Below, piece by piece: positions 1 to 64,000 of a stretch of 64,000 nucleotides of DNA. The DNA is from Candidatus Saccharimonadales bacterium (GTDB taxonomy: Bacteria; Patescibacteriota; Saccharimonadia; Saccharimonadales; JAYRRP01). A program made the position numbers and the translations under genes. Each line of letters begins with the position of its first letter. Position 1 is the first letter of the stretch. Location: NCBI GenBank assembly GCA_041906765.1, contig JAYRIP010000004.1:68223-132222 (forward strand), read 5' to 3'. The notes under the pieces are model-generated. The model worked only from the letters and a program-made list of their open reading frames with translations. It did no database searches and was not told the origin of the DNA.

Positions 1-536
1 CACAAAAATATAAAGTGCCGGTTATTGCCGACGGTGGCATCAACTACTCGGGTGACATCACCAAGGCATTAGCCGCTGGCGCCTCCAGTGTGATGCTGGG
101 GCGGTTATTTGCCGCCACCAAGGAATCAGCCGGGCAAGCAGTACAAGTAGCACGCAAGCACGTACCGCACCGTTTTCAGAGCATCATAAACGGGAATAAG
201 TATTACATATTTAAAAAGTATCGCGGCATGGGATCAGTGGCGGCAATGAAACGGGGCATAAAAGTTAGCTCAGAAGATGAATATCATGGTAAAAGCTACA
301 CTGATACCGTTTTGGTGGCGGAGGGCGTTGAAGGAATGGTGCCATTAAGCGGATCGGTCCAGGAATTATGCAACCAAATCTGCGGTGGTATACAGTCAGG
401 TTTCTATTATTGCGGCGCCAAATCCATTCATGATTTATGGGAAACGGCCCAGTTTATGCGTATCAGCCAAGCTTCGCTCACCGAGAGTCACCCCCACAAT
501 TTATTCATTACCAACGCAGGCAATAATTACCAATAA
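1..536 (+). CDS. guaB: IMP dehydrogenase, C-terminal part (gene starts upstream of window)
   Basis: Translation IADGGI..GDI.KALAAGA..VMLG, then KKYRGMGS and a C-terminal ..ESHPHN tail, is typical of the IMPDH catalytic domain C-terminus. The ORF is open to the window edge. Confidence 0.8.
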   Translation, partial: QKYKVPVIADGGINYSGDITKALAAGASSVMLGRLFAATKESAGQAVQVARKHVPHRFQSIINGNKYYIFKKYRGMGSVAAMKRGIKVSSEDEYHGKSYTDTVLVAEGVEGMVPLSGSVQELCNQICGGIQSGFYYCGAKSIHDLWETAQFMRISQASLTESHPHNLFITNAGNNYQ

Positions 537-584
537 CTTCGCTAACTATTCCAACCGACTCAGGACTGATACTATTATTGAACT

Positions 585-1181
585 GTGTCATATACATTTA
601 GCACTCATTTAGAGCACTGGCTAAGAAGTCCGGGTAAAAAAACGCTTGCTGGTCTGGAAAATGTCTTTGGCGAAAAGAGTTTTGCTATTGCATTTTTGCT
701 GCTCATGAGCCCAGCCGCTCTACCGTTGCCAACCGGCGGCGTAACTCACTTGTTTGAAATTGTAGTCATATTGCTCGCAATTGAATTAGTGGCCGGACGT
801 GAGACATTATGGTTACCAAAACGCTGGCGCAATCTCACTCTAGGCAGTCGGGCAGAGAAGAAATTCTTACCGTTTTTGGTGCGCCGCATAAGATGGTTTG
901 AGCACTTCTCGCGCCCTCGATGGCAAACATTAGCCAGCAAGCGCTGGTACCGCTCAATAGTAGGGTTAATCGTAATCTTTTTCACCCTTGCTGCTTTCAT
1001 TGCGCCCCCGTTTTCGGGCTTGGACACGCTGCCGGCACTGGCAGTTGTTGCAATCTCACTCGCCTTGATATTAGAAGACATAGCAATTTTTATTATTGGA
1101 ATCTTTATCGGCACTGCCGGTGTAGGGTTGATTATCGGGCTGGGCAGCGCAATTACCCAAGGCATCCGACACCTTTTTTAG
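585..1181 (+). CDS. ExoD-family membrane protein (exopolysaccharide synthesis ExoD-like)
   Basis: The motif LLLMSPAALPLPTGG followed by a basic loop and repeated hydrophobic segments matches the ExoD family pattern. Assignment is by motif recall only. Confidence 0.5.
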   Translation: MSYTFSTHLEHWLRSPGKKTLAGLENVFGEKSFAIAFLLLMSPAALPLPTGGVTHLFEIVVILLAIELVAGRETLWLPKRWRNLTLGSRAEKKFLPFLVRRIRWFEHFSRPRWQTLASKRWYRSIVGLIVIFFTLAAFIAPPFSGLDTLPALAVVAISLALILEDIAIFIIGIFIGTAGVGLIIGLGSAITQGIRHLF

Positions 1182-1678
1182 TAGTCGTATACATACCAAC
1201 TGCCGCGTTTAGCAGTCGGTTTTTTGTGGGGCAGACGAAACACATAACTGATAAGACATGAGCCGGAGCGCATTTCTTTGGCAGCCTTTTTTTCCAGCTT
1301 TGCCATCGAGCGCGGCACCAAAAACGTAATAACAGCATCCGCATCACGCCAATTACTACCCCAAAAATCTCCCCAACGCACCCGTACCCTGGGATAATAG
1401 CGGATAGTCCTTAGCCAGGCGAACAGCCACAGCAACGGGTTGATCTCATAACCAACCGCGCTGAAGCCGCGCTTGGCAGCGGCAACCAGCAAGCGCCCGT
1501 CACCACAACCGAGTTCAACAATATTAGTATGTTTCGTTTTGGAGTGGTGTAGTGCATCATCCAACACCTTGGCAACATCTGCTTTCCGCATAGGCACCCA
1601 AGGTGCTCCGGCAAGACCGCCGACCGCAAAGCCAACCAATATAATACTGCCAATTATGAGCCATAACATGAGACGCAT
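1178..1678 (-). CDS. small class I SAM-dependent methyltransferase
   Basis: An N-terminal TM segment is followed by VELGCGDGRLL (glycine-rich motif I) and an acidic motif II. Confidence 0.55.
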   Translation of the reverse strand: MRLMLWLIIGSIILVGFAVGGLAGAPWVPMRKADVAKVLDDALHHSKTKHTNIVELGCGDGRLLVAAAKRGFSAVGYEINPLLWLFAWLRTIRYYPRVRVRWGDFWGSNWRDADAVITFLVPRSMAKLEKKAAKEMRSGSCLISYVFRLPHKKPTAKRGSWYVYDY

Positions 1679-1715
1679 TATACGCGATACCGTGGCTCAC
1701 TTGTGCCACTGAAGC

Positions 1716-3131
1716 GTGCAAGGTACTATTAAGGCAGTACCCGTTATGGCAAACCAAAACAACAAAGATATCATCACCAGGGCAGTGGAGGCACCTGCCC
1801 ACATGCTTGAAGCCACAGTCGAAACCTCCCAAAAAGTTGCCCAAGCCTTGCCCAAAGACAAACTTGTGACAACAGTGAAGCGTACTGGCAGTTACTGGCG
1901 GACACTTGGTCCTGGACTTACTACGGGCGCCTCTGATGATGATCCGTCTGGCATCGCTACGTACTCGCAAGCCGGTGCCCAGTTTGGCTACCAGCTTTTG
2001 TGGATGGCCGCATTTACATTTCCTTTGATGGCCCTCGTTCAAGAAATGTGTGCTCGTATTGGTTTAGTAACCGGCCGGGGGCTGGCAGGGAACATCCGAC
2101 TGCACTTTCCGCGCAAAATCCTTTATGCTTGCACCACACTGCTGTTTGTCGCCAACAGTTTTAATATCGGTGCAGACCTTGGCGCCATGGCCAAAGGTGT
2201 ACAGCTACTTGCGCCACAAGTTAATTTCTACCTAGCGGTTGTTGGATTTGCGATATTAAGCCTGTTGCTACAGGTGTTTACTCCTTATGCTAAGTACGCT
2301 AAATACCTTAAATGGCTTGCTATGGTCTTGCTCGCTTATGTTTTTTCTGCTCTACTGGCGCATCTTAACTGGTCAGCGTTGGTGCAGCATGCTTTCATCC
2401 CGGCGATTACCTTTAGCCGCGAACAACTACTCCTCATCTGTGCTATCTTGGGTACCACTATTTCGCCGTACCTTTTCTTTTGGCAGACGTCAATGGAAGT
2501 TGAAGAAGAGATCCAGCAGGGTAAGACGAATCTTCAGCTGCGCCGTGAAACCTCACTCAAAGAGGTGAAATCCATGCGGGTAGACGTGTGGTCAGGCATG
2601 TTGCTTTCAAATTTGGTTATGTTTTTCATCATTGCGGCTTGTGGGGCAATACTGTTTCGCAACGGTATCACCGGTATTACCAGCGCTTCTCAGGCAGCTG
2701 AGGCCCTACGCCCATTCGCCGGCAACGCCACTTACTATTTATTCGCCGCCGGAATTATCGGCACCGGTATGCTAGCTATCCCTGTCTTGGCAGGATCAAG
2801 CTCATATGCACTTGCCGAAAGCTTGGGGTGGCGACGAGGTCTTAACTATAAGCTAAAGCAAGCTTACGCTTTTTACGGCACTATTATTATTTCAATGCTC
2901 GTCGGTTTACTAATTAACTTTATTGGTCTCGATCCAATCAAGGCATTGATCTACTCAGCCGTAGCGAACGGTGTTGTTGCGCCGTTGGTTTTACTACTCA
3001 TCGTCATGATGAGCAGCAACCGCAAAATCATGGGGGAGTGGGTCAATAAACCGAGTGTCACTGCCTTTGGTTGGCTACTGACCATCGTCATGCTTATTTC
3101 TGGCGCAGCCGCAATATTTGCCATGATCTAA
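1716..3131 (+). CDS. mntH: NRAMP-family divalent metal (Mn2+/Fe2+) transporter, copy 1
   Basis: GPGLTTGASDDDPSGIATYSQAGAQFGY..LW and MCARIGLVTGRGLA are NRAMP signature segments in a protein with about 11 TM helices. The true start may be the ATG at 1746 (MANQNN..), which has an AAGG RBS. Confidence 0.85.
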   Translation: MQGTIKAVPVMANQNNKDIITRAVEAPAHMLEATVETSQKVAQALPKDKLVTTVKRTGSYWRTLGPGLTTGASDDDPSGIATYSQAGAQFGYQLLWMAAFTFPLMALVQEMCARIGLVTGRGLAGNIRLHFPRKILYACTTLLFVANSFNIGADLGAMAKGVQLLAPQVNFYLAVVGFAILSLLLQVFTPYAKYAKYLKWLAMVLLAYVFSALLAHLNWSALVQHAFIPAITFSREQLLLICAILGTTISPYLFFWQTSMEVEEEIQQGKTNLQLRRETSLKEVKSMRVDVWSGMLLSNLVMFFIIAACGAILFRNGITGITSASQAAEALRPFAGNATYYLFAAGIIGTGMLAIPVLAGSSSYALAESLGWRRGLNYKLKQAYAFYGTIIISMLVGLLINFIGLDPIKALIYSAVANGVVAPLVLLLIVMMSSNRKIMGEWVNKPSVTAFGWLLTIVMLISGAAAIFAMI

Positions 3132-3147
3132 GTAAGGGCTGTTCTCT

Positions 3148-4521
3148 ATGCATGCTGAAAAATGGCCGGACAAGATAGAAGAAGAGTTAGACCAATCCGA
3201 AAAACTGGCGTGGCAAATTGGTAAGAGTGCGCTGAGCCACCGGCGTTTTAACCGTATTTTACGAATCCTGGGACCTGGTGTGGTCACGGGGGCGGCCGAC
3301 GATGACCCTTCAGGAATTGCCACATATTCGCAAGCCGGTGCCCAGACAGGCTTTGGATTGCTTTGGGCCTTTCCGCTCATGTTACCACTGCTGATTGCCG
3401 TACAGGAAACATGTGCTCGCATCGGAGCGGTTACCGGACGCGGCCTGGCGGCAGTTATTAAAGACCACTACAGCCGAAAAGTCCTTTATTTTGCAGTGGC
3501 ACTTGTGGTAGTGGCCAACACCATTAATATCGGTGCGGATCTTGGTGCTATGGCCGCCACCTCACAATTATTCATCAACTTACCGTACGCCTTGTGGGCC
3601 AGCTTCTATGCTGCTCTCATTCTTTTACTTGTATTGACGGTTAGCTACAAAAACTACGCACGGATATTGAAATGGCTGGCGCTGACGTTACTCGCCTATC
3701 CGGCCACAGTATTACTGGTAGGTATACCGTGGCGTGAGGTGCTTATTGCTACTGTCAAGCCCCAGCTGAGCCTGGACTATGACACGCTTTTTATCCTGGT
3801 GGGCATGCTTGGTACCACTATTTCGCCGTACCTTTTCTTTTGGGACACTTCAGAAGTGGTCGAAGACGAAATTGCCACCAAGCGCCTCAAATCTTCCGGC
3901 ACAGCAATACCAACCATCACCCGGCGTTTCATGAAAAATATCCGCCTGGATAATATTATTGGCATGGTCATTGCAAGTGTTGCCGCCTGGTTTATCGTTG
4001 TCTTGTGCGGTAGCGTTTTGCACGGCAGTGGCATCCATGAGATCAATAGCGCATCTGACGCTGCAAAAGCGCTCGAACCTTTAGTGCAAAGCTTTCCAAA
4101 TGCAGGTTTAGTTGCCCGCGTTATCTTTTCGACGGGTATTATCGGCTTAGGGCTCTTGGCCGTACCCGTCCTGGCAGGATCAAGCTCATATGCCATTAGT
4201 GAGGTAATCGGATGGAAGGAAGGCTTACACCGCCGTTTCAAACGCGCCGTTGGCTTTTATGCGGTCATTATTGGGGCAACTCTTGTCGGCTTGGCGATTA
4301 ATTTTGCGGGGATTAATCCCATCAAAGCCCTCATTTTTACAGCAGTGTTTAACGCTATTGCCGCAATCCCTCTGATTATGATGATTGCCAGTATTGGCAA
4401 TAATCCGCGCATTATGGGCAACTATCGTAACAGCCGGTTATCGAATATATTTTTACGGGCAGCTTTTATCGTCATGCTGGGCAGTGGGCTCTTTTTGCTT
4501 GTATCCTCCTTCATGCGTTAG
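3148..4521 (+). CDS. mntH: NRAMP-family divalent metal transporter, copy 2 (tandem paralog)
   Basis: GPGVVTGAADDDPSGIATYSQAGAQTGF and TCARIGAVTGRGLA are present. It is collinear with the upstream gene, 16 nt downstream of it. Confidence 0.85.
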   Translation: MHAEKWPDKIEEELDQSEKLAWQIGKSALSHRRFNRILRILGPGVVTGAADDDPSGIATYSQAGAQTGFGLLWAFPLMLPLLIAVQETCARIGAVTGRGLAAVIKDHYSRKVLYFAVALVVVANTINIGADLGAMAATSQLFINLPYALWASFYAALILLLVLTVSYKNYARILKWLALTLLAYPATVLLVGIPWREVLIATVKPQLSLDYDTLFILVGMLGTTISPYLFFWDTSEVVEDEIATKRLKSSGTAIPTITRRFMKNIRLDNIIGMVIASVAAWFIVVLCGSVLHGSGIHEINSASDAAKALEPLVQSFPNAGLVARVIFSTGIIGLGLLAVPVLAGSSSYAISEVIGWKEGLHRRFKRAVGFYAVIIGATLVGLAINFAGINPIKALIFTAVFNAIAAIPLIMMIASIGNNPRIMGNYRNSRLSNIFLRAAFIVMLGSGLFLLVSSFMR

Positions 4522-4623
4522 ATAGAGACTTCGTTAGAAAGTTTTATGCGAAAAATCTCGTAGAGCAATTGAAGGGATTCGATTTAATCTAAGAGTGTAG
4601 GAGATTAAAGAAGGGAGGGGGAC

Positions 4624-4920
4624 ATGCAACAAACTTCTAATGCCAGTAACCACACGTTTCTGGCAGTCATGCTTGCCGGCCTAGCTGGTGTAGTTATCGG
4701 CATGCTGTTTGCTCCGCGTGAAGGCAAAGAAACACGAAGACGTTTACGTACAGCGGTGACAGAAGCCGAAGACCAGGCAACAAAAGGCTTGGAAAAAGCT
4801 CAGCTGTCATTAAAAAAAGGCCTACGGCATACACAAGACTTTAAGGACCGCTTGCAAAACGCATGGCATGAGGGCACCGCTACTGCCCAAGAAGATGAGT
4901 TCTTGCCGCCAACTACTTAA
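4624..4920 (+). CDS. YtxH-like small membrane-anchored protein
   Basis: An N-terminal TM is followed by the GMLFAPREGKETRRRL motif typical of the YtxH/DUF948 family. A strong GGAGGGGG RBS lies upstream. Confidence 0.5.
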   Translation: MQQTSNASNHTFLAVMLAGLAGVVIGMLFAPREGKETRRRLRTAVTEAEDQATKGLEKAQLSLKKGLRHTQDFKDRLQNAWHEGTATAQEDEFLPPTT

Positions 4921-4981
4921 GTAGCTGTTCCATCTTCAATTAATAAAGCGCCGGGATATACTTGGCAGGAAGGATAAGAAT

Positions 4982-5260
4982 ATGATTTGGAACATCGTAT
5001 CGTGGATTATTTTCGGAGCATTAGCTGGTTGGCTGGCTTCACTTATTATGCGGACAGATGAGGAGCAAGGTGCAATGGGGAATATTGTGATCGGGATTTT
5101 GGGCGCAATAATCGGCGGTGGTATCGCCCGGGCTTTGATTGGCACCAGCGTGACTGGCTTTAATCTGCCCAGCTTGATTATTGCTATACTTGGCGCAATG
5201 TTGCTTATCTTTTTGCTCCACTTATTCACTGGCGGCCGACGAAGCGCACTGCACCACTAG
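4982..5260 (+). CDS. GlsB/YeaQ/YmgE-family stress membrane protein
   Basis: Glycine-rich TM repeats GALAGWLAS..GNIVIGILGAIIGG are characteristic of the transglycosylase-associated protein family. Confidence 0.6.
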   Translation: MIWNIVSWIIFGALAGWLASLIMRTDEEQGAMGNIVIGILGAIIGGGIARALIGTSVTGFNLPSLIIAILGAMLLIFLLHLFTGGRRSALHH

Positions 5261-5371
5261 ACCTTTTTGGCGGGGCGATGCACAGACAGCAACTTGTGAA
5301 AATTCTCGTAGCCTGCAGCGTGCATAAACGGCTAAGCTAGAGATGCCTAAACTTGGGAGGGGAGAGGCAAA

Positions 5372-5584
5372 ATGAAATCTTTAATTCGTACGTGGCTGAA
5401 AGCTGGCCGTAGACCTGTAGATCCAGACAGTGATACAGGTTTCTGGTGGTTTGAAGCGGACGACAACGAAGAAACGAAGAAGTTCTTCGATCATTACTCT
5501 TTGCAAAAAGAGTACGAGTCAGACGATCCGGCCCAGCAGCACCCAATGTACGGCTCTGTGCCACCAATGCACTCTGAGTGTTAA
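5372..5584 (+). CDS. hypothetical small acidic protein
   Basis: A 70-aa ORF is preceded by a strong SD-like GGGAGGGGAGAGG. I recognise no homology. Confidence 0.25.
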   Translation: MKSLIRTWLKAGRRPVDPDSDTGFWWFEADDNEETKKFFDHYSLQKEYESDDPAQQHPMYGSVPPMHSEC

Positions 5585-5593
5585 GACTGCAGG

Positions 5594-6826
5594 CTACTCG
5601 TAATGGAGTGCATCAATGGGGTCTTTACGTGCCGCTTTATAAGCAGGAGTTAAGCCAAAGATAATTCCCACTGCCAGAGAAACCCCTGTCGCGATAATTA
5701 TAATTTGCCAAGTGATGACCGGTTTGATATCTGTCGTTACCCGTATGAGGTAATTGCATATAAACGAGAGTGCGATACCGATAATTGCCCCGCAGACACT
5801 AAGAACTGTTGCTTCAGTCAGAAACTGAGCCAGAATTTGTCGGTTGGTAGCACCAATGGCTTTGCGGATACCTATTTCACGCGTCCGTTCCGTCACCGAA
5901 ACGAGCATAATATTCATTATGCCAATACCGCCCACCAGCAAAGATATAGCCGCCACGCCAGCAATTAAACCGGTCAGTAAATTAAGGATATTCGAAGTTA
6001 CCGACAAATTCTCGTCTTGCTTGAGAATGGTGAAATCACTATCACCACCCCGTAAGTTGCTCAGTGATTGATTAATACTACTGAGCACCTGGTCAACCTG
6101 GCTGGAATCTTTTGGCCTAGCCAAAACTTCAACTATCTGGAGATTGCCTCCGGCAAGTTGCTTGGAAGCCGGATAGGGGATAAACACCGCTTTATTGAAA
6201 TCATTGTTAGCATTGAGAATATTGGGACTAAACTCCTCAAACACTCCGCGTACGACATAGTCTTCACCGCGGATTCTTAGCGTCATACCAATAGGAGCAT
6301 TCTCCTGGAACAATTTTTCGGCTACCCGTTTGCCGATCACAGCTACATGACGTTGCGATTCGCCCTCACTAAAAAAGTTACCAAATTCTAACTTTTGCTG
6401 GGTTAATGCCGGGTAGTCATGACTGACACCGAGCACAAAGCTGTCATCAAGCTGACCACCTTCAGAACGAGCAGGCGTACTGATAAAGCCAAGGGGGGAG
6501 AGAAACTTAATACCCTCAATTTGCTGCATGGCCTGCACGTCCTGGTCGCTGAGGCTCCCGCTGCCAAACCCTAAGTTGCTGCTCAAGTTAACCCGCGTAA
6601 TTTTGCCGCTGTTATCACGCTCCACAATTTTACCGGGTCGCACTGTCAGCAAATCTTTGCCTAGGACATTGATCTGCCCCACGATTTGCTGCTTGACCCC
6701 TTCGCCAAGACTTACCGTGGTCACTACCGACACTATGCCAATAACAATACCAAACATAGTCAGGACGCTCCGCCACTTGGCGCTCCTTAGAGCTGCAAGA
6801 GCAGTTTTGACATTGCCACTCCACAT
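5594..6826 (-). CDS. ABC transporter permease, MacB/FtsX-like
   Basis: It has an N-terminal TM, a large periplasmic domain and three C-terminal TMs of the FtsX fold. Its start codon overlaps the stop of the upstream ATPase gene. Confidence 0.8.
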   Translation of the reverse strand: MWSGNVKTALAALRSAKWRSVLTMFGIVIGIVSVVTTVSLGEGVKQQIVGQINVLGKDLLTVRPGKIVERDNSGKITRVNLSSNLGFGSGSLSDQDVQAMQQIEGIKFLSPLGFISTPARSEGGQLDDSFVLGVSHDYPALTQQKLEFGNFFSEGESQRHVAVIGKRVAEKLFQENAPIGMTLRIRGEDYVVRGVFEEFSPNILNANNDFNKAVFIPYPASKQLAGGNLQIVEVLARPKDSSQVDQVLSSINQSLSNLRGGDSDFTILKQDENLSVTSNILNLLTGLIAGVAAISLLVGGIGIMNIMLVSVTERTREIGIRKAIGATNRQILAQFLTEATVLSVCGAIIGIALSFICNYLIRVTTDIKPVITWQIIIIATGVSLAVGIIFGLTPAYKAARKDPIDALHYE

Positions 6827-7701
6827 TATTTTTTCGCCTTCGTTCTGCTTCGTTTCACTGATGTCTTTTTGGTACGTATCGCGCCACGTCGTGGCTTTTT
6901 GCCTGCCGGCTTGTCGGGTATCGCGTTCATAAGTGCCGATATGCCGGCCAGATCGTCTTCTTCGGTTTTGCGGGGATAGAGGTTCATAGTCCGGCGAGCC
7001 ATGCGTGGCACTTTACCAATAGGCGTTCGTTCTTCATGCACCACAGAGCCATCATGCATATACACTACCCGGTTGGCATAACGAGTGAGTTCCGGGTTAT
7101 GTGTCACCATTAATATCGTGTTGCCAGTTTTGTGAATTTCGCTCAGCAGCTCCATCACTACCCAGCTCGAGCCACTGTCGAGGTTACCGGTAGGTTCATC
7201 GGCAATGATTATTGCTGGGTTATTCACGAGCGCGCGGGCGATAGCAACCCGCTGCAACTGACCGCCGCTAAGTTGTCGAGGCATGAAGTATTCCCGATCC
7301 TGCAGACCAACCCGCTCGAGCATTAAGCTCGCTTGCTTAAGACGGCGAGAGACACTGGTACCTTTGTAGGCCAGCGGCTGAGCAACATTTTGCAGTACAT
7401 TCAGTTTGGGCAGCAGGGCAAATGTCTGAAAAACAAAGCCAATTTTGTCACGGCGTGCCTTAGCCCGTTGGTTCGAGCGCAGCTTTTCAACAGAGCGCCC
7501 GCCTAACAAAAAACTACCGTGAGTGGGACGGTCAAGCAAGCCGATGACATTGAGGAGTGTTGATTTGCCGCTACCGCTCGGCCCCATAATCGCCACAAAG
7601 TCACCCGCATCGATATGTAAGTTGACTTCGTCTAGTGCCACGGTAGTGGCATCGCCGAAGCCGTACAGTTTACTGACGTCTTTTAGTTCGATGATGGGCA
7701 T
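6826..7701 (-). CDS. ABC transporter ATP-binding protein (MacB/LolD-type) with basic C-terminal tail
   Basis: Walker A GPSGSGKST, signature LSGGQLQRVAIARAL and Walker B IIIADEPTGNLD are all present. The real start is probably MPIIELKDVSK at 7701 rather than the longer ORF from 7779. The C-terminus carries a roughly 50-aa K/R-rich extension. Confidence 0.85.
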   Translation of the reverse strand: MPIIELKDVSKLYGFGDATTVALDEVNLHIDAGDFVAIMGPSGSGKSTLLNVIGLLDRPTHGSFLLGGRSVEKLRSNQRAKARRDKIGFVFQTFALLPKLNVLQNVAQPLAYKGTSVSRRLKQASLMLERVGLQDREYFMPRQLSGGQLQRVAIARALVNNPAIIIADEPTGNLDSGSSWVVMELLSEIHKTGNTILMVTHNPELTRYANRVVYMHDGSVVHEERTPIGKVPRMARRTMNLYPRKTEEDDLAGISALMNAIPDKPAGKKPRRGAIRTKKTSVKRSRTKAKK

Positions 7702-7807
7702 GCTACACCTTAGTTTACGCGTAAATTTGCATATACGGCAAGCACCTAATGTAGTAATAATATCGGCATTATCTGCCACTTGCTCATAAGCTATAATGAC
7801 AAGGGAA

Positions 7808-7898
7808 GGAGAGGTCGCATAGTTGGCCTAGTGCGCCGTCTTGGAAAGGCGGTATGGGGGCAACCCCATCGAGGGTTCGAATCCCTCCCTCTCCGCCA
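7808..7898 (+). tRNA. tRNA-Ser (anticodon GGA)
   Basis: Acceptor stem GGAGAGG/CCTCTCC and anticodon stem CCGTC/GGCGG with loop TTGGAAA (anticodon GGA). The long variable arm ATGGGG-GCAA-CCCCAT, T-arm GAGGG-TTCGAAT-CCCTC, discriminator G and encoded CCA are also present. Confidence 0.85.
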
Positions 7899-7947
7899 GA
7901 TAGAAACTAGAACTTTTTTCAGAGGTCAAGACAATGAAAGAGGTAGG

Positions 7948-7969
7948 AAAGCCCCCTTAGGGGCTTTTT
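7948..7969 (+). terminator. intrinsic terminator downstream of tRNA-Ser
   Basis: Hairpin AAAGCCCC-CTTA-GGGGCTTT is followed by TTGG; an A-run precedes it and a T-run follows. Confidence 0.5.
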
Positions 7970-8072
7970 GGTTGCCTTATGGTGTCTACTTAAGCTTGAC
8001 CCCACCAGGGACTGGAACTGCGCAAATACTCCTTAAACTCCTGAGTTTGTTAATCTTCCGGGTCTAACCACG

Positions 8073-8378
8073 GTGATCAACATTGAGAACGGTCAGACCA
8101 TCACCACTAATCCATATATCATCAAGGTCAAACCAGAGTCAGACGACGGCATCTCTAAAGTCGAGTTTTATATCGACAACGTTCTCATTTGCACCGACAC
8201 CACGGCTGACGGTGATGGGGTTTATTCCTGCGCCTGGGATACTTCAAAGTATCACTCTGACGTCAAAGTTATCGCTTACGACACCAATGGCACACCGTCG
8301 GCGGCTTTGCTCCGAAGTACCACGGTTGACCCAAAACTCTATCTCACCGTTCTTCCGAAAACTGGGAAAACTGACTAG
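8073..8378 (+). pseudogene. Ig-like (Big-type) domain fragment ending in LPKTG; probable remnant of a sortase-substrate surface protein
   Basis: The frame opens 12 codons after a stop, has only a GTG start and no RBS. The translation resembles the Ig-like domain of the 664-aa hydrolase at 14670-16664 and ends ..VLPKTGKTD* without a hydrophobic anchor. Confidence 0.3.
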
Positions 8379-8586
8379 AAATCAAACAAATCTTTTGACT
8401 CAGCCTCTAAAACCTTCGCAATCTTTCCTATGTTCCTCAGTGATGGGTCTTTGATTCCTCGTTCAATTAAGAATATCGCCAGCCGGGAAAAAGAATCCTT
8501 TGCTTACGGATACATCTCTGATACCAGGAAGATGACGCAACTATAGCCAAAAACAATATGGTGGGTTATAGTGGGGGAAAACGATT

Positions 8587-9534
8587 ATGCCTGTTATCCT
8601 ACTACTCTTATCGCTTACCTTTATCGTTGCTTGGGTGGGATTCCTGCTGTGGCTGTTTATTAAAACCGACAAGGGAGCAAAAGAACCGGCTGGTGCCATG
8701 TGGGCTGCTTTTGGATTTGGGGTGCTTTCTGTAGGTATCGCATTATTGCTTGAGAAATTACTACTCAAAGACTCAATTTCTACAGGTACAGACATTTTTT
8801 TGATGACTATGTCCGTTGGTGTTATCGAAGAAGCAGCCAAGTTTTTACCTCTCGCATTCTTCTTATATAAAAAACCTTACTTCAATGAACACACCGATGG
8901 CATCCTTTACTTTGGAATTGTCGGTTTAACCTTCGGGGTGTTAGAGGATTTTATATATTTATACAGTATATTCACGTCCCACAATACAGCCAGTTCAATC
9001 GTAGGGGTAGTGCGAGTCAGTATTCTGTTCCTTTTCCACGTAGCAGGTACCGCTATGATTGGTTACTACCTGGCAAAGAGCAAGGTACAGCGCAAGAGTT
9101 TGTGGCAACCAGCAATTGCGTTTTCGATTATTGCATTCCTCCATGGATTGTATGACTTTATATTGTTCTACATGAGCTATAAAGCTATTACAGGATCAGG
9201 CTCAGATGCAGAAGCCGGTGTCATGGTTTTGCTATTGATTGTGGCATTCATCGTGTCTCTACTCTTTGGAGCTTGCTTTTTCTTATACTATCGCCGCGCT
9301 AAACAGTGGGACGCAAGTGTCGGCCTCGCCTATGATTCCCGACTACAGAGCCAAGTTGCGGGCCAACCGGCTCCTCCTGTTCCACAAGGAACAGTGGCGG
9401 TCTCTTACGCAACAGGCCCCCAACCAGTACCACCTCAAACTCCACCGACACCAAATCCACAACCAGTCACTGCTGTGAACCCCACACCGACGAATGAAGG
9501 CGGGCAACCGCAAACTCCTATACAGGGAAGTTGA
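8587..9534 (+). CDS. PrsW-family intramembrane metalloprotease-like protein with Pro/Gln-rich C-terminal tail
   Basis: A polytopic membrane protein carrying the three PrsW motifs EEAAKF (EExxK), FLFHVAG (FxxxH) and HGLYDF (HxxxD). Confidence 0.6.
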   Translation: MPVILLLLSLTFIVAWVGFLLWLFIKTDKGAKEPAGAMWAAFGFGVLSVGIALLLEKLLLKDSISTGTDIFLMTMSVGVIEEAAKFLPLAFFLYKKPYFNEHTDGILYFGIVGLTFGVLEDFIYLYSIFTSHNTASSIVGVVRVSILFLFHVAGTAMIGYYLAKSKVQRKSLWQPAIAFSIIAFLHGLYDFILFYMSYKAITGSGSDAEAGVMVLLLIVAFIVSLLFGACFFLYYRRAKQWDASVGLAYDSRLQSQVAGQPAPPVPQGTVAVSYATGPQPVPPQTPPTPNPQPVTAVNPTPTNEGGQPQTPIQGS

Positions 9535-9591
9535 TAAATTTATACTGTTTACTGTTTGTGCTTATATTAATAGAAAGGAAAAACCAATATT

Positions 9592-10452
9592 ATGCCCCCA
9601 ACTACAGCTACTAGTCCTCCGCCCGTTGCAGGTCCACCTGTGAGCGCTCCTCCAGCACCATCTTCACCAGGACAATTTCAACCGCCGCCACCCGCTCCCA
9701 TGCAACTTAACCCAGTGTATACACAGAATAATAAGTTGGCCATTGCGAGCGTCATACTCGGCATAATTTCAATTCCTGCTTCATTGTTAACGTTATTTAC
9801 GGTTGCAATTCCTATTATTGGTGTAGTGCTCGGCATCTTAAGTATTAAGAAACAACGCGGTTTGGCAATCGCCGGCATCATTCTTTCCTCAATTGGCATT
9901 GCACTTACTATTGGACTACTGGTGTTCGGGATAATGCATGTAAAGAAGAACGGCACAAGCACCAGCAAATCAAATTCTACGAGCCAAGCGTCAGCTGCCG
10001 CAGGCGAAACTATTGATACAGATTGTTATAGCGTCAATCTACCAAACGGGCTGGAAAAAAGTGATATTCAAGAAAATGAGGGTTGTAAATTAAAAGCTGT
10101 TAATAAAAATAGCACGGAAGACTTCGTTGTTTATAAGTTTGAGGACGAGGTAAAGACAGAGGCGCAGGCTAACAAATATTTTGAGAGCGGTATTGAAGGT
10201 GGAAAAAGCGGCATTGAAAGTGCAGGAGGACATATCACGAGCGAAAAGTCTGTTACCTTAGATGGTGCAAAAGCTTACCGGATTTCATCCAGCGAAGCAG
10301 AAGGGAACTATAAGTATGGGGAAACTATCTACGCTTTACGTACAGAAGCAATCAGTACGGGCGTAAAAGCAACCTTCTATGCGATTGCCTGCGACTCCCA
10401 ATCAAATAAAAATTGCCTCGATAACGTAGCAGAATCATGGAAATGGAAGTAA
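9592..10452 (+). CDS. membrane protein with Pro-rich N-terminus, DUF4190-like TM hairpins and Cys-containing extracellular domain
   Basis: A PPPV/PPAP low-complexity N-terminus is followed by repeated ILGIISI/GIILSSIGIAL glycine-zipper TMs and a roughly 170-aa soluble domain. Confidence 0.5.
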   Translation: MPPTTATSPPPVAGPPVSAPPAPSSPGQFQPPPPAPMQLNPVYTQNNKLAIASVILGIISIPASLLTLFTVAIPIIGVVLGILSIKKQRGLAIAGIILSSIGIALTIGLLVFGIMHVKKNGTSTSKSNSTSQASAAAGETIDTDCYSVNLPNGLEKSDIQENEGCKLKAVNKNSTEDFVVYKFEDEVKTEAQANKYFESGIEGGKSGIESAGGHITSEKSVTLDGAKAYRISSSEAEGNYKYGETIYALRTEAISTGVKATFYAIACDSQSNKNCLDNVAESWKWK

Positions 10453-10461
10453 AATAAGCCC

Positions 10462-10755
10462 ATGGCACATCATACCGATCATTTACATGCACATTTAGTA
10501 GAGAATCACACCGCAAATATTATCCTAGTGAGTGTCATTATATCGCTTTGTCTGTCACTTGGTAGTGCGTTTCTTATGGTACAAAGTGGTAATACCATTA
10601 CATTCAACCAGCCATCGACTATTCTTAATACTTCTGCCGCCGTGAAGCAGCCGACTTCTCCCGCGACAGTTGAACCTGAATATGGACTTGGTGGTCAGAT
10701 AGCCCAGCAAGGCGTAGCTGCTCAAAGCGCAAATCTGAATCCTATTAGCCAGTAA
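10462..10755 (+). CDS. hypothetical small membrane protein
   Basis: A 97-aa ORF with one TM segment and no recognised motifs. Confidence 0.3.
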   Translation: MAHHTDHLHAHLVENHTANIILVSVIISLCLSLGSAFLMVQSGNTITFNQPSTILNTSAAVKQPTSPATVEPEYGLGGQIAQQGVAAQSANLNPISQ

Positions 10756-10814
10756 TCAACTCACTCTGGGTTCGTCCCTGCGGTTCTATCGTAAGCTTTG
10801 CTATACTTAAAAAT

Positions 10815-11450
10815 ATGGAGTTAATTAAGTACGAACATGCCTGTGTAGAGTTGCGTTCAGAGAACACTAGGCTAGTAGTGGACCCTGGTGTATACACAAA
10901 AACACTCACCGACACTTCGGGTATTACTGCCGTAGTGGTCACCCATATGCATCCTGACCACTTTGATCCTAAGCGCTTGAAGGAAATTGCCACGTCAAAT
11001 CCAAACCTCACTATTTTTGCCCCGGCAGAAGTAACCAGTCAGTTAGCAGACTTGCAAACCAATACGGTAGAGGTAAATAAAGAATATAAAGTTGCAAACT
11101 TTACGCTAGAGTTCTTTGGCGGCCAACACGCCTCCATTCGACCAGGACTGCCCGTAATCCAAAATTTTGGCGTACTTATTAACGATACCATGTACTACCC
11201 GGGGGATTCTTTTACCCCCTGTCCTAAACCACATGATGTCTTGCTCTTGCCAGTCATGGCGCCATGGCTGAAGTTCTCAGAAACAAATGACTTTATCGCC
11301 GCTGATTCAGCTACCAAGCTGATTCCCACCCATAATGGTTTTCTAAACGATGACGGGCAAGATTTATACAAACGTCTCGTGTCCTCAGTTGTTGACTCCA
11401 CTAACAAGCAACTGTATTACTTAGCACCTGGTGCATCAATGAACATATAG
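10815..11450 (+). CDS. MBL-fold metallo-hydrolase
   Basis: The VVTHMHPDH motif (HxHxDH) sits within a roughly 210-aa beta-lactamase fold. Confidence 0.75.
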   Translation: MELIKYEHACVELRSENTRLVVDPGVYTKTLTDTSGITAVVVTHMHPDHFDPKRLKEIATSNPNLTIFAPAEVTSQLADLQTNTVEVNKEYKVANFTLEFFGGQHASIRPGLPVIQNFGVLINDTMYYPGDSFTPCPKPHDVLLLPVMAPWLKFSETNDFIAADSATKLIPTHNGFLNDDGQDLYKRLVSSVVDSTNKQLYYLAPGASMNI

Positions 11451-11477
11451 GTTGCTCACAGGTTACAATAACTGGAG

Positions 11478-12278
11478 ATGTTAAAACTCTATTCTTGGAA
11501 CGTAAACGGTATCCGTGCCGTACATAATAAAGGGTTGTTTTTGCCTTTTATCCAGACACACAACCCTGATATTTTATGCTTGCAAGAAACCAAGGCTGAG
11601 CAGGGGCAAGCCGAAATAGATTTGCCCAATTACACCGAATATTGGAATTCAGCCAAAAAAAGAGGCTACAGTGGCACCGCCATATTTACCAAGACTAAAC
11701 CACTGCGTGTCGTGAGTGGTTTTCCGAAAGATATCATCGAGAAATACAAGGTAACCGGCGATAGTTATGGTAACCCCAATGATGAGGGTCGAGTGATTGC
11801 TGCCGAATACGACACATTTTGGGTAGTAACAGTATATACGCCCAACAGCAAGGGGGATCTTTCGCGCCTAGAGTTACGTTACCGGCATTGGGACCCGGCA
11901 TTTTTAGCCTATGTTAAACAGCTAGAGAAGACCAAACCGGTAATTTTTTGTGGCGACTTAAACGTAGCTCACCAAGAAATTGACCTTGCTAACCCCAAGC
12001 CGAATATTGGCAAACATGGTTTTACCAATGAGGAACGTGAATGCTTCCAGAGTTTCCTGGACAGCGGCTTTGTAGATACTTTTCGCAGTCTCCACCCAAA
12101 TACCACCCAAGCCTATACTTGGTGGACGCATTGGGCAAACGCCAGAGCACGCAACGTTGGATGGAGAATTGATTATGTACTAGTCTCAAATAAATTAAAA
12201 CCTTTGGTGCAAAAAGCCGAAATTCACCCTGATATTATGGGTTCAGATCACTGTCCTGTTAGTATTGAGCTAATCTAG
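11478..12278 (+). CDS. xth: exodeoxyribonuclease III (AP endonuclease)
   Basis: LKLYSWNVNGIRA, LCLQETK, GDLNVAH and SDHCPV are motifs of the ExoIII/EEP family. Confidence 0.85.
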   Translation: MLKLYSWNVNGIRAVHNKGLFLPFIQTHNPDILCLQETKAEQGQAEIDLPNYTEYWNSAKKRGYSGTAIFTKTKPLRVVSGFPKDIIEKYKVTGDSYGNPNDEGRVIAAEYDTFWVVTVYTPNSKGDLSRLELRYRHWDPAFLAYVKQLEKTKPVIFCGDLNVAHQEIDLANPKPNIGKHGFTNEERECFQSFLDSGFVDTFRSLHPNTTQAYTWWTHWANARARNVGWRIDYVLVSNKLKPLVQKAEIHPDIMGSDHCPVSIELI

Positions 12279-13047
12279 TTGAATGTAGCCTATCGCTAGC
12301 TTCATAGACGGCATTCTGCATTTTTGGCCTTAACTCTTCTATTACCTGGTCTTGGCTAGAATATCCCTCGACAATCATAGGGTTTCCCACGTGAATAAAT
12401 GGCTTTCGCCACGATTCACTGTCAGAATACTGTAAACCTACTGGAATAATACCCACTGTTGCTTCTGTTAATAGTTTTCCGACAATAATCCCTATTCCGG
12501 ATTTTAATGGTTGAACTTCAACGCTGTTTACTTTGTTTCTGGTACCCTCGGGGAAAATTGCCATATTGTCATCGTACTCCACTATTCTATAAAGAGCCGT
12601 GTCAATAAATCTATCGGCTGCACGCCTTTGCAGCTCAACTTGACCAGGATCGTCGGTTTTTATATCTAGCGCTCGGAATACAGGTATGGCACCCATAACC
12701 TCAACCCCGGCTCTAAGGATTTTATTCTGAAACAAACTTTCTTTGGCGGGTATAAATGTTTTGCCGACTAGTGGCTTAAGTGAGGCTTCGCGTCTTGCTA
12801 GAGCCGATACAACATACTGGTCTTTATCATTAATATGGTTGGGGGTCACAATAACCTTGGAATTACTACTAATTAACTGCTCGATTGTTTCTTCTGCACC
12901 TGAGTCATAGCTAACCTGAGGTTTTGCGATTAAGCTCATAGCTTTAAATCCTATTCTTGTTGCTCGATCGCTAGGCACAAAATCTCTGTAAAAATCATAA
13001 ACTTGTTCGTAATTCTGCAATTTAACAGGCGGTTTTTTCATACTCAA
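12259..13047 (-). CDS. plsC: 1-acyl-sn-glycerol-3-phosphate acyltransferase (lysophospholipid acyltransferase)
   Basis: Carries the acyltransferase HX4D motif (PNHINDKD) and the FPEGTR motif. Confidence 0.75.
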   Translation of the reverse strand: MSMKKPPVKLQNYEQVYDFYRDFVPSDRATRIGFKAMSLIAKPQVSYDSGAEETIEQLISSNSKVIVTPNHINDKDQYVVSALARREASLKPLVGKTFIPAKESLFQNKILRAGVEVMGAIPVFRALDIKTDDPGQVELQRRAADRFIDTALYRIVEYDDNMAIFPEGTRNKVNSVEVQPLKSGIGIIVGKLLTEATVGIIPVGLQYSDSESWRKPFIHVGNPMIVEGYSSQDQVIEELRPKMQNAVYEASDRLHSTRLAQY

Positions 13048-13104
13048 ATTATACTCATATTATATTAAATAAAGATATGTTAACTCGTAATGTAAACTAC
13101 AAGA

Positions 13105-13815
13105 GTGAGAAAGTTTGCAGTTTTTGATATAGATGGCACGCTTATACGTTGGCAGCTCTACCATGCGGTCGTGGACGCACTGGGCAAGAGCCACTTGCTT
13201 GACGAAACTGCTTACCAAAAAGTTAAGGAAGCCCGGATGCAGTGGAAACGCCGGGAACACACGGATGCTTATAGGGACTATGAGCGATTGCTTATCAAGG
13301 TATACGAACAAGCTCTGCCCGCAATTGCCCCGAAACAATTTGATAAAGTCGCTGAGAGCGTAGCACACGAGTATAAGGCGCAGGTGTACACCTTTACCAG
13401 AGATTTGATCGGCAAACTCAAGCGACAGAATTACTTCTTGTTAGCTATCTCCGGATCACATCGTGAACTTATCCGCCATGTCGCACATCTGTATGGTTTT
13501 GATGATTGGGTAGGAAGTGAGTATGAACGACAGGCAGAACGATTTACAGGCAGGCGGAAACTCGCCAGTGAAGCAAAAGATAAAATATTGCGACACATGG
13601 TGAGAACACACAGCTTAACGTATACATCCAGCCTTGGCGTTGGTGACAGTCTGAGTGATGCGGCTTTTCTGCAGCTGGTTGAAACGCCAATTGCTTTTAA
13701 TCCCACCGAAGAATTGCTTGAAATCGCCCAAAGTAAGCACTGGGCACTGGTGATTGAACGTAAGAATGTAGTGTATGAGTTGAGCTGGAAAAATGGACAA
13801 TACGTACTGGCATAA
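13105..13815 (+). CDS. HAD-superfamily hydrolase (subfamily IB-like)
   Basis: The N-terminal motif FDIDGTL is followed by a capping domain and a C-terminal GDSLSD. Confidence 0.7.
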   Translation: MRKFAVFDIDGTLIRWQLYHAVVDALGKSHLLDETAYQKVKEARMQWKRREHTDAYRDYERLLIKVYEQALPAIAPKQFDKVAESVAHEYKAQVYTFTRDLIGKLKRQNYFLLAISGSHRELIRHVAHLYGFDDWVGSEYERQAERFTGRRKLASEAKDKILRHMVRTHSLTYTSSLGVGDSLSDAAFLQLVETPIAFNPTEELLEIAQSKHWALVIERKNVVYELSWKNGQYVLA

Positions 13816-14584
13816 ACAAATCGCCGGCAAGCCACTGTTTCCTGACTTAATTTGGAGCCGACCAGAGAACCGAAACTACGCTGGCAAGTTGCTAATCATC
13901 GGTGGCAACTCGCATGGATTTGCGGCACCTGCCCAAGCTTTCATCGAATCCGAAAAGACAGGCATAGGTAGTCTACGGGTATTATTGCCAGATGCCCTGC
14001 AAAAAAGTTTAAGTTCACAGATCGAAAACGCCTACTTTTTGCCTAGCACACCCAGCGGTAGCTTTAGCCAACAAGCATTAGGAGAAATATTAGACCATAC
14101 CGCGTGGGCCGACGGTACTTTGCTGGCCGGTGATTTCGGGAAGAATAGTGAAACAACAATACTGCTTGAGAAATATGTAAAGGAGAACACTAAGCCACTC
14201 ATCCTAACACAAGATGCAGTAGACAACTTTGTAAATAATCCCAGTTTATTACAGGCTTCTGGTAACCTCTGTCTTGTTGCAAATATTAGACAGCTCCAAA
14301 AAATAGTCACCTCATTGCATATAGACAAGACTGTTACCTCAGATATGGATGTAATGCGCTTAGCTGAGGTGCTGCACCACATCTCAAACAATTTTAATCC
14401 TGTAATTGTAGCTATACATAGCAACTATATTTTCGTAGCCTTAAGGGGCCGCATAAGCACTACAATCATGGCAAACACTAAACAAGCTAGTGAAGTACAA
14501 GTAGCTGCTTATGCTAGCGTTTGGTATATACAAAACCCCAGCAAACCCTTTGAAGCAATCACTACTTCCTTAATCGACAATTGA
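13793..14584 (+). CDS. YjeF-C/carbohydrate-kinase-like protein (NAD(P)HX dehydratase-like, possibly degenerate)
   Basis: AGKLLIIGGNSHGFAAPAQA, GIGSLRVLLPDAL, LILTQDAVDNF and VIVAIHSNYIFVAL align with the YjeF C-terminal domain pattern. The canonical GxGD motif is not obvious. Confidence 0.4.
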   Translation: MDNTYWHKQIAGKPLFPDLIWSRPENRNYAGKLLIIGGNSHGFAAPAQAFIESEKTGIGSLRVLLPDALQKSLSSQIENAYFLPSTPSGSFSQQALGEILDHTAWADGTLLAGDFGKNSETTILLEKYVKENTKPLILTQDAVDNFVNNPSLLQASGNLCLVANIRQLQKIVTSLHIDKTVTSDMDVMRLAEVLHHISNNFNPVIVAIHSNYIFVALRGRISTTIMANTKQASEVQVAAYASVWYIQNPSKPFEAITTSLIDN

Positions 14585-14669
14585 TTACATTTTGTTGGTT
14601 TTCCAGACACAGGCATATAGTGTGTACAGAAATTAACTTGTCATTCTAACACCACGTTGAGTGTCTACC

Positions 14670-16664
14670 TCACCTGCAAAACCACGCAATGAACCAATCA
14701 CAGCGGCCATAACGGGACGTAGATTTCTCTGATTCCTGACCGGAGTTGTCGAGTGCGGTAACGGTATAGGTGTAGCCGGTGAAGCCTTTGACGGTGTTAT
14801 CAAAGGCAACGATCTTACCACTTGTAGCTTTTGTAATATTCGCGGCAGTAAGTTCAGAACCGTTTCGATACAGCTTGTAGTTGGTGGCGCCACTGACCGG
14901 ATCCCACTGCAAGTTAAAGCCAGTACTGGCGACAAAGTTACGGGACAGCAGCGTAAAGTTACTAGGTGTCTCAACTGGCGGCGGAGGAGGAGGCGGTGGT
15001 GGTGGCGGCGTAACCGTACTATTGGCAACGTTTACCGCGACACTGGTACTGGCGTTATTGCCAGCTGCGTCATAGGCTTTGGCCGTGACGGTATGGCTGC
15101 CGTTAGACAAGCCCGTGGTATCTAGACCGGTGGTATAGGGATCAGAACTGTCGCTAAAGTTCAGGCTACCGTCGACCAGGAAGTCTACTTTAGTTACAGT
15201 TGTATTATCTGAGGCATTGGCAGTAACGGCCAGCGAGGAGCCGGAAACCGTTGCACCGCTGGAGGGAGCAGTGATACTGACCGTGGGTTTAGTGGTGTCG
15301 GGGGGAGGGGGTGGGGTAGTGGTAGTAACAGTACTGAATAATTTATCCTGATTAGCTGTCAGTGCAGCTCTAATTTTCTGGCCATCAGCAGTATCATTGG
15401 CAATAGCAGCACGCAGCACCGGTTGTTGAACCTCAACATAAGAAGCGTGGTAATTTACAGCATTTTGTATAGAGGTGGCAAATTGATCTGGAGATACAAG
15501 CACACCGCCACCACCGATACCGGAAACTCCACCGATCATCTGATAACCGATGATACCTTTATTGACTTTCCCATCAACCGGATTGTAGTTCTCGCCAACC
15601 CATCTACTAAAGGTTTCCGGGCCATCGGGTGACGCATTAAGACCATTATATTGAATGAAGAATCCTCGCTTGCTACTGGTACCTTGAGGATAATTACCCC
15701 AGTTACTTCTCGACGTTTGAAACTCCTTTGCCAAGAAGGGGTGTCTGTTTATATTTGCCTTGTCAGCATTATATTTTCCATCCGCATCACACAGTCCCAG
15801 CCCACCAGCCTTGGCAAGTGGCTGAGTAGGGAAATTATCTGCAAATACTTTGTCATAAAAATTGAGCGAGGCATCATTATAAGCATTTCGCACATCGTCA
15901 TAATCAGCTTTGCTGTTATTGTTCCAATCTTTATATTGTGCCGATGCCTTATATTGACTTATCCACGCTTGAGCTTCGGTGCCGTTTTCCGGACAGCCTG
16001 GCATGTATGGCTCGCCATAATGTTTCCATGGCGCCGTCGGGAATAAGATAAGGTTAGGATACTCCGATAACTTTTTGCCATTTACTGTATGGTTTGCCAA
16101 TTGACTAACAAATGTCTTCCAGTCAGCTTGGGTCGTTTTATCCCAAAAGACAGGATTGTAGTTATAGCCCGTACTGGCGACGTCAAATTTAATCGTTTCA
16201 GCCGCAGGATTGCCGCCGTGCGGGCTGAATAACCAGCTGGGCAGCCCACTTTTCTCATCAGGCTTCGTGCTGCTATATCCAAACATCACCCTAATCATCA
16301 TAGGTTTATTGCCGGCAGCTACACTTGCATTTATTGCATCATCAAAAACTTTAAAATCATATTGTCCGTAGGTTGGTTCAACGTCAGACCAATTAACCCG
16401 TACGCTTAATCCAGCCACCAATGGATTTTTGAGATCTTCTGGGATCGGCTTATATACAGACTTACCGATCATCATATAATAGCCCTTATACTCTGTTGAG
16501 GTTTCTGCTTTACCCACAAGCAACAAATATATGCCCAGTGCGGCAAATCCAAAAATAATAATACCAACTAGGGGTAGACTAAAACGCTTTTTTTGACGGA
16601 GCTTATTTTTGCTGACACTTACACGATTTTTCATCACTTTTTTAGTTTTTGGTTGTTTTTTCAT
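14670..16664 (-). CDS. membrane-anchored multi-domain glycoside hydrolase-like protein (TIM-barrel GH-like domain, Ig-like domain, poly-Pro linker, fibronectin type III domain)
   Basis: It has an N-terminal K-rich signal anchor. VRVNWSDVEPTYGQYDF resembles the GH5/GH35/GH42 clan A start motif. The segment VTKVDFLVDGS..TVTAKAYDAAGN is an Ig-like domain. A PPPPPPPPPPPP linker follows, and the C-terminal NYKLYRNGSEL..YTYTVTALD is FN3-like. Confidence 0.6.
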   Translation of the reverse strand: MKKQPKTKKVMKNRVSVSKNKLRQKKRFSLPLVGIIIFGFAALGIYLLLVGKAETSTEYKGYYMMIGKSVYKPIPEDLKNPLVAGLSVRVNWSDVEPTYGQYDFKVFDDAINASVAAGNKPMMIRVMFGYSSTKPDEKSGLPSWLFSPHGGNPAAETIKFDVASTGYNYNPVFWDKTTQADWKTFVSQLANHTVNGKKLSEYPNLILFPTAPWKHYGEPYMPGCPENGTEAQAWISQYKASAQYKDWNNNSKADYDDVRNAYNDASLNFYDKVFADNFPTQPLAKAGGLGLCDADGKYNADKANINRHPFLAKEFQTSRSNWGNYPQGTSSKRGFFIQYNGLNASPDGPETFSRWVGENYNPVDGKVNKGIIGYQMIGGVSGIGGGGVLVSPDQFATSIQNAVNYHASYVEVQQPVLRAAIANDTADGQKIRAALTANQDKLFSTVTTTTPPPPPDTTKPTVSITAPSSGATVSGSSLAVTANASDNTTVTKVDFLVDGSLNFSDSSDPYTTGLDTTGLSNGSHTVTAKAYDAAGNNASTSVAVNVANSTVTPPPPPPPPPPPVETPSNFTLLSRNFVASTGFNLQWDPVSGATNYKLYRNGSELTAANITKATSGKIVAFDNTVKGFTGYTYTVTALDNSGQESEKSTSRYGRCDWFIAWFCR

Positions 16665-16851
16665 TTTTAATCTTAAATTTATTTTATTGACTAATTATAG
16701 CATTATAGCACGCCAGGCAAATAGCTTAGCTCCGTTGCATTATTATGATTGGATTACGTAGATAAGAGCAGCTCAAAAACACCTAATAACTATACATTTA
16801 GTTATTCACTGCTGTGGCTTACTGTTTGCTATATATAGATTTTGCGCAAGA

Positions 16852-17406
16852 CTAAAAGTCGGTAGCAGTAAGCGCATCCGCATGTTGATCTAGCCAAGCA
16901 TTATCTACTGCGATAATATCTGCATCGTAAGACGAACCATTTGCATTCGTCACAGTTATAATATCGCCAACTTTTCCACCAATGAGTGCCTTACCAAGTG
17001 ACGCTTCCACGCCTACTACTGTAAGCTCTTCTTCATTGTTTTCATTTTCCCAAGCCTGTTGATATTTATGGGGATTCAAGGAAGCTATACCGACAATAAG
17101 CGCATCATATGCATTAGGTGAAAACGTGTCCCTAATCCGCACCAAACTACCAAGTGCAATTTGTTCAGCGTCTATCTCTGGATAATTTTCAACTTCAGAA
17201 TGAATCAGCGCATCAGATAAGGGTCCGTATGTATTGTCTATCAGTTTCATGCGGTCACGAACTTCATCGTATGCCGCATTGTCGTGCCAGACATTTCCGC
17301 TTTCAACAGCATCACCCATATCATGAGCTGCCTGTTGATTGGCAATCCTACCTTCTTCTAACTTATTATTCAACCATTTTAGTTCGTGGGGCAATATATT
17401 TGACAT
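16852..17406 (-). CDS. GreA/GreB-family (Rnk/Gfh-like) transcription factor homolog
   Basis: The N-terminal helix GDAVESGNVWHDNAAYDEVRDRM resembles the GreA coiled coil. The C-terminal LTVVGVEASLGKALIGGKVGDIITVTNANGSSYDADIIAVD matches the GreA FKBP-like domain signature (S..SPLG.ALIGKKVGD). The probable start is MSNILPHEL at 17406. Confidence 0.5.
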   Translation of the reverse strand: MSNILPHELKWLNNKLEEGRIANQQAAHDMGDAVESGNVWHDNAAYDEVRDRMKLIDNTYGPLSDALIHSEVENYPEIDAEQIALGSLVRIRDTFSPNAYDALIVGIASLNPHKYQQAWENENNEEELTVVGVEASLGKALIGGKVGDIITVTNANGSSYDADIIAVDNAWLDQHADALTATDF

Positions 17407-17429
17407 GACAGATAGTGTATACAACAGTA

Positions 17430-17458
17430 TTGCTACAGTCAATACGTTATTGTATAAT
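17430..17458 (+). promoter_or_regulatory. sigma70-type promoter (TTGCTA-N17-TGTATAAT) for kinase-MTase-CYTH operon
   Basis: -35 TTGCTA at 17430-17435, a 17-nt spacer, and an extended -10 TGTATAAT ending at 17458, about 65 nt upstream of the 17524 start. Confidence 0.4.
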
Positions 17459-17523
17459 ATCTTTACAGTAAACGTTGGGCTTAAAGAGACATACTCGGTA
17501 GCTTATTTTCAATTCACAAAATT

Positions 17524-18252
17524 ATGGCCTACTATGAATCCAGTCACGGAGCGATTATAACCTTTAACGGACCAGATGGTTGCGGAAAGAGTACGGTTGC
17601 AAAAACAGTAGCTTGCACAATAGACAACGATAATTCAGAAACGCTCTTGATAGGTTCTAGTGAATTTAAGAATTGGTTACACCCGGATATATTTAAACGC
17701 TATATTGGCTCTGTTGATAGGCTGGAAAGAGGAACCGCAGTTAACGCGTCGACAAAAGAAAAAACAGCCTTATACGAAGACATAGCTATATGTCTCTACG
17801 GTCTCGCTGCACAGCATGCAAAAAATCGTGGTGATGTCATTGTACATTCTGATCCTTATCTAAAACGATTGATCTGGGCGAAAATGCATATGTCAGAAGA
17901 TAACTTCTGGCAATATGCTACCTATCTGGACGATTATATGAGTGATAAGGTGGGCGATAATTTTGCTTCACATGCAGTAACAATGCACATAAGTGCAGAA
18001 GATACTTATGGGCGCATCCTACAAAGAGATACAGTAGACGAATACGATCCTTCCAGCAAAGAAGAGACACTCACGCTTGTGAGTGCGGTTGACTATGTAG
18101 AGTCGCATTTTCTTGGAGATACCCGGCCATACCCACGACTCTTTGGTGTTGCTGTACTGCACATTAGCAATCCTTCTGTGCAACCAGATTTTATGCAGAC
18201 ACGCCTGGATGATTTCGCAGCCCAAGTAAATCAGTTTGTAAAAGGTTGCTAG
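17524..18252 (+). CDS. P-loop nucleotide kinase, deoxynucleoside kinase/dTMP kinase-like
   Basis: Walker A IITFNGPDGCGKST is followed by VIVHSDPYLKRLIWA (compare ERSVYSDRYIFA of dNK) and a lid-like segment ISAEDTYGRILQRDTVDE. AT-rich codon usage. Confidence 0.6.
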   Translation: MAYYESSHGAIITFNGPDGCGKSTVAKTVACTIDNDNSETLLIGSSEFKNWLHPDIFKRYIGSVDRLERGTAVNASTKEKTALYEDIAICLYGLAAQHAKNRGDVIVHSDPYLKRLIWAKMHMSEDNFWQYATYLDDYMSDKVGDNFASHAVTMHISAEDTYGRILQRDTVDEYDPSSKEETLTLVSAVDYVESHFLGDTRPYPRLFGVAVLHISNPSVQPDFMQTRLDDFAAQVNQFVKGC

Positions 18253-19454
18253 AGATGATGGAAAACAAGAATACAATTCATTATTTAGACAATTCAATAA
18301 ATCTTCACTGCGACGAAAAGAGTCAGCAGATGACTCAAGCTATTTCCGCGAGACATGAAGGTGCTGTTGTTGTGGAGATAGGACCGGGTGGTGGCGCAGC
18401 TCTTATGGGAGTATGTGACCAGAATATTCAAAGAGGAGACCAACAACTAAAAGATATACATATAACCACTGTTGAACTTTTCTCCTCACAATCTTCTACA
18501 CTTATAGAAGCCAGCCAACGATTACAAGAACAGGGAGCAACTGTTAATCATATTCAAGGCAACGCTACGAATCTACCATTCGCAGACAAGTCTGTAGACA
18601 TAATAAATTGTTCATCTGTATTACACGAAGTATTTTCATATGAGGGCGGTAGAACAGCACTCGTAAAGACTCTTCAAGAAATAAAGAGAATAACAAAACC
18701 AGGAGCTGATTTATTATATCGAGACGTTTATCCCGTTGAAACTAGTTTGCTTACACCGATTAAACAAAGATATGATCAACCGTCATGGATTGAGTTTGTA
18801 AATCGATTTATACCGTATTATTTAAAAGATAATAATCTTTATACCAAAAGCTCAGTAGATATCTCAGAGCACGAGGGAGTGTTACTTGCAAATATACCTG
18901 CAGGCTTGGCACGAGAAGTCCAACGACACTACATAACCTTTAGAGACCAATTAATTCGTAGCGGCATTCTCGGCACCAAGATTGATACTGATCGTTATGA
19001 TGAAACAGAGTGGGTCCGTTGCGCTAATGGATTTGAGAAAAAAATATATTTATTGCAACAGAACGGCAATTCATTGCTTGCTCATGATTTGCCTGTACAA
19101 GAAGACAGAACGGGTATTTTTGTGCCTGCTTCAGATTTTGATCAGTTTATCGACAATCAACTTGCACGATTTTTCAAAGCATTGCAACGTAAAGATCCAG
19201 AAGTAGAAGCCATATACGATTCCTGGCTTAAGCGCGAGGGTCATGAATCGTACATATATGGATCTGTGAGTGAAGTTACTGACATGTTACGTACCTCTGG
19301 CCAAGGATGTAATGATGAAGAGCACTTCACGATAACCTCTCCCGGTGCTTACACTATAGCTGAAAGAGATTACTACACTAGTTATTTAAAAAGAGTACTC
19401 GGCGAATATGCACTACCAGACAGAAAATTGATAATTTCTCTCGTAAAGAAATAA
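18246..19454 (+). CDS. class I SAM-dependent methyltransferase with C-terminal domain of unknown function
   Basis: Motif I VVVEIGPGGGA, motif II-like VDIINCSSVLHEV and KPGADLLYRD lie in the first roughly 200 aa. The last 200 aa have no recognised motif. The start overlaps the kinase stop by 7 nt. Confidence 0.6.
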   Translation: MLEMMENKNTIHYLDNSINLHCDEKSQQMTQAISARHEGAVVVEIGPGGGAALMGVCDQNIQRGDQQLKDIHITTVELFSSQSSTLIEASQRLQEQGATVNHIQGNATNLPFADKSVDIINCSSVLHEVFSYEGGRTALVKTLQEIKRITKPGADLLYRDVYPVETSLLTPIKQRYDQPSWIEFVNRFIPYYLKDNNLYTKSSVDISEHEGVLLANIPAGLAREVQRHYITFRDQLIRSGILGTKIDTDRYDETEWVRCANGFEKKIYLLQQNGNSLLAHDLPVQEDRTGIFVPASDFDQFIDNQLARFFKALQRKDPEVEAIYDSWLKREGHESYIYGSVSEVTDMLRTSGQGCNDEEHFTITSPGAYTIAERDYYTSYLKRVLGEYALPDRKLIISLVKK

Positions 19455-19466
19455 TATAATATAACG

Positions 19467-20024
19467 ATGATAGAACATGAAAAGAAATACAGCATTCGTT
19501 TGACAGGAAAATTGCGGCAAAAAATTTTAGATTTTGGCTTTTTTGAAAAAGGCGATTCGCACCAGAGAGATACGTACTATAGTCGAAAAGATGTAGATTT
19601 TATGAAGACTAAGGAGTGTCTACGTATTCGCGAAGAAAGTGATACCGCTGAACTTACATATAAGCCACCTACAACTAAACAAATGCTTGAAAGTGATTCA
19701 ATATGGAAACAAGAGATCAATATAGCTATAAATCTAAAACAAATCGATGATCTAGATAAAATTTTGCAAGCGCTCGGCTGTAAAAAACTATGTACTGTGG
19801 ACAAAAAGCGTAAAACTTTTGTAAAACAACACATTACTATAGTAATAGATACCATTGCAAATCTTGGTAATTTTGTTGAGATTGAAATTTTAAATGATAA
19901 ACAGGATGATTCTGCAATAGATCAAATCAATAAAATAGCAAAAGAATTGGGCATTAATCAACAAAAGGTTGTCACTCTACCATATCGTGACTTACTTATG
20001 CTGTCACAAGGTTACACCTTTTAG
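19467..20024 (+). CDS. CYTH-domain protein (triphosphate tunnel metalloenzyme; CyaB/thiamine-triphosphatase/RNA-triphosphatase superfamily)
   Basis: The N-terminal ExExK motif (MIEHEKKYSI), LRIRE and the C-proximal ExE motif (VEIEIL) are arranged as in CYTH domains. It is 185 aa and very AT-rich. Confidence 0.6.
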   Translation: MIEHEKKYSIRLTGKLRQKILDFGFFEKGDSHQRDTYYSRKDVDFMKTKECLRIREESDTAELTYKPPTTKQMLESDSIWKQEINIAINLKQIDDLDKILQALGCKKLCTVDKKRKTFVKQHITIVIDTIANLGNFVEIEILNDKQDDSAIDQINKIAKELGINQQKVVTLPYRDLLMLSQGYTF

Positions 20025-20193
20025 CTGTACTTTAAATTGGTTCATATTAACTTTTAATGAGAACTATACGAATATAAAATCTCAAAGAAGTTATCTGACA
20101 GTCTACCTAAGAATCACCAAACCGATCACTAAGACATTCTGAAAGCCCACGTCATCTATGTCGCTAGGACCAGATGGTAGCTAAGCTGAAATT

Positions 20194-20279
20194 GGTGCCG
20201 GGGGAGGGACTCGAACCCTCATGTCGCAAGGACACACGATTTTGAGTCGTGCGCGTCTACCGGTTCCGCCACCCCGGCG
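20194..20279 (-). tRNA. tRNA-Leu (anticodon CAA)
   Basis: The reverse complement is GCCGGGG..CACGA-CTCAAAA-TCGTG..TGTC-CTTGC-GACA..GAGGG-TTCGAGT-CCCTC-CCCCGGC-A-CCA. This gives a 7-bp acceptor stem, anticodon CAA, long variable arm, T-arm and encoded CCA. Confidence 0.85.
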
Positions 20280-20364
20280 AGAATGGGGTATATCTGATAG
20301 GATGGGCAGGGCAATTGTACTATACTTAAGTCGCATACTCTAGTTATCCTTATATATCGTAAAA

Positions 20365-21567
20365 ATGGACAATGAAGATAGCCGCACTACTAACTCAGGA
20401 ACCGAGAAGCCGCATGTGAGCGATGCAGCCGATTTAATCCGGCGTAAACTCGAGGCTATCTATGCGCAGGAACCAAGTGCCAAAGAAGAAATTCAGGAAA
20501 TTACCCACACCAGCCATCTAACATCGCACCAGCGATATATGGCGCAGCTGACCAAATCCGGCCTCTCTTTGGCTGAAATACAAACCGCGTGGCACGAATA
20601 CTACTCGCGCCTTTCCGACCAAGGCAAGCATGAGGTCTGGCAAGAATTTTATGAGACCCATAAAAAAGAGAAGGAAAGTGACCAAGCCGCGGTTGTCACC
20701 ATGCAAAGTCCTGTCCCATCTGAAACTTTAAAATTCCACGGGGCACCCAAGCATAAATCCCGTTTGCATAAATCAAAAACATCTCTGCAAACTGTCGCGC
20801 ATGTCAAAGACCAGTTACTAAAAAAACCGCGGCACGCTTCACGCAAAGCACTCAGCCGCAAACAGCACGCCCAGTCGCTGATGTTCGGCATTTCTTTTGG
20901 TTCCATAGCACTACTGGTATTTCTGTTCGGGTTTTTTAACGAACGGTTCGTGGCTCCCTTTATCACCCCAAGCCGGCAGGTCAGCTCCACGCCAATCATC
21001 AACGACCCGAACGATACCAGCGCCGGCCCGGAGACTAAAGTAATTATTCCAAAAATTAACGTTGAGATACCGGTAGTCTATGATGAAACATCTGTTGAGG
21101 AAAAAGCTGTCCAAAAAGCTTTGGAGCGTGGCGTATTGCACTATGCCACTACTCCCTCGCCAGGCGAAAAGGGCAACAGTGTTATTTTTGGCCACTCCAG
21201 CAACAACATTCTTAATCAAGGCAAGTACAAGTTTGCATTTGTTCTTTTAAGCCGTTTGGAATCAGGGGACACATTTTATTTGACATATGGAGGCACCCGT
21301 TACGCCTACAAGGTATATGAGAAAAAAATCGTCAAACCGAACGAACTTGGCGTGCTCGGTGACACCGGTAAACCAGCCACAGTAACACTTATTACATGCG
21401 ATCCGCCCGGCACTTCGCTAAACCGACTAGTGGTCATTGGAGAGCAAATTAATCCGGATCCAAACGCCAACAAAGCTAGCACGGCAGCAAAAACAGATAC
21501 ACAGCCCGCTATCATTCCAAGCAATGCCCCAAGCCTGTGGCAACGCATTAAAGACTTATTTCATTAA
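20365..21567 (+). CDS. sortase-family transpeptidase with long N-terminal cytoplasmic region
   Basis: A TM segment LMFGISFGSIALLVFLFGFF is followed by the sortase fold with His motif IFGHS, catalytic Cys motif TLITCDPPGT and an Arg-containing C-terminal strand. Confidence 0.7.
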   Translation: MDNEDSRTTNSGTEKPHVSDAADLIRRKLEAIYAQEPSAKEEIQEITHTSHLTSHQRYMAQLTKSGLSLAEIQTAWHEYYSRLSDQGKHEVWQEFYETHKKEKESDQAAVVTMQSPVPSETLKFHGAPKHKSRLHKSKTSLQTVAHVKDQLLKKPRHASRKALSRKQHAQSLMFGISFGSIALLVFLFGFFNERFVAPFITPSRQVSSTPIINDPNDTSAGPETKVIIPKINVEIPVVYDETSVEEKAVQKALERGVLHYATTPSPGEKGNSVIFGHSSNNILNQGKYKFAFVLLSRLESGDTFYLTYGGTRYAYKVYEKKIVKPNELGVLGDTGKPATVTLITCDPPGTSLNRLVVIGEQINPDPNANKASTAAKTDTQPAIIPSNAPSLWQRIKDLFH

Positions 21568-23075
21568 GGCTTCAATTTTAGGGCAGTTTGAGTCAGGGCA
21601 TATTTCCCTGGCGCCCCCACTGAAGGTCCAACTGTAAAGAGAAATACGCGGTCGCGATCAAACAAGGGAATATGCCCCGGGCTGATAGGTGCCAGAGTCT
21701 GTAAATTGATGCCATCATAATCAAACACAATGGTCTTACCCTCCACATTGAGAAGCAGCCTGTGTCCGTCCATCCAAGTCGCAAAGTTGTCAGATGCTAC
21801 CGGTAACTTTACGTCATATGAAAATCGCCGGTCATACTCAGCGTCATACACGGCAAATTTACTCCCATTTTGGGCTGCAATGAAACGGGCATTGTCCGAA
21901 AAACTGATACGTTTCACCTTGTCCAGCCTAAGTATCATAATGGGGGCAATCTCTTGTTGGTTGGCATGTTTGGCCACTTCTATCGGGTCTTTATAGACAT
22001 AAACCTTATCCTCATTCTTTGAGCCAGCAGCTGCGTACCATTTATTATCAAACTTAGCCAAATCAAGTACGTATTCGGCGCCCGTTTTAAAGTAGTGAAT
22101 TAAGTGCTCCGCATCACCATCTCTGATCTTCAACGCCAACATGCCAGGCTTCTTGCCATCATCAGTAATATATAGCATGGTATTATCGCCGTGCGGTTTA
22201 AATGCAACCACCTTAGTCAAAAATGGTGTTAATGTCTTTGGTTTCACATCGGCCACTTGTAAAAGCTGAGAGATTGCTTGGTACACATATAACTTGTCGA
22301 ACTGTTTGTCACGCATGGCGACTTCAGTCATTTCCAGACCAAGCGTTCGGTTCACGTTAAACGAAGCGGCTGGGGTCTCGCGGTCAACCATAATGAATTC
22401 ATACTTGTCGCCAAAAGTGTGCTTGAGTAGCACGTGACGATTATCCGTCGACCACTCAACAAATTGATATGCTTGAGAAGCGGGGGAAGTAGTCAAGAGA
22501 TTATCCGGTAATGTCAATACTGTCACTGGCAACGTTTCTTTTGATAAATCATATAGGTCAAATTTCTGCAAAGTTGCAGTTTGTTGTATGAGCAACCACT
22601 TGCGGTCAGGGCTTTCAGTTGATAGCCCTGGCACGGTGCTATAGAGCTGTGCATCTTTAGTCACCAGTTTTTCAGGGAAAAGGGTAGGATAAATAAACCT
22701 CTCTATACTGCCACCCTCCAAGGTGAAGTTACGCTTCCACGGCCGGTACCCATCGCGTTTGAGTTCCAGGCTATACTGACCGACCGGAAGCTCCATTCTG
22801 GTGGCAGTCCGATCCTTATATCGTTGTCCATTCAAATAAACATCGGCTGATTCGGGGTGAGCATCAATAAAAACCATCCCATTTTGCACTACTTCACCTG
22901 TCTTGCGATCAAAATCATATCCATAGGCGCGGAATAACAAGACAAGCGAACCCAGTGCCAAGGCAACCGCGACCAGAAAATAACCAATATAGAGGCGTAT
23001 TAGGTGCTGCTTTTTTTTCTTAGGGTCGAGAAAATCCATAGATTCCAGGAGATAGTGTACTCCAATCATGGCCAA
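21564..23075 (-). CDS. membrane-anchored protein with PEGA-like domain and beta-rich C-terminal region
   Basis: An N-terminal TM is followed by HPESADVYLNGQRYKDRTAT..LPVGQYSLELKRDGYRP, which resembles a PEGA domain. The C-terminal 350 aa are beta-strand rich. It overlaps the sortase stop by 4 nt. Confidence 0.4.
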   Translation of the reverse strand: MAMIGVHYLLESMDFLDPKKKKQHLIRLYIGYFLVAVALALGSLVLLFRAYGYDFDRKTGEVVQNGMVFIDAHPESADVYLNGQRYKDRTATRMELPVGQYSLELKRDGYRPWKRNFTLEGGSIERFIYPTLFPEKLVTKDAQLYSTVPGLSTESPDRKWLLIQQTATLQKFDLYDLSKETLPVTVLTLPDNLLTTSPASQAYQFVEWSTDNRHVLLKHTFGDKYEFIMVDRETPAASFNVNRTLGLEMTEVAMRDKQFDKLYVYQAISQLLQVADVKPKTLTPFLTKVVAFKPHGDNTMLYITDDGKKPGMLALKIRDGDAEHLIHYFKTGAEYVLDLAKFDNKWYAAAGSKNEDKVYVYKDPIEVAKHANQQEIAPIMILRLDKVKRISFSDNARFIAAQNGSKFAVYDAEYDRRFSYDVKLPVASDNFATWMDGHRLLLNVEGKTIVFDYDGINLQTLAPISPGHIPLFDRDRVFLFTVGPSVGAPGKYALTQTALKLKP

Positions 23076-23163
23076 AGTTCACGGCCCTGTATATAAATTT
23101 GCGAGCTTGTAAAGTAAGCGAATTGCTATTACTATAGACGTATCATAAGCAGTATGTGCTGCG

Positions 23164-24336
23164 GTGTATGAAAGACCAAAAATGAACAAGGCAACGAAGG
23201 CGAACACAATCACTTTCAATGGGCATTTGTATGATGCCAGGACTGGCCAACCCCTCCACCAGCGCTCTACATCACATTTCCGTCGACAAGATAATGCCAG
23301 TAAGCAACGCACAGTAGACGGCATTACCAGACGCCAGGCGAGCACATCTCCTACAAAAGGCAGGCAGCAGACTGTTCAGTCTCCTGCCGCTAGCCACGCC
23401 AAAGAGCAAATTATTCACCCAAAACATGCTCCTCACCAAAAAGCTGCGCATGCACATGCCATACACCAGCGAACTACCCGGCCGAATACACTCATGCGCA
23501 CAACAGTTAAGAAGCCAGCAGCGTCCAAGATTCATTCCTTGAATTCACCGCTTCTGTCAAACAGTAACCTTGAAATATCTGCACCTAGCTCGCTCGAACA
23601 CTCTGCCGATCGGATCATTCATGCTCCACGAGTTGCAAAAAGCAAACTCATCAGCCGGTTCAACATCGTGGAGGCCCCTGCAGTTGCGAAAACACACGCT
23701 TCCAGTCTCACGGTCCGGCCACACCCCGAAGAATCTCCCGCCACTGCGCCACATTTGGCAACAGACCCCCCCGCAGCCCGGATTTCTGCCGCCACCGAAA
23801 TGTTTGAAGCAGCCATGAACAAAGCGGACAGCCACAAGCAAAAATCAATCCCGCACTCACACCGATCAAAGCTAGGCATTAGCAGAAAAGCCCGTAACGT
23901 TGGGGCAATCACTGCCGCTAGCGTATTGATTATTGGCTTTATTGTTATCCACAATACACCAAATCTGTCGATGAAGCTTGCGTCTAGTCGCGCAGACGTA
24001 CATGGCTCGTTACCGGCCTATCGCTTATCCGGTTTTTCGATGCAGCGACCGGCTTACACGCAGGGCGAAATTGTACTGAATTTTCATTCAAACAACCATG
24101 ACAACCGCAATTTTACGGTAGTGCAGAAGAGCGCCCCTGGTCTACCTTATGACCTCGAACAGCAGTTTCTCCAGCAACAAAGCGTCGCTTACCAACGCCA
24201 TGAACAGAATGGTAGGACCATCTATCTATACGGCGATAACAATGCAACCTGGGTAGAAAATAGTACATGGTATGATCTGCGCGGAGACGCTCAGCTTACC
24301 GCAGACCAGGTTTTGAAATTTGCCGCAAGTTTCTAA
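23164..24336 (+). CDS. hypothetical membrane protein (basic/His-rich disordered N-terminus, single TM, C-terminal globular domain)
   Basis: TM at AITAASVLIIGFIVI. The C-terminal domain pattern is reminiscent of anti-sigma/DUF4367-type ectodomains, but I recognise no solid motif. Confidence 0.4.
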   Translation: MYERPKMNKATKANTITFNGHLYDARTGQPLHQRSTSHFRRQDNASKQRTVDGITRRQASTSPTKGRQQTVQSPAASHAKEQIIHPKHAPHQKAAHAHAIHQRTTRPNTLMRTTVKKPAASKIHSLNSPLLSNSNLEISAPSSLEHSADRIIHAPRVAKSKLISRFNIVEAPAVAKTHASSLTVRPHPEESPATAPHLATDPPAARISAATEMFEAAMNKADSHKQKSIPHSHRSKLGISRKARNVGAITAASVLIIGFIVIHNTPNLSMKLASSRADVHGSLPAYRLSGFSMQRPAYTQGEIVLNFHSNNHDNRNFTVVQKSAPGLPYDLEQQFLQQQSVAYQRHEQNGRTIYLYGDNNATWVENSTWYDLRGDAQLTADQVLKFAASF

Positions 24337-24358
24337 ATAACTTCCTTGTCGGCCTAAA

Positions 24359-24380
24359 GCGGGTAAAGCCCGCATTTTTG
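24359..24380 (+). terminator. intrinsic terminator after hypothetical membrane protein gene
   Basis: Hairpin GCGGG-TAAAG-CCCGC is followed by ATTTTTG. Confidence 0.45.
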
Positions 24381-24396
24381 TGGCATACTTGGGGTA

Positions 24397-25833
24397 ATGA
24401 GTACGGCACGCACCAGATTCGCACCCAGCCCAACCGGCTTTATGCATGTTGGCGGAGCCCGCACCGCTTTATTTGCCTGGTTACTCGCAAAACAGAAGGG
24501 CGGACAGTTCATCTTACGGATCGAGGACACCGATCGCTCGAGGGAAGTACAGGGCTCAGTTCAACATATTATCGAATCGCTCTCGTGGCTAGGCCTCATT
24601 TGGGATGAAGGCCCTGATAAAGGTGGGCCGAATGGCCCCTATCTACAGAGTGAGCGCCTTGCTATATATCATGAATGGGCGCTAAAACTAATCGAAAAGG
24701 GCAGGGCTTATGCTGATCCGTATTCGCCCGAGGAACTGCACCAATTCCGAGAACGTGCAAAAGCCCAAAGCAAACCCTTCCTATTTAGGGACTGGCGGCC
24801 TACCGAGCCACCTAAGTGGAACGGCAAACTTCCACTCAGGTTTAAGTCGAATCCTCGGGAATTTTCATGGCACGATGAAGTCATGGGCGAATTGCACGCC
24901 GGGCCCGAGGCTTGCGATGATTTTATTCTTATAAAGTCAGATGGCTATCCTACCTATAACTTTGCACACATTATCGATGACCACCTCATGAACATTACTC
25001 ATGTTATCCGCTCACAGGAGTTTATTGCTTCAGTGCCAAAATACCTCGATCTGTATGAAGCGCTTGATCTTAAGCCACCGATATTCGCCACGTTACCTTT
25101 TGTCATGGGAGCCGGCGGCAAAAGAAAGCTGAGCAAACGTGATGGAGCAAAGGACATTATGGAATATGCCCGCCTCGGATACCTGCCAGCGGCTATGATG
25201 AATTTCTTGGCCAGTCTGGGCTGGAATGATGGTACTGAGCAGGAGCTTTTCACCATCGAAGAGTTACAACAAAAATTCAGCTTAGCAAGGGTGCAGAAGA
25301 GTGGGGCAGTGTTTGATGAAGCCCGCCTGCTTTGGATGGACGGTGCCCACATGCGGCGTTTATCACTAGAGGAACTGTCTCAACTAGCAGCACAATTTTG
25401 GCCACCCGAAGCCAACAATGCATCCAAAGACTATAAAGACGCCGTACTATCGCTGGTCCACGAAAGATTGAAGTACCTGGCAGAGTTGCCGGATCTGACA
25501 AAATTCTTTTTTACCGACCCAGAACTTATGACGGAAAGCTTTGCAAATGCATCGTCAGATAGTATGGATATAGTGGAATTATTGCATGATACGGCGGTCG
25601 ATCTCCAAAACAGCGAGTTTGATGAAGCCGACCTGGAACAGCGCTTAAGAGCACTTGCCCAAGCAAAAAATATTAAACCCAGTACTCTGTTTCAGACAAT
25701 TCGCATTAGTATCACCGGATCAAAAGTAGCACCCGGTCTGTTCGAGACTCTTCATGCTCTGGGCAAAGAGACAAGTTTGCGTAGGCTGGAGCAGGCTATA
25801 CAAGTACTTCGGTCAGCCATTAATAAAGTATAG
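24397..25833 (+). CDS. gltX: glutamate--tRNA ligase
   Basis: RFAPSPTGFMHVGGARTALFAW (HIGH region), ILRIEDTD and the KLSKRDGA (KMSKS) motif are present. Confidence 0.9.
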   Translation: MSTARTRFAPSPTGFMHVGGARTALFAWLLAKQKGGQFILRIEDTDRSREVQGSVQHIIESLSWLGLIWDEGPDKGGPNGPYLQSERLAIYHEWALKLIEKGRAYADPYSPEELHQFRERAKAQSKPFLFRDWRPTEPPKWNGKLPLRFKSNPREFSWHDEVMGELHAGPEACDDFILIKSDGYPTYNFAHIIDDHLMNITHVIRSQEFIASVPKYLDLYEALDLKPPIFATLPFVMGAGGKRKLSKRDGAKDIMEYARLGYLPAAMMNFLASLGWNDGTEQELFTIEELQQKFSLARVQKSGAVFDEARLLWMDGAHMRRLSLEELSQLAAQFWPPEANNASKDYKDAVLSLVHERLKYLAELPDLTKFFFTDPELMTESFANASSDSMDIVELLHDTAVDLQNSEFDEADLEQRLRALAQAKNIKPSTLFQTIRISITGSKVAPGLFETLHALGKETSLRRLEQAIQVLRSAINKV

Positions 25834-25878
25834 CCAACCGGTTTTTACTTAAGCACAAGCGCTGTTACAATATCAGGC

Positions 25879-27141
25879 ATGGATGATATCATACCGCCGG
25901 AACGAACTACCGGCCCTCTTGAAGAACGGCTCGAATTTTCCGAAGCCCACACCGAAAAAGACCTAAGCACTGAAGCAGAAAGCAGCTTATCTAAAGAATC
26001 ATCTGATAACACCGATAAAGCCCGGGCTAACGATAATATACAGTCCCAGCCGCCGAAACAAAAAAAACCTCATCGAAAAAATGTGAAAGACTGGTTCCTG
26101 GGTTTGAGCCGTAAACAGAAATTTATTTTTGTAGGTATCGTTGCTGGTCTGTTGATAGCCCTAGCAGGCGGATTATTTTTTGTACTACAAAAGCCAAAGC
26201 CAACACCAGCCAAAGTGTCACAGGCTCCGGCACCAGCACCGGCGCCCCCAAAAACTACCGAGCCTTCCAAGTTATCCGGGGTAGAAGTGCCACTCGAGAA
26301 AAATAAACTGCCTGTCATCGGTATAATGATCGAGAATAGTCCTGACGCCCGACCGCAATCCGGCCTGACGCAAGCAGGGGTTGTTTTTGAAGCAATCGCC
26401 GAAGGTGGCATTACCCGCTTCCTGGCCTTGTTCCAGGAAAACCAGGTTGAATATGTCGGGCCTGTCCGCAGTGTTCGGCCTTATTATCTTGACTGGGTCC
26501 AAGGGTTCGATGCTCCGATTGCCCATGTGGGTGGCAGCGCCGATGCACTGGCAGCTTTGCGGCGCGGCGGTTATAAGGATCTCGACCAATTTTCCAATAG
26601 TGCCGCTTACTGGCGCATAAAAGAGCGTTACGCCCCACACAATATGTACACCAGCTTGCCAAAACTAGTCGATGCAGCCAACCAGAAAAAGTTCGTCCCT
26701 ACGAACTTTGACAGCTTCCCACGCAAGGCCGAAAAAGCCTCACCAACGCCTAGTGCGAAGTCAATAGACCTGGGATTGTCAGGATTCCTCTATAACGCAC
26801 ACTTCGACTACGATGCTGCTACCAACAGCTACAAACGCAGCGAAGCGAATAAACCGCATGTCGATGAAAAGTCTGGTCAACAGATTGCACCCAAGGTAGT
26901 TATTGCTTGTGTGGCACAATATGCCGCCGCTTACAATGGTGTAAATAGCGCCTACAACTCAGTAGGTGAAGGCAAGGTCTATGTCTTCCAAGACGGCATT
27001 ATGACTGAAGGAACATGGAAAAAGACTAGCGGCAAAAGCCAGATTACTTTTACAGGCACCGACGGCAAACCGATAGCACTCAACCCCGGCCAAACCTGGA
27101 TCACATTCGTGGGCGGTACAGATAAGGTATCTGCAAAGTAA
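25879..27141 (+). CDS. DUF3048-family (YerB-like) membrane-anchored protein
   Basis: An acidic N-terminus and a TM are followed by IENSPDARPQSGLTQAGVVFEAIAEGGITRFLALF, characteristic of DUF3048. Confidence 0.6.
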   Translation: MDDIIPPERTTGPLEERLEFSEAHTEKDLSTEAESSLSKESSDNTDKARANDNIQSQPPKQKKPHRKNVKDWFLGLSRKQKFIFVGIVAGLLIALAGGLFFVLQKPKPTPAKVSQAPAPAPAPPKTTEPSKLSGVEVPLEKNKLPVIGIMIENSPDARPQSGLTQAGVVFEAIAEGGITRFLALFQENQVEYVGPVRSVRPYYLDWVQGFDAPIAHVGGSADALAALRRGGYKDLDQFSNSAAYWRIKERYAPHNMYTSLPKLVDAANQKKFVPTNFDSFPRKAEKASPTPSAKSIDLGLSGFLYNAHFDYDAATNSYKRSEANKPHVDEKSGQQIAPKVVIACVAQYAAAYNGVNSAYNSVGEGKVYVFQDGIMTEGTWKKTSGKSQITFTGTDGKPIALNPGQTWITFVGGTDKVSAK

Positions 27142-27178
27142 ACTGGTAGAATTAGCTCCAGACACGTACAATCCCAAT

Positions 27179-27538
27179 ATGGCTGTGCATGAGGAAAATC
27201 CTGACAACGTATCAGTAAACCGCGGCTTTCCTAATGCCGCTCTTGACCATACGCTCTCCGGTCTTGATCTCGGTCAGCTGCTTATAAAGAATCCTGCGGG
27301 TACTTTCTTTTGGAGAGTAGAGGGGAACAGCGGCAACGAACACGGCATTTATCACAATGATATTTTAGTGGTCGACCGCACTTTAAAGCCGCTGGCGCAT
27401 GACCTTGTCCTCTGGTGGCAAGACGATTATTTTTGTATTACTCATTTAAAACAGCTGCCAAAACACACCTCTATATGGGGAGTGATTACCTATAGTATCC
27501 ACCCACGCCGCCTATCTCGGCCAACGAGCAGCAATTGA
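27179..27538 (+). CDS. umuD: UmuD-like S24 peptidase-fold protein (translesion polymerase accessory subunit)
   Basis: LIKNPAGTFFWRVEGNS, ILVVDRTLKPLAHDLVL and a C-terminal Lys resemble the LexA/UmuD C-terminal catalytic domain. Confidence 0.7.
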   Translation: MAVHEENPDNVSVNRGFPNAALDHTLSGLDLGQLLIKNPAGTFFWRVEGNSGNEHGIYHNDILVVDRTLKPLAHDLVLWWQDDYFCITHLKQLPKHTSIWGVITYSIHPRRLSRPTSSN

Positions 27539-27600
27539 CAAAACTCTATAGCTTAAGTACAACTTATACTAAAGTTATAAAATAGAAAGGTACCTAAATA

Positions 27601-27993
27601 ATGGTCAAAAACACAAAGAAACTTAAAGAGGCGCCGCGCTTCAATCCCCTGAATGTTTTCTTACTTGTGTCATTTTTCATAGTTGCCGGCATCGCATTTT
27701 ACCAGCTCACTTTTGCAGCCACCTGTCCAACACTAAAGAGCGGTTCACGGGGTGCGTGTGTGCGTCAACTACAACAAGACCTCAATGCTTTAGGCGCAAA
27801 TCCCCAGCTCACAGAAGATGGCAGGTTTGGGCCAACCACACGATATGCAGTGGAACAATACCAATCACAAAAAAGCTTAAAGGTGGATGGTATTGTCGGA
27901 CGTCAGACCAAAAAAGCCATTACAAGTGATATTCAAGTTTCCTGGCAATGCTTCATTTACGCCCAACAGGGAAGACCTTGTAGCACCATTTGA
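27601..27993 (+). CDS. membrane-anchored peptidoglycan-binding (PG_binding_1) domain protein
   Basis: A TM is followed by CVRQLQQDLNALGANPQLTEDGRFGPTTRYAVEQYQ..VDGIVGRQT, the PGBD1 repeat signature. Confidence 0.6.
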   Translation: MVKNTKKLKEAPRFNPLNVFLLVSFFIVAGIAFYQLTFAATCPTLKSGSRGACVRQLQQDLNALGANPQLTEDGRFGPTTRYAVEQYQSQKSLKVDGIVGRQTKKAITSDIQVSWQCFIYAQQGRPCSTI

Positions 27994-28034
27994 CGGCCCT
28001 GGCATCTGCTGAACCAGCAGGCTAAGATAGGTGC

Positions 28035-29327
28035 GTGGGAAATAGCCAAACTCTTTTTGCGCTTATCGATTGCAACAATTTTTTTGTCAGTTGTGAGCGT
28101 CTGTTCGCGCCGGCACTCAATAATAAGCCAGTGGTGGTACTGTCGAGTAATGATGGTTGTGTGGTCGCCCGCTCGAACGAAGCAAAGGCAATCGGTATTC
28201 CTATGGGAGCACCTGCGTTTAAATTCCAGCAAATATTCAACCAGCATCAAGTAGCAAAGTTTTCAGCCAATTTCGAACTCTATGGCGACATATCGAGGCG
28301 AATTATCCAGGTATTGACAACTATCACTCCTCGCCTTGAAGTGTATTCGATAGACGAGGCGTTTTTAGATATCAGCCAGTTAGCGGTAAAAGACCCTGCA
28401 CGTTGGGGAAGAAAGGTAAGAAATGAGATTTTCAAAACGACTGGCATACCTGTCTCAATCGGTATCGCACCGACGAAAACCCTGGCTAAGCTAGCCAGCG
28501 ACCGTGCAAAGAAGAATCCGGATTTACAAGGCGTCTTGCATTTGACAGGTAACACCCACTCTATCGATGAGCTTATGCAACAAACACCCGTAGAAGGTGT
28601 CTGGGGCATAGGCAGAAAACTTGCCCCGAAGCTTAGAGCAGAGGGAGTAACAAACGCTTTTGAACTCGCGCGCCAACCAACGACACTTGCCCGGCAGCGC
28701 ATGGGCTTACGCGGCGAACAAGTTGTCAGAGAATTACAAGGCACCAGCTGTTTACCCCTCGCGTCATCCGTCAGTAAATCAAAGAGTATTGCCCGCACCC
28801 GCACTTTTGGCGAAGACACCGATCAACTCCATGTCATTGAGGCAGCCATCGCGAATTTCACTACCCGTGCAGCCTTCTGTTTGCGCCAATCAGGGCAACT
28901 GACACGCCGTTGCGGTGTATTCCTTATGACAAACCGTCATAAGCCAGGTTTTCGGGTGTGGAGTAGTGAGATTACCTTTGGTCAACCCACTGCTGACAGC
29001 GGACTGCTTATTCAGCACTTGGTTGCAGCAGTGGCAAAGCTTTACCAGGATCAATATTGGTACCACCGTGCCGGAATCTGGCTCCATGATTTCGTGGGTG
29101 CCACTGTCCTGCAAACCGATCTATTTGGTGGAATAGATACCCGAAAACATGATAGAAGCACCTCTCGAATGCAAGCAATTGATCACCTCAATCACCGCTA
29201 TGGAAAAAACACCGTGCACTTTGCCGCCGAAGATCTTGCCAATGATTGGGAGCCTAAACATATACTGCGTAGTCCCCGTTACGTCTCAAGATGGGAAGAG
29301 TTGCCCACGGCAAAATTCCTAAATTAA
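28035..29327 (+). CDS. umuC: Y-family DNA polymerase (UmuC/DinB-type translesion polymerase)
   Basis: FALIDCNNFFVSCERLF, SIDEAFLD and the IGIAPTKTLAKLAS motif are present. Confidence 0.85.
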   Translation: MGNSQTLFALIDCNNFFVSCERLFAPALNNKPVVVLSSNDGCVVARSNEAKAIGIPMGAPAFKFQQIFNQHQVAKFSANFELYGDISRRIIQVLTTITPRLEVYSIDEAFLDISQLAVKDPARWGRKVRNEIFKTTGIPVSIGIAPTKTLAKLASDRAKKNPDLQGVLHLTGNTHSIDELMQQTPVEGVWGIGRKLAPKLRAEGVTNAFELARQPTTLARQRMGLRGEQVVRELQGTSCLPLASSVSKSKSIARTRTFGEDTDQLHVIEAAIANFTTRAAFCLRQSGQLTRRCGVFLMTNRHKPGFRVWSSEITFGQPTADSGLLIQHLVAAVAKLYQDQYWYHRAGIWLHDFVGATVLQTDLFGGIDTRKHDRSTSRMQAIDHLNHRYGKNTVHFAAEDLANDWEPKHILRSPRYVSRWEELPTAKFLN

Positions 29328-29449
29328 AATCCTTGTCAAAAGCCGAGGTCTTCCTAAAAACCTTCGGAGGTTGAACCTTCTAGACAGTGTGGCTTTTATC
29401 TGCCTTTGCTTACTTCTAAGCCTAGTGGTGACTTATACCAGTGAACATT

Positions 29450-29484
29450 TGTCATCAATACTGCTCTATGCTAGATTGATGACA
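29450..29484. promoter_or_regulatory. 10-bp perfect inverted repeat TGTCATCAAT-N15-ATTGATGACA, candidate operator
   Basis: It lies about 28 nt upstream of the Ltp-like gene start and its RBS TAAGGAG. Confidence 0.3.
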
Positions 29485-29511
29485 CAGGTAAGCTGATAAG
29501 GAGTTATTACA

Positions 29512-30015
29512 ATGTCAGAAGGCAAGAAAAGTTGGTTTGCTCGGCATAAAATACTAACCGTCATCATTGCTCTTATTGCGATTGGGGCTGTAGCCACTGC
29601 AGCAGGCGGTGGTAAAACAAAAACCACTACCAGTAATAACACAAAGTCCAGCACCTCTAGTAAGACCGAGCCAGCAAAGACTGAAACCAAGGCACCAGAG
29701 CCGAGTGTACCAGCAGAGTATAAGTCCGCATTAGCTAAAGCCAAGCAGTATTCCGATACTATGCATATGTCAAAACAAGGTATTTATGATCAGCTAACTT
29801 CAGATTATGGAGAGAAGTTTAAGCCGGAAGCCGCACAGTACGCAGTAGATAATCTAAAAACTGACTACAATGCTAATGCTCTAGCTAAAGCTAAGGAATA
29901 TCAAAAGACGATGAACATGTCGCCAGCCGCTATTCACGACCAGCTAACATCTGCTGCTGGCGAAAAGTTCACGGCAGCAGAGGCGGATTATGCCATCGCT
30001 CATCTTAATCAGTAG
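29512..30015 (+). CDS. Ltp-family lipoprotein-like surface protein (two Ltp repeats)
   Basis: An N-terminal TM/lipo-anchor and a K/T-rich linker are followed by two repeats, ALAKAKQYSDTMHMSKQGIYDQLTS..GEKF and ALAKAKEYQKTMNMSPAAIHDQLTS..GEKF. Confidence 0.6.
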   Translation: MSEGKKSWFARHKILTVIIALIAIGAVATAAGGGKTKTTTSNNTKSSTSSKTEPAKTETKAPEPSVPAEYKSALAKAKQYSDTMHMSKQGIYDQLTSDYGEKFKPEAAQYAVDNLKTDYNANALAKAKEYQKTMNMSPAAIHDQLTSAAGEKFTAAEADYAIAHLNQ

Positions 30016-30067
30016 TGACTGATAAGAATAGGTGCCGGAATTAGCTCAGTATCTGCATGAACCTTAC

Positions 30068-30443
30068 TCAGCATCTAGTGGAATATGTTCGACTAGCATC
30101 GGTCTCAATAGCTGCTTCGATAAAGCTTCTAGATATGGGGTTTTTGAGCTCATACATAAAGCCCTCTTGCTCATTTGCAGTCGTTGCGTAAACTATACGG
30201 TCAAAGTGTGAGCCCATAGAGCACATGCAAAGCACATTGTGCAGGGTTCGTGACTCGCATAAAGTACAGCGCCATCAATGTGGTTGCTTCTGAGTGCAAC
30301 GAAAGGTCGTTAGTTTCATGGACGTGATTGTATTCGACAGAAATTATCTTGTTGTCTTTGACTACCACAGCACCAAAATTATATGGTTGTGGCATTTGGT
30401 TGCCGACCTCAATCGCCTTTGCAAGAAAATCTTGGTCTGTCAT
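30068..30443 (-). pseudogene. cytidine/deoxycytidylate deaminase-family (CDA fold, TadA/dCMP deaminase-like) gene disrupted by at least two frameshifts
   Basis: Frame A encodes MTDQDFLAKAIE..LHSEATTL, the H(A/S)E zinc motif. A second frame encodes DGAVLYASHEPCTMC, the PCxxC zinc motif. A third frame encodes SHFDRIVYATTANEQ.., the RIxxVVY segment. No single frame is intact. Confidence 0.45.
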
Positions 30444-30531
30444 AAGCTAATAATAACAAAAAGATACCGCCTCATTTCTTCTGTGATGCTTGTGCTCGAT
30501 GTAAAGTGTTTATTAATATTGTCAGTGGCTA

Positions 30532-31302
30532 TTAGAACCTTAATCTAGTGACTACTGGATAGTGATCTGTGAGGACATCGTTAAGTATCTGCATTGAAAC
30601 GAGTTTAAAGCCACTAAATATAACGTGGTCATACCTTCTTCCTTTAGGTGTGGTGGGTTCTTCAAGCGTTACTTCATTTACCTCGGCTCTAAATAGGTTT
30701 GGCAGAACATTAGCAAGCTGCCGGTAATCTAAGTTAAAGTCACCTTGAATAATAAAATCTTTACCTTCAACTCTTAACTTTCTCTGCATATCTTCCAAGA
30801 CTGGCTTTGCTGCTTCACTGAGCGGATCTACTTCAAAACGCCTGAAAGGAATTGCGTGGAGAGTTATTATAACAACTGGTTTGCCATCAATATTAAGCGT
30901 ACAAGTTGTAGCACCTTTATTGTGTGAGACAGCTTTGCCTCCATCCTCCCAATCTACTTCGTAATGGGGGTTTGTGAATAGCTGAAAAGAGTGATTTGTT
31001 ATCCTGGACCGCGAAATAACACCTTGTCCAAGTTTCTGCCCCGCTTCAACGTGTGAGCTTGCATAGAAATCACTCTCGTAATATTCCAGCCCAAGCGCTT
31101 TAGCGATTGTCTCTATTTGATTTGAAGTTTCATCGGAGTGGACCTCTTGCAGAGTGATAATGTCTGGAGAAAGTTTTTTTAGCGTCACAATAATATCCTC
31201 TAAACCATTAGTGTCGTATGAGGACATAAGATTAATATCACTGTCTGGATGTCTAATTTTGCCGCCACCTATATTCCACTGGACAGTTGTAATTTCAGTC
31301 AT
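30532..31302 (-). CDS. endonuclease/exonuclease/phosphatase (EEP) family protein
   Basis: DIITLQEV, GDFNLD and TDHYPV are EEP catalytic motifs. Confidence 0.75.
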   Translation of the reverse strand: MTEITTVQWNIGGGKIRHPDSDINLMSSYDTNGLEDIIVTLKKLSPDIITLQEVHSDETSNQIETIAKALGLEYYESDFYASSHVEAGQKLGQGVISRSRITNHSFQLFTNPHYEVDWEDGGKAVSHNKGATTCTLNIDGKPVVIITLHAIPFRRFEVDPLSEAAKPVLEDMQRKLRVEGKDFIIQGDFNLDYRQLANVLPNLFRAEVNEVTLEEPTTPKGRRYDHVIFSGFKLVSMQILNDVLTDHYPVVTRLRF

Positions 31303-31344
31303 ATACTAATCGTAACAAATTAGTACGGTCTAAGAGTGGTCTCT

Positions 31345-31560
31345 GCGGGATAGCGGACTTCGTCCTTTTCCGCTGTGGCGTGCTCGAAGCTAGCTTCTGC
31401 GCGCGTCCTCGCTCCACCGCACCCGCGTCACGTGTTCCATTCCACTGCGGGATGCGCTTCGCTTGCACGGACTTCGCTTATTCGGAACAAGACTCCTGCA
31501 CGCTCAGTCCTGTACGAACCCACCCTTCGGGTAACCGGGTTCGAATGCTCGTAGAGCAAT
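31345..31560. repeat. GC-rich noncoding region with degenerate tRNA-Glu 3'-end copies and internal palindromes
   Basis: CTGCGGGAT, the core of the tRNA-Glu T-arm/acceptor, occurs at 31353, 31445 and in the genuine tRNA at 31604. The copy at 31346 extends to TGGTctCTGCGGGAT. CGGACTTCG occurs twice. There is a palindrome CGAAGCTAGCTTCG and a T-loop-like GGGTTCGAATG. Confidence 0.3.
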
Positions 31561-31598
31561 CATGAAAACAGACCACCAGAAGGTGATCTGCTTTCATG
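31561..31598 (-). terminator. long imperfect hairpin (17 bp, 2 mismatches, loop AGAA) abutting the 3' end of tRNA-Glu
   Basis: CATGAAAACAGACCACC-AGAA-GGTGATCTGCTTTCATG. No clear U-tract follows, so it may be a processing or termination structure. Confidence 0.35.
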
Positions 31599-31673
31599 GT
31601 GACCCCTGCGGGATTTGAACCCGCGATCTTCAGGATGAGAACCTGATGTCCTGGACCACTAGACGAAGGGGCC
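31597..31673 (-). tRNA. tRNA-Glu (anticodon CUC)
   Basis: The reverse complement is GGCCCCT-TC-GTCTAGTGGTCCAGGAC-ATCAGG-TTCTCAT-CCTGA-AGATC-GCGGG-TTCAAAT-CCCGC-AGGGGTC-A-CCA. Confidence 0.85.
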
Positions 31674-31806
31674 TTCTAGCATATTCCAGCTAAGCGATAC
31701 TACCATGATTACAGGGGTGAGTCCAGTCGCTACCGGTATTTTGGATTTGCATACTAAAGCGCTAACCTGAGATAATAGCGTAAGCATTAAGACTAAAACG
31801 CATTAA

Positions 31807-33156
31807 ATGACAACTCTTATAATCTTAGGCGGGCTGATTGGTGTTTTGATTTGTGCAGCAGGCGTATTCTGGATTATCCGCAAACGGCATAAAGCAAAAA
31901 CCGGTAATAGCAGCTGGCTAGCCGAGCGGTTACAAACAGAAAAACTACAGTCTGATATCATCTTAAACGCCATTGAGGACGGTGTAGTGGTAATCGATGA
32001 ACAAAAGACCATTCGCCTCTTTAATCCGGCAGCCGCCCGGCTAACCGGCTGGAACCAAAGTGAGGCTATTGGGCTGGATTCGGCTAACGTATTACAACTT
32101 ATTGATGACAAAAATAAGCCTTATGATAAGGAACAGAACCTCTTTTACCATGTCTTGCAAAACGGCAAGACCGAGCGTGACAGCAACGCCATACTGCTGT
32201 CGCGCAATAAAAAACAGATCTCAATTAACTTAAGCGTGTCACCACTTCTCGATCAGCAACAGCAGATAAGTGGAGCGGTGGGAATTTTTCGTGATGTGAG
32301 CGAGGAACGCCAGCAAGAACGCCAGCGCGCCGAGTTCATCAGTACGGCAAGCCATGAAATGCGTACTCCCGTAGCTGCCATCGAAGGCTACCTGGCACTG
32401 GCTATGAACGACAAAGTCAGCCGTGTCGACAGCAAGGCTCGCGAATATCTTGAAAAAGCCCACAGCTCCACCCAACATCTAGGCAAGCTCTTCCAGGACC
32501 TGTTAACCAGCGCCAAGGCTGAAGACGGCCGTCTTAGCAACCATCCGGCACTATTGGAGATGGGAGCATTCATGGAACAGCTGGCAGAAGACCTGCGCTT
32601 TGCTGCTCAGAAAAAGGGCTTATTAATGGAATATATAATCGGGACCGGCAGCGGGGAACACGACGCTACCATCAACGCCGTTAATGAAGGATCGGGAAAA
32701 GTAATAAGTCCCCTTTATTATGTGCAGGTCGATCCTGACCGCATCAGAGAAGTCATCACCAACTTGTTTGATAATGCCGTAAAGTATACCGAGTCAGGAA
32801 AGATATCCATAGGGCTAACCGGCAATGACCAGATAGTCCAGTTTTATGTCAAAGATACTGGCGCCGGCATAAGCGCTGAAGATATACCCCATCTTTTCCA
32901 AAAATTTTATCGTGTTGACAATTCAGCCACTCGTGCCGTGGGTGGAACAGGCCTGGGGCTCTTTATCTGCCGTAAGATTGTCGAGCTATACAATGGGAGA
33001 ATTTGGGTTGAGAGCGAGCCCGATAAAGGGAGTACTTTTTTTATTAACTTGCCGAGGCTGAGTGCTCAAAAAGCCAACGAACTACAATCCACCCAAGCCC
33101 CCTCCATCGTTGATGCCCCCACCGAACCCGTCACTAGTACCCCACAGGCAAATTAA
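31807..33156 (+). CDS. sensor histidine kinase (TM anchor, PAS domain, HisKA, HATPase_c)
   Basis: H-box ISTASHEMRTPVAAIEGY, N-box NLFDNAVKYT, G1 VKDTGAGI and G2 GGTGLGL are present. An N-terminal TM and a PAS-like segment precede them. Confidence 0.85.
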   Translation: MTTLIILGGLIGVLICAAGVFWIIRKRHKAKTGNSSWLAERLQTEKLQSDIILNAIEDGVVVIDEQKTIRLFNPAAARLTGWNQSEAIGLDSANVLQLIDDKNKPYDKEQNLFYHVLQNGKTERDSNAILLSRNKKQISINLSVSPLLDQQQQISGAVGIFRDVSEERQQERQRAEFISTASHEMRTPVAAIEGYLALAMNDKVSRVDSKAREYLEKAHSSTQHLGKLFQDLLTSAKAEDGRLSNHPALLEMGAFMEQLAEDLRFAAQKKGLLMEYIIGTGSGEHDATINAVNEGSGKVISPLYYVQVDPDRIREVITNLFDNAVKYTESGKISIGLTGNDQIVQFYVKDTGAGISAEDIPHLFQKFYRVDNSATRAVGGTGLGLFICRKIVELYNGRIWVESEPDKGSTFFINLPRLSAQKANELQSTQAPSIVDAPTEPVTSTPQAN

Positions 33157-33211
33157 CATGGTACAATACGCATAAGCTCAAGCTTTATAAGAAAATACAG
33201 GATACATACGT

Positions 33212-34450
33212 ATGGCAAAAGTAATGCTGGTAGAAGATGATAACAATCTTCGTGAGATTTATGAAGCCCGCTTGCTTGCAGAAGGATATGAGATAATATC
33301 GGCCAAAGACGGCGAAGAGGCATTGGCTCTCGCGGTCAAAGAACGCCCAAACCTAATTATTTCTGACATTATGATGCCGAACATAAGTGGTTTTGATATG
33401 CTCGATATCTTGCGCAGTACCCCGGAAACGAAAAACACCAAAGTTATTATGATGACTGCCCTAAGCCAAGCTGAGGATAAAGTTCGGGCAAATAAGCTCG
33501 GGGCCGATCGCTACCTGGTAAAATCCCAAGTCACCCTTGAGGATGTCGTAAAGGTAGCAAAAGAAGTACTCGAGGGTACATCTGATACACCACCAACCGA
33601 TATTGCCGCTAGTATACCTCCTAGCCCCGCAGCGGCCAGCAAGGGCCCTGCACCATCTGCTGTCGAAAAACCCACCGAACCTGCTGGAGGTAATAAAAGT
33701 GAGCAAAAACCACCTCAGCCAGTGGAGGTGAGTACTCCCGAAACGCCCAAACAAGAGAAAGAAACCACAGCAGACAATACTTCAGGGGAGACAACAGGCA
33801 CCACACCTGTCGATACTACTCCCAAAAAGCCGCTGCAAAATGACCAACCAACTGCTACCGTTCCAACTCCTGCAGAACCAACTACAGCACCAAATAGCAA
33901 TCTTGAAGAGGATAATTCAACTGGTAATGATACTATCCAGACATTGCCTGTTGTCGAAGTAAATGAGAATTCCAGCGGCGATACTGCCAAGAATCAAACT
34001 GAAAATGCAGTAGCCGATAAGCAACCAACATCTAAGCCTGCCGAGAAGGCAACCAACGGTGACACCTCAAAAGAAACGGAAGGGCAGGACTCTAATCTTC
34101 CTGATGACATTGCTGCAACCACTACACCACCACCGCTACCCGAACCTGAAGTTGTGAAGCCAAACGAACACAATACGCCCATCAGTACTGCCTCAGAAAC
34201 TTCGTTGGACGAAGATGACAAGCCACCAACCGTCCTGCATACCAAAGTCATTAAGCCACTCAGCGACTTCAAAAAGCAAAAAACTGATTTTGAGGCACTC
34301 GTGGCAAAAGAAGAGGCAAAAGAAACCGGCGCTACTGCTGAACCAGTTGTCCAAGACGTTGAACCAGTAAAAGAAGGTGGTGAGGCGCCCTCACCACAGA
34401 CTATTACTCCCACGAATGAAAACGTCGACCCCAACTCAGTCGCACTCTAA
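33212..34450 (+). CDS. response regulator receiver domain fused to a long disordered P/T/E-rich tail, with no recognisable output domain
   Basis: The REC domain carries MLVEDD (acidic pocket), the phospho-acceptor in LIISDIMMP, conserved T in MMTA and K in KLGADRYLVK. It is followed by a roughly 290-aa low-complexity segment. Confidence 0.8.
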   Translation: MAKVMLVEDDNNLREIYEARLLAEGYEIISAKDGEEALALAVKERPNLIISDIMMPNISGFDMLDILRSTPETKNTKVIMMTALSQAEDKVRANKLGADRYLVKSQVTLEDVVKVAKEVLEGTSDTPPTDIAASIPPSPAAASKGPAPSAVEKPTEPAGGNKSEQKPPQPVEVSTPETPKQEKETTADNTSGETTGTTPVDTTPKKPLQNDQPTATVPTPAEPTTAPNSNLEEDNSTGNDTIQTLPVVEVNENSSGDTAKNQTENAVADKQPTSKPAEKATNGDTSKETEGQDSNLPDDIAATTTPPPLPEPEVVKPNEHNTPISTASETSLDEDDKPPTVLHTKVIKPLSDFKKQKTDFEALVAKEEAKETGATAEPVVQDVEPVKEGGEAPSPQTITPTNENVDPNSVAL

Positions 34451-34494
34451 ATAAAAACTTGAAACAGTTATAACTCACCTTTACGCTATAAGAC

Positions 34495-35142
34495 ATGCGT
34501 ATCAATCAGTTCATTGCTCTTGCTACCGGTTTATCACGGCGCCAGGCAGATATTCTTATCACCAAAGGCACCGTGCAGGTAAATGGCCACATAGCAACCC
34601 TCGGTACAAAGATTCAACCTGACGACCGAGTAACACTTCAGGACAAACACTTGCGTCCCCTAGAACATCTCACTATTCTTTTGCATAAACCAGTTGGCTA
34701 TGTATGCAGCCGAAATGGACAGGGAAGTCCAACGATATATGACTTGCTCCCCGGCAAACTCCACAACCTGAAGCCAGTTGGTAGACTCGATAAAGACTCA
34801 TCCGGACTGCTCCTTATGACAAATGACGGCGCGTTGGCACACCGCCTTACCCATCCGTCTACACATAAGGATAAAGTGTATGAGATAAAGCTGGAGCGCC
34901 CTCTGGCTGATAGCGACAAATTAAAAATACTGGAAGGGATAGAGTTTGAGGATGGCTTAAGCAAACTTGGACTTTCTGGAAAAAATAAGCTCTGGACCGT
35001 CACTATACACGAAGGCCGCAATCGACAAATCCGCCGCACCTTTGAAGCGCTTGGTTACAAGGTTATCAATCTCCACCGCATTCACTTTGCCGAATTTAAT
35101 TTAGATACCTTAGAAGTAGGTAAACTAAAAATTATCAGTTAA
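34495..35142 (+). CDS. pseudouridine synthase, RsuA/RluB family
   Basis: The N-terminal S4 domain RINQFIALATGLSRRQAD is followed by the catalytic motif VGRLDKDSSGLLLMTNDG. Confidence 0.8.
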   Translation: MRINQFIALATGLSRRQADILITKGTVQVNGHIATLGTKIQPDDRVTLQDKHLRPLEHLTILLHKPVGYVCSRNGQGSPTIYDLLPGKLHNLKPVGRLDKDSSGLLLMTNDGALAHRLTHPSTHKDKVYEIKLERPLADSDKLKILEGIEFEDGLSKLGLSGKNKLWTVTIHEGRNRQIRRTFEALGYKVINLHRIHFAEFNLDTLEVGKLKIIS

Positions 35143-35733
35143 AAGCGTTTCCTGATCAATCACTTCTTGTTGGGCGTCTTGCAAAGCCTTAAGGGCAATA
35201 TTTGGAGAATTTAAATTGGCGGGGAAATGTAGCAAAGCCATAGGTGAACCTGCCTTCACCTTTTTGTGCTTATGTACTCTCAGGATAGAAACAAGTGCAA
35301 ATGGTGCTTCCGATACTGCACACAGATATTCCACGCCCTCATCCTGAAATACATTCTCTCCAAGCTCCTGATAGACATTGCGCTTATGGTCGTTCCAGCG
35401 CGTTAATGCGTTACGTGAAAGTCGAAGACTTAAGATTCGGTCACGAACATTTGATACGTTTAATTCGCTTTCGGGTATGTTGGTCGAGGATACCGTAGCA
35501 AAGCGAATTCCAGCACCTACCTTATCAGTCAAATGGGGAACTCCACCAGGCCAATAAGAAGAGCCTGTTAGGGGCTGAAGGCTACAATCTTGATCAACGG
35601 TATCGTCAAACCCGGGCCCCGCTAGATACAAACTACTATACGAAATGTTATGGTATTGTTCCCAGCGAAATGCTGCATCTTGTACTTTAAGTACTTCATC
35701 GGGTGGCTCAATATATTCTCGAAACTCTGACAT
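35125..35733 (-). CDS. hypothetical protein
   Basis: A 202-aa ORF with normal GC content and no recognised motif. Confidence 0.35.
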   Translation of the reverse strand: MSEFREYIEPPDEVLKVQDAAFRWEQYHNISYSSLYLAGPGFDDTVDQDCSLQPLTGSSYWPGGVPHLTDKVGAGIRFATVSSTNIPESELNVSNVRDRILSLRLSRNALTRWNDHKRNVYQELGENVFQDEGVEYLCAVSEAPFALVSILRVHKHKKVKAGSPMALLHFPANLNSPNIALKALQDAQQEVIDQETLLTDNF

Positions 35734-35796
35734 AAAGTTACCATATTATATAAATGTCTATGTGTCAATTCTCATACCTCTGTTATAATACAGCCA

Positions 35797-37143
35797 ATGG
35801 CACAAAAAGTACCGATTGCAGCAATCGTGGGGCGGGCAAATGTAGGCAAGTCTACGTTATTCAATGCGGTTTTAAAAAGACGCGAAGCCATCGTCGCACG
35901 GGAGGCCGGTACAACACGCGACAGCCTCACTGCTAAAGCATCTTATAGAGGTAGTGATTTCTGGCTTGTGGATACTGCCGGTATGAAAGACCCCGAAGAT
36001 GACTTTGAATTGACTATTCAGGAGCAGATCGTGCAAGCGGCAGAGAGCGCTGATGTCATTATTGTAGTCGCACAAGCCAATACCGTATTGACCGAAGAGG
36101 ACAGACGGGTAGCTCGACTGGCGCTCAGGAGTAGCAAACCGGTACTGCTGGCCATCAATAAGGCAGACAAGGCTAAGCATGCGTCCTTCGACGAGTTTCG
36201 AAAGCTAGGCATTAAAACTATTGTGCCAACCAGCGCATTAAATAATAGCGGCATCATTGAACTGCTTGATCAGCTAGTAAAAATTATTCCACATACGAAA
36301 GTGAAAGAGGCGCCAGACCGTTTGAGACTGGCAATATTAGGCCGACCAAACGTCGGCAAATCCCAGCTTTTCAATACGCTGGCAAAAAAACAGCAGGCGA
36401 TAGTCGCCGATAGGGCAGGCACCACACGGGATATTAACCGAACAGTGGTACGCTTTGAGGGACGGGAATTAGAACTGCTGGATACCGCCGGAATTCGTCG
36501 TAGTGGCAAAATCGAGCCTGGCGTGGAGCGTTTCAGTGTTCTCAGGGCTCTTAGTGCAATCGAACAAGCCGATGTCTGCTTGCTGCTCATGGAGGTAAAC
36601 GAGCTGGGCGTACAACTCGACCAAAAAATTGCCGGACTTATTAAAGAAGCTGGCAAAGGGCTCATATTAGTAGTAAGCAAGTGGGACAGCTATGAGGACA
36701 AAACCGCTCATTCACGTGATTATCTGGCTGTCCAGATTAAGCAAAATTACGCTTTTGTACCTTGGGCACCCTTGGTATTTACCAGTTCTATAACTGGCCA
36801 AAATGTCACCAAGTTATTTGAAATAGCACTTGACATCGACAAACGCCGACATACTTATATTCCTACCAGCGAATTAAACCGCTGGCTTAAAACGGTGCTC
36901 CTGGACCATCCGCCTGCCGGGCTGAAAAACCGCAACCCCAGACTCAACTATATAGTGCAGGAAAATGATAATCCGACACCGACCTTCAAAGTATATGGTA
37001 CCCATTCCCGTCTCCTGCACTGGAGTTACAAAAGGTACCTGGACCGACGTTTGCGTGAAGCGTATGATTTTAGCGGCACTCCACTTGTATTTTGGTTCTT
37101 TGATAAGAGCGGAAAAACTCCATCACCAGGAAAGGATAATTAG
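35797..37143 (+). CDS. der: ribosome-associated GTPase Der (EngA), tandem GTPase domains plus KH-like domain
   Basis: Two G1 motifs, GRANVGKST and GRPNVGKSQ, with DTAG and NKAD/SKWD motifs. Confidence 0.9.
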   Translation: MAQKVPIAAIVGRANVGKSTLFNAVLKRREAIVAREAGTTRDSLTAKASYRGSDFWLVDTAGMKDPEDDFELTIQEQIVQAAESADVIIVVAQANTVLTEEDRRVARLALRSSKPVLLAINKADKAKHASFDEFRKLGIKTIVPTSALNNSGIIELLDQLVKIIPHTKVKEAPDRLRLAILGRPNVGKSQLFNTLAKKQQAIVADRAGTTRDINRTVVRFEGRELELLDTAGIRRSGKIEPGVERFSVLRALSAIEQADVCLLLMEVNELGVQLDQKIAGLIKEAGKGLILVVSKWDSYEDKTAHSRDYLAVQIKQNYAFVPWAPLVFTSSITGQNVTKLFEIALDIDKRRHTYIPTSELNRWLKTVLLDHPPAGLKNRNPRLNYIVQENDNPTPTFKVYGTHSRLLHWSYKRYLDRRLREAYDFSGTPLVFWFFDKSGKTPSPGKDN

Positions 37144-37148
37144 ACCGC

Positions 37149-37793
37149 ATGGGACTGTTTACCAAAAAGCCAGTCAGCCAGTCAGCCGACCAGCCACTCT
37201 ACACACTTACCAACCAAGAAACGCTGCTGTTTGTGGGTTTAGGCAATCCCGGTCCGGATTACGAAGGCACAAGGCATAATATTGGCTTCGCATGCCTGGA
37301 CCACTTCATCGACTCTCACAAAGAGATGGATAAATGGCATCACAAGCCAACCTTAAAGTGTACACTGACAAGCGGAACATTCGGCTCAACTCGTGTGTTA
37401 GCCATTAAGCCTACCACCTATATGAATTTAAGCGGACAGGCAGTACATGCTGTACAGAAATTTTACAAACTACGTCCCTCACAAATCTATTTAATCCATG
37501 ATGAACTCGATATAACTTTTGGGCTTATAAGAACAAGATTCGGCGGTAGTTCGGCCGGACACAATGGTGTCCAATCAATTATTGACCAAGCCGGAGATAA
37601 ATCTAATCGTATTCGGATCGGTATCAAAAATCCCTTGCTGCAAAAAACCGACAGCGCACAATTCGTGCTCAAACGATTTGCCGATGTCGAAAGAAAATAC
37701 CTGCCAGCACTGCTTAAAGAGATTGACAGTATCTTGGTGGAATGTATCTATAGCCACAAGCTGCCAACCGATACGCGCCAATTTATTGTATAG
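37149..37793 (+). CDS. pth: peptidyl-tRNA hydrolase
   Basis: VGLGNPGPDYEGTRHNIGF and the catalytic His/Asp context are present. About 25 aa at the N-terminus are extra relative to typical Pth, so the start is uncertain. Confidence 0.85.
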   Translation: MGLFTKKPVSQSADQPLYTLTNQETLLFVGLGNPGPDYEGTRHNIGFACLDHFIDSHKEMDKWHHKPTLKCTLTSGTFGSTRVLAIKPTTYMNLSGQAVHAVQKFYKLRPSQIYLIHDELDITFGLIRTRFGGSSAGHNGVQSIIDQAGDKSNRIRIGIKNPLLQKTDSAQFVLKRFADVERKYLPALLKEIDSILVECIYSHKLPTDTRQFIV

Positions 37794-37858
37794 GCCTTTC
37801 AACCTGTGACGCTGCATAATTCATTGCTATACTGAAGAAGAATAAATAGGAGGACGGG

Positions 37859-38521
37859 ATGAAAAAAGTAGCCATCGGCGTGATAGTGGCTATAGTGGTA
37901 ATTGGTGCAGTTTTATGGGTACTAACGAGTCGAAAGGACAAAAATACTTCTCAGAACACACAGAGCGCACAAAGTCAGCAGCAAACACCGTCCGCATCGA
38001 CAGATAATTTTAATCCTCAGCCACTTGATAATATGGACTTTACCGCAACGCTTACCACGACGACACCGAATGGCGGCAGCGTCAACGCCAGCGTGGAATA
38101 CGATAAAGACACGAACGCCTGGCACTACAGCGGACAAAGTAACGGTTCTACCATTGAGGCTATCTACGCTCCCGATGCATACTACCTAAAAATGAACGAG
38201 AGCTGGATGAAATTGCCCCTTACACAAGCTTCCCAGTCATTTAATCCCAGCCAATATAAGTACGACCAAGCCAGCCTAAAAGATTTCCAGAATAAAGTAC
38301 AAAACAAAGGTACCGGAGAGTGCCCAGCCGGCACCTGCCAAATTTGGGAGATAACAGATTATCAAAGCAACGACAAAATTACGTTTTTTGTCGACAAAAA
38401 GACCAATCGGATCAGTCAGATTGTGACCGAAGCAGCCGGCGGCAAAAACACTATCACTTATTCATACAAAGACGCCTCTGTTCAAATTCCGGAGAATGCA
38501 ACCGTTGCGCCGGGTGCATAA
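37859..38521 (+). CDS. hypothetical membrane-anchored secreted protein
   Basis: A signal-anchor TM is followed by a Q/S-rich linker and a roughly 150-aa beta-rich domain with one Cys pair. Confidence 0.4.
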   Translation: MKKVAIGVIVAIVVIGAVLWVLTSRKDKNTSQNTQSAQSQQQTPSASTDNFNPQPLDNMDFTATLTTTTPNGGSVNASVEYDKDTNAWHYSGQSNGSTIEAIYAPDAYYLKMNESWMKLPLTQASQSFNPSQYKYDQASLKDFQNKVQNKGTGECPAGTCQIWEITDYQSNDKITFFVDKKTNRISQIVTEAAGGKNTITYSYKDASVQIPENATVAPGA

Positions 38522-38524
38522 GAA

Positions 38525-38869
38525 TTGACCATGCAAAAAAAAGAGGGAATAATCACTGACCATCTCGTGCGGCTTGCACTGGGTTTGTTATTGGTCATTA
38601 TCTTGTTTGGTGCGACGTTTTATCATCTTGTTGAAAGATGGAACTGGCTTGACAGCATTTACTTCACTGTCATCACCCTTGCAACCGTTGGTTATGGTGA
38701 CCTTACCCCGAGAACTGACTTAGGCAAAACCTTCACCATATTTTATGTGTTTATTGGTATTGGCTTGTTTGTCACTATTGCTAATTTGTTCCTCAGGCAC
38801 CGTTTCCAAAAAGGCTTGGCAAAAACTCAACGAAGGAGAGGAGCGCCTAAACTTGATAAGCCCAACTAG
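38525..38869 (+). CDS. minimal two-TM potassium channel (Ion_trans_2 family)
   Basis: Selectivity filter TVGYGD sits between two TM helices in a 114-aa protein. Confidence 0.7.
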   Translation: MTMQKKEGIITDHLVRLALGLLLVIILFGATFYHLVERWNWLDSIYFTVITLATVGYGDLTPRTDLGKTFTIFYVFIGIGLFVTIANLFLRHRFQKGLAKTQRRRGAPKLDKPN

Positions 38870-38882
38870 ACATGGATTTGTC

Positions 38883-40694
38883 ATGAACCGCAAGGCTAGG
38901 ATTATTGTGTGGTTGTTTGGATTGTGTAGTTTGCTCGGACTTATGGCTCCTCTGAGAGCAAACGCACAAACACAGAATTTCACCATCCAATCCTTTGAGG
39001 CGGACTACTATATTTCTGCCAGCAATAACAAAACGAGTCAGTTACGCGTCGAGGAGACCATCCTGGCACAATTTCCAGAATATGATCAAAATCATGGCAT
39101 TCTACGGGCAGTGCCCAAATCCTACCAAGGGCACACCGTAAGTTTGAATGTGGAGAAGGTAACAAACGAGCGAGGTGAGAATTACCCTTTTAGCACCTCC
39201 ACACAGAAGGGGAACTTAGTATTAAAAATCGGTGAACAGAACAAATATGTACACGGGCTCACTACCTATAAGGTACGTTACTCATTGCGAAACGTTATTA
39301 ATTTCCAGCAGGGCGGTGATGAATTCTATTGGGATGTCAACGGGGATGAATGGCAGCAAACTGTGCAGGCGGCTACCGCCCGTTTCCATGTGCCTACAGG
39401 GCTAGGGGAAAGGTTCCAAGCCAAGCAGCGCTGCTTGAGCGGAAGTTATGGAAGTCAAAGTTCAAACTGCACCATTAGCCGCACCAGTAACCAGCAAGGT
39501 GAACAGCTTGTCACTGTCCAGGCCACCAATCTCCAGCCGCATCAAACCCTTACGTTTGTTACCTCCTTCGATAAGGGAACATTTACCCAGGGTCCAGAAA
39601 TATCCCAGGAGCGTCGTTGGCGCACTATCAAGCAAATCCTGTCCGCCGGGGCAATTATTATACCCCCTCTAGCCATTGGTATTATTATGCACCGTCGCTG
39701 GCGTGCGTATGGTGACGATCCGTCTGGACGTGGGGTAATTATCCCACAGTACCAACCCCCTAAGGAACTTAACGTATTAAGCAGTGGTTTTATTCTCAAC
39801 GAAAGTATCAACAGTCACACTATGTCTGCATTGATTATTGAGCTTGCCGTAAAACGCTACATCACTATATACGAGACCGAGCAAAAGCAATTTCTCCGCA
39901 ATAAAAAGTCCTATGAACTTGGGCTGGAGGCAGATCCAAAAGCCCTTAGTGGCGCCCAGCTTGATCTCGTATACGCACTTTTTGGCATAGCGGCAGGCAA
40001 GGGGGCAAGAGTAAGGCTCTCAGACCTTAAGAACAAATTGTATAAAGAAGTAACTTCGACTGATAATAAACTCGCTGAGGAGTTATCAAATCAGGGCTAT
40101 TTTCGCACAAATCCAAAGAAGGTTGGCGCGAAGTACTTCATAGCCGGTCTTGGGCTCACTATTGTCGGCATTGCATTAACAGGAGCTTTTTCAAGAATAA
40201 TCTGGCCAGTCGGTATTGGTGTTTTGCTAAGTGGTATCGTAGCTTTTATTTTCAGTCGTATCATGCCTGCCCGCAGTGAAAAAGGCGTTACCACCAAAGA
40301 GTATCTCCTTGGACTAAGGGACTACATGAAGCTGGCCGAGGCAGACCGGATAAAATTTCTGCAGAGCTTAAAGGGTGCCGAACGACTGCAAGCTGACCCT
40401 CAGGACAAACTAGCCAAGATTAAACTATTTGAATCACTCTTACCATACGCTGTGCTCTTTGGCATAGAAAAAAGCTGGGCAAAACAGTTTGAAAATCTTT
40501 ATACGCAACCGCCACAGTGGTATCAGGGCAACTTCGCCACGTTCCAGATGTCCAACCTAACCTCCTCAATAGGTGGTATGACACAAGCTTCCTCCGTTGC
40601 TTTTAGTGCCCCTAGCAGTTCCAGCGGTAGTGGTTTTGGTGGAGGCGGGTTTGCTGGCGGGGGAGGCGGAGGTGGTGGCGGGGGAGGCTGGTAA
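38883..40694 (+). CDS. DUF2207-family membrane protein with C-terminal poly-Gly tail
   Basis: Signal peptide, a beta-rich N-terminal ectodomain, several TMs, then GSGFGGGGFAGGGGGGGGGGGW at the C-terminus, typical of DUF2207. The ATG at 38883 (MNRKARII) is preferred over the ORF-track start at 38745, which overlaps the channel gene. Confidence 0.65.
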   Translation: MNRKARIIVWLFGLCSLLGLMAPLRANAQTQNFTIQSFEADYYISASNNKTSQLRVEETILAQFPEYDQNHGILRAVPKSYQGHTVSLNVEKVTNERGENYPFSTSTQKGNLVLKIGEQNKYVHGLTTYKVRYSLRNVINFQQGGDEFYWDVNGDEWQQTVQAATARFHVPTGLGERFQAKQRCLSGSYGSQSSNCTISRTSNQQGEQLVTVQATNLQPHQTLTFVTSFDKGTFTQGPEISQERRWRTIKQILSAGAIIIPPLAIGIIMHRRWRAYGDDPSGRGVIIPQYQPPKELNVLSSGFILNESINSHTMSALIIELAVKRYITIYETEQKQFLRNKKSYELGLEADPKALSGAQLDLVYALFGIAAGKGARVRLSDLKNKLYKEVTSTDNKLAEELSNQGYFRTNPKKVGAKYFIAGLGLTIVGIALTGAFSRIIWPVGIGVLLSGIVAFIFSRIMPARSEKGVTTKEYLLGLRDYMKLAEADRIKFLQSLKGAERLQADPQDKLAKIKLFESLLPYAVLFGIEKSWAKQFENLYTQPPQWYQGNFATFQMSNLTSSIGGMTQASSVAFSAPSSSSGSGFGGGGFAGGGGGGGGGGGW

Positions 40695-40709
40695 CACAGT
40701 ACTATCACC

Positions 40710-41957
40710 ATGTCCAGCCGCCCAAGCAAAAGCCAAGCTATATCTAGTAAATCGCCAAATTCTTTTCATTTTAAAATCAGCCGTCGTATAGACGATGGTG
40801 CGGGCAGAGCAGGGGTTATTACGACTCCGCACGGGAGGATTCACACGCCTGCCTTCGTTGTAGTAGGGACAAAAGCTAGCGTAAAAGCAATGTCACCCGA
40901 ACAAGTTGCCGCTTGTGGGGCACAAGCAGTGCTTGCCAACGCCTATCACCTTTATTTGCAACCAGGCCATAAACTGGTCGAAGCAGCGGGTGGTTTGGGA
41001 GCGTTCATGAACTGGCCTGGGCCGACATTTAGTGACTCAGGCGGTTTTCAAGTGATGTCGCTAGGCATTGGCTTCAAGAAAATCCTTTCTATGCAGAGTC
41101 GCGAACACGAGCCCGAAGACACCATGGCATCAAAGAAGGAACGCCTCGCTCACATTGATGAGCAAGGAGTAACATTTATATCCCATCTTGACGGTAGTAG
41201 GCATCGTTTCACTCCGGAACAGTCCATGCGCATCCAGTATGCTATTGGCGCCGATATTATATTTGCTTTTGATGAATGTACTGCCTTACATAATAGCTAT
41301 GCCTATCAACGTGAAGCACTAGTGAGGACTCATGCCTGGGCAAAGCAATGCCTGCAGGCACATCACTCCTTAAAAGCCGCTCACCCCGAGCGGCCATACC
41401 AGGCGCTTTTCGGCGTGCTGCAAGGCGCACAATACGAAGACCTGAGACGTGAAGCCGGCAAGTTTATGGGCGCACTCCCATTCGACGGCTTTGGCATCGG
41501 CGGCGCCTTTGAAAAAGCAGACTTGGGTAAAATTTTGTCCTGGGTGCACGATGAGCTGCCAAAGGACAAGCCGAAGCATCTACTTGGCATTAGCGAACCT
41601 GACGATATTTTTGCTGCCATTGAACAAGGCATTGACACCTTTGATTGCGTATCGCCTACCAGAGTAGGACGCAATGGCGCCTTGTACACGCCTTCAGGGC
41701 GTATCAATATTCTTAATCAGCGATTTACGCGCGATTTTTCGCCTATATACGATACATGCGACTGTTACACTTGTCAGCATTACACAAAAGCTTACCTACG
41801 ACATTTATTCAAAGCCAATGAGTTATTCGCTTTTACTCTTGCTTCAATCCATAACGAAAGATTCATTATCCGGCTGGTTGACGAGATCCGTCATAGCATC
41901 CTGCAAGGCTCGTTTTTCTCATTCAGAGATAACTGGCTACAACGCTACTACGGTTAG
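40710..41957 (+). CDS. tgt: queuine tRNA-ribosyltransferase (tRNA-guanine transglycosylase)
   Basis: TPAFVVVGTKASVK, the DSGGFQV active-site Asp context and the zinc site CDCYTCQHYTKAYLRHL (CxCxxC..H) are present. Confidence 0.9.
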   Translation: MSSRPSKSQAISSKSPNSFHFKISRRIDDGAGRAGVITTPHGRIHTPAFVVVGTKASVKAMSPEQVAACGAQAVLANAYHLYLQPGHKLVEAAGGLGAFMNWPGPTFSDSGGFQVMSLGIGFKKILSMQSREHEPEDTMASKKERLAHIDEQGVTFISHLDGSRHRFTPEQSMRIQYAIGADIIFAFDECTALHNSYAYQREALVRTHAWAKQCLQAHHSLKAAHPERPYQALFGVLQGAQYEDLRREAGKFMGALPFDGFGIGGAFEKADLGKILSWVHDELPKDKPKHLLGISEPDDIFAAIEQGIDTFDCVSPTRVGRNGALYTPSGRINILNQRFTRDFSPIYDTCDCYTCQHYTKAYLRHLFKANELFAFTLASIHNERFIIRLVDEIRHSILQGSFFSFRDNWLQRYYG

Positions 41958-41962
41958 CCAAA

Positions 41963-42667
41963 TCAGTTCTCGGTATCGATAGCAAAGGGCGTGAAATCGA
42001 TTTTTTTGTCATAGGCGTCACGATGTTCACTGCGCTTCAAAAACCCGATGACACGATATGTCACCGGCAGCATAACAACCTCAACAGTAGTCTTAAAACC
42101 CCAGCCAACAAGAATGAAATTCACCATGCTAGAAGGTGAAAGAATACCACCAAATGCAACCAGCCCAAAGATTACCGTGTCGAGCCCTTCACCAACCACT
42201 GTTGAGCCAATTAACCGCAACCACATTTTTTCACCGCCGTAACGCACTTTTAGTTTGGCTAGAACAAAAGAGTTCATAAACTCGCCAACCAAATATGCCA
42301 AAAGGCTTGCTAGGACGATGCGAGGGAAAAAGCCAAGGATGTCTACATAAGCCTGTTGGCCTTGCCATTCAGGACTGGGTGGCAAAAAGCGAACGATAGT
42401 AAAAGCAACTACTGCCAGCAGCATAATACCAAAGCCGGTCCAGATAGCTCGCCTGGCATAGGCATAACCATAAACTCCAGTTAAGATATCGCCAAAAATA
42501 TAGGCTAGGGGGAAAAGAATAGCCCCACCGTCAGTAATGATGGGGCCAATAGTTATTAACTTCACTGCAGCAATATTCGATATTAACAATACGGCCGCAA
42601 ATAAGGCCAAAATCAGGTCATAATACTTGAGCGAATGGCTAGAGGAGGAGAGAGACACTTTTTTCAT
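41963..42667 (-). CDS. queuosine precursor transporter, YhhQ/DUF165 (VUT) family
   Basis: A roughly 230-aa polytopic protein with FPLAYIFGDILTGVYGY and GSTVVGEGLDTVIFG segments typical of YhhQ. It is convergent with tgt, 5 nt apart. Confidence 0.75.
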   Translation of the reverse strand: MKKVSLSSSSHSLKYYDLILALFAAVLLISNIAAVKLITIGPIITDGGAILFPLAYIFGDILTGVYGYAYARRAIWTGFGIMLLAVVAFTIVRFLPPSPEWQGQQAYVDILGFFPRIVLASLLAYLVGEFMNSFVLAKLKVRYGGEKMWLRLIGSTVVGEGLDTVIFGLVAFGGILSPSSMVNFILVGWGFKTTVEVVMLPVTYRVIGFLKRSEHRDAYDKKIDFTPFAIDTEN

Positions 42668-42707
42668 GGATATGATTTAACCATGAGGTAAGCCTTCTCG
42701 CAAAATT

Positions 42708-42754
42708 CTTAAAATAAAAGAGCCTCTAGAGGGGGTGGGCACCGCTAGAGGCTC
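42708..42754 (-). terminator. intrinsic terminator hairpin within the 5' leader of the YhhQ-type transporter gene (candidate riboswitch/attenuator expression platform)
   Basis: On the minus strand, GAGCCUCUAG-(15 nt loop CGGUGCCCACCCCCU)-CUAGAGGCUC is followed by UUUUAUUUUAAG. It ends about 45 nt upstream of the start codon, and no minus-strand gene lies upstream of it. Confidence 0.45.
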
Positions 42755-43149
42755 ATTATACCCTTCAACCCACCCCAGCAAAGCATCGAAACCCAAAACT
42801 CCTTAAAGGTTCGTGCCGCCCTTGAAATCAAGAGCATACTGACGTACTCGCTTTGAAACGGGGTACTGAGGATAGTCCTAAAAGGTCTACCTCAGTAAAG
42901 TTAAAGGGATTAGTCTGCTTTAGAGCGCTGCAGACAAACTGCAGGCCAATAGAGAAGTGGAGGGTAACAACTTAGCTTTTGGACACGCTCTAAAACAATC
43001 TAACTAGATATCCGCTAATTACGGATATTAGTAATTGGGGGTATAAGGTGCATAAAGACATGAATAGTAAAATAATTACTTTATCATGCTTACGGATTGC
43101 GATTTTAGCAAAATAGTGTCATTATGTCAATACTAAAGTATTTATTTGT

Positions 43150-44010
43150 ATGGAAATCAAAAAGCTTACACTTCATGATCCAGCCTACCCGTCATTGCTG
43201 CGTGAAATCAGTGATCCGCCCAAAGAGCTATTTTATTTAACAAAAGCTGATCAGCTTGTGGCAACCAAAACCACTATCGCTATCGTTGGTAGTCGCAAAC
43301 CCAGTAATTACGGACGTCAGATCACTGCCCAGATATCAAGTCGACTTGCCGAGGCGGGAGTACATATAGTGAGCGGTCTTGCATTAGGGGTAGACGCACT
43401 TGCACATCAGGCAGCCGTAGAAGCAAATAGTCCAACTATTGCCGTCTTGCCATGTGGACTGGATCGTATTTATCCTGTTACACATCGGGGATTGGCTAGG
43501 CGTATTCTTGAAACGGGCGGCATGCTGGTAAGTGAGTATCCTGCCGGGTATGTGCCTTTCAAGCACAGCTTTATCGCCCGCAACAGAATCGTCTCCGGTC
43601 TGAGCCAGGGTGTAATTATTACTGAAGCGGCCGAAAAAAGTGGCAGTCTCCACACCGCTAGATTTGCCCTGGAACAGGGACGGGAAGTATTCGCGATACC
43701 CGGCAATATTACCAGCCCTAATTCAGCTGGAACTAATAACCTTATTAAGGCTGGAGCAATCCCCGTAACCCGTCATGAAGATATTCTATCCAGTTTTGCA
43801 ATTAGTATGCCGTCTCTTAGTGAGCGACCCGCGGCGGCCAATAAAGAAGAGGAACTTATTTTGACCCAGTTAGCCGAAGGCGTACAAGACAGCGACATGC
43901 TTCTTAAAGCGACGGCGCTCACGCCCGACACATTTAACCGCACCCTCACCATGCTCGAACTAAGCGGCAAGATAAAGGCCCTGGGCGGTGGCCAGTGGCG
44001 CCTTGGTTAA
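43150..44010 (+). CDS. dprA: DNA-processing protein DprA (Smf)
   Basis: IAIVGSRKPS..YG, a Rossmann-like core GLALGVDALAHQAA and FAIPGNI are present. Confidence 0.85.
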   Translation: MEIKKLTLHDPAYPSLLREISDPPKELFYLTKADQLVATKTTIAIVGSRKPSNYGRQITAQISSRLAEAGVHIVSGLALGVDALAHQAAVEANSPTIAVLPCGLDRIYPVTHRGLARRILETGGMLVSEYPAGYVPFKHSFIARNRIVSGLSQGVIITEAAEKSGSLHTARFALEQGREVFAIPGNITSPNSAGTNNLIKAGAIPVTRHEDILSSFAISMPSLSERPAAANKEEELILTQLAEGVQDSDMLLKATALTPDTFNRTLTMLELSGKIKALGGGQWRLG

Positions 44011-44054
44011 TGACACAAACTTAGAAAATGCGGGTGTAGTATACTGGTGCCTGC

Positions 44055-46352
44055 ATGAACAAACACCTCGTCATCGTGGAATCACCAGCTAAGGCAAAAA
44101 CAATCGAGAAATACCTCGGTAAAGATTACCAGGTCAAGAGCAGTTTCGGCCATATCCGTGATCTCCCTAAAAAGGGTATGAGCATAGATACGACCAATAA
44201 TTTTAAGCCAACTTACGAGATAAGTAATGACAAGAAAAAAGTGGTTGCCGATCTCAAAAAGGCAGCCAAGTCCGCCCAAGAAGTGTGGTTGGCTAGTGAC
44301 GAAGACCGGGAAGGGGAGGCGATTGCCTGGCATCTTACCCAAGCCCTCAAACTTGATCCGGAGCACACGAAACGCATCGTCTTTCATGAAATTACAAAAC
44401 CAGCCATAGAACACGCAATCAAAAACCCGCGTACCATTGATCGTAATCTTGTCGATGCTCAACAGGCACGTCGGGTCCTGGACCGACTGGTTGGCTATGA
44501 ATTATCGCCAGTACTATGGAAAAAAGTACGTACCGGTCTTAGTGCCGGCCGAGTGCAATCAGTCGCCGTGCGCCTAATTGTAGAGCGTGAACGGGAAATC
44601 AAGCAATTTGAGCCAGTCTCAAGTTACAAGATAACAGCTACGTTTCTAGCTGGAAAAGAACCATTCCAGGCAGAATTGGACAAAAAGTTTACCTCAGAAA
44701 AAGAAGCTGAGAAGTTTTTAGAAGCGAACATTGACGAATCATATATCATCATAGAATTAACCCAAAAACCGTCTGTCCGTAATCCAGGCCCTCCTTTTAC
44801 TACCAGCAGTCTCCAGCAAGAGGCAGCACGGCGTTTAGGTTTTAGCGTCAAGCAAACTATGACACTGGCACAGCGCCTGTACGAAAACGGGCACATTACT
44901 TACATGCGGACAGACAGCACTACTTTATCCACCCAAGCCATTGCGGCAGCCACCACGTACATCACACAAAAGTTTGGAGCAAAGTACCACTATCAGCGGC
45001 AATATAAGACAAAAAACGCCTCAGCCCAAGAAGCGCACGAGGCCATCCGACCGACAGATTTCTCGGCAACAGAGGCAGGCGCTGATAATGCGCAGCAAAA
45101 GCTTTACCGCTTAATATGGCAACGGGCCACTGCCAGCCAGATGGCAGCTGCTGAACTGATGCGTACCGAAGTAACTATAGGGCTAGCGAAACACACCGAA
45201 CGTTTCATTGCCAAAGGTGAACAGTTGACATTCGATGGATATTACAAAGTGTACGGCAACGCCAAACCCGATACGCTCCTGCCGCCCATGAAGCAGGATG
45301 ATCGTTTATCACTTGAGGGTATGCAGGCTACCCAGGTATATTCCCGCTCTCCGGCCCGGTATTCAGAAGCCAGTCTGGTAAAAAAACTTGAGGAACTCGG
45401 CATTGGTCGCCCCAGCACCTATGCACCAACCATTAGCACAATTCAAACACGAGGGTATATTGAGAAACGTGATCTAGAGGGTGCACCACGAGACCTTATT
45501 GTATTGACATTGAAAAATAGCCATGTCTCTTGCCAAACCACTACTGAAACAGTTGGTGCAGACCGCAACAAACTGCTGCCCACCCACCTAGCAGAAATGA
45601 CAACAGACTTCCTCCTAAAGTATTTCTCAGAAATCGTGGACTATGACTTTACTGCGAATGCTGAAGCAAGTTTTGACAATATCGCTGACGGCCAAGAGAA
45701 GTGGGAAAAAATGATCCATGAGTTCTATGCCCGTTTTCACCCACTTGTGGAGAAATCCGAAAAGGTTAGCCGACAAGAAACATCCCAAGCACGACTACTG
45801 GGTAGCGATCCAAAGACCAAACGTCCCGTATATGCGCGTTATGGCCGTTATGGCGCAATGCTGCAGCTCGGCGAGGCCGGTGATGATAAAGAAAAGCCCC
45901 AATTTGCTCCGCTGCCTACTGATAAGACGATAGAAGATGTGACACTCGAGCAAGCTATGACCATGTTTAGCTTGCCGCGTAAAGTAGGAAAGACAGCTGA
46001 AGGGCGTGAAATTCTGGCGAACATTGGTCGATTTGGACCATATATACAAGTCGACAAAATATTTGTTTCCATTAAACCACGTGACCCCTTTACGATAACC
46101 GAAGAAGAAGCCCGTCGACTCTATGAAGAGAAAAAGTCACAGTTGGCATCAAAACATATTAAGGAATTTCCTCTCGGTCTAAAGGTGTTAAACGGACCTT
46201 ACGGACCTTACGTCACTAATGGGCGCAAAAACGCCCGTATCCCGAAAGATAAAGATCCGGCTGCTCTCTCAGAAAAGGAGGCCCTTAAGTTACTGCAAAC
46301 AGCGCCCGCAAAGCGTGCATCAGTACGCGCCACTACCCGGAAGAAAAAATAA
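44055..46352 (+). CDS. topA: DNA topoisomerase I
   Basis: The N-terminal TOPRIM (LVIVESPAKAKTIEKYLG), catalytic Tyr region (ITYMRTDS) and C-terminal basic tail are present. Confidence 0.95.
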   Translation: MNKHLVIVESPAKAKTIEKYLGKDYQVKSSFGHIRDLPKKGMSIDTTNNFKPTYEISNDKKKVVADLKKAAKSAQEVWLASDEDREGEAIAWHLTQALKLDPEHTKRIVFHEITKPAIEHAIKNPRTIDRNLVDAQQARRVLDRLVGYELSPVLWKKVRTGLSAGRVQSVAVRLIVEREREIKQFEPVSSYKITATFLAGKEPFQAELDKKFTSEKEAEKFLEANIDESYIIIELTQKPSVRNPGPPFTTSSLQQEAARRLGFSVKQTMTLAQRLYENGHITYMRTDSTTLSTQAIAAATTYITQKFGAKYHYQRQYKTKNASAQEAHEAIRPTDFSATEAGADNAQQKLYRLIWQRATASQMAAAELMRTEVTIGLAKHTERFIAKGEQLTFDGYYKVYGNAKPDTLLPPMKQDDRLSLEGMQATQVYSRSPARYSEASLVKKLEELGIGRPSTYAPTISTIQTRGYIEKRDLEGAPRDLIVLTLKNSHVSCQTTTETVGADRNKLLPTHLAEMTTDFLLKYFSEIVDYDFTANAEASFDNIADGQEKWEKMIHEFYARFHPLVEKSEKVSRQETSQARLLGSDPKTKRPVYARYGRYGAMLQLGEAGDDKEKPQFAPLPTDKTIEDVTLEQAMTMFSLPRKVGKTAEGREILANIGRFGPYIQVDKIFVSIKPRDPFTITEEEARRLYEEKKSQLASKHIKEFPLGLKVLNGPYGPYVTNGRKNARIPKDKDPAALSEKEALKLLQTAPAKRASVRATTRKKK

Positions 46353-46513
46353 CGCGGCAGTTATCTGCCTGAAAAATAAGTAGACCAGTCCGAACATAAT
46401 TACTTATCCACAAATTTGTATCTTGCACGAGCTTATCCTGCAGTAATATTGACATATACTTATTATGCTAAAAATGCGACTTAATGCTACAATAAGTACA
46501 TAAAAACCTAAGT

Positions 46514-46542
46514 TTGACAATACTAAACTATAGTTTTATAAT
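46514..46542 (+). promoter_or_regulatory. perfect-consensus sigma70 promoter TTGACA-N17-TATAAT
   Basis: -35 TTGACA at 46514-46519, a 17-nt spacer and -10 TATAAT at 46537-46542. It is 33 nt upstream of the ATG at 46576, with a GAAGG RBS. Confidence 0.5.
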
Positions 46543-46575
46543 TAAACTACATAAACGTGTAATGAAGGTTACTTT

Positions 46576-47610
46576 ATGAGCAATAAACAGGTGTCTACCT
46601 CAGTTATCGAAAAAAGAATCGAAGATATTCTTGATACCATTGGCCGCGATCGCGAAAGAGAAATTATTTCACGCCGGTTTGGTCTATTTGATCGCAAAGA
46701 AACCCTGGAACAAATTGGTGAACTGCTGGGTATTACACGTGAACGCGTCAGACAATTAGAAAAGGCAGTGGTTGCCAGACTCAAGGCTGCTGCCGATGAA
46801 GATTTACCGCATATCAAAATTGTCGAAAGGGAACTAAAAGAAATTCTTTCAAGTATTGGGAAAGTAGCTCGGGTGCAAGACTTAAGCACAGTAATGACCG
46901 GTTCGCAGGAGCGACTCGACCAATCCCGTATCTTATTTTTAGCTACATTATGTCCAAACCTAGTAGTAATCGATGATAATGATAATTATTACCATGCGGT
47001 AGGCATTAATAGCACACAAAACGAGAAGACAATCCGTGATGAAGTCCAAAAGATTATTGACACCATCAAACAGATTGGCGAACCAGTCTCGATTGAAAAA
47101 TTATCCGAAGCCGTTAAAAAGACTGACATTGCACACGTCAAAGCCCTGGCAAGCATTTCCAAACAAGTTGCCAATCTCAACGATCGCTGGGGGCTCATCA
47201 AATGGCCGATGGTGAACCCTAAGAATATTCGCGACAAGATCTACGTAACCTTGCACGACCATGGCAAGCCAATGCACTTCAATGAAATTGCCAGAGCAAT
47301 TAAAAGCTCTAACTTTAAACGCAAAGACGTCACTACTCAGGCAATCCACAACGAATTAATCAAAGATAATCGGTTCGTATTGATAGGGCGGGGTATTTAC
47401 GCCTTAAAAGAGTGGGGATTTGAACGAGGCACAGTAGCTGACATTATCGCCGAAGTTCTCAAAAAGGCAAATGAGCCATTGCATCGCGATGAGATTGTAA
47501 AACGCGTACTGAAAAGCCGACAGGTCAAAGAAACGACGATTCTGCTTAACTTACAAGGCAAACCTCAATTTAAGCGCGTCGCCAAAGCAACTTACGCTTT
47601 AGCCAGCTAA
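46576..47610 (+). CDS. protein with N-terminal sigma-70 region-4-like HTH followed by about 270 aa of unknown function
   Basis: ISRRFGLFDRKETLEQIGELLGITRERVRQLEKAVVARLK matches the sigma70 region 4.2 HTH pattern, including ..LEEVG..LG.SRERVRQIE. The rest is unassigned. Confidence 0.45.
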   Translation: MSNKQVSTSVIEKRIEDILDTIGRDREREIISRRFGLFDRKETLEQIGELLGITRERVRQLEKAVVARLKAAADEDLPHIKIVERELKEILSSIGKVARVQDLSTVMTGSQERLDQSRILFLATLCPNLVVIDDNDNYYHAVGINSTQNEKTIRDEVQKIIDTIKQIGEPVSIEKLSEAVKKTDIAHVKALASISKQVANLNDRWGLIKWPMVNPKNIRDKIYVTLHDHGKPMHFNEIARAIKSSNFKRKDVTTQAIHNELIKDNRFVLIGRGIYALKEWGFERGTVADIIAEVLKKANEPLHRDEIVKRVLKSRQVKETTILLNLQGKPQFKRVAKATYALAS

Positions 47611-48360
47611 GCGGCTTAAAACTTTCATCTTACGAACATACTTGCCACTTTAGCTAAATATGTACATTTTACGAACATTGAAGCAAAGGTATTAATGGTG
47701 GGTTACAAGCTAGACTAGAAATCTATAAATTGTTTGTAGGCAACAAGGAAGAGAGCATGGAAGCTTAAAAAAACCTCGTGGCTTAAAAGCAACTAGGCAG
47801 AAGTGCGGGGTGGAAAAAGGCCGAAAGAAAGATCTGTGATGAAACGTCGCACAATGTATATTTTGCGACTCTATAATTGGTTATGGTTTTATAGTCACAT
47901 ACCTTCTATAACGGGGGAGCAGCTGAGTCATTATCAATTTATTAGCTATTCTCGTTTTTACTTACGTGATTTTTATACTGCCATTACGGCTTTATTCATG
48001 GCTCCCGGACGATTAAGTTAGTATCACCTAAATACACCTTAGTTTTCCACAACGACTATTTGCATTATTAGTTTTTTGTTAGATTTATTACTTTTTTTCC
48101 TCACTGCCCTTTATCCCCCTTTTCCCTATATTTGACTTTGTACTATTAATATTTGTAAATATAGTTTTTCCTGCAAGTCAGCTATTGTGAATAATATGAA
48201 CAAATTACGAACTACTAGGGGAGAGTGGTGTACTCACAGGTTACTTGGGAAAACGCAGATGCGTATCCCCCACACGAATTGTATTTATTGTGCTGTACAG
48301 AGTTCTCCTTGTATATATTGCCGTACAGCTCTTTCCCCTCTTTTAGGGTCGGCAAAAAGT

Positions 48361-49287
48361 CTATAAGTAAAAGAATCTTTCCTCGATACGAAAGTCAATA
48401 TACTGGGTGGGGACGATATGCTCAGCTTCGAACTTTCGCAGCACCGCCACCGCATTTCCAGAGGCTTGTTTTGGATCCATCAACACATTGAACTTCAAAT
48501 AGTATGGTTTGCCTGCGAGTTTTACATGCAAACGGTTCGGTTGAGGTGGCAGACTCATATTCTCTATGGGTATACCTTGCGAAATTAGCTGTGAATGGAC
48601 TGTAGTTAAAAACTCTACAGTTTGTTTAGGCAATACGTTTTTCCCCTGCCCTAGTGGTAGATTAGACTCATCCGTAACAACTGGCAATCCTTTTAGGGCA
48701 TCTCCGCTGACCTTATTATTTGTTACCAGCGCCCGCCCTGTATTGTCTATCAGGAAATCCCCACTGCCAGTATTACCTGCCAAAACCATAACAGGACGGT
48801 TTGCCTTAATCTCAATGATAGGACGGTGACTTATGAGTGGCAGAATAGTAGTAACACTGGATAGCTCTGGAAATTCCGATTCCATACGCCTACTGATCCG
48901 TTCAGTATCAATGGTAACTTTATTTCTGTTTAAAACAGACTCCTGCAATAAGTCATGGGCAGTCTGATAATATTCACTGGAGGGACGTAGATATGACGAT
49001 ACATCATCTGCGCCAATAACTTTAATCCGAGGAGAGGTATCTAAAACTGTCGCATATATAGCACACACTACAACTGCTGCCAGCGCCAATAGCCCTGGAA
49101 GCAAGTGCCAGAAACGATGTGTTGGTTTGGTGGCTCTGACAGATTGCGCCTCTTCCCTGCCAAGGACAGCAGGTGATTCCGAGCGACGAGCGTGATAAGA
49201 AAACACATCTCGTTTTGGCAGGCGCTCATTATTCAATCGAGCTTGACGGGCAGTTAGACTGGGTTTACGGTTCCCGCGAAATGGCAT
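48361..49287 (-). CDS. ftsQ: cell division protein FtsQ/DivIB-like (last gene of dcw cluster)
   Basis: Its position immediately downstream of murG, a single TM (LLPGLLALAAVVVCAIY) and a periplasmic POTRA-like domain support this. Sequence similarity alone is weak. Confidence 0.5.
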   Translation of the reverse strand: MPFRGNRKPSLTARQARLNNERLPKRDVFSYHARRSESPAVLGREEAQSVRATKPTHRFWHLLPGLLALAAVVVCAIYATVLDTSPRIKVIGADDVSSYLRPSSEYYQTAHDLLQESVLNRNKVTIDTERISRRMESEFPELSSVTTILPLISHRPIIEIKANRPVMVLAGNTGSGDFLIDNTGRALVTNNKVSGDALKGLPVVTDESNLPLGQGKNVLPKQTVEFLTTVHSQLISQGIPIENMSLPPQPNRLHVKLAGKPYYLKFNVLMDPKQASGNAVAVLRKFEAEHIVPTQYIDFRIEERFFYL

Positions 49288-50449
49288 GGCCCTTCCCCGT
49301 TGTAATAATCAATCCTGCCAATTGTTTAGTGGCATCTTTCTTAGTAAAGTCATGTAGCGCTTCACCGTAAGTATGACGTTTCTTTTGGGAGCCTAACAAG
49401 CTTGAGATAGTTTCCAGTAAGACGCTTGGGTCGGCCGCTACTTTGTCTTCAGGCAAAATAATCGCTGCTTTCCTCTTTTCTAGAGCCTGGGCATTTTTCA
49501 ATTGATGCCCACCCGTTAATAGTGGGTTTGGAATAACTACGCAAGCCTTTGCTTGCATGGCAAGTTCAGCTAAGCTTGTAGCTCCCGCACGACACACGAC
49601 TACGTCAGCAGCTCCACTATAACGATAGGCATCTGTCACAAATCCTTCAATCCTGCATCGAGCGTACTGCGACGCAGATAAAGCTTGTTGATAGCGGCGA
49701 CGTATCTCGTTTTGGTGGTCACGGCCCGCCAAATGCAGCACATTAACCTCTGAATAGCGTGCAAAAAGTTCATCCAAAACAGCAGTGATGGCTTCGTTGA
49801 TACGCTGAGCCCCTAGACCGCCACCACTAATGCATACTACCGGGCCGCGTTTTAGGCGCAATTCCCGCTGGTACATTGCCTGTAATTTTGGCGTGACGTA
49901 TTGATATAGTTCATCAACCGGGACACCGGTTTCAACTACTTTATCGGGTGGATAAGTGTAAAATGTCTTCGGCAAAGCGACGGCATGTGCAACTGCCCAA
50001 CGGCTTACGATCCGATTTGCCAGCCCCGGTAATGCGTCCGAATCATGGGTAACGAGCGGAATCCTCCGCAAAGCTGCAGCCAGACCGACCGGTACTCCCA
50101 CATATCCCCCTTTTATAAACACCACTGCTGGCCGGCTATTGCGCAGCAACCAATAACTTTGCCAACTACCTACGATGACATACCAAAAATCCCTTAGGTT
50201 TTTACCTACGGTAGATAGGTCAAATATTTGCCGCCAGCCCTCTTGATGATAGCGTCGAAATTTACCAGCTCGAATCGCCCAGACATCATCAAACACCCCT
50301 TGCGCATCAGCTACATCTTGCAATTTATCGCCACGTACACCAATATAACAAACCCTTGCGCTAGGATCTCGGTGTTTTATTTCTTTAGCGACCGCCAAAA
50401 GTGGGGTGATATGCCCCCCGGAGCCGCCGCCGACCAGGACTATCGTCAT
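49265..50449 (-). CDS. murG: UDP-N-acetylglucosamine--N-acetylmuramyl-(pentapeptide) pyrophosphoryl-undecaprenol N-acetylglucosamine transferase
   Basis: The N-terminal GGGSGGHITP motif and the C-terminal GT-B domain are present. The start is taken at MTIVLVGGG at 50449 rather than the longer ORF from 50524. Confidence 0.85.
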   Translation of the reverse strand: MTIVLVGGGSGGHITPLLAVAKEIKHRDPSARVCYIGVRGDKLQDVADAQGVFDDVWAIRAGKFRRYHQEGWRQIFDLSTVGKNLRDFWYVIVGSWQSYWLLRNSRPAVVFIKGGYVGVPVGLAAALRRIPLVTHDSDALPGLANRIVSRWAVAHAVALPKTFYTYPPDKVVETGVPVDELYQYVTPKLQAMYQRELRLKRGPVVCISGGGLGAQRINEAITAVLDELFARYSEVNVLHLAGRDHQNEIRRRYQQALSASQYARCRIEGFVTDAYRYSGAADVVVCRAGATSLAELAMQAKACVVIPNPLLTGGHQLKNAQALEKRKAAIILPEDKVAADPSVLLETISSLLGSQKKRHTYGEALHDFTKKDATKQLAGLIITTGKGHAISREP

Positions 50450-51623
50450 ATTTGTTCCTTTGTGTGTTTCGTGCAGTGCTGTAGGTAGTATAGCGCGAAA
50501 TATTAAAGACCACACCAAGAGCACCAGTCACAAATACTAAGCTGGTTCCTCCGTAGCTTATAAAAGGCAGCGTGATACCCTTTAGCGGCAAAAGACCAAG
50601 CATGGCACCTATGTTTATTATCGCTTGAGTACTCAACCACGCTAATATGCCACTTGCCAGCAGTCTCGTATAAATATCGGGAGTACGCTCAATAATAAAT
50701 TTGAGACGCATAAACAATGCAAGAAATAATCCTAGTAATAAGACGCAACCGACAAAGCCGAACTTTTCCGCATAAATCGCAAATATTGAATCATTGGCCG
50801 CTTCCGGCAAGTAGCCATAGGCCTGTACACTCCTGGCTAGACCAAGTCCAAACATGCCACCCGAACCAACGGCAATTAATGCCTGACAAGCCTGATAACC
50901 CGCCCCCTGACAATCACGCGTCGGATTAAGGAAAGTCGAGAAGCGATCACGTCTATACCCACTCGACGCAATTGCTAAAATTCCACCAATTAAGATAATG
51001 CTACCCACCATCGCAATCCGTTTGAGTGGTAAGCCAGCCACAAAGGACATTACCGCCATAATTGCTGCTATGACACCCATGGAGCCAAGGTCACTTTGCA
51101 CCACAGCTACAATCAAGCTTACCAGTGCCAACGCAATCAGTAAGGGCTTTAGGGTTTTATTTTGATCGGCTAGTTCGTTATTTCGTATCCGGTCAGTCAA
51201 AAAGCCCGCCAACCATACCAACAAAGCAAACTTAATCAGTTCAGCCGCCTGGAACGAAAGCCCCCCAATCTGTACCCAGCGGTAAGCACCATTTACCCGT
51301 TCGCCTAACAATCGTACTGCAACCGAAGCAATTAATGCCAAAATAATGAGCGGCCTCTCGAGATGTCTCCATGCCCGTATTGGTACATTCGCTGCGATCA
51401 AGAATGCTACTGTCCCTAGAGCAATCGCCACCAATTGCTTGCCCACGTAATAGTTTTCGCTGACATGTTTCTGGGCACTAAGGCCCGGACTAATCGCATA
51501 GACAACAATCAGTCCCACTACCAGCAGCGCAAGACTCAACAGTATCAGCCAGTAATCCGGCCGGTGTCGCCGCTGCAGGACGGAGCCAACACCCAACGGT
51601 CGGCGTGCTTGAGACGGCCTCAT
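50385..51623 (-). CDS. ftsW: SEDS-family peptidoglycan glycosyltransferase FtsW
   Basis: A 10-TM SEDS topology with conserved GLGLARS..GYLPEA segments. It sits between mraY and murG. Confidence 0.85.
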   Translation of the reverse strand: MRPSQARRPLGVGSVLQRRHRPDYWLILLSLALLVVGLIVVYAISPGLSAQKHVSENYYVGKQLVAIALGTVAFLIAANVPIRAWRHLERPLIILALIASVAVRLLGERVNGAYRWVQIGGLSFQAAELIKFALLVWLAGFLTDRIRNNELADQNKTLKPLLIALALVSLIVAVVQSDLGSMGVIAAIMAVMSFVAGLPLKRIAMVGSIILIGGILAIASSGYRRDRFSTFLNPTRDCQGAGYQACQALIAVGSGGMFGLGLARSVQAYGYLPEAANDSIFAIYAEKFGFVGCVLLLGLFLALFMRLKFIIERTPDIYTRLLASGILAWLSTQAIINIGAMLGLLPLKGITLPFISYGGTSLVFVTGALGVVFNISRYTTYSTARNTQRNKYDDSPGRRRLRGAYHPTFGGR

Positions 51624-52666
51624 AAATACTTCCCTATCAAAAACAGCATCAACCCCAAAAAGCTACAAACCTGGCCGATGACCCAAAATCGCATAGTAAC
51701 CTTGGCTTCCGGCCAACCGCTGGCTTCAAAGTGATGATGTAACGGTGTGATTTTGAAAATTTTCTTTCCATTGCGAAGTTTCTTGGAAATAATCTGTAGC
51801 AGTGTTGAGCCTGCTTCAGCCACAAACACCAAGCCAATAACGGGTAGCAAGGCCACCGTGTCGGTTAGCATAGCAACGACGCCCAAGGCTGTACCAAGGG
51901 CAAACGATCCCACATCGCCCATAAAGAAACGTGCTGGATAAATGTTGAACCATGTATAGGACAGTAAGGCGCCGACGATAGTAAGGCAAAAAGCGGAAAT
52001 CCCAAATCTGTTCTCTAAAAATGCAATGAGCGCATATACGCCGAAAGCTGTCACCGTTAAACCGCCTGCTAGTCCGTCCAGGCCGTCCGACATGTTCACG
52101 GCATTTGCTGTCGCAACTACCACCAGAATAAACAATGGAACTATTAGCCAGCCAATGTGCCACGATCCCCATAGTGGGATATGTATGCTGTCTACCTCTA
52201 ATTTATAATAAAAGAACCAGCCCCCTACCAGTGCAATAAATGTGGTCAGTAACAGTTTTAATTTTGACGGTAAGCCAGCTACCCCTATCCCTGGACCCTT
52301 GACATTGATGATGTCATCCAAAAGGCCAACTGCACCAGCGCCCGCAAATGCAGCCAGTGGTAACCATGTCTCGGCTCTGCTAAGATTCGCTACCAATGTC
52401 ACTATCGCAACCGCACAAACAAAGACTATGCCAGCCATGGTAGGAATATTGCGACGGTGTTTTTCTGCATGAAGTTGTGCAAATACCTTTGCCGGCTCAC
52501 CTGTCACAGCATTGACCCGCGGCTTTTTCCACCATTGGTAACGATACGCAAAGGTTGTATACAAAGGAGTAATTAACATGCTGGTTAAAAATCCCATAAA
52601 TCCCAGCAGCAGGATGCGGATAACAGTCGGAGTTTGGACGGTAATGTGGAGCGTACTTGGTTCCAT
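51620..52666 (-). CDS. mraY: phospho-N-acetylmuramoyl-pentapeptide-transferase
   Basis: NAVNMSDGLDGLAGG and the DD/HHH motifs are present. There is a 4-nt overlap with the ftsW start. Confidence 0.9.
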   Translation of the reverse strand: MEPSTLHITVQTPTVIRILLLGFMGFLTSMLITPLYTTFAYRYQWWKKPRVNAVTGEPAKVFAQLHAEKHRRNIPTMAGIVFVCAVAIVTLVANLSRAETWLPLAAFAGAGAVGLLDDIINVKGPGIGVAGLPSKLKLLLTTFIALVGGWFFYYKLEVDSIHIPLWGSWHIGWLIVPLFILVVVATANAVNMSDGLDGLAGGLTVTAFGVYALIAFLENRFGISAFCLTIVGALLSYTWFNIYPARFFMGDVGSFALGTALGVVAMLTDTVALLPVIGLVFVAEAGSTLLQIISKKLRNGKKIFKITPLHHHFEASGWPEAKVTMRFWVIGQVCSFLGLMLFLIGKYL

Positions 52667-52692
52667 TTGTTCTTTTCTTTTTTATTATACCC

Positions 52693-54465
52693 TTATGGCA
52701 TGCTTGGCGCGATGTTAAAATTTTCAATCAACATTGAAGAGAGGCCAGCAAATATTGGGGCCGCCGCCTTCGCACCTGCATAGCCGGCAATATGTGGCTC
52801 ATTCACTCTCACAACAATTACATACTTCGGTTTTTCACCCCCAACAAAACCCATGAAAGTCCCGTTGAACTTATTATCATAATAGCCGCCATCTGGCTTG
52901 GTAATTTCAGCGGTACCCGTCTTGCCGCCGATAATATAACCAGCTGGTGGTTCTTTCATTCCATATGCCTGGTAGTTCTTGTTCACCACGTGTTGCATAA
53001 GGGCCCTAATTTCTTCGCTTGTTTTAGCTGATAGTACAGGCCCGCCGACAACCTCGGGTTGTTTTTTTACTTGCTTGCCATCCATATCAGTCAGACTGTC
53101 CACTAACCGGGGTCGATAATATGTCCCCCCATTAACCATGGCTGACAGAGCGGCACCGATTTGCAAGGGGGTAGTCGTCATTCCCTGGCCAAATGCCATG
53201 TTGGCATACTGAATATTCAAGCCAAAACCATCTTTAGGATCAGGAATGGAGCCAGCTGCTTCATAGCCTTGTTCTATGCCAGTAGCTGAACCAAAGTGGT
53301 AATGGTTCACTAAATAATCATGCCAGGTTACCCTTGCCTTTTCATTGATACTACCACCACCCATCTGTTGAAGAAGGTACACGGCACCTGTATTCAGTGA
53401 GAGCTGCAATATATCAGCGATACTCCGGGTGCCCGCTCCCCCGTCTTCCTCAATGTTGGTTACCTTTTTGCCATCTACCACCACAAAACTTGGATCATAA
53501 TAGGTCGTATCCTTCTTGACTGCCCCCTGGTTAAGGGCGGCGGCGGCGGTAAAGGGCTTCATGATCGAGCCGACTTCAAGGGGAGCACTTGCGGCAGCAT
53601 TATTAAATATGGCTGCATCCTGGACCTTGTAAAATTCAGCTGGATTATACGTTGGGTAGTTTGCCATCGCCTTCACTGCGCCAGTATCAACTTCTATAAT
53701 CAGCGCGCTACCAGAACTAGATTTGGCAGAATCCAAACCTGTCTTGAGGATGTCCTGGAGCTGTCTTTGCATGGAAATATCAATTGTGAGCAGCGCTCGC
53801 TTCCCATTCTGTGGTTGCGTGACAATGTTGTCTTTGTTTGCAACCAACGGGACACCTTGTGCGTCAGTAATTGCCTTCAATTGCCCGGGTGTACCGGCCA
53901 GCTCCTTCTGCAATTGCTGCTCTATCCCATACTTACCTTCCCCGTCATCATTAACAAAACCCAGCAGCTGTGCAGCTAAGTCACCTTGGGGATAGGTCCT
54001 TAAGCTGGACTCCCTTGTCCCTAAGCCCTTCAACTTTAAGCCATCCAGTTGTTCATGTTGCTTTTTATCGAGTTTCTTTGCCAGTATGGCGTAACGGCTG
54101 TTAGTTTTCATTTTACGCTCATACTCAGTCTTATCGCCCCCTATTACGCCCTGCACCGCTGCAGCGGCAGCGGCCGGATCTTTGATATACTTTGGGTCAG
54201 CAAATAATACATAGCGGGTCTCGTTGAGCACCAGGGGTACTGTCTTGTCTCCATCATGCACCTCTATAGCGCCACGCTCTGAGGGCACTTGATATTCTTT
54301 GATTTGAGCTTGCAGTGCCGCATGACGATAGTAATCATGGCGCAAAACTTGTAGATAAAACAGTCTGAGTAAAAAGGTTGCCAGTACTACCAAAATAAGC
54401 GCGTACCACACGCGTACACGCTTGAGCGAACCGATTGCGGCCGGCATTGGTGCTGGCATTTGCAT
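52693..54465 (-). CDS. ftsI: penicillin-binding protein (class B transpeptidase, FtsI/PBP2-like)
   Basis: An N-terminal TM and dimerisation domain are followed by the transpeptidase motifs GSIMKPF (SxxK), SxN and KTGT. Confidence 0.85.
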   Translation of the reverse strand: MQMPAPMPAAIGSLKRVRVWYALILVVLATFLLRLFYLQVLRHDYYRHAALQAQIKEYQVPSERGAIEVHDGDKTVPLVLNETRYVLFADPKYIKDPAAAAAAVQGVIGGDKTEYERKMKTNSRYAILAKKLDKKQHEQLDGLKLKGLGTRESSLRTYPQGDLAAQLLGFVNDDGEGKYGIEQQLQKELAGTPGQLKAITDAQGVPLVANKDNIVTQPQNGKRALLTIDISMQRQLQDILKTGLDSAKSSSGSALIIEVDTGAVKAMANYPTYNPAEFYKVQDAAIFNNAAASAPLEVGSIMKPFTAAAALNQGAVKKDTTYYDPSFVVVDGKKVTNIEEDGGAGTRSIADILQLSLNTGAVYLLQQMGGGSINEKARVTWHDYLVNHYHFGSATGIEQGYEAAGSIPDPKDGFGLNIQYANMAFGQGMTTTPLQIGAALSAMVNGGTYYRPRLVDSLTDMDGKQVKKQPEVVGGPVLSAKTSEEIRALMQHVVNKNYQAYGMKEPPAGYIIGGKTGTAEITKPDGGYYDNKFNGTFMGFVGGEKPKYVIVVRVNEPHIAGYAGAKAAAPIFAGLSSMLIENFNIAPSMP

Positions 54466-54481
54466 GGTCCTTTATTATACC

Positions 54482-54829
54482 TTAGTTCTGAACAGTAGCA
54501 CTGGGCGCAACAGATACAAGTTTTTTAGCCGCTTCGCTGTTTTTAACACGATCAAGGGCTTGCAAACGCGCTGATGCAACTTCAAGCTCTTCATGCTCTT
54601 GCTGTAATTTTGCCTGCTGGCGCGTGAGTTCATTGATACGGTAACCATGAGCGTTTGTTTTGGTCACCTGGGTTAGATAAAGTAACCCCAGTACACAGCC
54701 CAGCACGATCAGTAACACGATAGTGCTAATTGGACCCAGAGATCGTTCTTGGGTCTGGAAACCGGTAAAGTTTTGGTTGCGTTTTGTAAAACGCTGTCGG
54801 CCTAAAGCCAACGAACTTGAGTATGTCAT
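54482..54829 (-). CDS. ftsL: FtsL/DivIC-like septum formation initiator
   Basis: It has a single TM, a coiled coil (LTRQQAKLQQEHEELE) and lies between rsmH and ftsI. Confidence 0.5.
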   Translation of the reverse strand: MTYSSSLALGRQRFTKRNQNFTGFQTQERSLGPISTIVLLIVLGCVLGLLYLTQVTKTNAHGYRINELTRQQAKLQQEHEELEVASARLQALDRVKNSEAAKKLVSVAPSATVQN

Positions 54830-54930
54830 ATTGTTTTTTGTGTTTATTTTTTGTTTGGTGGGGGCCGCTTATGCAGGGCCCCCAATATTTTGCCTATCTT
54901 CAGTGCGATCAGAGAACTCTGACGCGCACC

Positions 54931-55905
54931 TTATAGGCGCGGGAGGTGCTTTTTACCTGTATCGGCATGACCTTCCCTTCCGTTTTTATTTTTCACTGCC
55001 GCCCTTAGTTTTGCACTGCGGGCGCGCGGATTGATAACTAATTCTTCGGCCGATGGGACTATAGGCTTGGACGTAAGGAGAGTAAGTGACGCATCATACG
55101 CATGTTTCGCTCCTGATTGCCCCATGAATTGCTTCACCAAACGGTCTTCGAGACTATGAAAACTTATTACTACCATCCGACCTCCAGGACGTAAAAGTGC
55201 ATCCCAGAGAGGCAAAGCACGTTCCAGCAAATTCAGTTCGTCATTCACTGCAATCCTCAGCGCCTGAAAGACGCGGGTAGCTGGATGTATCTTGGCATAA
55301 AATCGCTGCGGTGCAGCTTTTTTTATTGCTTCAGCTAGCTCACCCGTAGTACGAAATGGACGCTGGTCGACAATAGCACGGGCAAATTTTCGCGACTGCG
55401 GTTCTTCACCGTATTGCTGCAATAGCCAAACCAATTCCTCGTAGTCATAGGCATTGACGATGTCTGCCGCGGTGAGCTGCTGCTGCTGATCCATACGCAT
55501 ATCCAGTGGCCCGTCGCGGTTAATGGCAAACCCTCGGCTCGATGTGTTAAGGTGCGGTGACGATACTCCCAAATCAGCCAACAATAAATCAAACTGCTGA
55601 CCTTCCCGTAATAATTCTTGACTGGCTGTGAGAAAATCCTGGTGACGGAACTCGACCGCCCTGCTTTTAAACTTCTCGCGTAAGCTCGCAATGGCTTCCG
55701 CATCACGGTCAACTAACGTTGCCGTACCCAAAGTCCGTGAGAGAACCTCCGTTGCATGGCCGCCATAACCTGCCGTCATGTCAACGTAAGTCTCACGCGG
55801 CTGTGGATCAAGTAAGCGCAAGGTCTCTGCCAGTAAGACCGGTTCATGTTTGTTTTTGTTTTTTGGGGACATATCTTTTAATGCTTTTTGTTTTTGCAAG
55901 GTCAC
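54931..55905 (-). CDS. rsmH: 16S rRNA (cytosine1402-N4)-methyltransferase
   Basis: HEPVLL, YVDMTAGYGGHA, DLGVSS and ISFHSLEDR motifs are present. An alternative start is MSPKNK at 55872. Confidence 0.9.
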   Translation of the reverse strand: MTLQKQKALKDMSPKNKNKHEPVLLAETLRLLDPQPRETYVDMTAGYGGHATEVLSRTLGTATLVDRDAEAIASLREKFKSRAVEFRHQDFLTASQELLREGQQFDLLLADLGVSSPHLNTSSRGFAINRDGPLDMRMDQQQQLTAADIVNAYDYEELVWLLQQYGEEPQSRKFARAIVDQRPFRTTGELAEAIKKAAPQRFYAKIHPATRVFQALRIAVNDELNLLERALPLWDALLRPGGRMVVISFHSLEDRLVKQFMGQSGAKHAYDASLTLLTSKPIVPSAEELVINPRARSAKLRAAVKNKNGREGHADTGKKHLPRL

Positions 55906-56208
55906 CTAACCAGCAGCCAGCTTTTTGTTTTTTAGGTTGTTTTTGTTTTTGTTGTTTTTTAGCGATTCCTTCGCTTTGTATGAGCAAAGCATGGGTAAGT
56001 CAAGATTTGTAATCTTGAAACACTTCGCTCAAGCAAAAAATCGCATTTGAGAGACTTATGTGTGAGGTGGAGTTTTGGGAGGTGTTTTTTGGGTAAGGTA
56101 CAAGGGTTTTTAAGGTGGTTACCCTCAAGCCACCTGCTGACTGCCGATTAGCTGACCTCGCACCTGTTTTGCCTGGTCTTTCTATAGCTAATATCTGTTA
56201 AGGTGCGA

Positions 56209-56562
56209 CTATGCGGCTATTAAGCGCCAGTATTTTCCGGCCCTTACCGCCTTTATATCCCGGCCTATGCCGGCATAGTCGAGCAAATGTTGCTCTAGTA
56301 CGACTCTTCCCTGTTTCTTGTCCAAGGGAGCTTCGTATTTTCCGGTGCGGAATTGCACGTTGAGGTCTGCCGTGCGTTCATCGAGAATATTGCCCAACAG
56401 CAACGGCTCAACCTCTTGATCCCATACCGATTTTGGGTAAAGGTGCAAGTAATTCTGGTAGCCTTGTGTGACAACCACTCCGCTCGCAAGCTCATCTCTA
56501 AGCTCAACGGGTATAGTTAACCGCCGCTTATCGTCAAGCCTACGCTCAAAGTAATCGACCAC
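56209..56562 (-). CDS. mraZ: transcriptional regulator MraZ (short form)
   Basis: Two DxxxR-type repeats (DDKRRLTIP and DKKQGRVVL) are present, and it is the first gene of the dcw cluster. Confidence 0.7.
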   Translation of the reverse strand: MVDYFERRLDDKRRLTIPVELRDELASGVVVTQGYQNYLHLYPKSVWDQEVEPLLLGNILDERTADLNVQFRTGKYEAPLDKKQGRVVLEQHLLDYAGIGRDIKAVRAGKYWRLIAA

Positions 56563-56629
56563 CTGGCTCTCCTTCTTACTGATAGTGGTTTTTGTTTTTT
56601 CGCGGTGTATCCTGAGCTCGCCGCTAGGC

Positions 56630-56677
56630 TACCCACGATTACCCACTGCCATGAATATACTACCCACAGCTACCCAC
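56630..56677 (-). promoter_or_regulatory. four direct GTGGGTA repeats upstream of mraZ, a putative MraZ operator
   Basis: On the plus strand, TACCCAC occurs at 56630, 56640, 56661 and 56671 with 10-nt phasing within pairs. The array lies 68-115 nt upstream of the mraZ start. Confidence 0.5.
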
Positions 56678-56781
56678 AAGCAAGCATTTTTTGGTGAAAA
56701 TAAGCTAATCTTTGTCCAGTTTTCCACAGGGCGCACCTTTCAATGACTCGGCACACAACATGTGGTGTCGGCAGAGGCAAT

Positions 56782-57156
56782 TTACTCACTAGCCGGTGGT
56801 CTTTGTGCTTTATCGGGAATGTGTAACTGCTCACCCACTTGTAGACCAGGTTTACCATCCGCTTCTGCTTGTTGGCTTAGTTCTTCGAGCATTGGGTGGA
56901 TATTTTCCTTGGGACCGACTGCTTCCCTGGCTTTGCCCCACAGTGTATCACCTGGTTTTGCGATAACCGTATGGAAGTTTCTCTTGGCGTTGGGATCGTT
57001 GGGCTGATAATGTTCAACCGGCGCGCCGTTTACCCGATCTGACCATCCTGCGGCAGCTTTGCCTGCACCGAGTAGCGCTGCTCCAGCTAGGCCGGCCGCG
57101 ATTAGGCGACGCACATGGTAATTTGGTTGATTTGAATTTTTGTTTGTTTCTGACAT
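56782..57156 (-). CDS. membrane-anchored LysM-domain protein
   Basis: A TM is followed by the LysM signature HTVIAKPGDTLWGKA..LQVGEQLHIP. Confidence 0.65.
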   Translation of the reverse strand: MSETNKNSNQPNYHVRRLIAAGLAGAALLGAGKAAAGWSDRVNGAPVEHYQPNDPNAKRNFHTVIAKPGDTLWGKAREAVGPKENIHPMLEELSQQAEADGKPGLQVGEQLHIPDKAQRPPASE

Positions 57157-57180
57157 AACATAAGCACTATACCAAGGTTT

Positions 57181-58461
57181 TTAATTTTTGTCAATTACAT
57201 TGCCTTCATGTCTTAAACGCTTAATCTTGTCTGCAAACCATTTTGCACTCGGGCGAACTTGCCGAGCCATATTATTCTCGCGCTCTACCGCCACTAAGCC
57301 AAACTTCGGCCACCACCCATACGACCACTCAAAATTATCGAGAAGGCTCCAATGAAAGTAGCCCCGCAAATCTACGCCTTCACTGAGCGCTCGCTCCATT
57401 GCAACGATAGTCTCTTCTATCCACCATTGCCGATACTGGTCGTGCATGTCAGCAACTCCATTTTCTGTCACAAAAATTGGTTTCTTGTACCTTATCCATA
57501 TCCGAAGCAATAACGGATATAACCCTTCCGGCTCCATGTACCAGCCAAGATCATTGACCGGTAAAGTCGGGTTTTGCCGTTTAAACAATCCCGTATAGTA
57601 ATCGGTAAAGTAATAATTAAACCCAACAAAATCCTGCTGCTTACGAATCCGCCGCAAGAACCACCAGTTCCAAAAATACCGCATAAGTTTAGTAGAAATT
57701 TCATCAAAAATATTGTGGGGGCGTTTCGCTTGTATATTGGCTAATTGGGCAGCAATACCTACCTGCAGTTTGGGATTTTTGCTTTTAAGAATACGATACG
57801 CCTGTCGGTGGGCACGTACCAGATTTAGGTACACAAAGCCAAAACTGAGCCAACTTTTTTCCTGGGGTGGCCACTGACCGCTTAAGAACCCAAAACTGGC
57901 ATATACATTCGGTTCATTCAGGGTGACGCAATAGCGGACAGATTCTCCGTACTCGTCGGCTATTTTTTGAACAAACCGCCGCCAATCAGACAAGTTAGCA
58001 CGCTTTTTGAACCCCCCCTTATCCGTGAACCAGGTTGGCAACGTCCAATGCCAAATATTCATGAAGGGTTCAATCTTCAGTTGCTTTAAGTGGCTAATAT
58101 ATTCGTGGTAGTGCTGAATCGCTGACTCATCCCATTTCCCTGGCTCAGGCTCAATCCTTGACCACTCAATACCAAACCGGAAGGCATTAAAGTTGAGCGA
58201 CTTAACGAGTGCAAAATCGGTTTTGTAACGCTTGAGATGATCGACCGCCCTGCCCGAGACATAATTAGATGGTGACGTGGCTTGCGACTTAACTTCTTCC
58301 CAAGTTGGCAGCCAACCAAGCCGTGCATGGGCAGTTTTGGCTAATTCACTGGCATGAGCCAATTCCCATACGGTCCATTGGTTGTCACAGCCACCTTCCA
58401 CCTGATGGCTGGCGGTACTTACGCCCCAATAAAAATCCTTTGGAAATACGTTTTTTGTCAC
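57181..58461 (-). CDS. GH1-family beta-glucosidase / 6-phospho-beta-glucosidase
   Basis: The acid/base motif TLNEPNV and nucleophile motif IFVTENG are present in a roughly 430-aa TIM-barrel protein. Confidence 0.85.
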   Translation of the reverse strand: MTKNVFPKDFYWGVSTASHQVEGGCDNQWTVWELAHASELAKTAHARLGWLPTWEEVKSQATSPSNYVSGRAVDHLKRYKTDFALVKSLNFNAFRFGIEWSRIEPEPGKWDESAIQHYHEYISHLKQLKIEPFMNIWHWTLPTWFTDKGGFKKRANLSDWRRFVQKIADEYGESVRYCVTLNEPNVYASFGFLSGQWPPQEKSWLSFGFVYLNLVRAHRQAYRILKSKNPKLQVGIAAQLANIQAKRPHNIFDEISTKLMRYFWNWWFLRRIRKQQDFVGFNYYFTDYYTGLFKRQNPTLPVNDLGWYMEPEGLYPLLLRIWIRYKKPIFVTENGVADMHDQYRQWWIEETIVAMERALSEGVDLRGYFHWSLLDNFEWSYGWWPKFGLVAVERENNMARQVRPSAKWFADKIKRLRHEGNVIDKN

Positions 58462-58512
58462 TTCAGGTTATTATACTTGAGTCCTAAGTTTGCTGTCAGC
58501 TTTTCATTATGC

Positions 58513-59025
58513 TCAAAACGGCAGCGAGGTGAGGCTCACAAAGTTATTATTTATTGGCAGCACTAACTGATCATAGTGACCGGCAATTCCATGCAACTCA
58601 CTCAACGATTCAGTACGTTCATCAAACAGGTCAGGCAGGAGCGGTTCAAGCATAAGGCCAAGCCCGTGGTCTTGCCATCTGTCTACACTATCAGGATGTG
58701 CCTGTAGCTTATTCTCTGGTAATTGATCCAAAAATGGTGTCACGACCACAGTGCGAAGCTCGCCGAATCCGGTTATTTCGTGGACAATTTTAGTATCAGT
58801 TGACGCATTTTCCATTGCGTAAAAACCACTAAAGAAAAGTAGTCTCTCGCCGAATTGTCGATAGGCATAGTCAGATGCCCCTCGAACCATGGCTTCTTCT
58901 GTTTTTCCCTCTACAAATGGTAAAGAGGCGTAGATCTCAAAGAAATCTCGGGCCATATCTTCTAATTCAGATAAATCATGCGCATCCTGCAAAAGCGCAT
59001 CTTGCAGTAACATTGGCTCCATCAC
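58513..59025 (-). CDS. hypothetical acidic cytoplasmic protein
   Basis: No recognised motif. It shares a short G.YDQLV.P segment with the next gene. Confidence 0.35.
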   Translation of the reverse strand: MMEPMLLQDALLQDAHDLSELEDMARDFFEIYASLPFVEGKTEEAMVRGASDYAYRQFGERLLFFSGFYAMENASTDTKIVHEITGFGELRTVVVTPFLDQLPENKLQAHPDSVDRWQDHGLGLMLEPLLPDLFDERTESLSELHGIAGHYDQLVLPINNNFVSLTSLPF

Positions 59026-59098
59026 TCATCGCATTATATCGTACTGTTTAAAATTAGGTAGGACTACCCCTTCCCCATTGAGCTTGTGATCATTTACC

Positions 59099-59791
59099 CT
59101 ATTGCACAAAGTACCTGGACCAATTATTCCAGAGTTCTTCTGTCGACGGCAGAAATGAAGCGGCAACGACAAAGGGAAAAATTCCTGGCATTTTATAGTC
59201 ATAATTTTTTTCAAACCACTGGTACATTGTGGTTTGACGATGAGACGCCTCATCTTTGAAATGGATGTTTTGCATATCAGCAAAAACCGTGCGCTGCATC
59301 GAAAATCCATATATTGCCGGTTTATTACCGGAGGGTTTATATAGGCAAAAAGCTGCCATGGTTCGTAACGTTTTCCTTGCTGTGATTTCTGCCATCTGTG
59401 TACGCAGCTTTTCAAGAATTATCGGTTGATGAATCTCCATGAGTTTATCTTTGTACGGCATGACAAGCTGGTCATAGCCCCCTATAAAGTCATCTACTTC
59501 TGTATGCCGCAGAGGAATAGTCCGGTTGGGCGAATAGATGATCTTCTGTACAATGTCGTCACTGCTATCGTGGTGACCATTGAGGTAGACTGCCCCTATG
59601 AGCGGGCGGGGATAAGAGTATAGCAAGGGATATTTTTCAGATGGAACTCCCTCGATCTTAAATTCTTCAACATTACCTGTTTCGGCATAAATCCCCTGTG
59701 CATTCCGTCGCTCAAGATTAGGCGTAATGTCAATGATGTTTTCTGACATGTACATCATTATATGACAGCCGCCGCAAATCGAGAGAAACAT
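59099..59791 (-). CDS. hypothetical protein
   Basis: No recognised motif. The start is possibly MSENIIDIT. Confidence 0.35.
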   Translation of the reverse strand: MFLSICGGCHIMMYMSENIIDITPNLERRNAQGIYAETGNVEEFKIEGVPSEKYPLLYSYPRPLIGAVYLNGHHDSSDDIVQKIIYSPNRTIPLRHTEVDDFIGGYDQLVMPYKDKLMEIHQPIILEKLRTQMAEITARKTLRTMAAFCLYKPSGNKPAIYGFSMQRTVFADMQNIHFKDEASHRQTTMYQWFEKNYDYKMPGIFPFVVAASFLPSTEELWNNWSRYFVQ

Positions 59792-59806
59792 CCATGAGAC
59801 AAACGG

Positions 59807-60445
59807 CTATATACGCTCCAGCATATCGGTATTCCGCCGAATAAAAGTTTCGGCATCCGCCACTAAAGTGGTGCTGTCCAACTCATCGGCCGTTTTCCCG
59901 ACTTGGGATATGTAAAGCGTCTCCTTAAATATCTCCAAATTATAGCCTTTACAAAAATCAACCAGTCGCTGCATATTTGCCGGTTCTAGGACTTGCCGAA
60001 GCTCAACCTGTCTACCTGGCGTACAAAACACCTGAAAATATTTGGGGAAATCACCTTCCAATTCGGCTGGCTCCAGCAAATTATTTGACACTTTTTCTGC
60101 TAATAATTTCAAAAGCAGGCTATTTTCCCCTACCGCCACGATGTGCAGGTTGGTATTACGCGGCAATGCTATCAGTAGCATGACATTACCGGCCGAGTTC
60201 GTTAATAAATTATAGGAGTGGCCTGCTATTTTCCCTTTGGCCATTGATTGGCTGGAATCATTTAACTGCTGGGAGGAAATCACTGGATCATCATAGTGGT
60301 TGGCAACAATTATAGGTGTCACTTTATAATGCCAATAAATTGCCCTCAGCAACAAATATAATCCAAAAATACTGAGAATTATGAGTAACGGAGGTAGATC
60401 ATTTGAATTGCCATATGAAGGGATATTATTATAGTATCCACTCAT
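59807..60445 (-). CDS. hypothetical membrane-anchored protein
   Basis: An N-terminal TM (LLIILSIFGLYLLL) precedes a roughly 160-aa soluble domain. Confidence 0.35.
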   Translation of the reverse strand: MSGYYNNIPSYGNSNDLPPLLIILSIFGLYLLLRAIYWHYKVTPIIVANHYDDPVISSQQLNDSSQSMAKGKIAGHSYNLLTNSAGNVMLLIALPRNTNLHIVAVGENSLLLKLLAEKVSNNLLEPAELEGDFPKYFQVFCTPGRQVELRQVLEPANMQRLVDFCKGYNLEIFKETLYISQVGKTADELDSTTLVADAETFIRRNTDMLERI

Positions 60446-60448
60446 TTC

Positions 60449-61855
60449 TCAGATAGTCAGCACACTTGGTAGCTCATCTACTTTGATGCGTTTTTGCTCG
60501 GTAGTGTCACGGTCTCGTACCGTTACGGTATTGTCTTCGAGCGTCTGAAAATCAACAGTCACACAATACGGTGTACCAATTTCATCCTGCCGGCGATACC
60601 GTTTCCCAATATTGCCGTTGTCATCCCACATGACAAACGTATGGCTTTTTCGTAGTGCAGCGTAAACTGTCTTAGCCTTAGCAATAAGCTCCGGTTTATT
60701 TTTCAGAAGTGGAAACACGGCTATTTTCACTGGCGCTAACTGCCGGGGCAGTTTCAAATAAATCCTCTGCTCCCCATTTACTTCATCGGTCGTATAGGCA
60801 TTTGAAAGTACCGCTAATATATGACGGTCCAATCCAAATGTCGGTTCAATCACGTGAGGAATAAACGGCTGCGAGCCATCCTTTGGTCGATATTCCATAC
60901 TTTTACCAGAGTGCTCTTGGTGATTTTTAAGATCAAAATCTGTACGATAAGCCAGCCCTGTAATCTCTTGGAAACCTAAGGATGGAAATTCATAATAGCA
61001 ATCTATGGTACGTGTGCTGTAGTGAGCGCGATCCTCCGAAGGCACTTCATGCTCTTTGATTTTGTCTTCGTCCAATCCAATTTGCCGAAACCATCTGTGC
61101 ATATCAATCCGCCATTTTTCAAAGTATTTCTGCCAACTTTCAGGTTGTACAAAATACTCGAATTCCATAATCTCAAGTTCTCGTACTCGAAAGATGAAAT
61201 TGCCTGGGCTAATCTCATTCCTAAAGCTCCGTCCGATTTGAGCTATACCAAAGGGTATATTCGGATAGAAGCTATCAACGATGTTATTAAAGTTCGTAAA
61301 CATTCCTTGAGCAGTTTCTGGGCGAAGATATGTCAGCGAGTCCTCGCTCTCCACCGGCCCGATATGTGTTTGAAACATCATATTGAATTGTGCAGGCGCG
61401 CCAAGTTCATTACCTTCAGGGCTCTTGATATTTTTGTCTTTAATAACTCGTGCCATTTGCTCCAAACTCAAAGAGTCAACGTTTTGAACGCCGTTTTCTT
61501 CGAGCAAATGGTCTAAACGATACCGTCTTTTTGTCTTTACATCTTCAATAAGCGGATCATGAAAGGTTTCGGTGTGTCCAGATGCCCGCCAAACCTCAGA
61601 GTTCATTAAGATGGCAGTATCAACTTGATACATATCATCCCAACCGTCGACGAAAAATCGTAGCCACTCATTAACAATATTACGCTTGAGAAGTGTTCCA
61701 AGCGGTCCATAATCCCAAGCGCCAGCTAAGCCGCCGTAAATCTCTGATCCTTGATAAATAAAACCGCGTCGCTTTGCGAGACTTACCAAGTCTTCAAGCG
61801 TGGTATTTTGTTTTTCCATTCTCTTAAGTATCAGCAATTTGTTTACAAGAATCAA
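60449..61855 (-). CDS. glyQS: glycine--tRNA ligase (dimeric class II type)
   Basis: GFIYQGSEIYGGLAGAWDYGPLG, class II motifs 2 and 3, and the C-terminal anticodon-binding domain are present. The start is probably MEKQNTT at 61819. Confidence 0.9.
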   Translation of the reverse strand: MILVNKLLILKRMEKQNTTLEDLVSLAKRRGFIYQGSEIYGGLAGAWDYGPLGTLLKRNIVNEWLRFFVDGWDDMYQVDTAILMNSEVWRASGHTETFHDPLIEDVKTKRRYRLDHLLEENGVQNVDSLSLEQMARVIKDKNIKSPEGNELGAPAQFNMMFQTHIGPVESEDSLTYLRPETAQGMFTNFNNIVDSFYPNIPFGIAQIGRSFRNEISPGNFIFRVRELEIMEFEYFVQPESWQKYFEKWRIDMHRWFRQIGLDEDKIKEHEVPSEDRAHYSTRTIDCYYEFPSLGFQEITGLAYRTDFDLKNHQEHSGKSMEYRPKDGSQPFIPHVIEPTFGLDRHILAVLSNAYTTDEVNGEQRIYLKLPRQLAPVKIAVFPLLKNKPELIAKAKTVYAALRKSHTFVMWDDNGNIGKRYRRQDEIGTPYCVTVDFQTLEDNTVTVRDRDTTEQKRIKVDELPSVLTI

Positions 61856-61873
61856 GCCACCGTCGTTACCAAC

Positions 61874-62437
61874 TTAATCTTCTGATTCTTTCTCAGTGCC
61901 GTTACGCCTCGCCTTTTTTATTAAACCGTTCATTATACCCTGCAGCTCCTGAGCCTCAATTTCCCCTACTAATCCGTGGAAGAGTTCAGGCGTGACGGTG
62001 CTATCATTTGGCCCGGTTGATCTTTTCCAATAGATTTGGGGTTTATCGCTGCTCGTAGTTTCCAGCAGATACATAAGGTATTGTTTACCTTCTTCATGCT
62101 TTGCAATCAGTTGAGGCAATCCATCAACTGCAAGTTCAGCCACATCATACTCATCTTCACTGGTAAGCCGCTGAAGCATTAATTTGGCATTCCAGCCATA
62201 TTCGTATGGGTCGTCCGGCACGTGCAACGCCAGCATGGTATCGTCTTCCGGACCAATATACTCAATCAGTGTACGTATAGGCGAGTCAAAACCCGGTAGA
62301 TAAATTGGGCTTGCATAGTAGTGGCGTTTTCCCAATAAGACACATGAATCGGCCAGCAAATCGTAAGTCTCCTCTGTCACTGGAGGGGCGAGCTCATTAC
62401 TGGCATACACAAATAACTCAGATTCTGGCGAGGACAT
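61874..62437 (-). CDS. hypothetical acidic protein
   Basis: No recognised motif. Confidence 0.35.
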   Translation of the reverse strand: MSSPESELFVYASNELAPPVTEETYDLLADSCVLLGKRHYYASPIYLPGFDSPIRTLIEYIGPEDDTMLALHVPDDPYEYGWNAKLMLQRLTSEDEYDVAELAVDGLPQLIAKHEEGKQYLMYLLETTSSDKPQIYWKRSTGPNDSTVTPELFHGLVGEIEAQELQGIMNGLIKKARRNGTEKESED

Positions 62438-62504
62438 ATTATTACCTCATTACAAATAACAATTAATTTTAATATTATTACCCTGTTTTGAAATATTTAC
62501 AAAT

Positions 62505-63197
62505 TTACAGTCGAACAAACCCTTTGCCCACGTATCGTACTAATTCGAGACAGTCGTTGGCTACAGGTTCTACGTTCTGGATCCGGCAGAGCGTAAATGG
62601 TGAAGAAACAGCGGCAGCCATACGCAAAAGCTTGATATGGTTTGGCCTGTACTGTCCGCTGGCATCCGGCCGAAAAGCCATCGCCTCACCTATTTCAAAC
62701 TTATAGCGGCTAGCGGTTGTTCGGCGCACATGCAAGGAAGGCAAATGTCCGCTGAGTTTTAGGAATTGTAGCCAAAACCACAAACCAATTAAGTCGCTGT
62801 CCAACGACTCGTCATTCAGCGCAACAAGCGTTGCATGCAACATATCATAGTACTCTTGTCCACCTGCACCTTCCGTCGCTCGGTCAATAGTTTTTAGAGC
62901 CTCATAACCTAGCCGCATACGATCTGTATCCTTAATAATATTGCCAAAATGAGAAGCGAGCCTTGAAGAAATCAGAGTATATATTTCTCCACGTCCTTTC
63001 ATGAGGGTAATATTACTAACACTGAAAAGCTCGATGCCACCGGCGAGTTTGCTTTTAGTCCTCCTCACCCCTTTTGCAATCAACCTCAACTTGCCAAGGT
63101 CTGGGGTGATAGCAACTAATATGCGATCTGCTTCAGCGAAATTAATACGCGATAATACAATCGCCGAGGTAACTATTTTGTTCATGCCGCCTGACAC
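62505..63197 (-). CDS. recO: DNA repair protein RecO
   Basis: The N-terminal OB-fold pattern AIVLSRINFAEADRIL..LGKLRLIAKG and the C-terminal helical domain support this. Confidence 0.65.
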   Translation of the reverse strand: MSGGMNKIVTSAIVLSRINFAEADRILVAITPDLGKLRLIAKGVRRTKSKLAGGIELFSVSNITLMKGRGEIYTLISSRLASHFGNIIKDTDRMRLGYEALKTIDRATEGAGGQEYYDMLHATLVALNDESLDSDLIGLWFWLQFLKLSGHLPSLHVRRTTASRYKFEIGEAMAFRPDASGQYRPNHIKLLRMAAAVSSPFTLCRIQNVEPVANDCLELVRYVGKGFVRL

Positions 63198-63556
63198 TCA
63201 GCTGCTATCATACTAAGCAATTGGCTGAGTTTAGTGCGCGGTTTATAGTAGTAGCTCGCGTTCAGGCGTTGCCACTGTGCATTGCGTGTAATTGTTGCTT
63301 TTGGCAAGTGGCCAAGCACAAATACAGGGATATCGCGACAATCACGATATGAACGTAGCTCATAAAGAAATTCAACGCCATTATGCAAGGGTGCATCAAG
63401 CTCAACGATAATTACATCTGGTAGTTTTTGGTCAACTGCCGCAATAGCCGGCTGCGCAGTAGTTTCCCACCTCACCCGGTGACCATTAATCTGCAAAGCA
63501 TGGGTATAAATCTTCCCCAAGATAACATCTGGTTCAACCAGTAACACATCAGCCAT
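63182..63556 (-). CDS. stand-alone receiver-like domain protein with atypical active site
   Basis: REC fold with LLVEPD and PDVIIVELDAPLHNG. Aligned to the neighbouring bona fide receiver, the phospho-acceptor Asp position is occupied by Glu. Confidence 0.55.
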   Translation of the reverse strand: MADVLLVEPDVILGKIYTHALQINGHRVRWETTAQPAIAAVDQKLPDVIIVELDAPLHNGVEFLYELRSYRDCRDIPVFVLGHLPKATITRNAQWQRLNASYYYKPRTKLSQLLSMIAAECQAA

Positions 63557-63559
63557 GAT

Positions 63560-64000
63560 TCAGACGAGACTTAGTTGGCGGGCCGGTGCAAATGTCGCAG
63601 CCAAACCGGTTAATTTTTGGTGTTGTGCTACCCTCAAGCCACCTGACATATGCGCCAGTAATGCATCAGCTAAGTATACTGCTGCACCGCTACTGGCGGA
63701 ATACTGTGGAAGTGGCCGTCTCACGTTCCCCAGTAGTGCCTTTCCTCTCTGTAACATCTGCATAGCAAGTGGCGTTTCCGTTGCGGTAAATAAACCAGCA
63801 ACCGTCCCACCCCGACTTCGGTGGGAACCTAATTTAACCGACGGACGCCTTTTACCTGATTCAGTAGCTTGAGCTTCGATGAAGACATTACCAAGTGATA
63901 GTAAAGCTGCCTGCAAACTGCGTCGGTGTATTAATACCGGCTCGGTGCGTCCCCTCACATGTAGTTCTATGTCGCAATTATATTGTCGTCCCAAAGGAGA
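63560..64000 (-). CDS. hypothetical protein, possibly N-terminally truncated by the window edge (weak TsaB/YeaZ-like pattern)
   Basis: GGTVAGLFTATETPLAMQ weakly resembles GPGSFTGLRIG..A.GLA of TsaB. Confidence 0.25.
   Translation of the reverse strand, partial: SPLGRQYNCDIELHVRGRTEPVLIHRRSLQAALLSLGNVFIEAQATESGKRRPSVKLGSHRSRGGTVAGLFTATETPLAMQMLQRGKALLGNVRRPLPQYSASSGAAVYLADALLAHMSGGLRVAQHQKLTGLAATFAPARQLSLV

Follow-up and report, generated by a model that had tools for sequence, protein, structure and literature searches.

The window, by which we mean the whole 64-kb stretch of DNA that was analysed, contains at positions 16670-20190 an AT-rich block next to a tRNA-Leu(CAA) gene. A Gre-like gene in this block faces away from the genes for a kinase, a methyltransferase (MTase) and a CYTH protein. 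The question raised by this locus is whether these genes form a functional unit and, if so, on which molecules it would act. We find that the block is one copy of a rare and apparently so far undescribed module, consisting of a Gre-like factor, a kinase, an MTase with a novel domain and a triphosphatase.

Organization and composition of the block

The ORF list and ARAGORN place the four genes and the tRNA where the first-pass annotation had put them (Table 1). For two genes the start adopted here is taken from gene calls on identical contigs. The longest ORF of the Gre-like gene is 16852-17442 on the minus strand, with the called start at ATG 17406, and that of the MTase gene is 18246-19454 on the plus strand, with the called start at ATG 18255. 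The latter is most likely the true start and is preceded by a Shine-Dalgarno-like AAAAGG stretch 9 nt upstream. This leaves 2 nt between the end of the kinase gene and the beginning of the MTase gene, in place of the 7-nt overlap described earlier.

Table 1. Features of the low-GC block and its tRNA border.
Feature	Position	Strand	Remarks
Gre-family factor	16852-17406	-	184 aa; N-terminal coiled coil and C-terminal Gre domain
Divergent intergenic region	17407-17523	none	117 bp; holds the best sigma-70-like site of the block
P-loop kinase, predicted thymidylate-kinase/deoxynucleoside-kinase lineage	17524-18252	+	242 aa
Class I SAM-dependent methyltransferase (MTase)	18255-19454	+	399 aa, with a C-terminal half of ~200-220 aa
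CYTH protein, triphosphate tunnel metalloenzyme of predicted triphosphatase type	19467-20024	+	185 aa
tRNA-Leu(CAA)	20193-20278	-	ARAGORN; Rfam 59 bits; 3' end towards the block

The near-consensus promoter noted earlier is present as TTGCTA-17-TATAAT (17430-17458, plus strand) and is directed into the kinase gene. It agrees with the consensus at 10 of 12 positions, which is a consensus match only, and such sites are no commoner in the region than expected by chance (16 found versus 12.7 ± 3.2). The TG before TATAAT is the end of the spacer and does not form a canonical TGnTATAAT. Rfam revealed no element in the divergent intergenic region, and no riboswitch or other RNA element hints at a ligand.

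The block is compositionally foreign. Its GC content is 38.3%, compared with 46.5% in the rest of the window, and it is the lowest-GC 3.5-kb stretch of the window (elsewhere mean 46.4%, s.d. 1.8, minimum 41.9%). GC3 is 25-36% in its four genes and 43-50% in 11 other genes. The AT-richness recognized by the first-pass annotation is thus real, as is the contrast with the flanks, although these have 44-50% GC rather than 48-50%. The tRNA-Leu(CAA) gene forms the border of the low-GC block and lies outside the module proper. The earlier picture of a tRNA-proximal island holds for the foreign composition and the tRNA neighbour, but there is no integrase and no att-like or partial copy of the tRNA-Leu(CAA) 3' end elsewhere in the window, and a tRNA-integrated island of classical type is not supported.

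The four genes are linked across rearranged loci

The earlier suggestion that the three enzymes form a functional unit is supported by the recurrent co-occurrence of MTase, CYTH and kinase genes in other genomes. Of 80 genome loci with the MTase gene, 74 also have a CYTH gene no more than ~3 kb away from it, most often as the next gene downstream. All four genes are found together at about ten distinct Saccharibacteria loci, with MTase identities down to 30% and in at least six different orders or orientations (Table 2). When the search was seeded by the Gre-like protein alone, at least one such enzyme type was present within the available flank in 24 of 35 metagenome loci. The enzyme genes directly adjoin the Gre-like gene in all of these loci except L125, where a NUDIX gene is ~2.5 kb off.

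Table 2. Gene orders of four-gene modules in Saccharibacteria (Kin, kinase; MT, MTase).
Order	Loci
Gre(-) then Kin-MT-CYTH	window, L004, L012
CYTH(-) then Kin-MT-Gre	L006
Gre(-) then MT-CYTH-Kin	L008
Gre-MT-Kin then CYTH(-)	L010
Gre-MT-CYTH-Kin	L025, L104
CYTH-Gre-MT-Kin	L031

Fused and substituted versions also occur. In L097, a 568-aa fusion of NUDIX, MTase and CYTH domains is encoded immediately upstream of the Gre-like gene, and a thymidylate-kinase-like gene is close by. L099 and L103 contain a Gre-like gene, a thymidylate-kinase-like gene (PF02223, 4.5e-21), a NUDIX-MTase fusion and a second Gre-like gene, and in L122 Gre-like, CYTH and NUDIX genes follow one another. Given this recurrence in reshuffled, fused and substituted forms, the parts of the module almost certainly work together. 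The range of GC content and identity excludes that the co-occurrence merely reflects one clonal lineage. These comparisons show genetic linkage of the four genes over a wide range of divergence. Each protein can also be assigned to a superfamily.

The families are rare. For the MTase, 71 of 1.84 billion cluster representatives match at E<1e-30, and with an alignment as query a relative is found in 104 of 185,579 species genomes, almost confined to Actinomycetota and Patescibacteria. The kinase family comprises 12 clusters among 5.8 billion proteins. Actinomycete versions consist of MTase and CYTH alone, accompanied by helix-turn-helix or GntR regulators; they have neither a Gre-like gene nor a dedicated kinase, so the core chemistry does not need a Gre partner. 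The first-pass annotation knew of no described pathway or defence system that combines these activities, and indeed PADLOC gave no family match for the block and literature searches found no description of such a module.

Properties of the individual proteins

The CYTH protein matches PF01928 with 82.6 bits (cut-off 23.2) and has the ExExK motif that was reported earlier, at residues 3-7. Among solved structures it is closest to PH1819 (3e-15) and to SaTTM, a triphosphatase (1e-13); the genuine cyclase YpAC-IV reaches only 1e-4 in a partial alignment. A match to CyaB (class IV adenylate cyclase), which belongs to the same CYTH superfamily and had been seen as a possible objection, is formally present (TIGR00318, 100 bits, cut-off 58). 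Three cyclase-specific CYTH features are defined in PMC8233210, and all three are missing. There is no HF ahead of ExExK because the protein begins MIEHEKK, the second motif, CLRIR, has both arginines and the third, EIE, has both glutamates. With these motifs missing, the TIGR00318 match is a misleading annotation and no refutation; the signature is that of a triphosphatase and not of a class IV cyclase. A second CYTH clade, in which the thiamine-triphosphatase position is occupied by an aromatic residue, is found in some of the sister modules.

For the kinase, Pfam returns P-loop-level matches only (dNK E = 0.083) and by itself assigns no family. A profile of 11 homologues matches deoxynucleoside kinase (PDB entry 8puu, 4e-7) and deoxyguanosine kinase (PDB entry 2jas, 5e-7), in line with the dNK-like kinase proposed at first. 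The P-loop is GPDGCGKST, the protein has a DSDPY motif, and two arginines of the LID are invariant. Alignment with hhalign to the thymidylate-kinase-like genes beside other Gre-like genes gives a probability of 95% (E = 3.4e-8, 171 columns). The enzyme thus appears to belong to the thymidylate-kinase/deoxynucleoside-kinase lineage, which acts on free nucleotides, and not to the polynucleotide kinases. Both the kinase and the Gre-like protein score well under the NCBIfam cut-offs for dTMP kinase and GreA, as do the corresponding proteins of the scanned sister loci.

The N-terminal part of the MTase matches Methyltransf_11 (43.9 bits, cut-off 21.2), and its top fold matches are small-molecule methyltransferases. 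Residues ~175-399 match no Pfam or NCBIfam family, as the first-pass annotation had surmised. This conserved C-terminal half, in which arginine and aromatic residues abound, has no detectable relatives, structural ones included. Seven arginines are invariant in the MTase, which suggests a polyanionic substrate. Remote relatives in Peregrinibacteria and other CPR bacteria are fused to a P-loop kinase of CoaE/AAA_17 type (verified for P0086, P0087, P0101 and P0102); the match of the fused kinase of the Peregrinibacteria proteins to the module kinase is limited to the P-loop.

The Gre-like protein matches PF01272 just above threshold (27.8 bits, cut-off 26.9), lies below the NCBIfam cut-off for GreA (44 against 139) and shows weak NCBIfam matches to 'nucleoside diphosphate kinase regulator'. 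A profile of nine homologues finds a GreA/Gfh1 chimera (PDB entry 4wqt, 1.8e-15), Gfh1 (2etn, 8e-13), GreB (2p4v, 4e-9) and GreA (1grj, 3e-8), all covering most of its length except the GreB match. The tip of the coiled coil reads G-N-V-W-H-D-N-A-A-Y, where GreA has G-D41-L-x-E44-N-A-E-Y. The HMMER alignment places Asn at GreA Asp41 and Asp at Glu44, with a one-residue insertion, and Trp40, His41, Asp42 and Asn43 are invariant among the homologues. Asp41 is catalytic in GreA, and D41N is a classical mutation that abolishes cleavage. The W-H-D-N tip is not confined to the module: it also occurs in Gre-like genes with housekeeping neighbours (TyrRS and RecG in L107, holA in L110) and may be the ordinary Gre type of some CPR lineages. 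The gene of the block is a conserved module member and no bystander.

A possible nucleotide pathway directed at RNA polymerase

Our preferred, still tentative reading (probability roughly 0.4) is that a Gre-family factor of the RNA polymerase (RNAP) secondary channel is combined with a three-enzyme pathway for free nucleotides, the methylated product of which would act on RNAP. The CYTH triphosphatase, or a NUDIX hydrolase in sister modules, would trim the phosphate chain of a nucleoside triphosphate. The resulting nucleotide would be methylated by the MTase, the arginine- and aromatic-rich C-terminal half of which may hold the phosphates and the base, and the kinase would re-phosphorylate the product towards the triphosphate. 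The coiled coil of the Gre-like protein, with the invariant W-H-D-N and without Asp41 at its tip, would then enter the secondary channel. There, like DksA with ppGpp, it could keep the modified nucleotide in the active centre, or it could enable the cell's own polymerase to tolerate or remove this nucleotide. We infer the nucleotide substrate class, the order of the three steps and the joint action of factor and product on RNAP; the kinase profile, the nearness of the CYTH protein to SaTTM and the fold matches and arginines of the MTase all point to small-molecule enzymes. Counting against this reading are the actinomycete pairs that do without a Gre-like gene and a kinase, the W-H-D-N tips in housekeeping settings, the P-loop-only match of the fused Peregrinibacteria kinase, the lack of an RNA element hinting at a ligand, and the C-terminal half of the MTase, which in the absence of structural relatives gives no specific indication of the substrate.

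The same chemistry could serve conflict or defence, which we regard as unlikely. The product would be a toxic methylated nucleotide, such as a chain terminator resembling a 3'-O-methyl-NTP, that blocks the transcription of a phage or competitor; the Gre-like factor would protect or rescue the cell's own multisubunit RNAP, and the CYTH and NUDIX hydrolases would restrain the toxic pool. Viperin-type systems combine an enzyme that makes nucleotide analogues with a kinase of the thymidylate-kinase family (CMPK2). The low-GC outlier described here and the rare, patchy distribution speak for this reading. The GC deficit is seen at the window, L109 and L031 loci and is missing at others, which suggests transfer, and the tRNAs found within 300 bp of the module, among them those of other identities in L010, L012 and L041, span four different identities. 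The surroundings of the actinomycete MTase-CYTH pair vary and include XRE- or GntR-type regulators. One copy occurs in a prophage-like contig (L130), with a DNA methylase 1 kb away and terminase and portal genes at a distance of 3 kb. A linear Streptomyces plasmid also carries the MTase gene at its end, where a CYTH gene would fall beyond the end of the record. Against defence, however, stand the empty PADLOC result, the absence of recognized defence genes among the conserved neighbours (surveyed without a PADLOC scan) and of any homologue in 50,697 isolated phage genomes. In the saccharibacterium of L008, with an MTase only 30% identical, the module again has the tRNA-Leu, sortase and PEGA block close by, a setting that looks like long residence. 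In addition, the change of Asp41 to Asn speaks against the cleavage activity needed for rescue.

Chemistry at RNA 5' ends is quite improbable. Here, CYTH would strip the γ-phosphate from nascent triphosphorylated RNA, the MTase would methylate either this end or a nucleotide resembling a cap, the kinase would re-phosphorylate monophosphate ends, NUDIX would decap in sister modules, and the Gre-like protein would tether these enzymes to the transcribing polymerase. A transcription factor is indeed a conserved member, and CYTH, MTase, NUDIX and kinase correspond in turn to the triphosphatase, cap methyltransferase, decapping enzyme and 5'-kinase with which eukaryotes and viruses cap and recap RNA. 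No variant, however, encodes a guanylyltransferase or any nucleotidyl transferase of another kind, the CYTH protein belongs with the small SaTTM/PH1819 enzymes and not with those of Cet1 type, and the kinase lineage is not that of polynucleotide kinases. The match to Ecm1 ranks only 14th among hundreds of equivalent Rossmann-fold matches of the MTase, and Gre factors use the secondary channel to reach the RNA 3' end, not the 5' end. The capping analogy drawn by the first-pass annotation is not supported.

More improbable still is resistance, in which the enzymes would inactivate an actinomycete nucleoside antibiotic or RNAP inhibitor by methylation, phosphorylation or triphosphate hydrolysis while the Gre-like protein shields the secondary channel. 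Cultured Saccharibacteria are epibionts of actinomycetes, actinomycetes make both classes of compound, and self-resistance enzymes are commonly P-loop kinases and methyltransferases. The near restriction of the family to Actinomycetota and Patescibacteria would fit, as would the ligand-responsive GntR-UTRA-type regulators beside actinomycete copies. Yet none of ~65 actinomycete loci has a biosynthetic gene cluster as conserved neighbour, three separate inactivating chemistries against one drug would be unusual, and a recurring set that dephosphorylates, modifies and phosphorylates is more pathway-like than a choice of inactivation steps.

Chance adjacency, or plain housekeeping genes (tmk, greA, cyaB) as the first-pass annotation had allowed for, is strongly disfavoured: the NCBIfam name of the CYTH protein and the housekeeping contexts of some W-H-D-N genes would fit, but the linkage survives at least six rearrangements, divergence to 30% identity, gene fusion and non-orthologous replacement, and neither the sub-threshold kinase and Gre-like scores nor the missing cyclase motifs suit such genes.

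Comparison with known systems

Pnkp/Hen1 RNA repair, to which the locus had been likened, also co-encodes a kinase and a methyltransferase, but its phosphatase, ligase and Hen1-type domain are not in the module, and the kinase here is of nucleotide-kinase lineage; this analogy, too, is not supported. The eukaryotic and viral capping apparatus shares the co-encoded triphosphatase and methyltransferase and differs in its guanylyltransferase domain, the CYTH protein here being of small-molecule type. The SaTTM/PH1819-type CYTH triphosphatases have the same motif pattern (ExExK, small-x-R-x-R, ExE). SaTTM acts on triphosphate and NTPs, and its operon likewise encodes an enzyme that uses SAM, a SAM hydrolase, and one that acts on nucleotides, NMNAT; the partners here are different, namely MTase, kinase and Gre-like factor.

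Neither Gfh1 nor Rnk, both of the Gre family, stimulates transcript cleavage, and the protein described here likewise does not retain the canonical acidic tip pair. Gfh1 structures are among its top PDB matches, but its G-N-x-W-H-D-N tip with one inserted residue differs from both, and its coiled coil is full-length where that of Rnk is short. To our knowledge neither is encoded alongside a kinase, an MTase and a triphosphatase. With DksA/TraR plus ppGpp and the Gre factors, the module shares a coiled-coil protein homologous to GreA, GreB and Gfh1 that is genetically tied to enzymes of nucleotide metabolism. DksA with ppGpp likewise pairs a channel factor with a purpose-made nucleotide, the ligand binding here being conjectural. 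DksA has another fold, the factor here having the Gre fold, and ppGpp synthetases (RSH) are usually not encoded beside dksA and are unrelated to the present enzymes.

Finally, in phage nucleotide hypermodification and viperin-CMPK2 the modifier is thymidylate-synthase-like or a radical-SAM enzyme and not a SAM methyltransferase of a new family, and the only polymerase partner encoded here is the Gre-like factor. The proposed logic would nevertheless be the same: a (d)NTP is hydrolysed, modified at a lower phosphorylation state and re-phosphorylated by a dedicated kinase of the thymidylate-kinase family.

The low-GC block and its genes

All four genes of the module lie where the first-pass annotation had placed them, with reading frames in the ORF list: a Gre-like gene on the minus strand, and on the plus strand genes for a kinase, a class I SAM methyltransferase (MTase) and a CYTH-domain protein. 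ARAGORN places the adjacent tRNA-Leu(CAA) on the minus strand, so that its 3' end is directed towards the block, as had been claimed. The low GC content estimated by eye is also borne out, at 38.3% in the block and 46.5% in the remainder of the window. The block is the lowest-GC 3.5 kb stretch of all 64 kb (about 4.5 standard deviations under the outside mean), and GC3 is 25-36% in the four module genes versus 43-50% in eleven other genes. The gene that adjoins the Gre-like gene encodes a protein of 664 aa that combines a signal-anchor-like N-terminus, a Big_7 domain and 12 consecutive prolines; its GC content is normal (46%), so it falls outside the low-GC block.

A 7 nt overlap had been proposed between the kinase stop and the MTase start. 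Most likely, however, the MTase starts at ATG 18255, which is the start in gene calls on identical contigs and has an AAAAGG stretch 9 nt upstream; the two genes are therefore separated by a gap of 2 nt. The same gene calls begin the Gre-like gene at 17406. The near-consensus promoter-like sequence is present and outranks all others in the region, but such sites are no more numerous there than expected by chance. An Rfam search of the block and 11 related loci returned tRNAs only and no riboswitch.

Positions of features in the window and in loci on other contigs or genomes that encode homologues of module proteins (L-numbers)
Feature	Record	Position	Strand
664-aa Big_7 protein gene	window	14670-16664	minus
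Gre-like gene	window	16852-17406	minus
TTGCTA-17-TATAAT	window	17430-17458	
Kinase gene	window	17524-18252	plus
MTase gene (399 aa)	window	18255-19454	plus
CYTH gene (185 aa)	window	19467-20024	plus
15-nt repeat, two copies	window	17569-17583; 20167-20181	
tRNA-Leu(CAA)	window	20193-20278	minus
tRNA-Leu/sortase/490-503-aa-protein block	window	20193-23075	
Corresponding block	L008	11807-14695	
Second-clade CYTH gene	L010	10122-10712	minus
Second-clade CYTH gene	L031	4667-5269	
Second-clade CYTH gene	L018	5163-5909	
Second CYTH copy, second clade	L004	9746-10348	
Two W-H-D-N Gre-like genes	L099	2585-3070; 4913-5449	opposite
HTH-deformylase fusion gene	L022	4332-5858	minus
230-aa protein gene	L079	5048-5839	
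230-aa protein gene	L081	5215-5913	
230-aa protein gene	L082	5140-5832	
Joined MTase-CYTH ORF	L019	5971-7833	
Joined MTase-CYTH ORF	L077	5665-7467	
MTase-CYTH pair and surroundings	L130	5983-13193	
MTase homologue and surroundings	L133 (NZ_CP109595.1)	386-8296	

The three enzymes

The N-terminal half of the MTase matches Methyltransf_11 (Pfam/NCBIfam, 43.9 bits) and has motif I E/DxGxGxG, the acidic motif II residue and the Rossmann fold of class I SAM methyltransferases. The remaining ∼220 residues match no Pfam or NCBIfam family, and the MTase sequence profile gave no match to the PDB below E = 0.08. The family is rare. A word-indexed search found 20 homologues among 5.8 billion proteins, a profile search run exhaustively over 1.84 billion cluster representatives returned 505 at E<1e-3, 71 of them at E<1e-30, and a scan of one genome per species located relatives in 104 of 185,579 species. 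Most of these species are Actinomycetota (Nocardia, Streptomyces, Nocardiopsis, Kitasatospora and Pseudonocardiaceae), the others being Patescibacteria (Saccharibacteria and Gottesmanbacteria). In remote relatives of 690-760 aa, from Peregrinibacteria and other members of the candidate phyla radiation (CPR), a CoaE/AAA_17-type kinase is joined to the MTase with its C-terminal domain. We define this as a new MTase family containing a 200-aa domain with no known fold relative.

The CYTH domain of the third enzyme is clear in Pfam (PF01928, 82.6 bits), with ExExK at residues 3-7. A CyaB-type protein at this position had been named beforehand as an argument against an unusual system, and the family score is indeed reached (TIGR00318, class IV adenylate cyclase, CyaB or AC-IV; 100.4 bits, above the curated cut-off of 57.95), but all three cyclase motifs are missing. 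The closest solved relatives are PH1819 and SaTTM. The latter was likewise annotated as a cyclase and was shown to be a triphosphatase without cyclase activity (PMC8233210); because the same kind of annotation was wrong there, the TIGR00318 score alone is not decisive. Three discriminating AC-IV motifs were defined in the same study (PMC8233210): HF four residues ahead of ExExK (HFxxxxExExK), a small residue for the first arginine of x-R-x-R and an alanine for the second glutamate of the β8 ExE. The window protein begins MIEHEKK, leaving no room for HF, and has all of the triphosphatase-type features, namely ExExK, a small residue followed by R-x-R (CLRIR, with both arginines) and ExE with both glutamates (EIE). 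HF is also missing in essentially all MTase-linked CYTH homologues, in which both arginines (CLR[IV]R) and both glutamates (E[IT]E) are kept; the actinomycete versions read CLRVR and ETE. From this motif pattern, the protein is predicted to be of the triphosphatase type and not a class IV cyclase. Proteins of this kind would be labelled adenylate cyclases, and we flag this as a systematic mis-annotation. Some modules have a CYTH protein of a second clade, which L004 carries as an additional copy. At the W/Y-x-R-x-R position diagnostic of thiamine triphosphatases, members of this clade carry an aromatic residue (F or W) instead of the Cys of the window protein.

The kinase has the P-loop GPDGCGKST, a DSDPY motif and the invariant LID arginines, and its profile matches deoxynucleoside and deoxyguanosine kinase structures at about 5e-7. 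Pfam gives P-loop-level matches only, with dNK and Thymidylate_kin under threshold. Thymidylate-kinase-like proteins encoded beside other Gre-like genes score 47-71 bits against the NCBI dTMP-kinase cut-off of 83; in hhalign they align with the module kinase over 171 columns (probability 95%, E = 3.4e-8), which points to homology. The module kinase is thus probably a nucleotide or nucleoside kinase and not a polynucleotide kinase. With the kinase fused to the Peregrinibacteria MTases, hhalign matched the P-loop alone; the two are regarded as analogous, no homology being shown outside that motif. A single-sequence AlphaFold2 model of the kinase was unusable (pLDDT 38).

A Gre-like factor with an altered tip

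The Gre-like protein gives a marginal match to the GreA_GreB C-terminal domain (PF01272, 27.8 bits versus 26.9), while profile matches to PDB entries 4wqt, 2etn and 1grj cover most of its length. Both the N-terminal coiled coil and the C-terminal Gre domain are present. Homology to GreA and Gfh1 is full-length, and the match to GreB begins at the tip of the coiled coil. The NCBIfam GreA/GreB cut-offs are missed (best 44.2 bits versus 139), also by sister Gre-like proteins (82-95 versus 139).

In GreA the catalytic residue is Asp41, and the substitution D41N abolishes the cleavage-stimulating activity. The tip of the Gre-like protein reads G-N-x-W-H-D-N-A-x-Y, with a one-residue insertion, Asn at the position of Asp41 (Tyr in one subgroup) and Asp at that of Glu44; the acidic pair of GreA/GreB is not retained. 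No canonical greA was found in the window or in the related loci; as each of these spans just part of a genome, this absence is uninformative. Some Gre-like genes with the W-H-D-N tip also occur in housekeeping contexts, with TyrRS and RecG in L107 and with holA in L110, and the tip may therefore be a lineage trait and not a module-specific adaptation. L099 has two W-H-D-N Gre-like genes that flank enzyme genes and lie on opposite strands, and the same arrangement is seen in L103 and L124.

Conserved linkage of the genes

The first-pass annotation had read kinase, MTase and CYTH as a unit, and the neighbourhood search supports this. The same four gene types occur together on contigs encoding homologues with MTase identities from 56% down to 30%, in varied orders and orientations.

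Gene orders of four-gene loci (Kin, kinase; MT, MTase; Gre, Gre-like; (-), opposite orientation)
Loci	Gene order
window, L004, L012	Gre(-) / Kin-MT-CYTH
L006	CYTH(-) / Kin-MT-Gre
L008	Gre(-) / MT-CYTH-Kin
L010	Gre-MT-Kin / CYTH(-)
L025, L104	Gre-MT-CYTH-Kin
L031	CYTH-Gre-MT-Kin

Iterative HMM searches of six-frame ORFs show that in 74 of 80 loci a CYTH gene is no more than about 3 kb away from the MTase gene, mostly directly downstream. The kinase and the Gre-like gene join this pair only in Saccharibacteria-type loci. Actinomycetes have a two-gene core of MTase and CYTH, as a rule with a divergent regulator. In 25 loci this is a helix-turn-helix protein of 460 aa, in 11 it is GntR-UTRA and in seven a fusion of an HTH to peptide deformylase. 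Three Gottesmanbacteria-type loci have MTase and kinase. The HTH-deformylase fusion is an unusual regulator architecture: the L022 protein (∼500 aa) combines an XRE-type helix-turn-helix (HTH_31) with a complete peptide deformylase domain (PF01327, 1.4e-30) and has homologues in L029, L066, L069, L088 and L091. In the Gottesmanbacteria-type loci, which have no CYTH gene, a conserved 230-aa protein is encoded directly upstream of the MTase; a stretch of it looked NUDIX-like by eye, and this reading was dropped after Pfam and PDB profile searches gave no match.

As an independent test, metagenome contigs were scanned with the Gre-like alignment alone, using the pattern around W-H-D-N, which yielded 35 loci. 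The same MTase family and CYTH are present in 11 of them, three having the kinase too, and analogous parts in a further 13. At least one of these enzyme types is thus found within the flanks covered in 24 of the 35 loci, many of which are short contigs, and the enzyme genes lie directly beside the Gre-like gene except in L125, where a NUDIX gene is ∼2.5 kb away. In L097 the gene immediately upstream of the Gre-like gene encodes a single 568-aa protein comprising NUDIX, class I MTase and CYTH, and a thymidylate-kinase-like gene is close by. L099 and L103 have, in order, a Gre-like gene, a thymidylate-kinase-like gene (PF02223, 4.5e-21), a NUDIX-MTase fusion and a second Gre-like gene. Gre-like, CYTH and NUDIX genes are consecutive in L122, and NUDIX genes are added to the full module in L092, L094 and L012. 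Across these rearranged, fused and substituted loci, the theme of Gre-like factor, nucleotide kinase, MTase and nucleotide polyphosphate hydrolase therefore persists. For shared function, no kind of genomic evidence is stronger than persistence through rearrangement, fusion and non-orthologous replacement, and the Gre-like gene belongs to the module.

Two apparent Rosetta-stone fusions of MTase and CYTH, in L019 and L077, were rejected. They arise from in-frame deletions: both have lost the CYTH ExExK, and L077 also lacks half of the MTase C-terminal domain. These joined ORFs look like decaying copies.

Origin of the module

The evidence on the origin of the module is mixed. An island integrated at the tRNA gene, as had been suggested, finds no support: the ORFs of the block are all accounted for and include no integrase, and no att-like copy of the 3' part of tRNA-Leu was found in the window with up to three mismatches allowed. 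The block does have the anomalous GC content and the neighbouring tRNA gene of an island. The 15-nt sequence GGACCAGATGGT[T/A]GC occurs in the P-loop codons of the kinase gene and again 12 nt from the tRNA 3' end; this is probably meaningless, because chance predicts about one such pair in 6.8 kb.

The GC deficit is locus-specific (window, -7.6 points; L109, -8.4; L031, -5.0; other loci, about zero), and the GC of the window's module, 38.8%, matches the 39.2% of the L004 lineage. Both fit transfer among Saccharibacteria. Genes for tRNAs of differing identity lie within 300 bp of the module (Leu in the window, Met in L012, Glu in L010 and Asn in L041), a proximity that by a rough post hoc estimate is above the expectation from the tRNA density of the window. 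In L008, where the MTase is only 30% identical, the same block of tRNA-Leu(CAA), sortase and PEGA genes is found at a distance of a few kb from the module, which suggests old residence or a preferred site. The block consists of the tRNA gene, the sortase gene and the gene for a 490-503-aa protein (with a PEGA domain in L008), and it lies next to the module in both loci, inverted relative to it.

In actinomycetes the MTase-CYTH pair is accessory and its flanks vary. An actinomycete-type pair in L130 (IMG/VR UViG 2852736999_000001) has an N6/N4 DNA methylase at a distance of 1 kb, and genes for the terminase large subunit and the portal at 3 kb, which puts it within a prophage-like element. A tblastn search with an actinomycete MTase gave no match in 50,697 isolated phage genomes. 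L133, the terminal part of a linear plasmid from Streptomyces albidoflavus, has an MTase homologue, and a CYTH gene would fall past the end of the record; the annotations of the neighbouring genes are DNA-binding protein, helicase-associated-domain protein and PIN-domain protein. Actinomycetes are the hosts of the epibiotic Saccharibacteria, and a core pair common to both raises the possibility of host-epibiont gene exchange.

Proposed function and alternatives

A hydrolase, a modifier and a kinase are what cells and phages combine to produce modified nucleotides, and to our knowledge RNA polymerase (RNAP) is the only target of Gre-fold proteins. The three enzyme lineages appear to point to free nucleotides and not to RNA ends. 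On these grounds we propose a dephosphorylate-methylate-rephosphorylate route in which the hydrolase would remove phosphate from a nucleotide, the MTase would methylate it and the kinase would rephosphorylate the product. The methylated nucleotide would then target RNAP, with the Gre-like factor as its co-factor or antidote. We give this tentative reading a probability of about 0.4. Two findings count against it: the actinomycete core pair runs without a Gre partner, and some W-H-D-N Gre genes are in housekeeping contexts. A more far-reaching version is rather doubtful, namely that CPR bacteria have a dedicated methylated-nucleotide pathway and their own Gre-fold secondary-channel factor acting jointly on RNAP, either as a new alarmone-cofactor pair that would parallel ppGpp and DksA or as a chain-terminator weapon with a Gre-like immunity factor, the core MTase-triphosphatase chemistry being common to actinomycetes.

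The same chemistry might serve conflict or defence, which we consider unlikely. The block proteins match no defence family in PADLOC-DB 2.0, in keeping with the first-pass annotation; the matches are P-loop-level or generic methyltransferase only, at E = 6e-5 or weaker. Modification of RNA 5' ends, to which triphosphatase and methyltransferase had been likened as capping logic, is less likely again: no module variant has a guanylyltransferase or other nucleotidyl transferase, the CYTH protein is nearest to SaTTM and not of the Cet1 RNA-triphosphatase type, and the enzyme lineages suggest free nucleotides instead. The analogy to Pnkp/Hen1 repair fares no better, with no phosphatase, ligase or Hen1 family match in Pfam or NCBIfam and a kinase that is probably of another lineage. 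Detoxification of host-made nucleoside drugs is about as improbable as the RNA 5'-end reading, if not slightly more so. Adjacency by chance would have to recur through all of the rearranged loci and can be set aside as very improbable.

Under the proposed nucleotide route, the repeated encoding of a rebuilt-tip Gre-like protein with a kinase, an MTase and a hydrolase would reveal an unrecognized link between modified nucleotides and transcription. The module offers a concrete, testable way into the biology of Saccharibacteria and other CPR bacteria, in which most genes have no assigned role.

Comparison with known systems

That no described pathway combines these activities still holds, as full-text literature searches found no account of the module. 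The sole related mention concerns 'TPR-GreA/B-PIN' conflict systems, the architecture of which is different, and we know of Gre-family factors only as stand-alone RNAP regulators. Judged by its sequences, the module is not a CyaB cyclase locus, a Pnkp/Hen1 system, a capping apparatus, a canonical GreA/GreB factor or a PADLOC system, and we rate it as a putative new kind of system built from known superfamilies. It would be a member of none of the three arrangements that it may most resemble in its working: DksA with ppGpp, likewise a secondary-channel factor with a dedicated nucleotide, viperin with CMPK2, and the nucleotide-modification pathways of phages.
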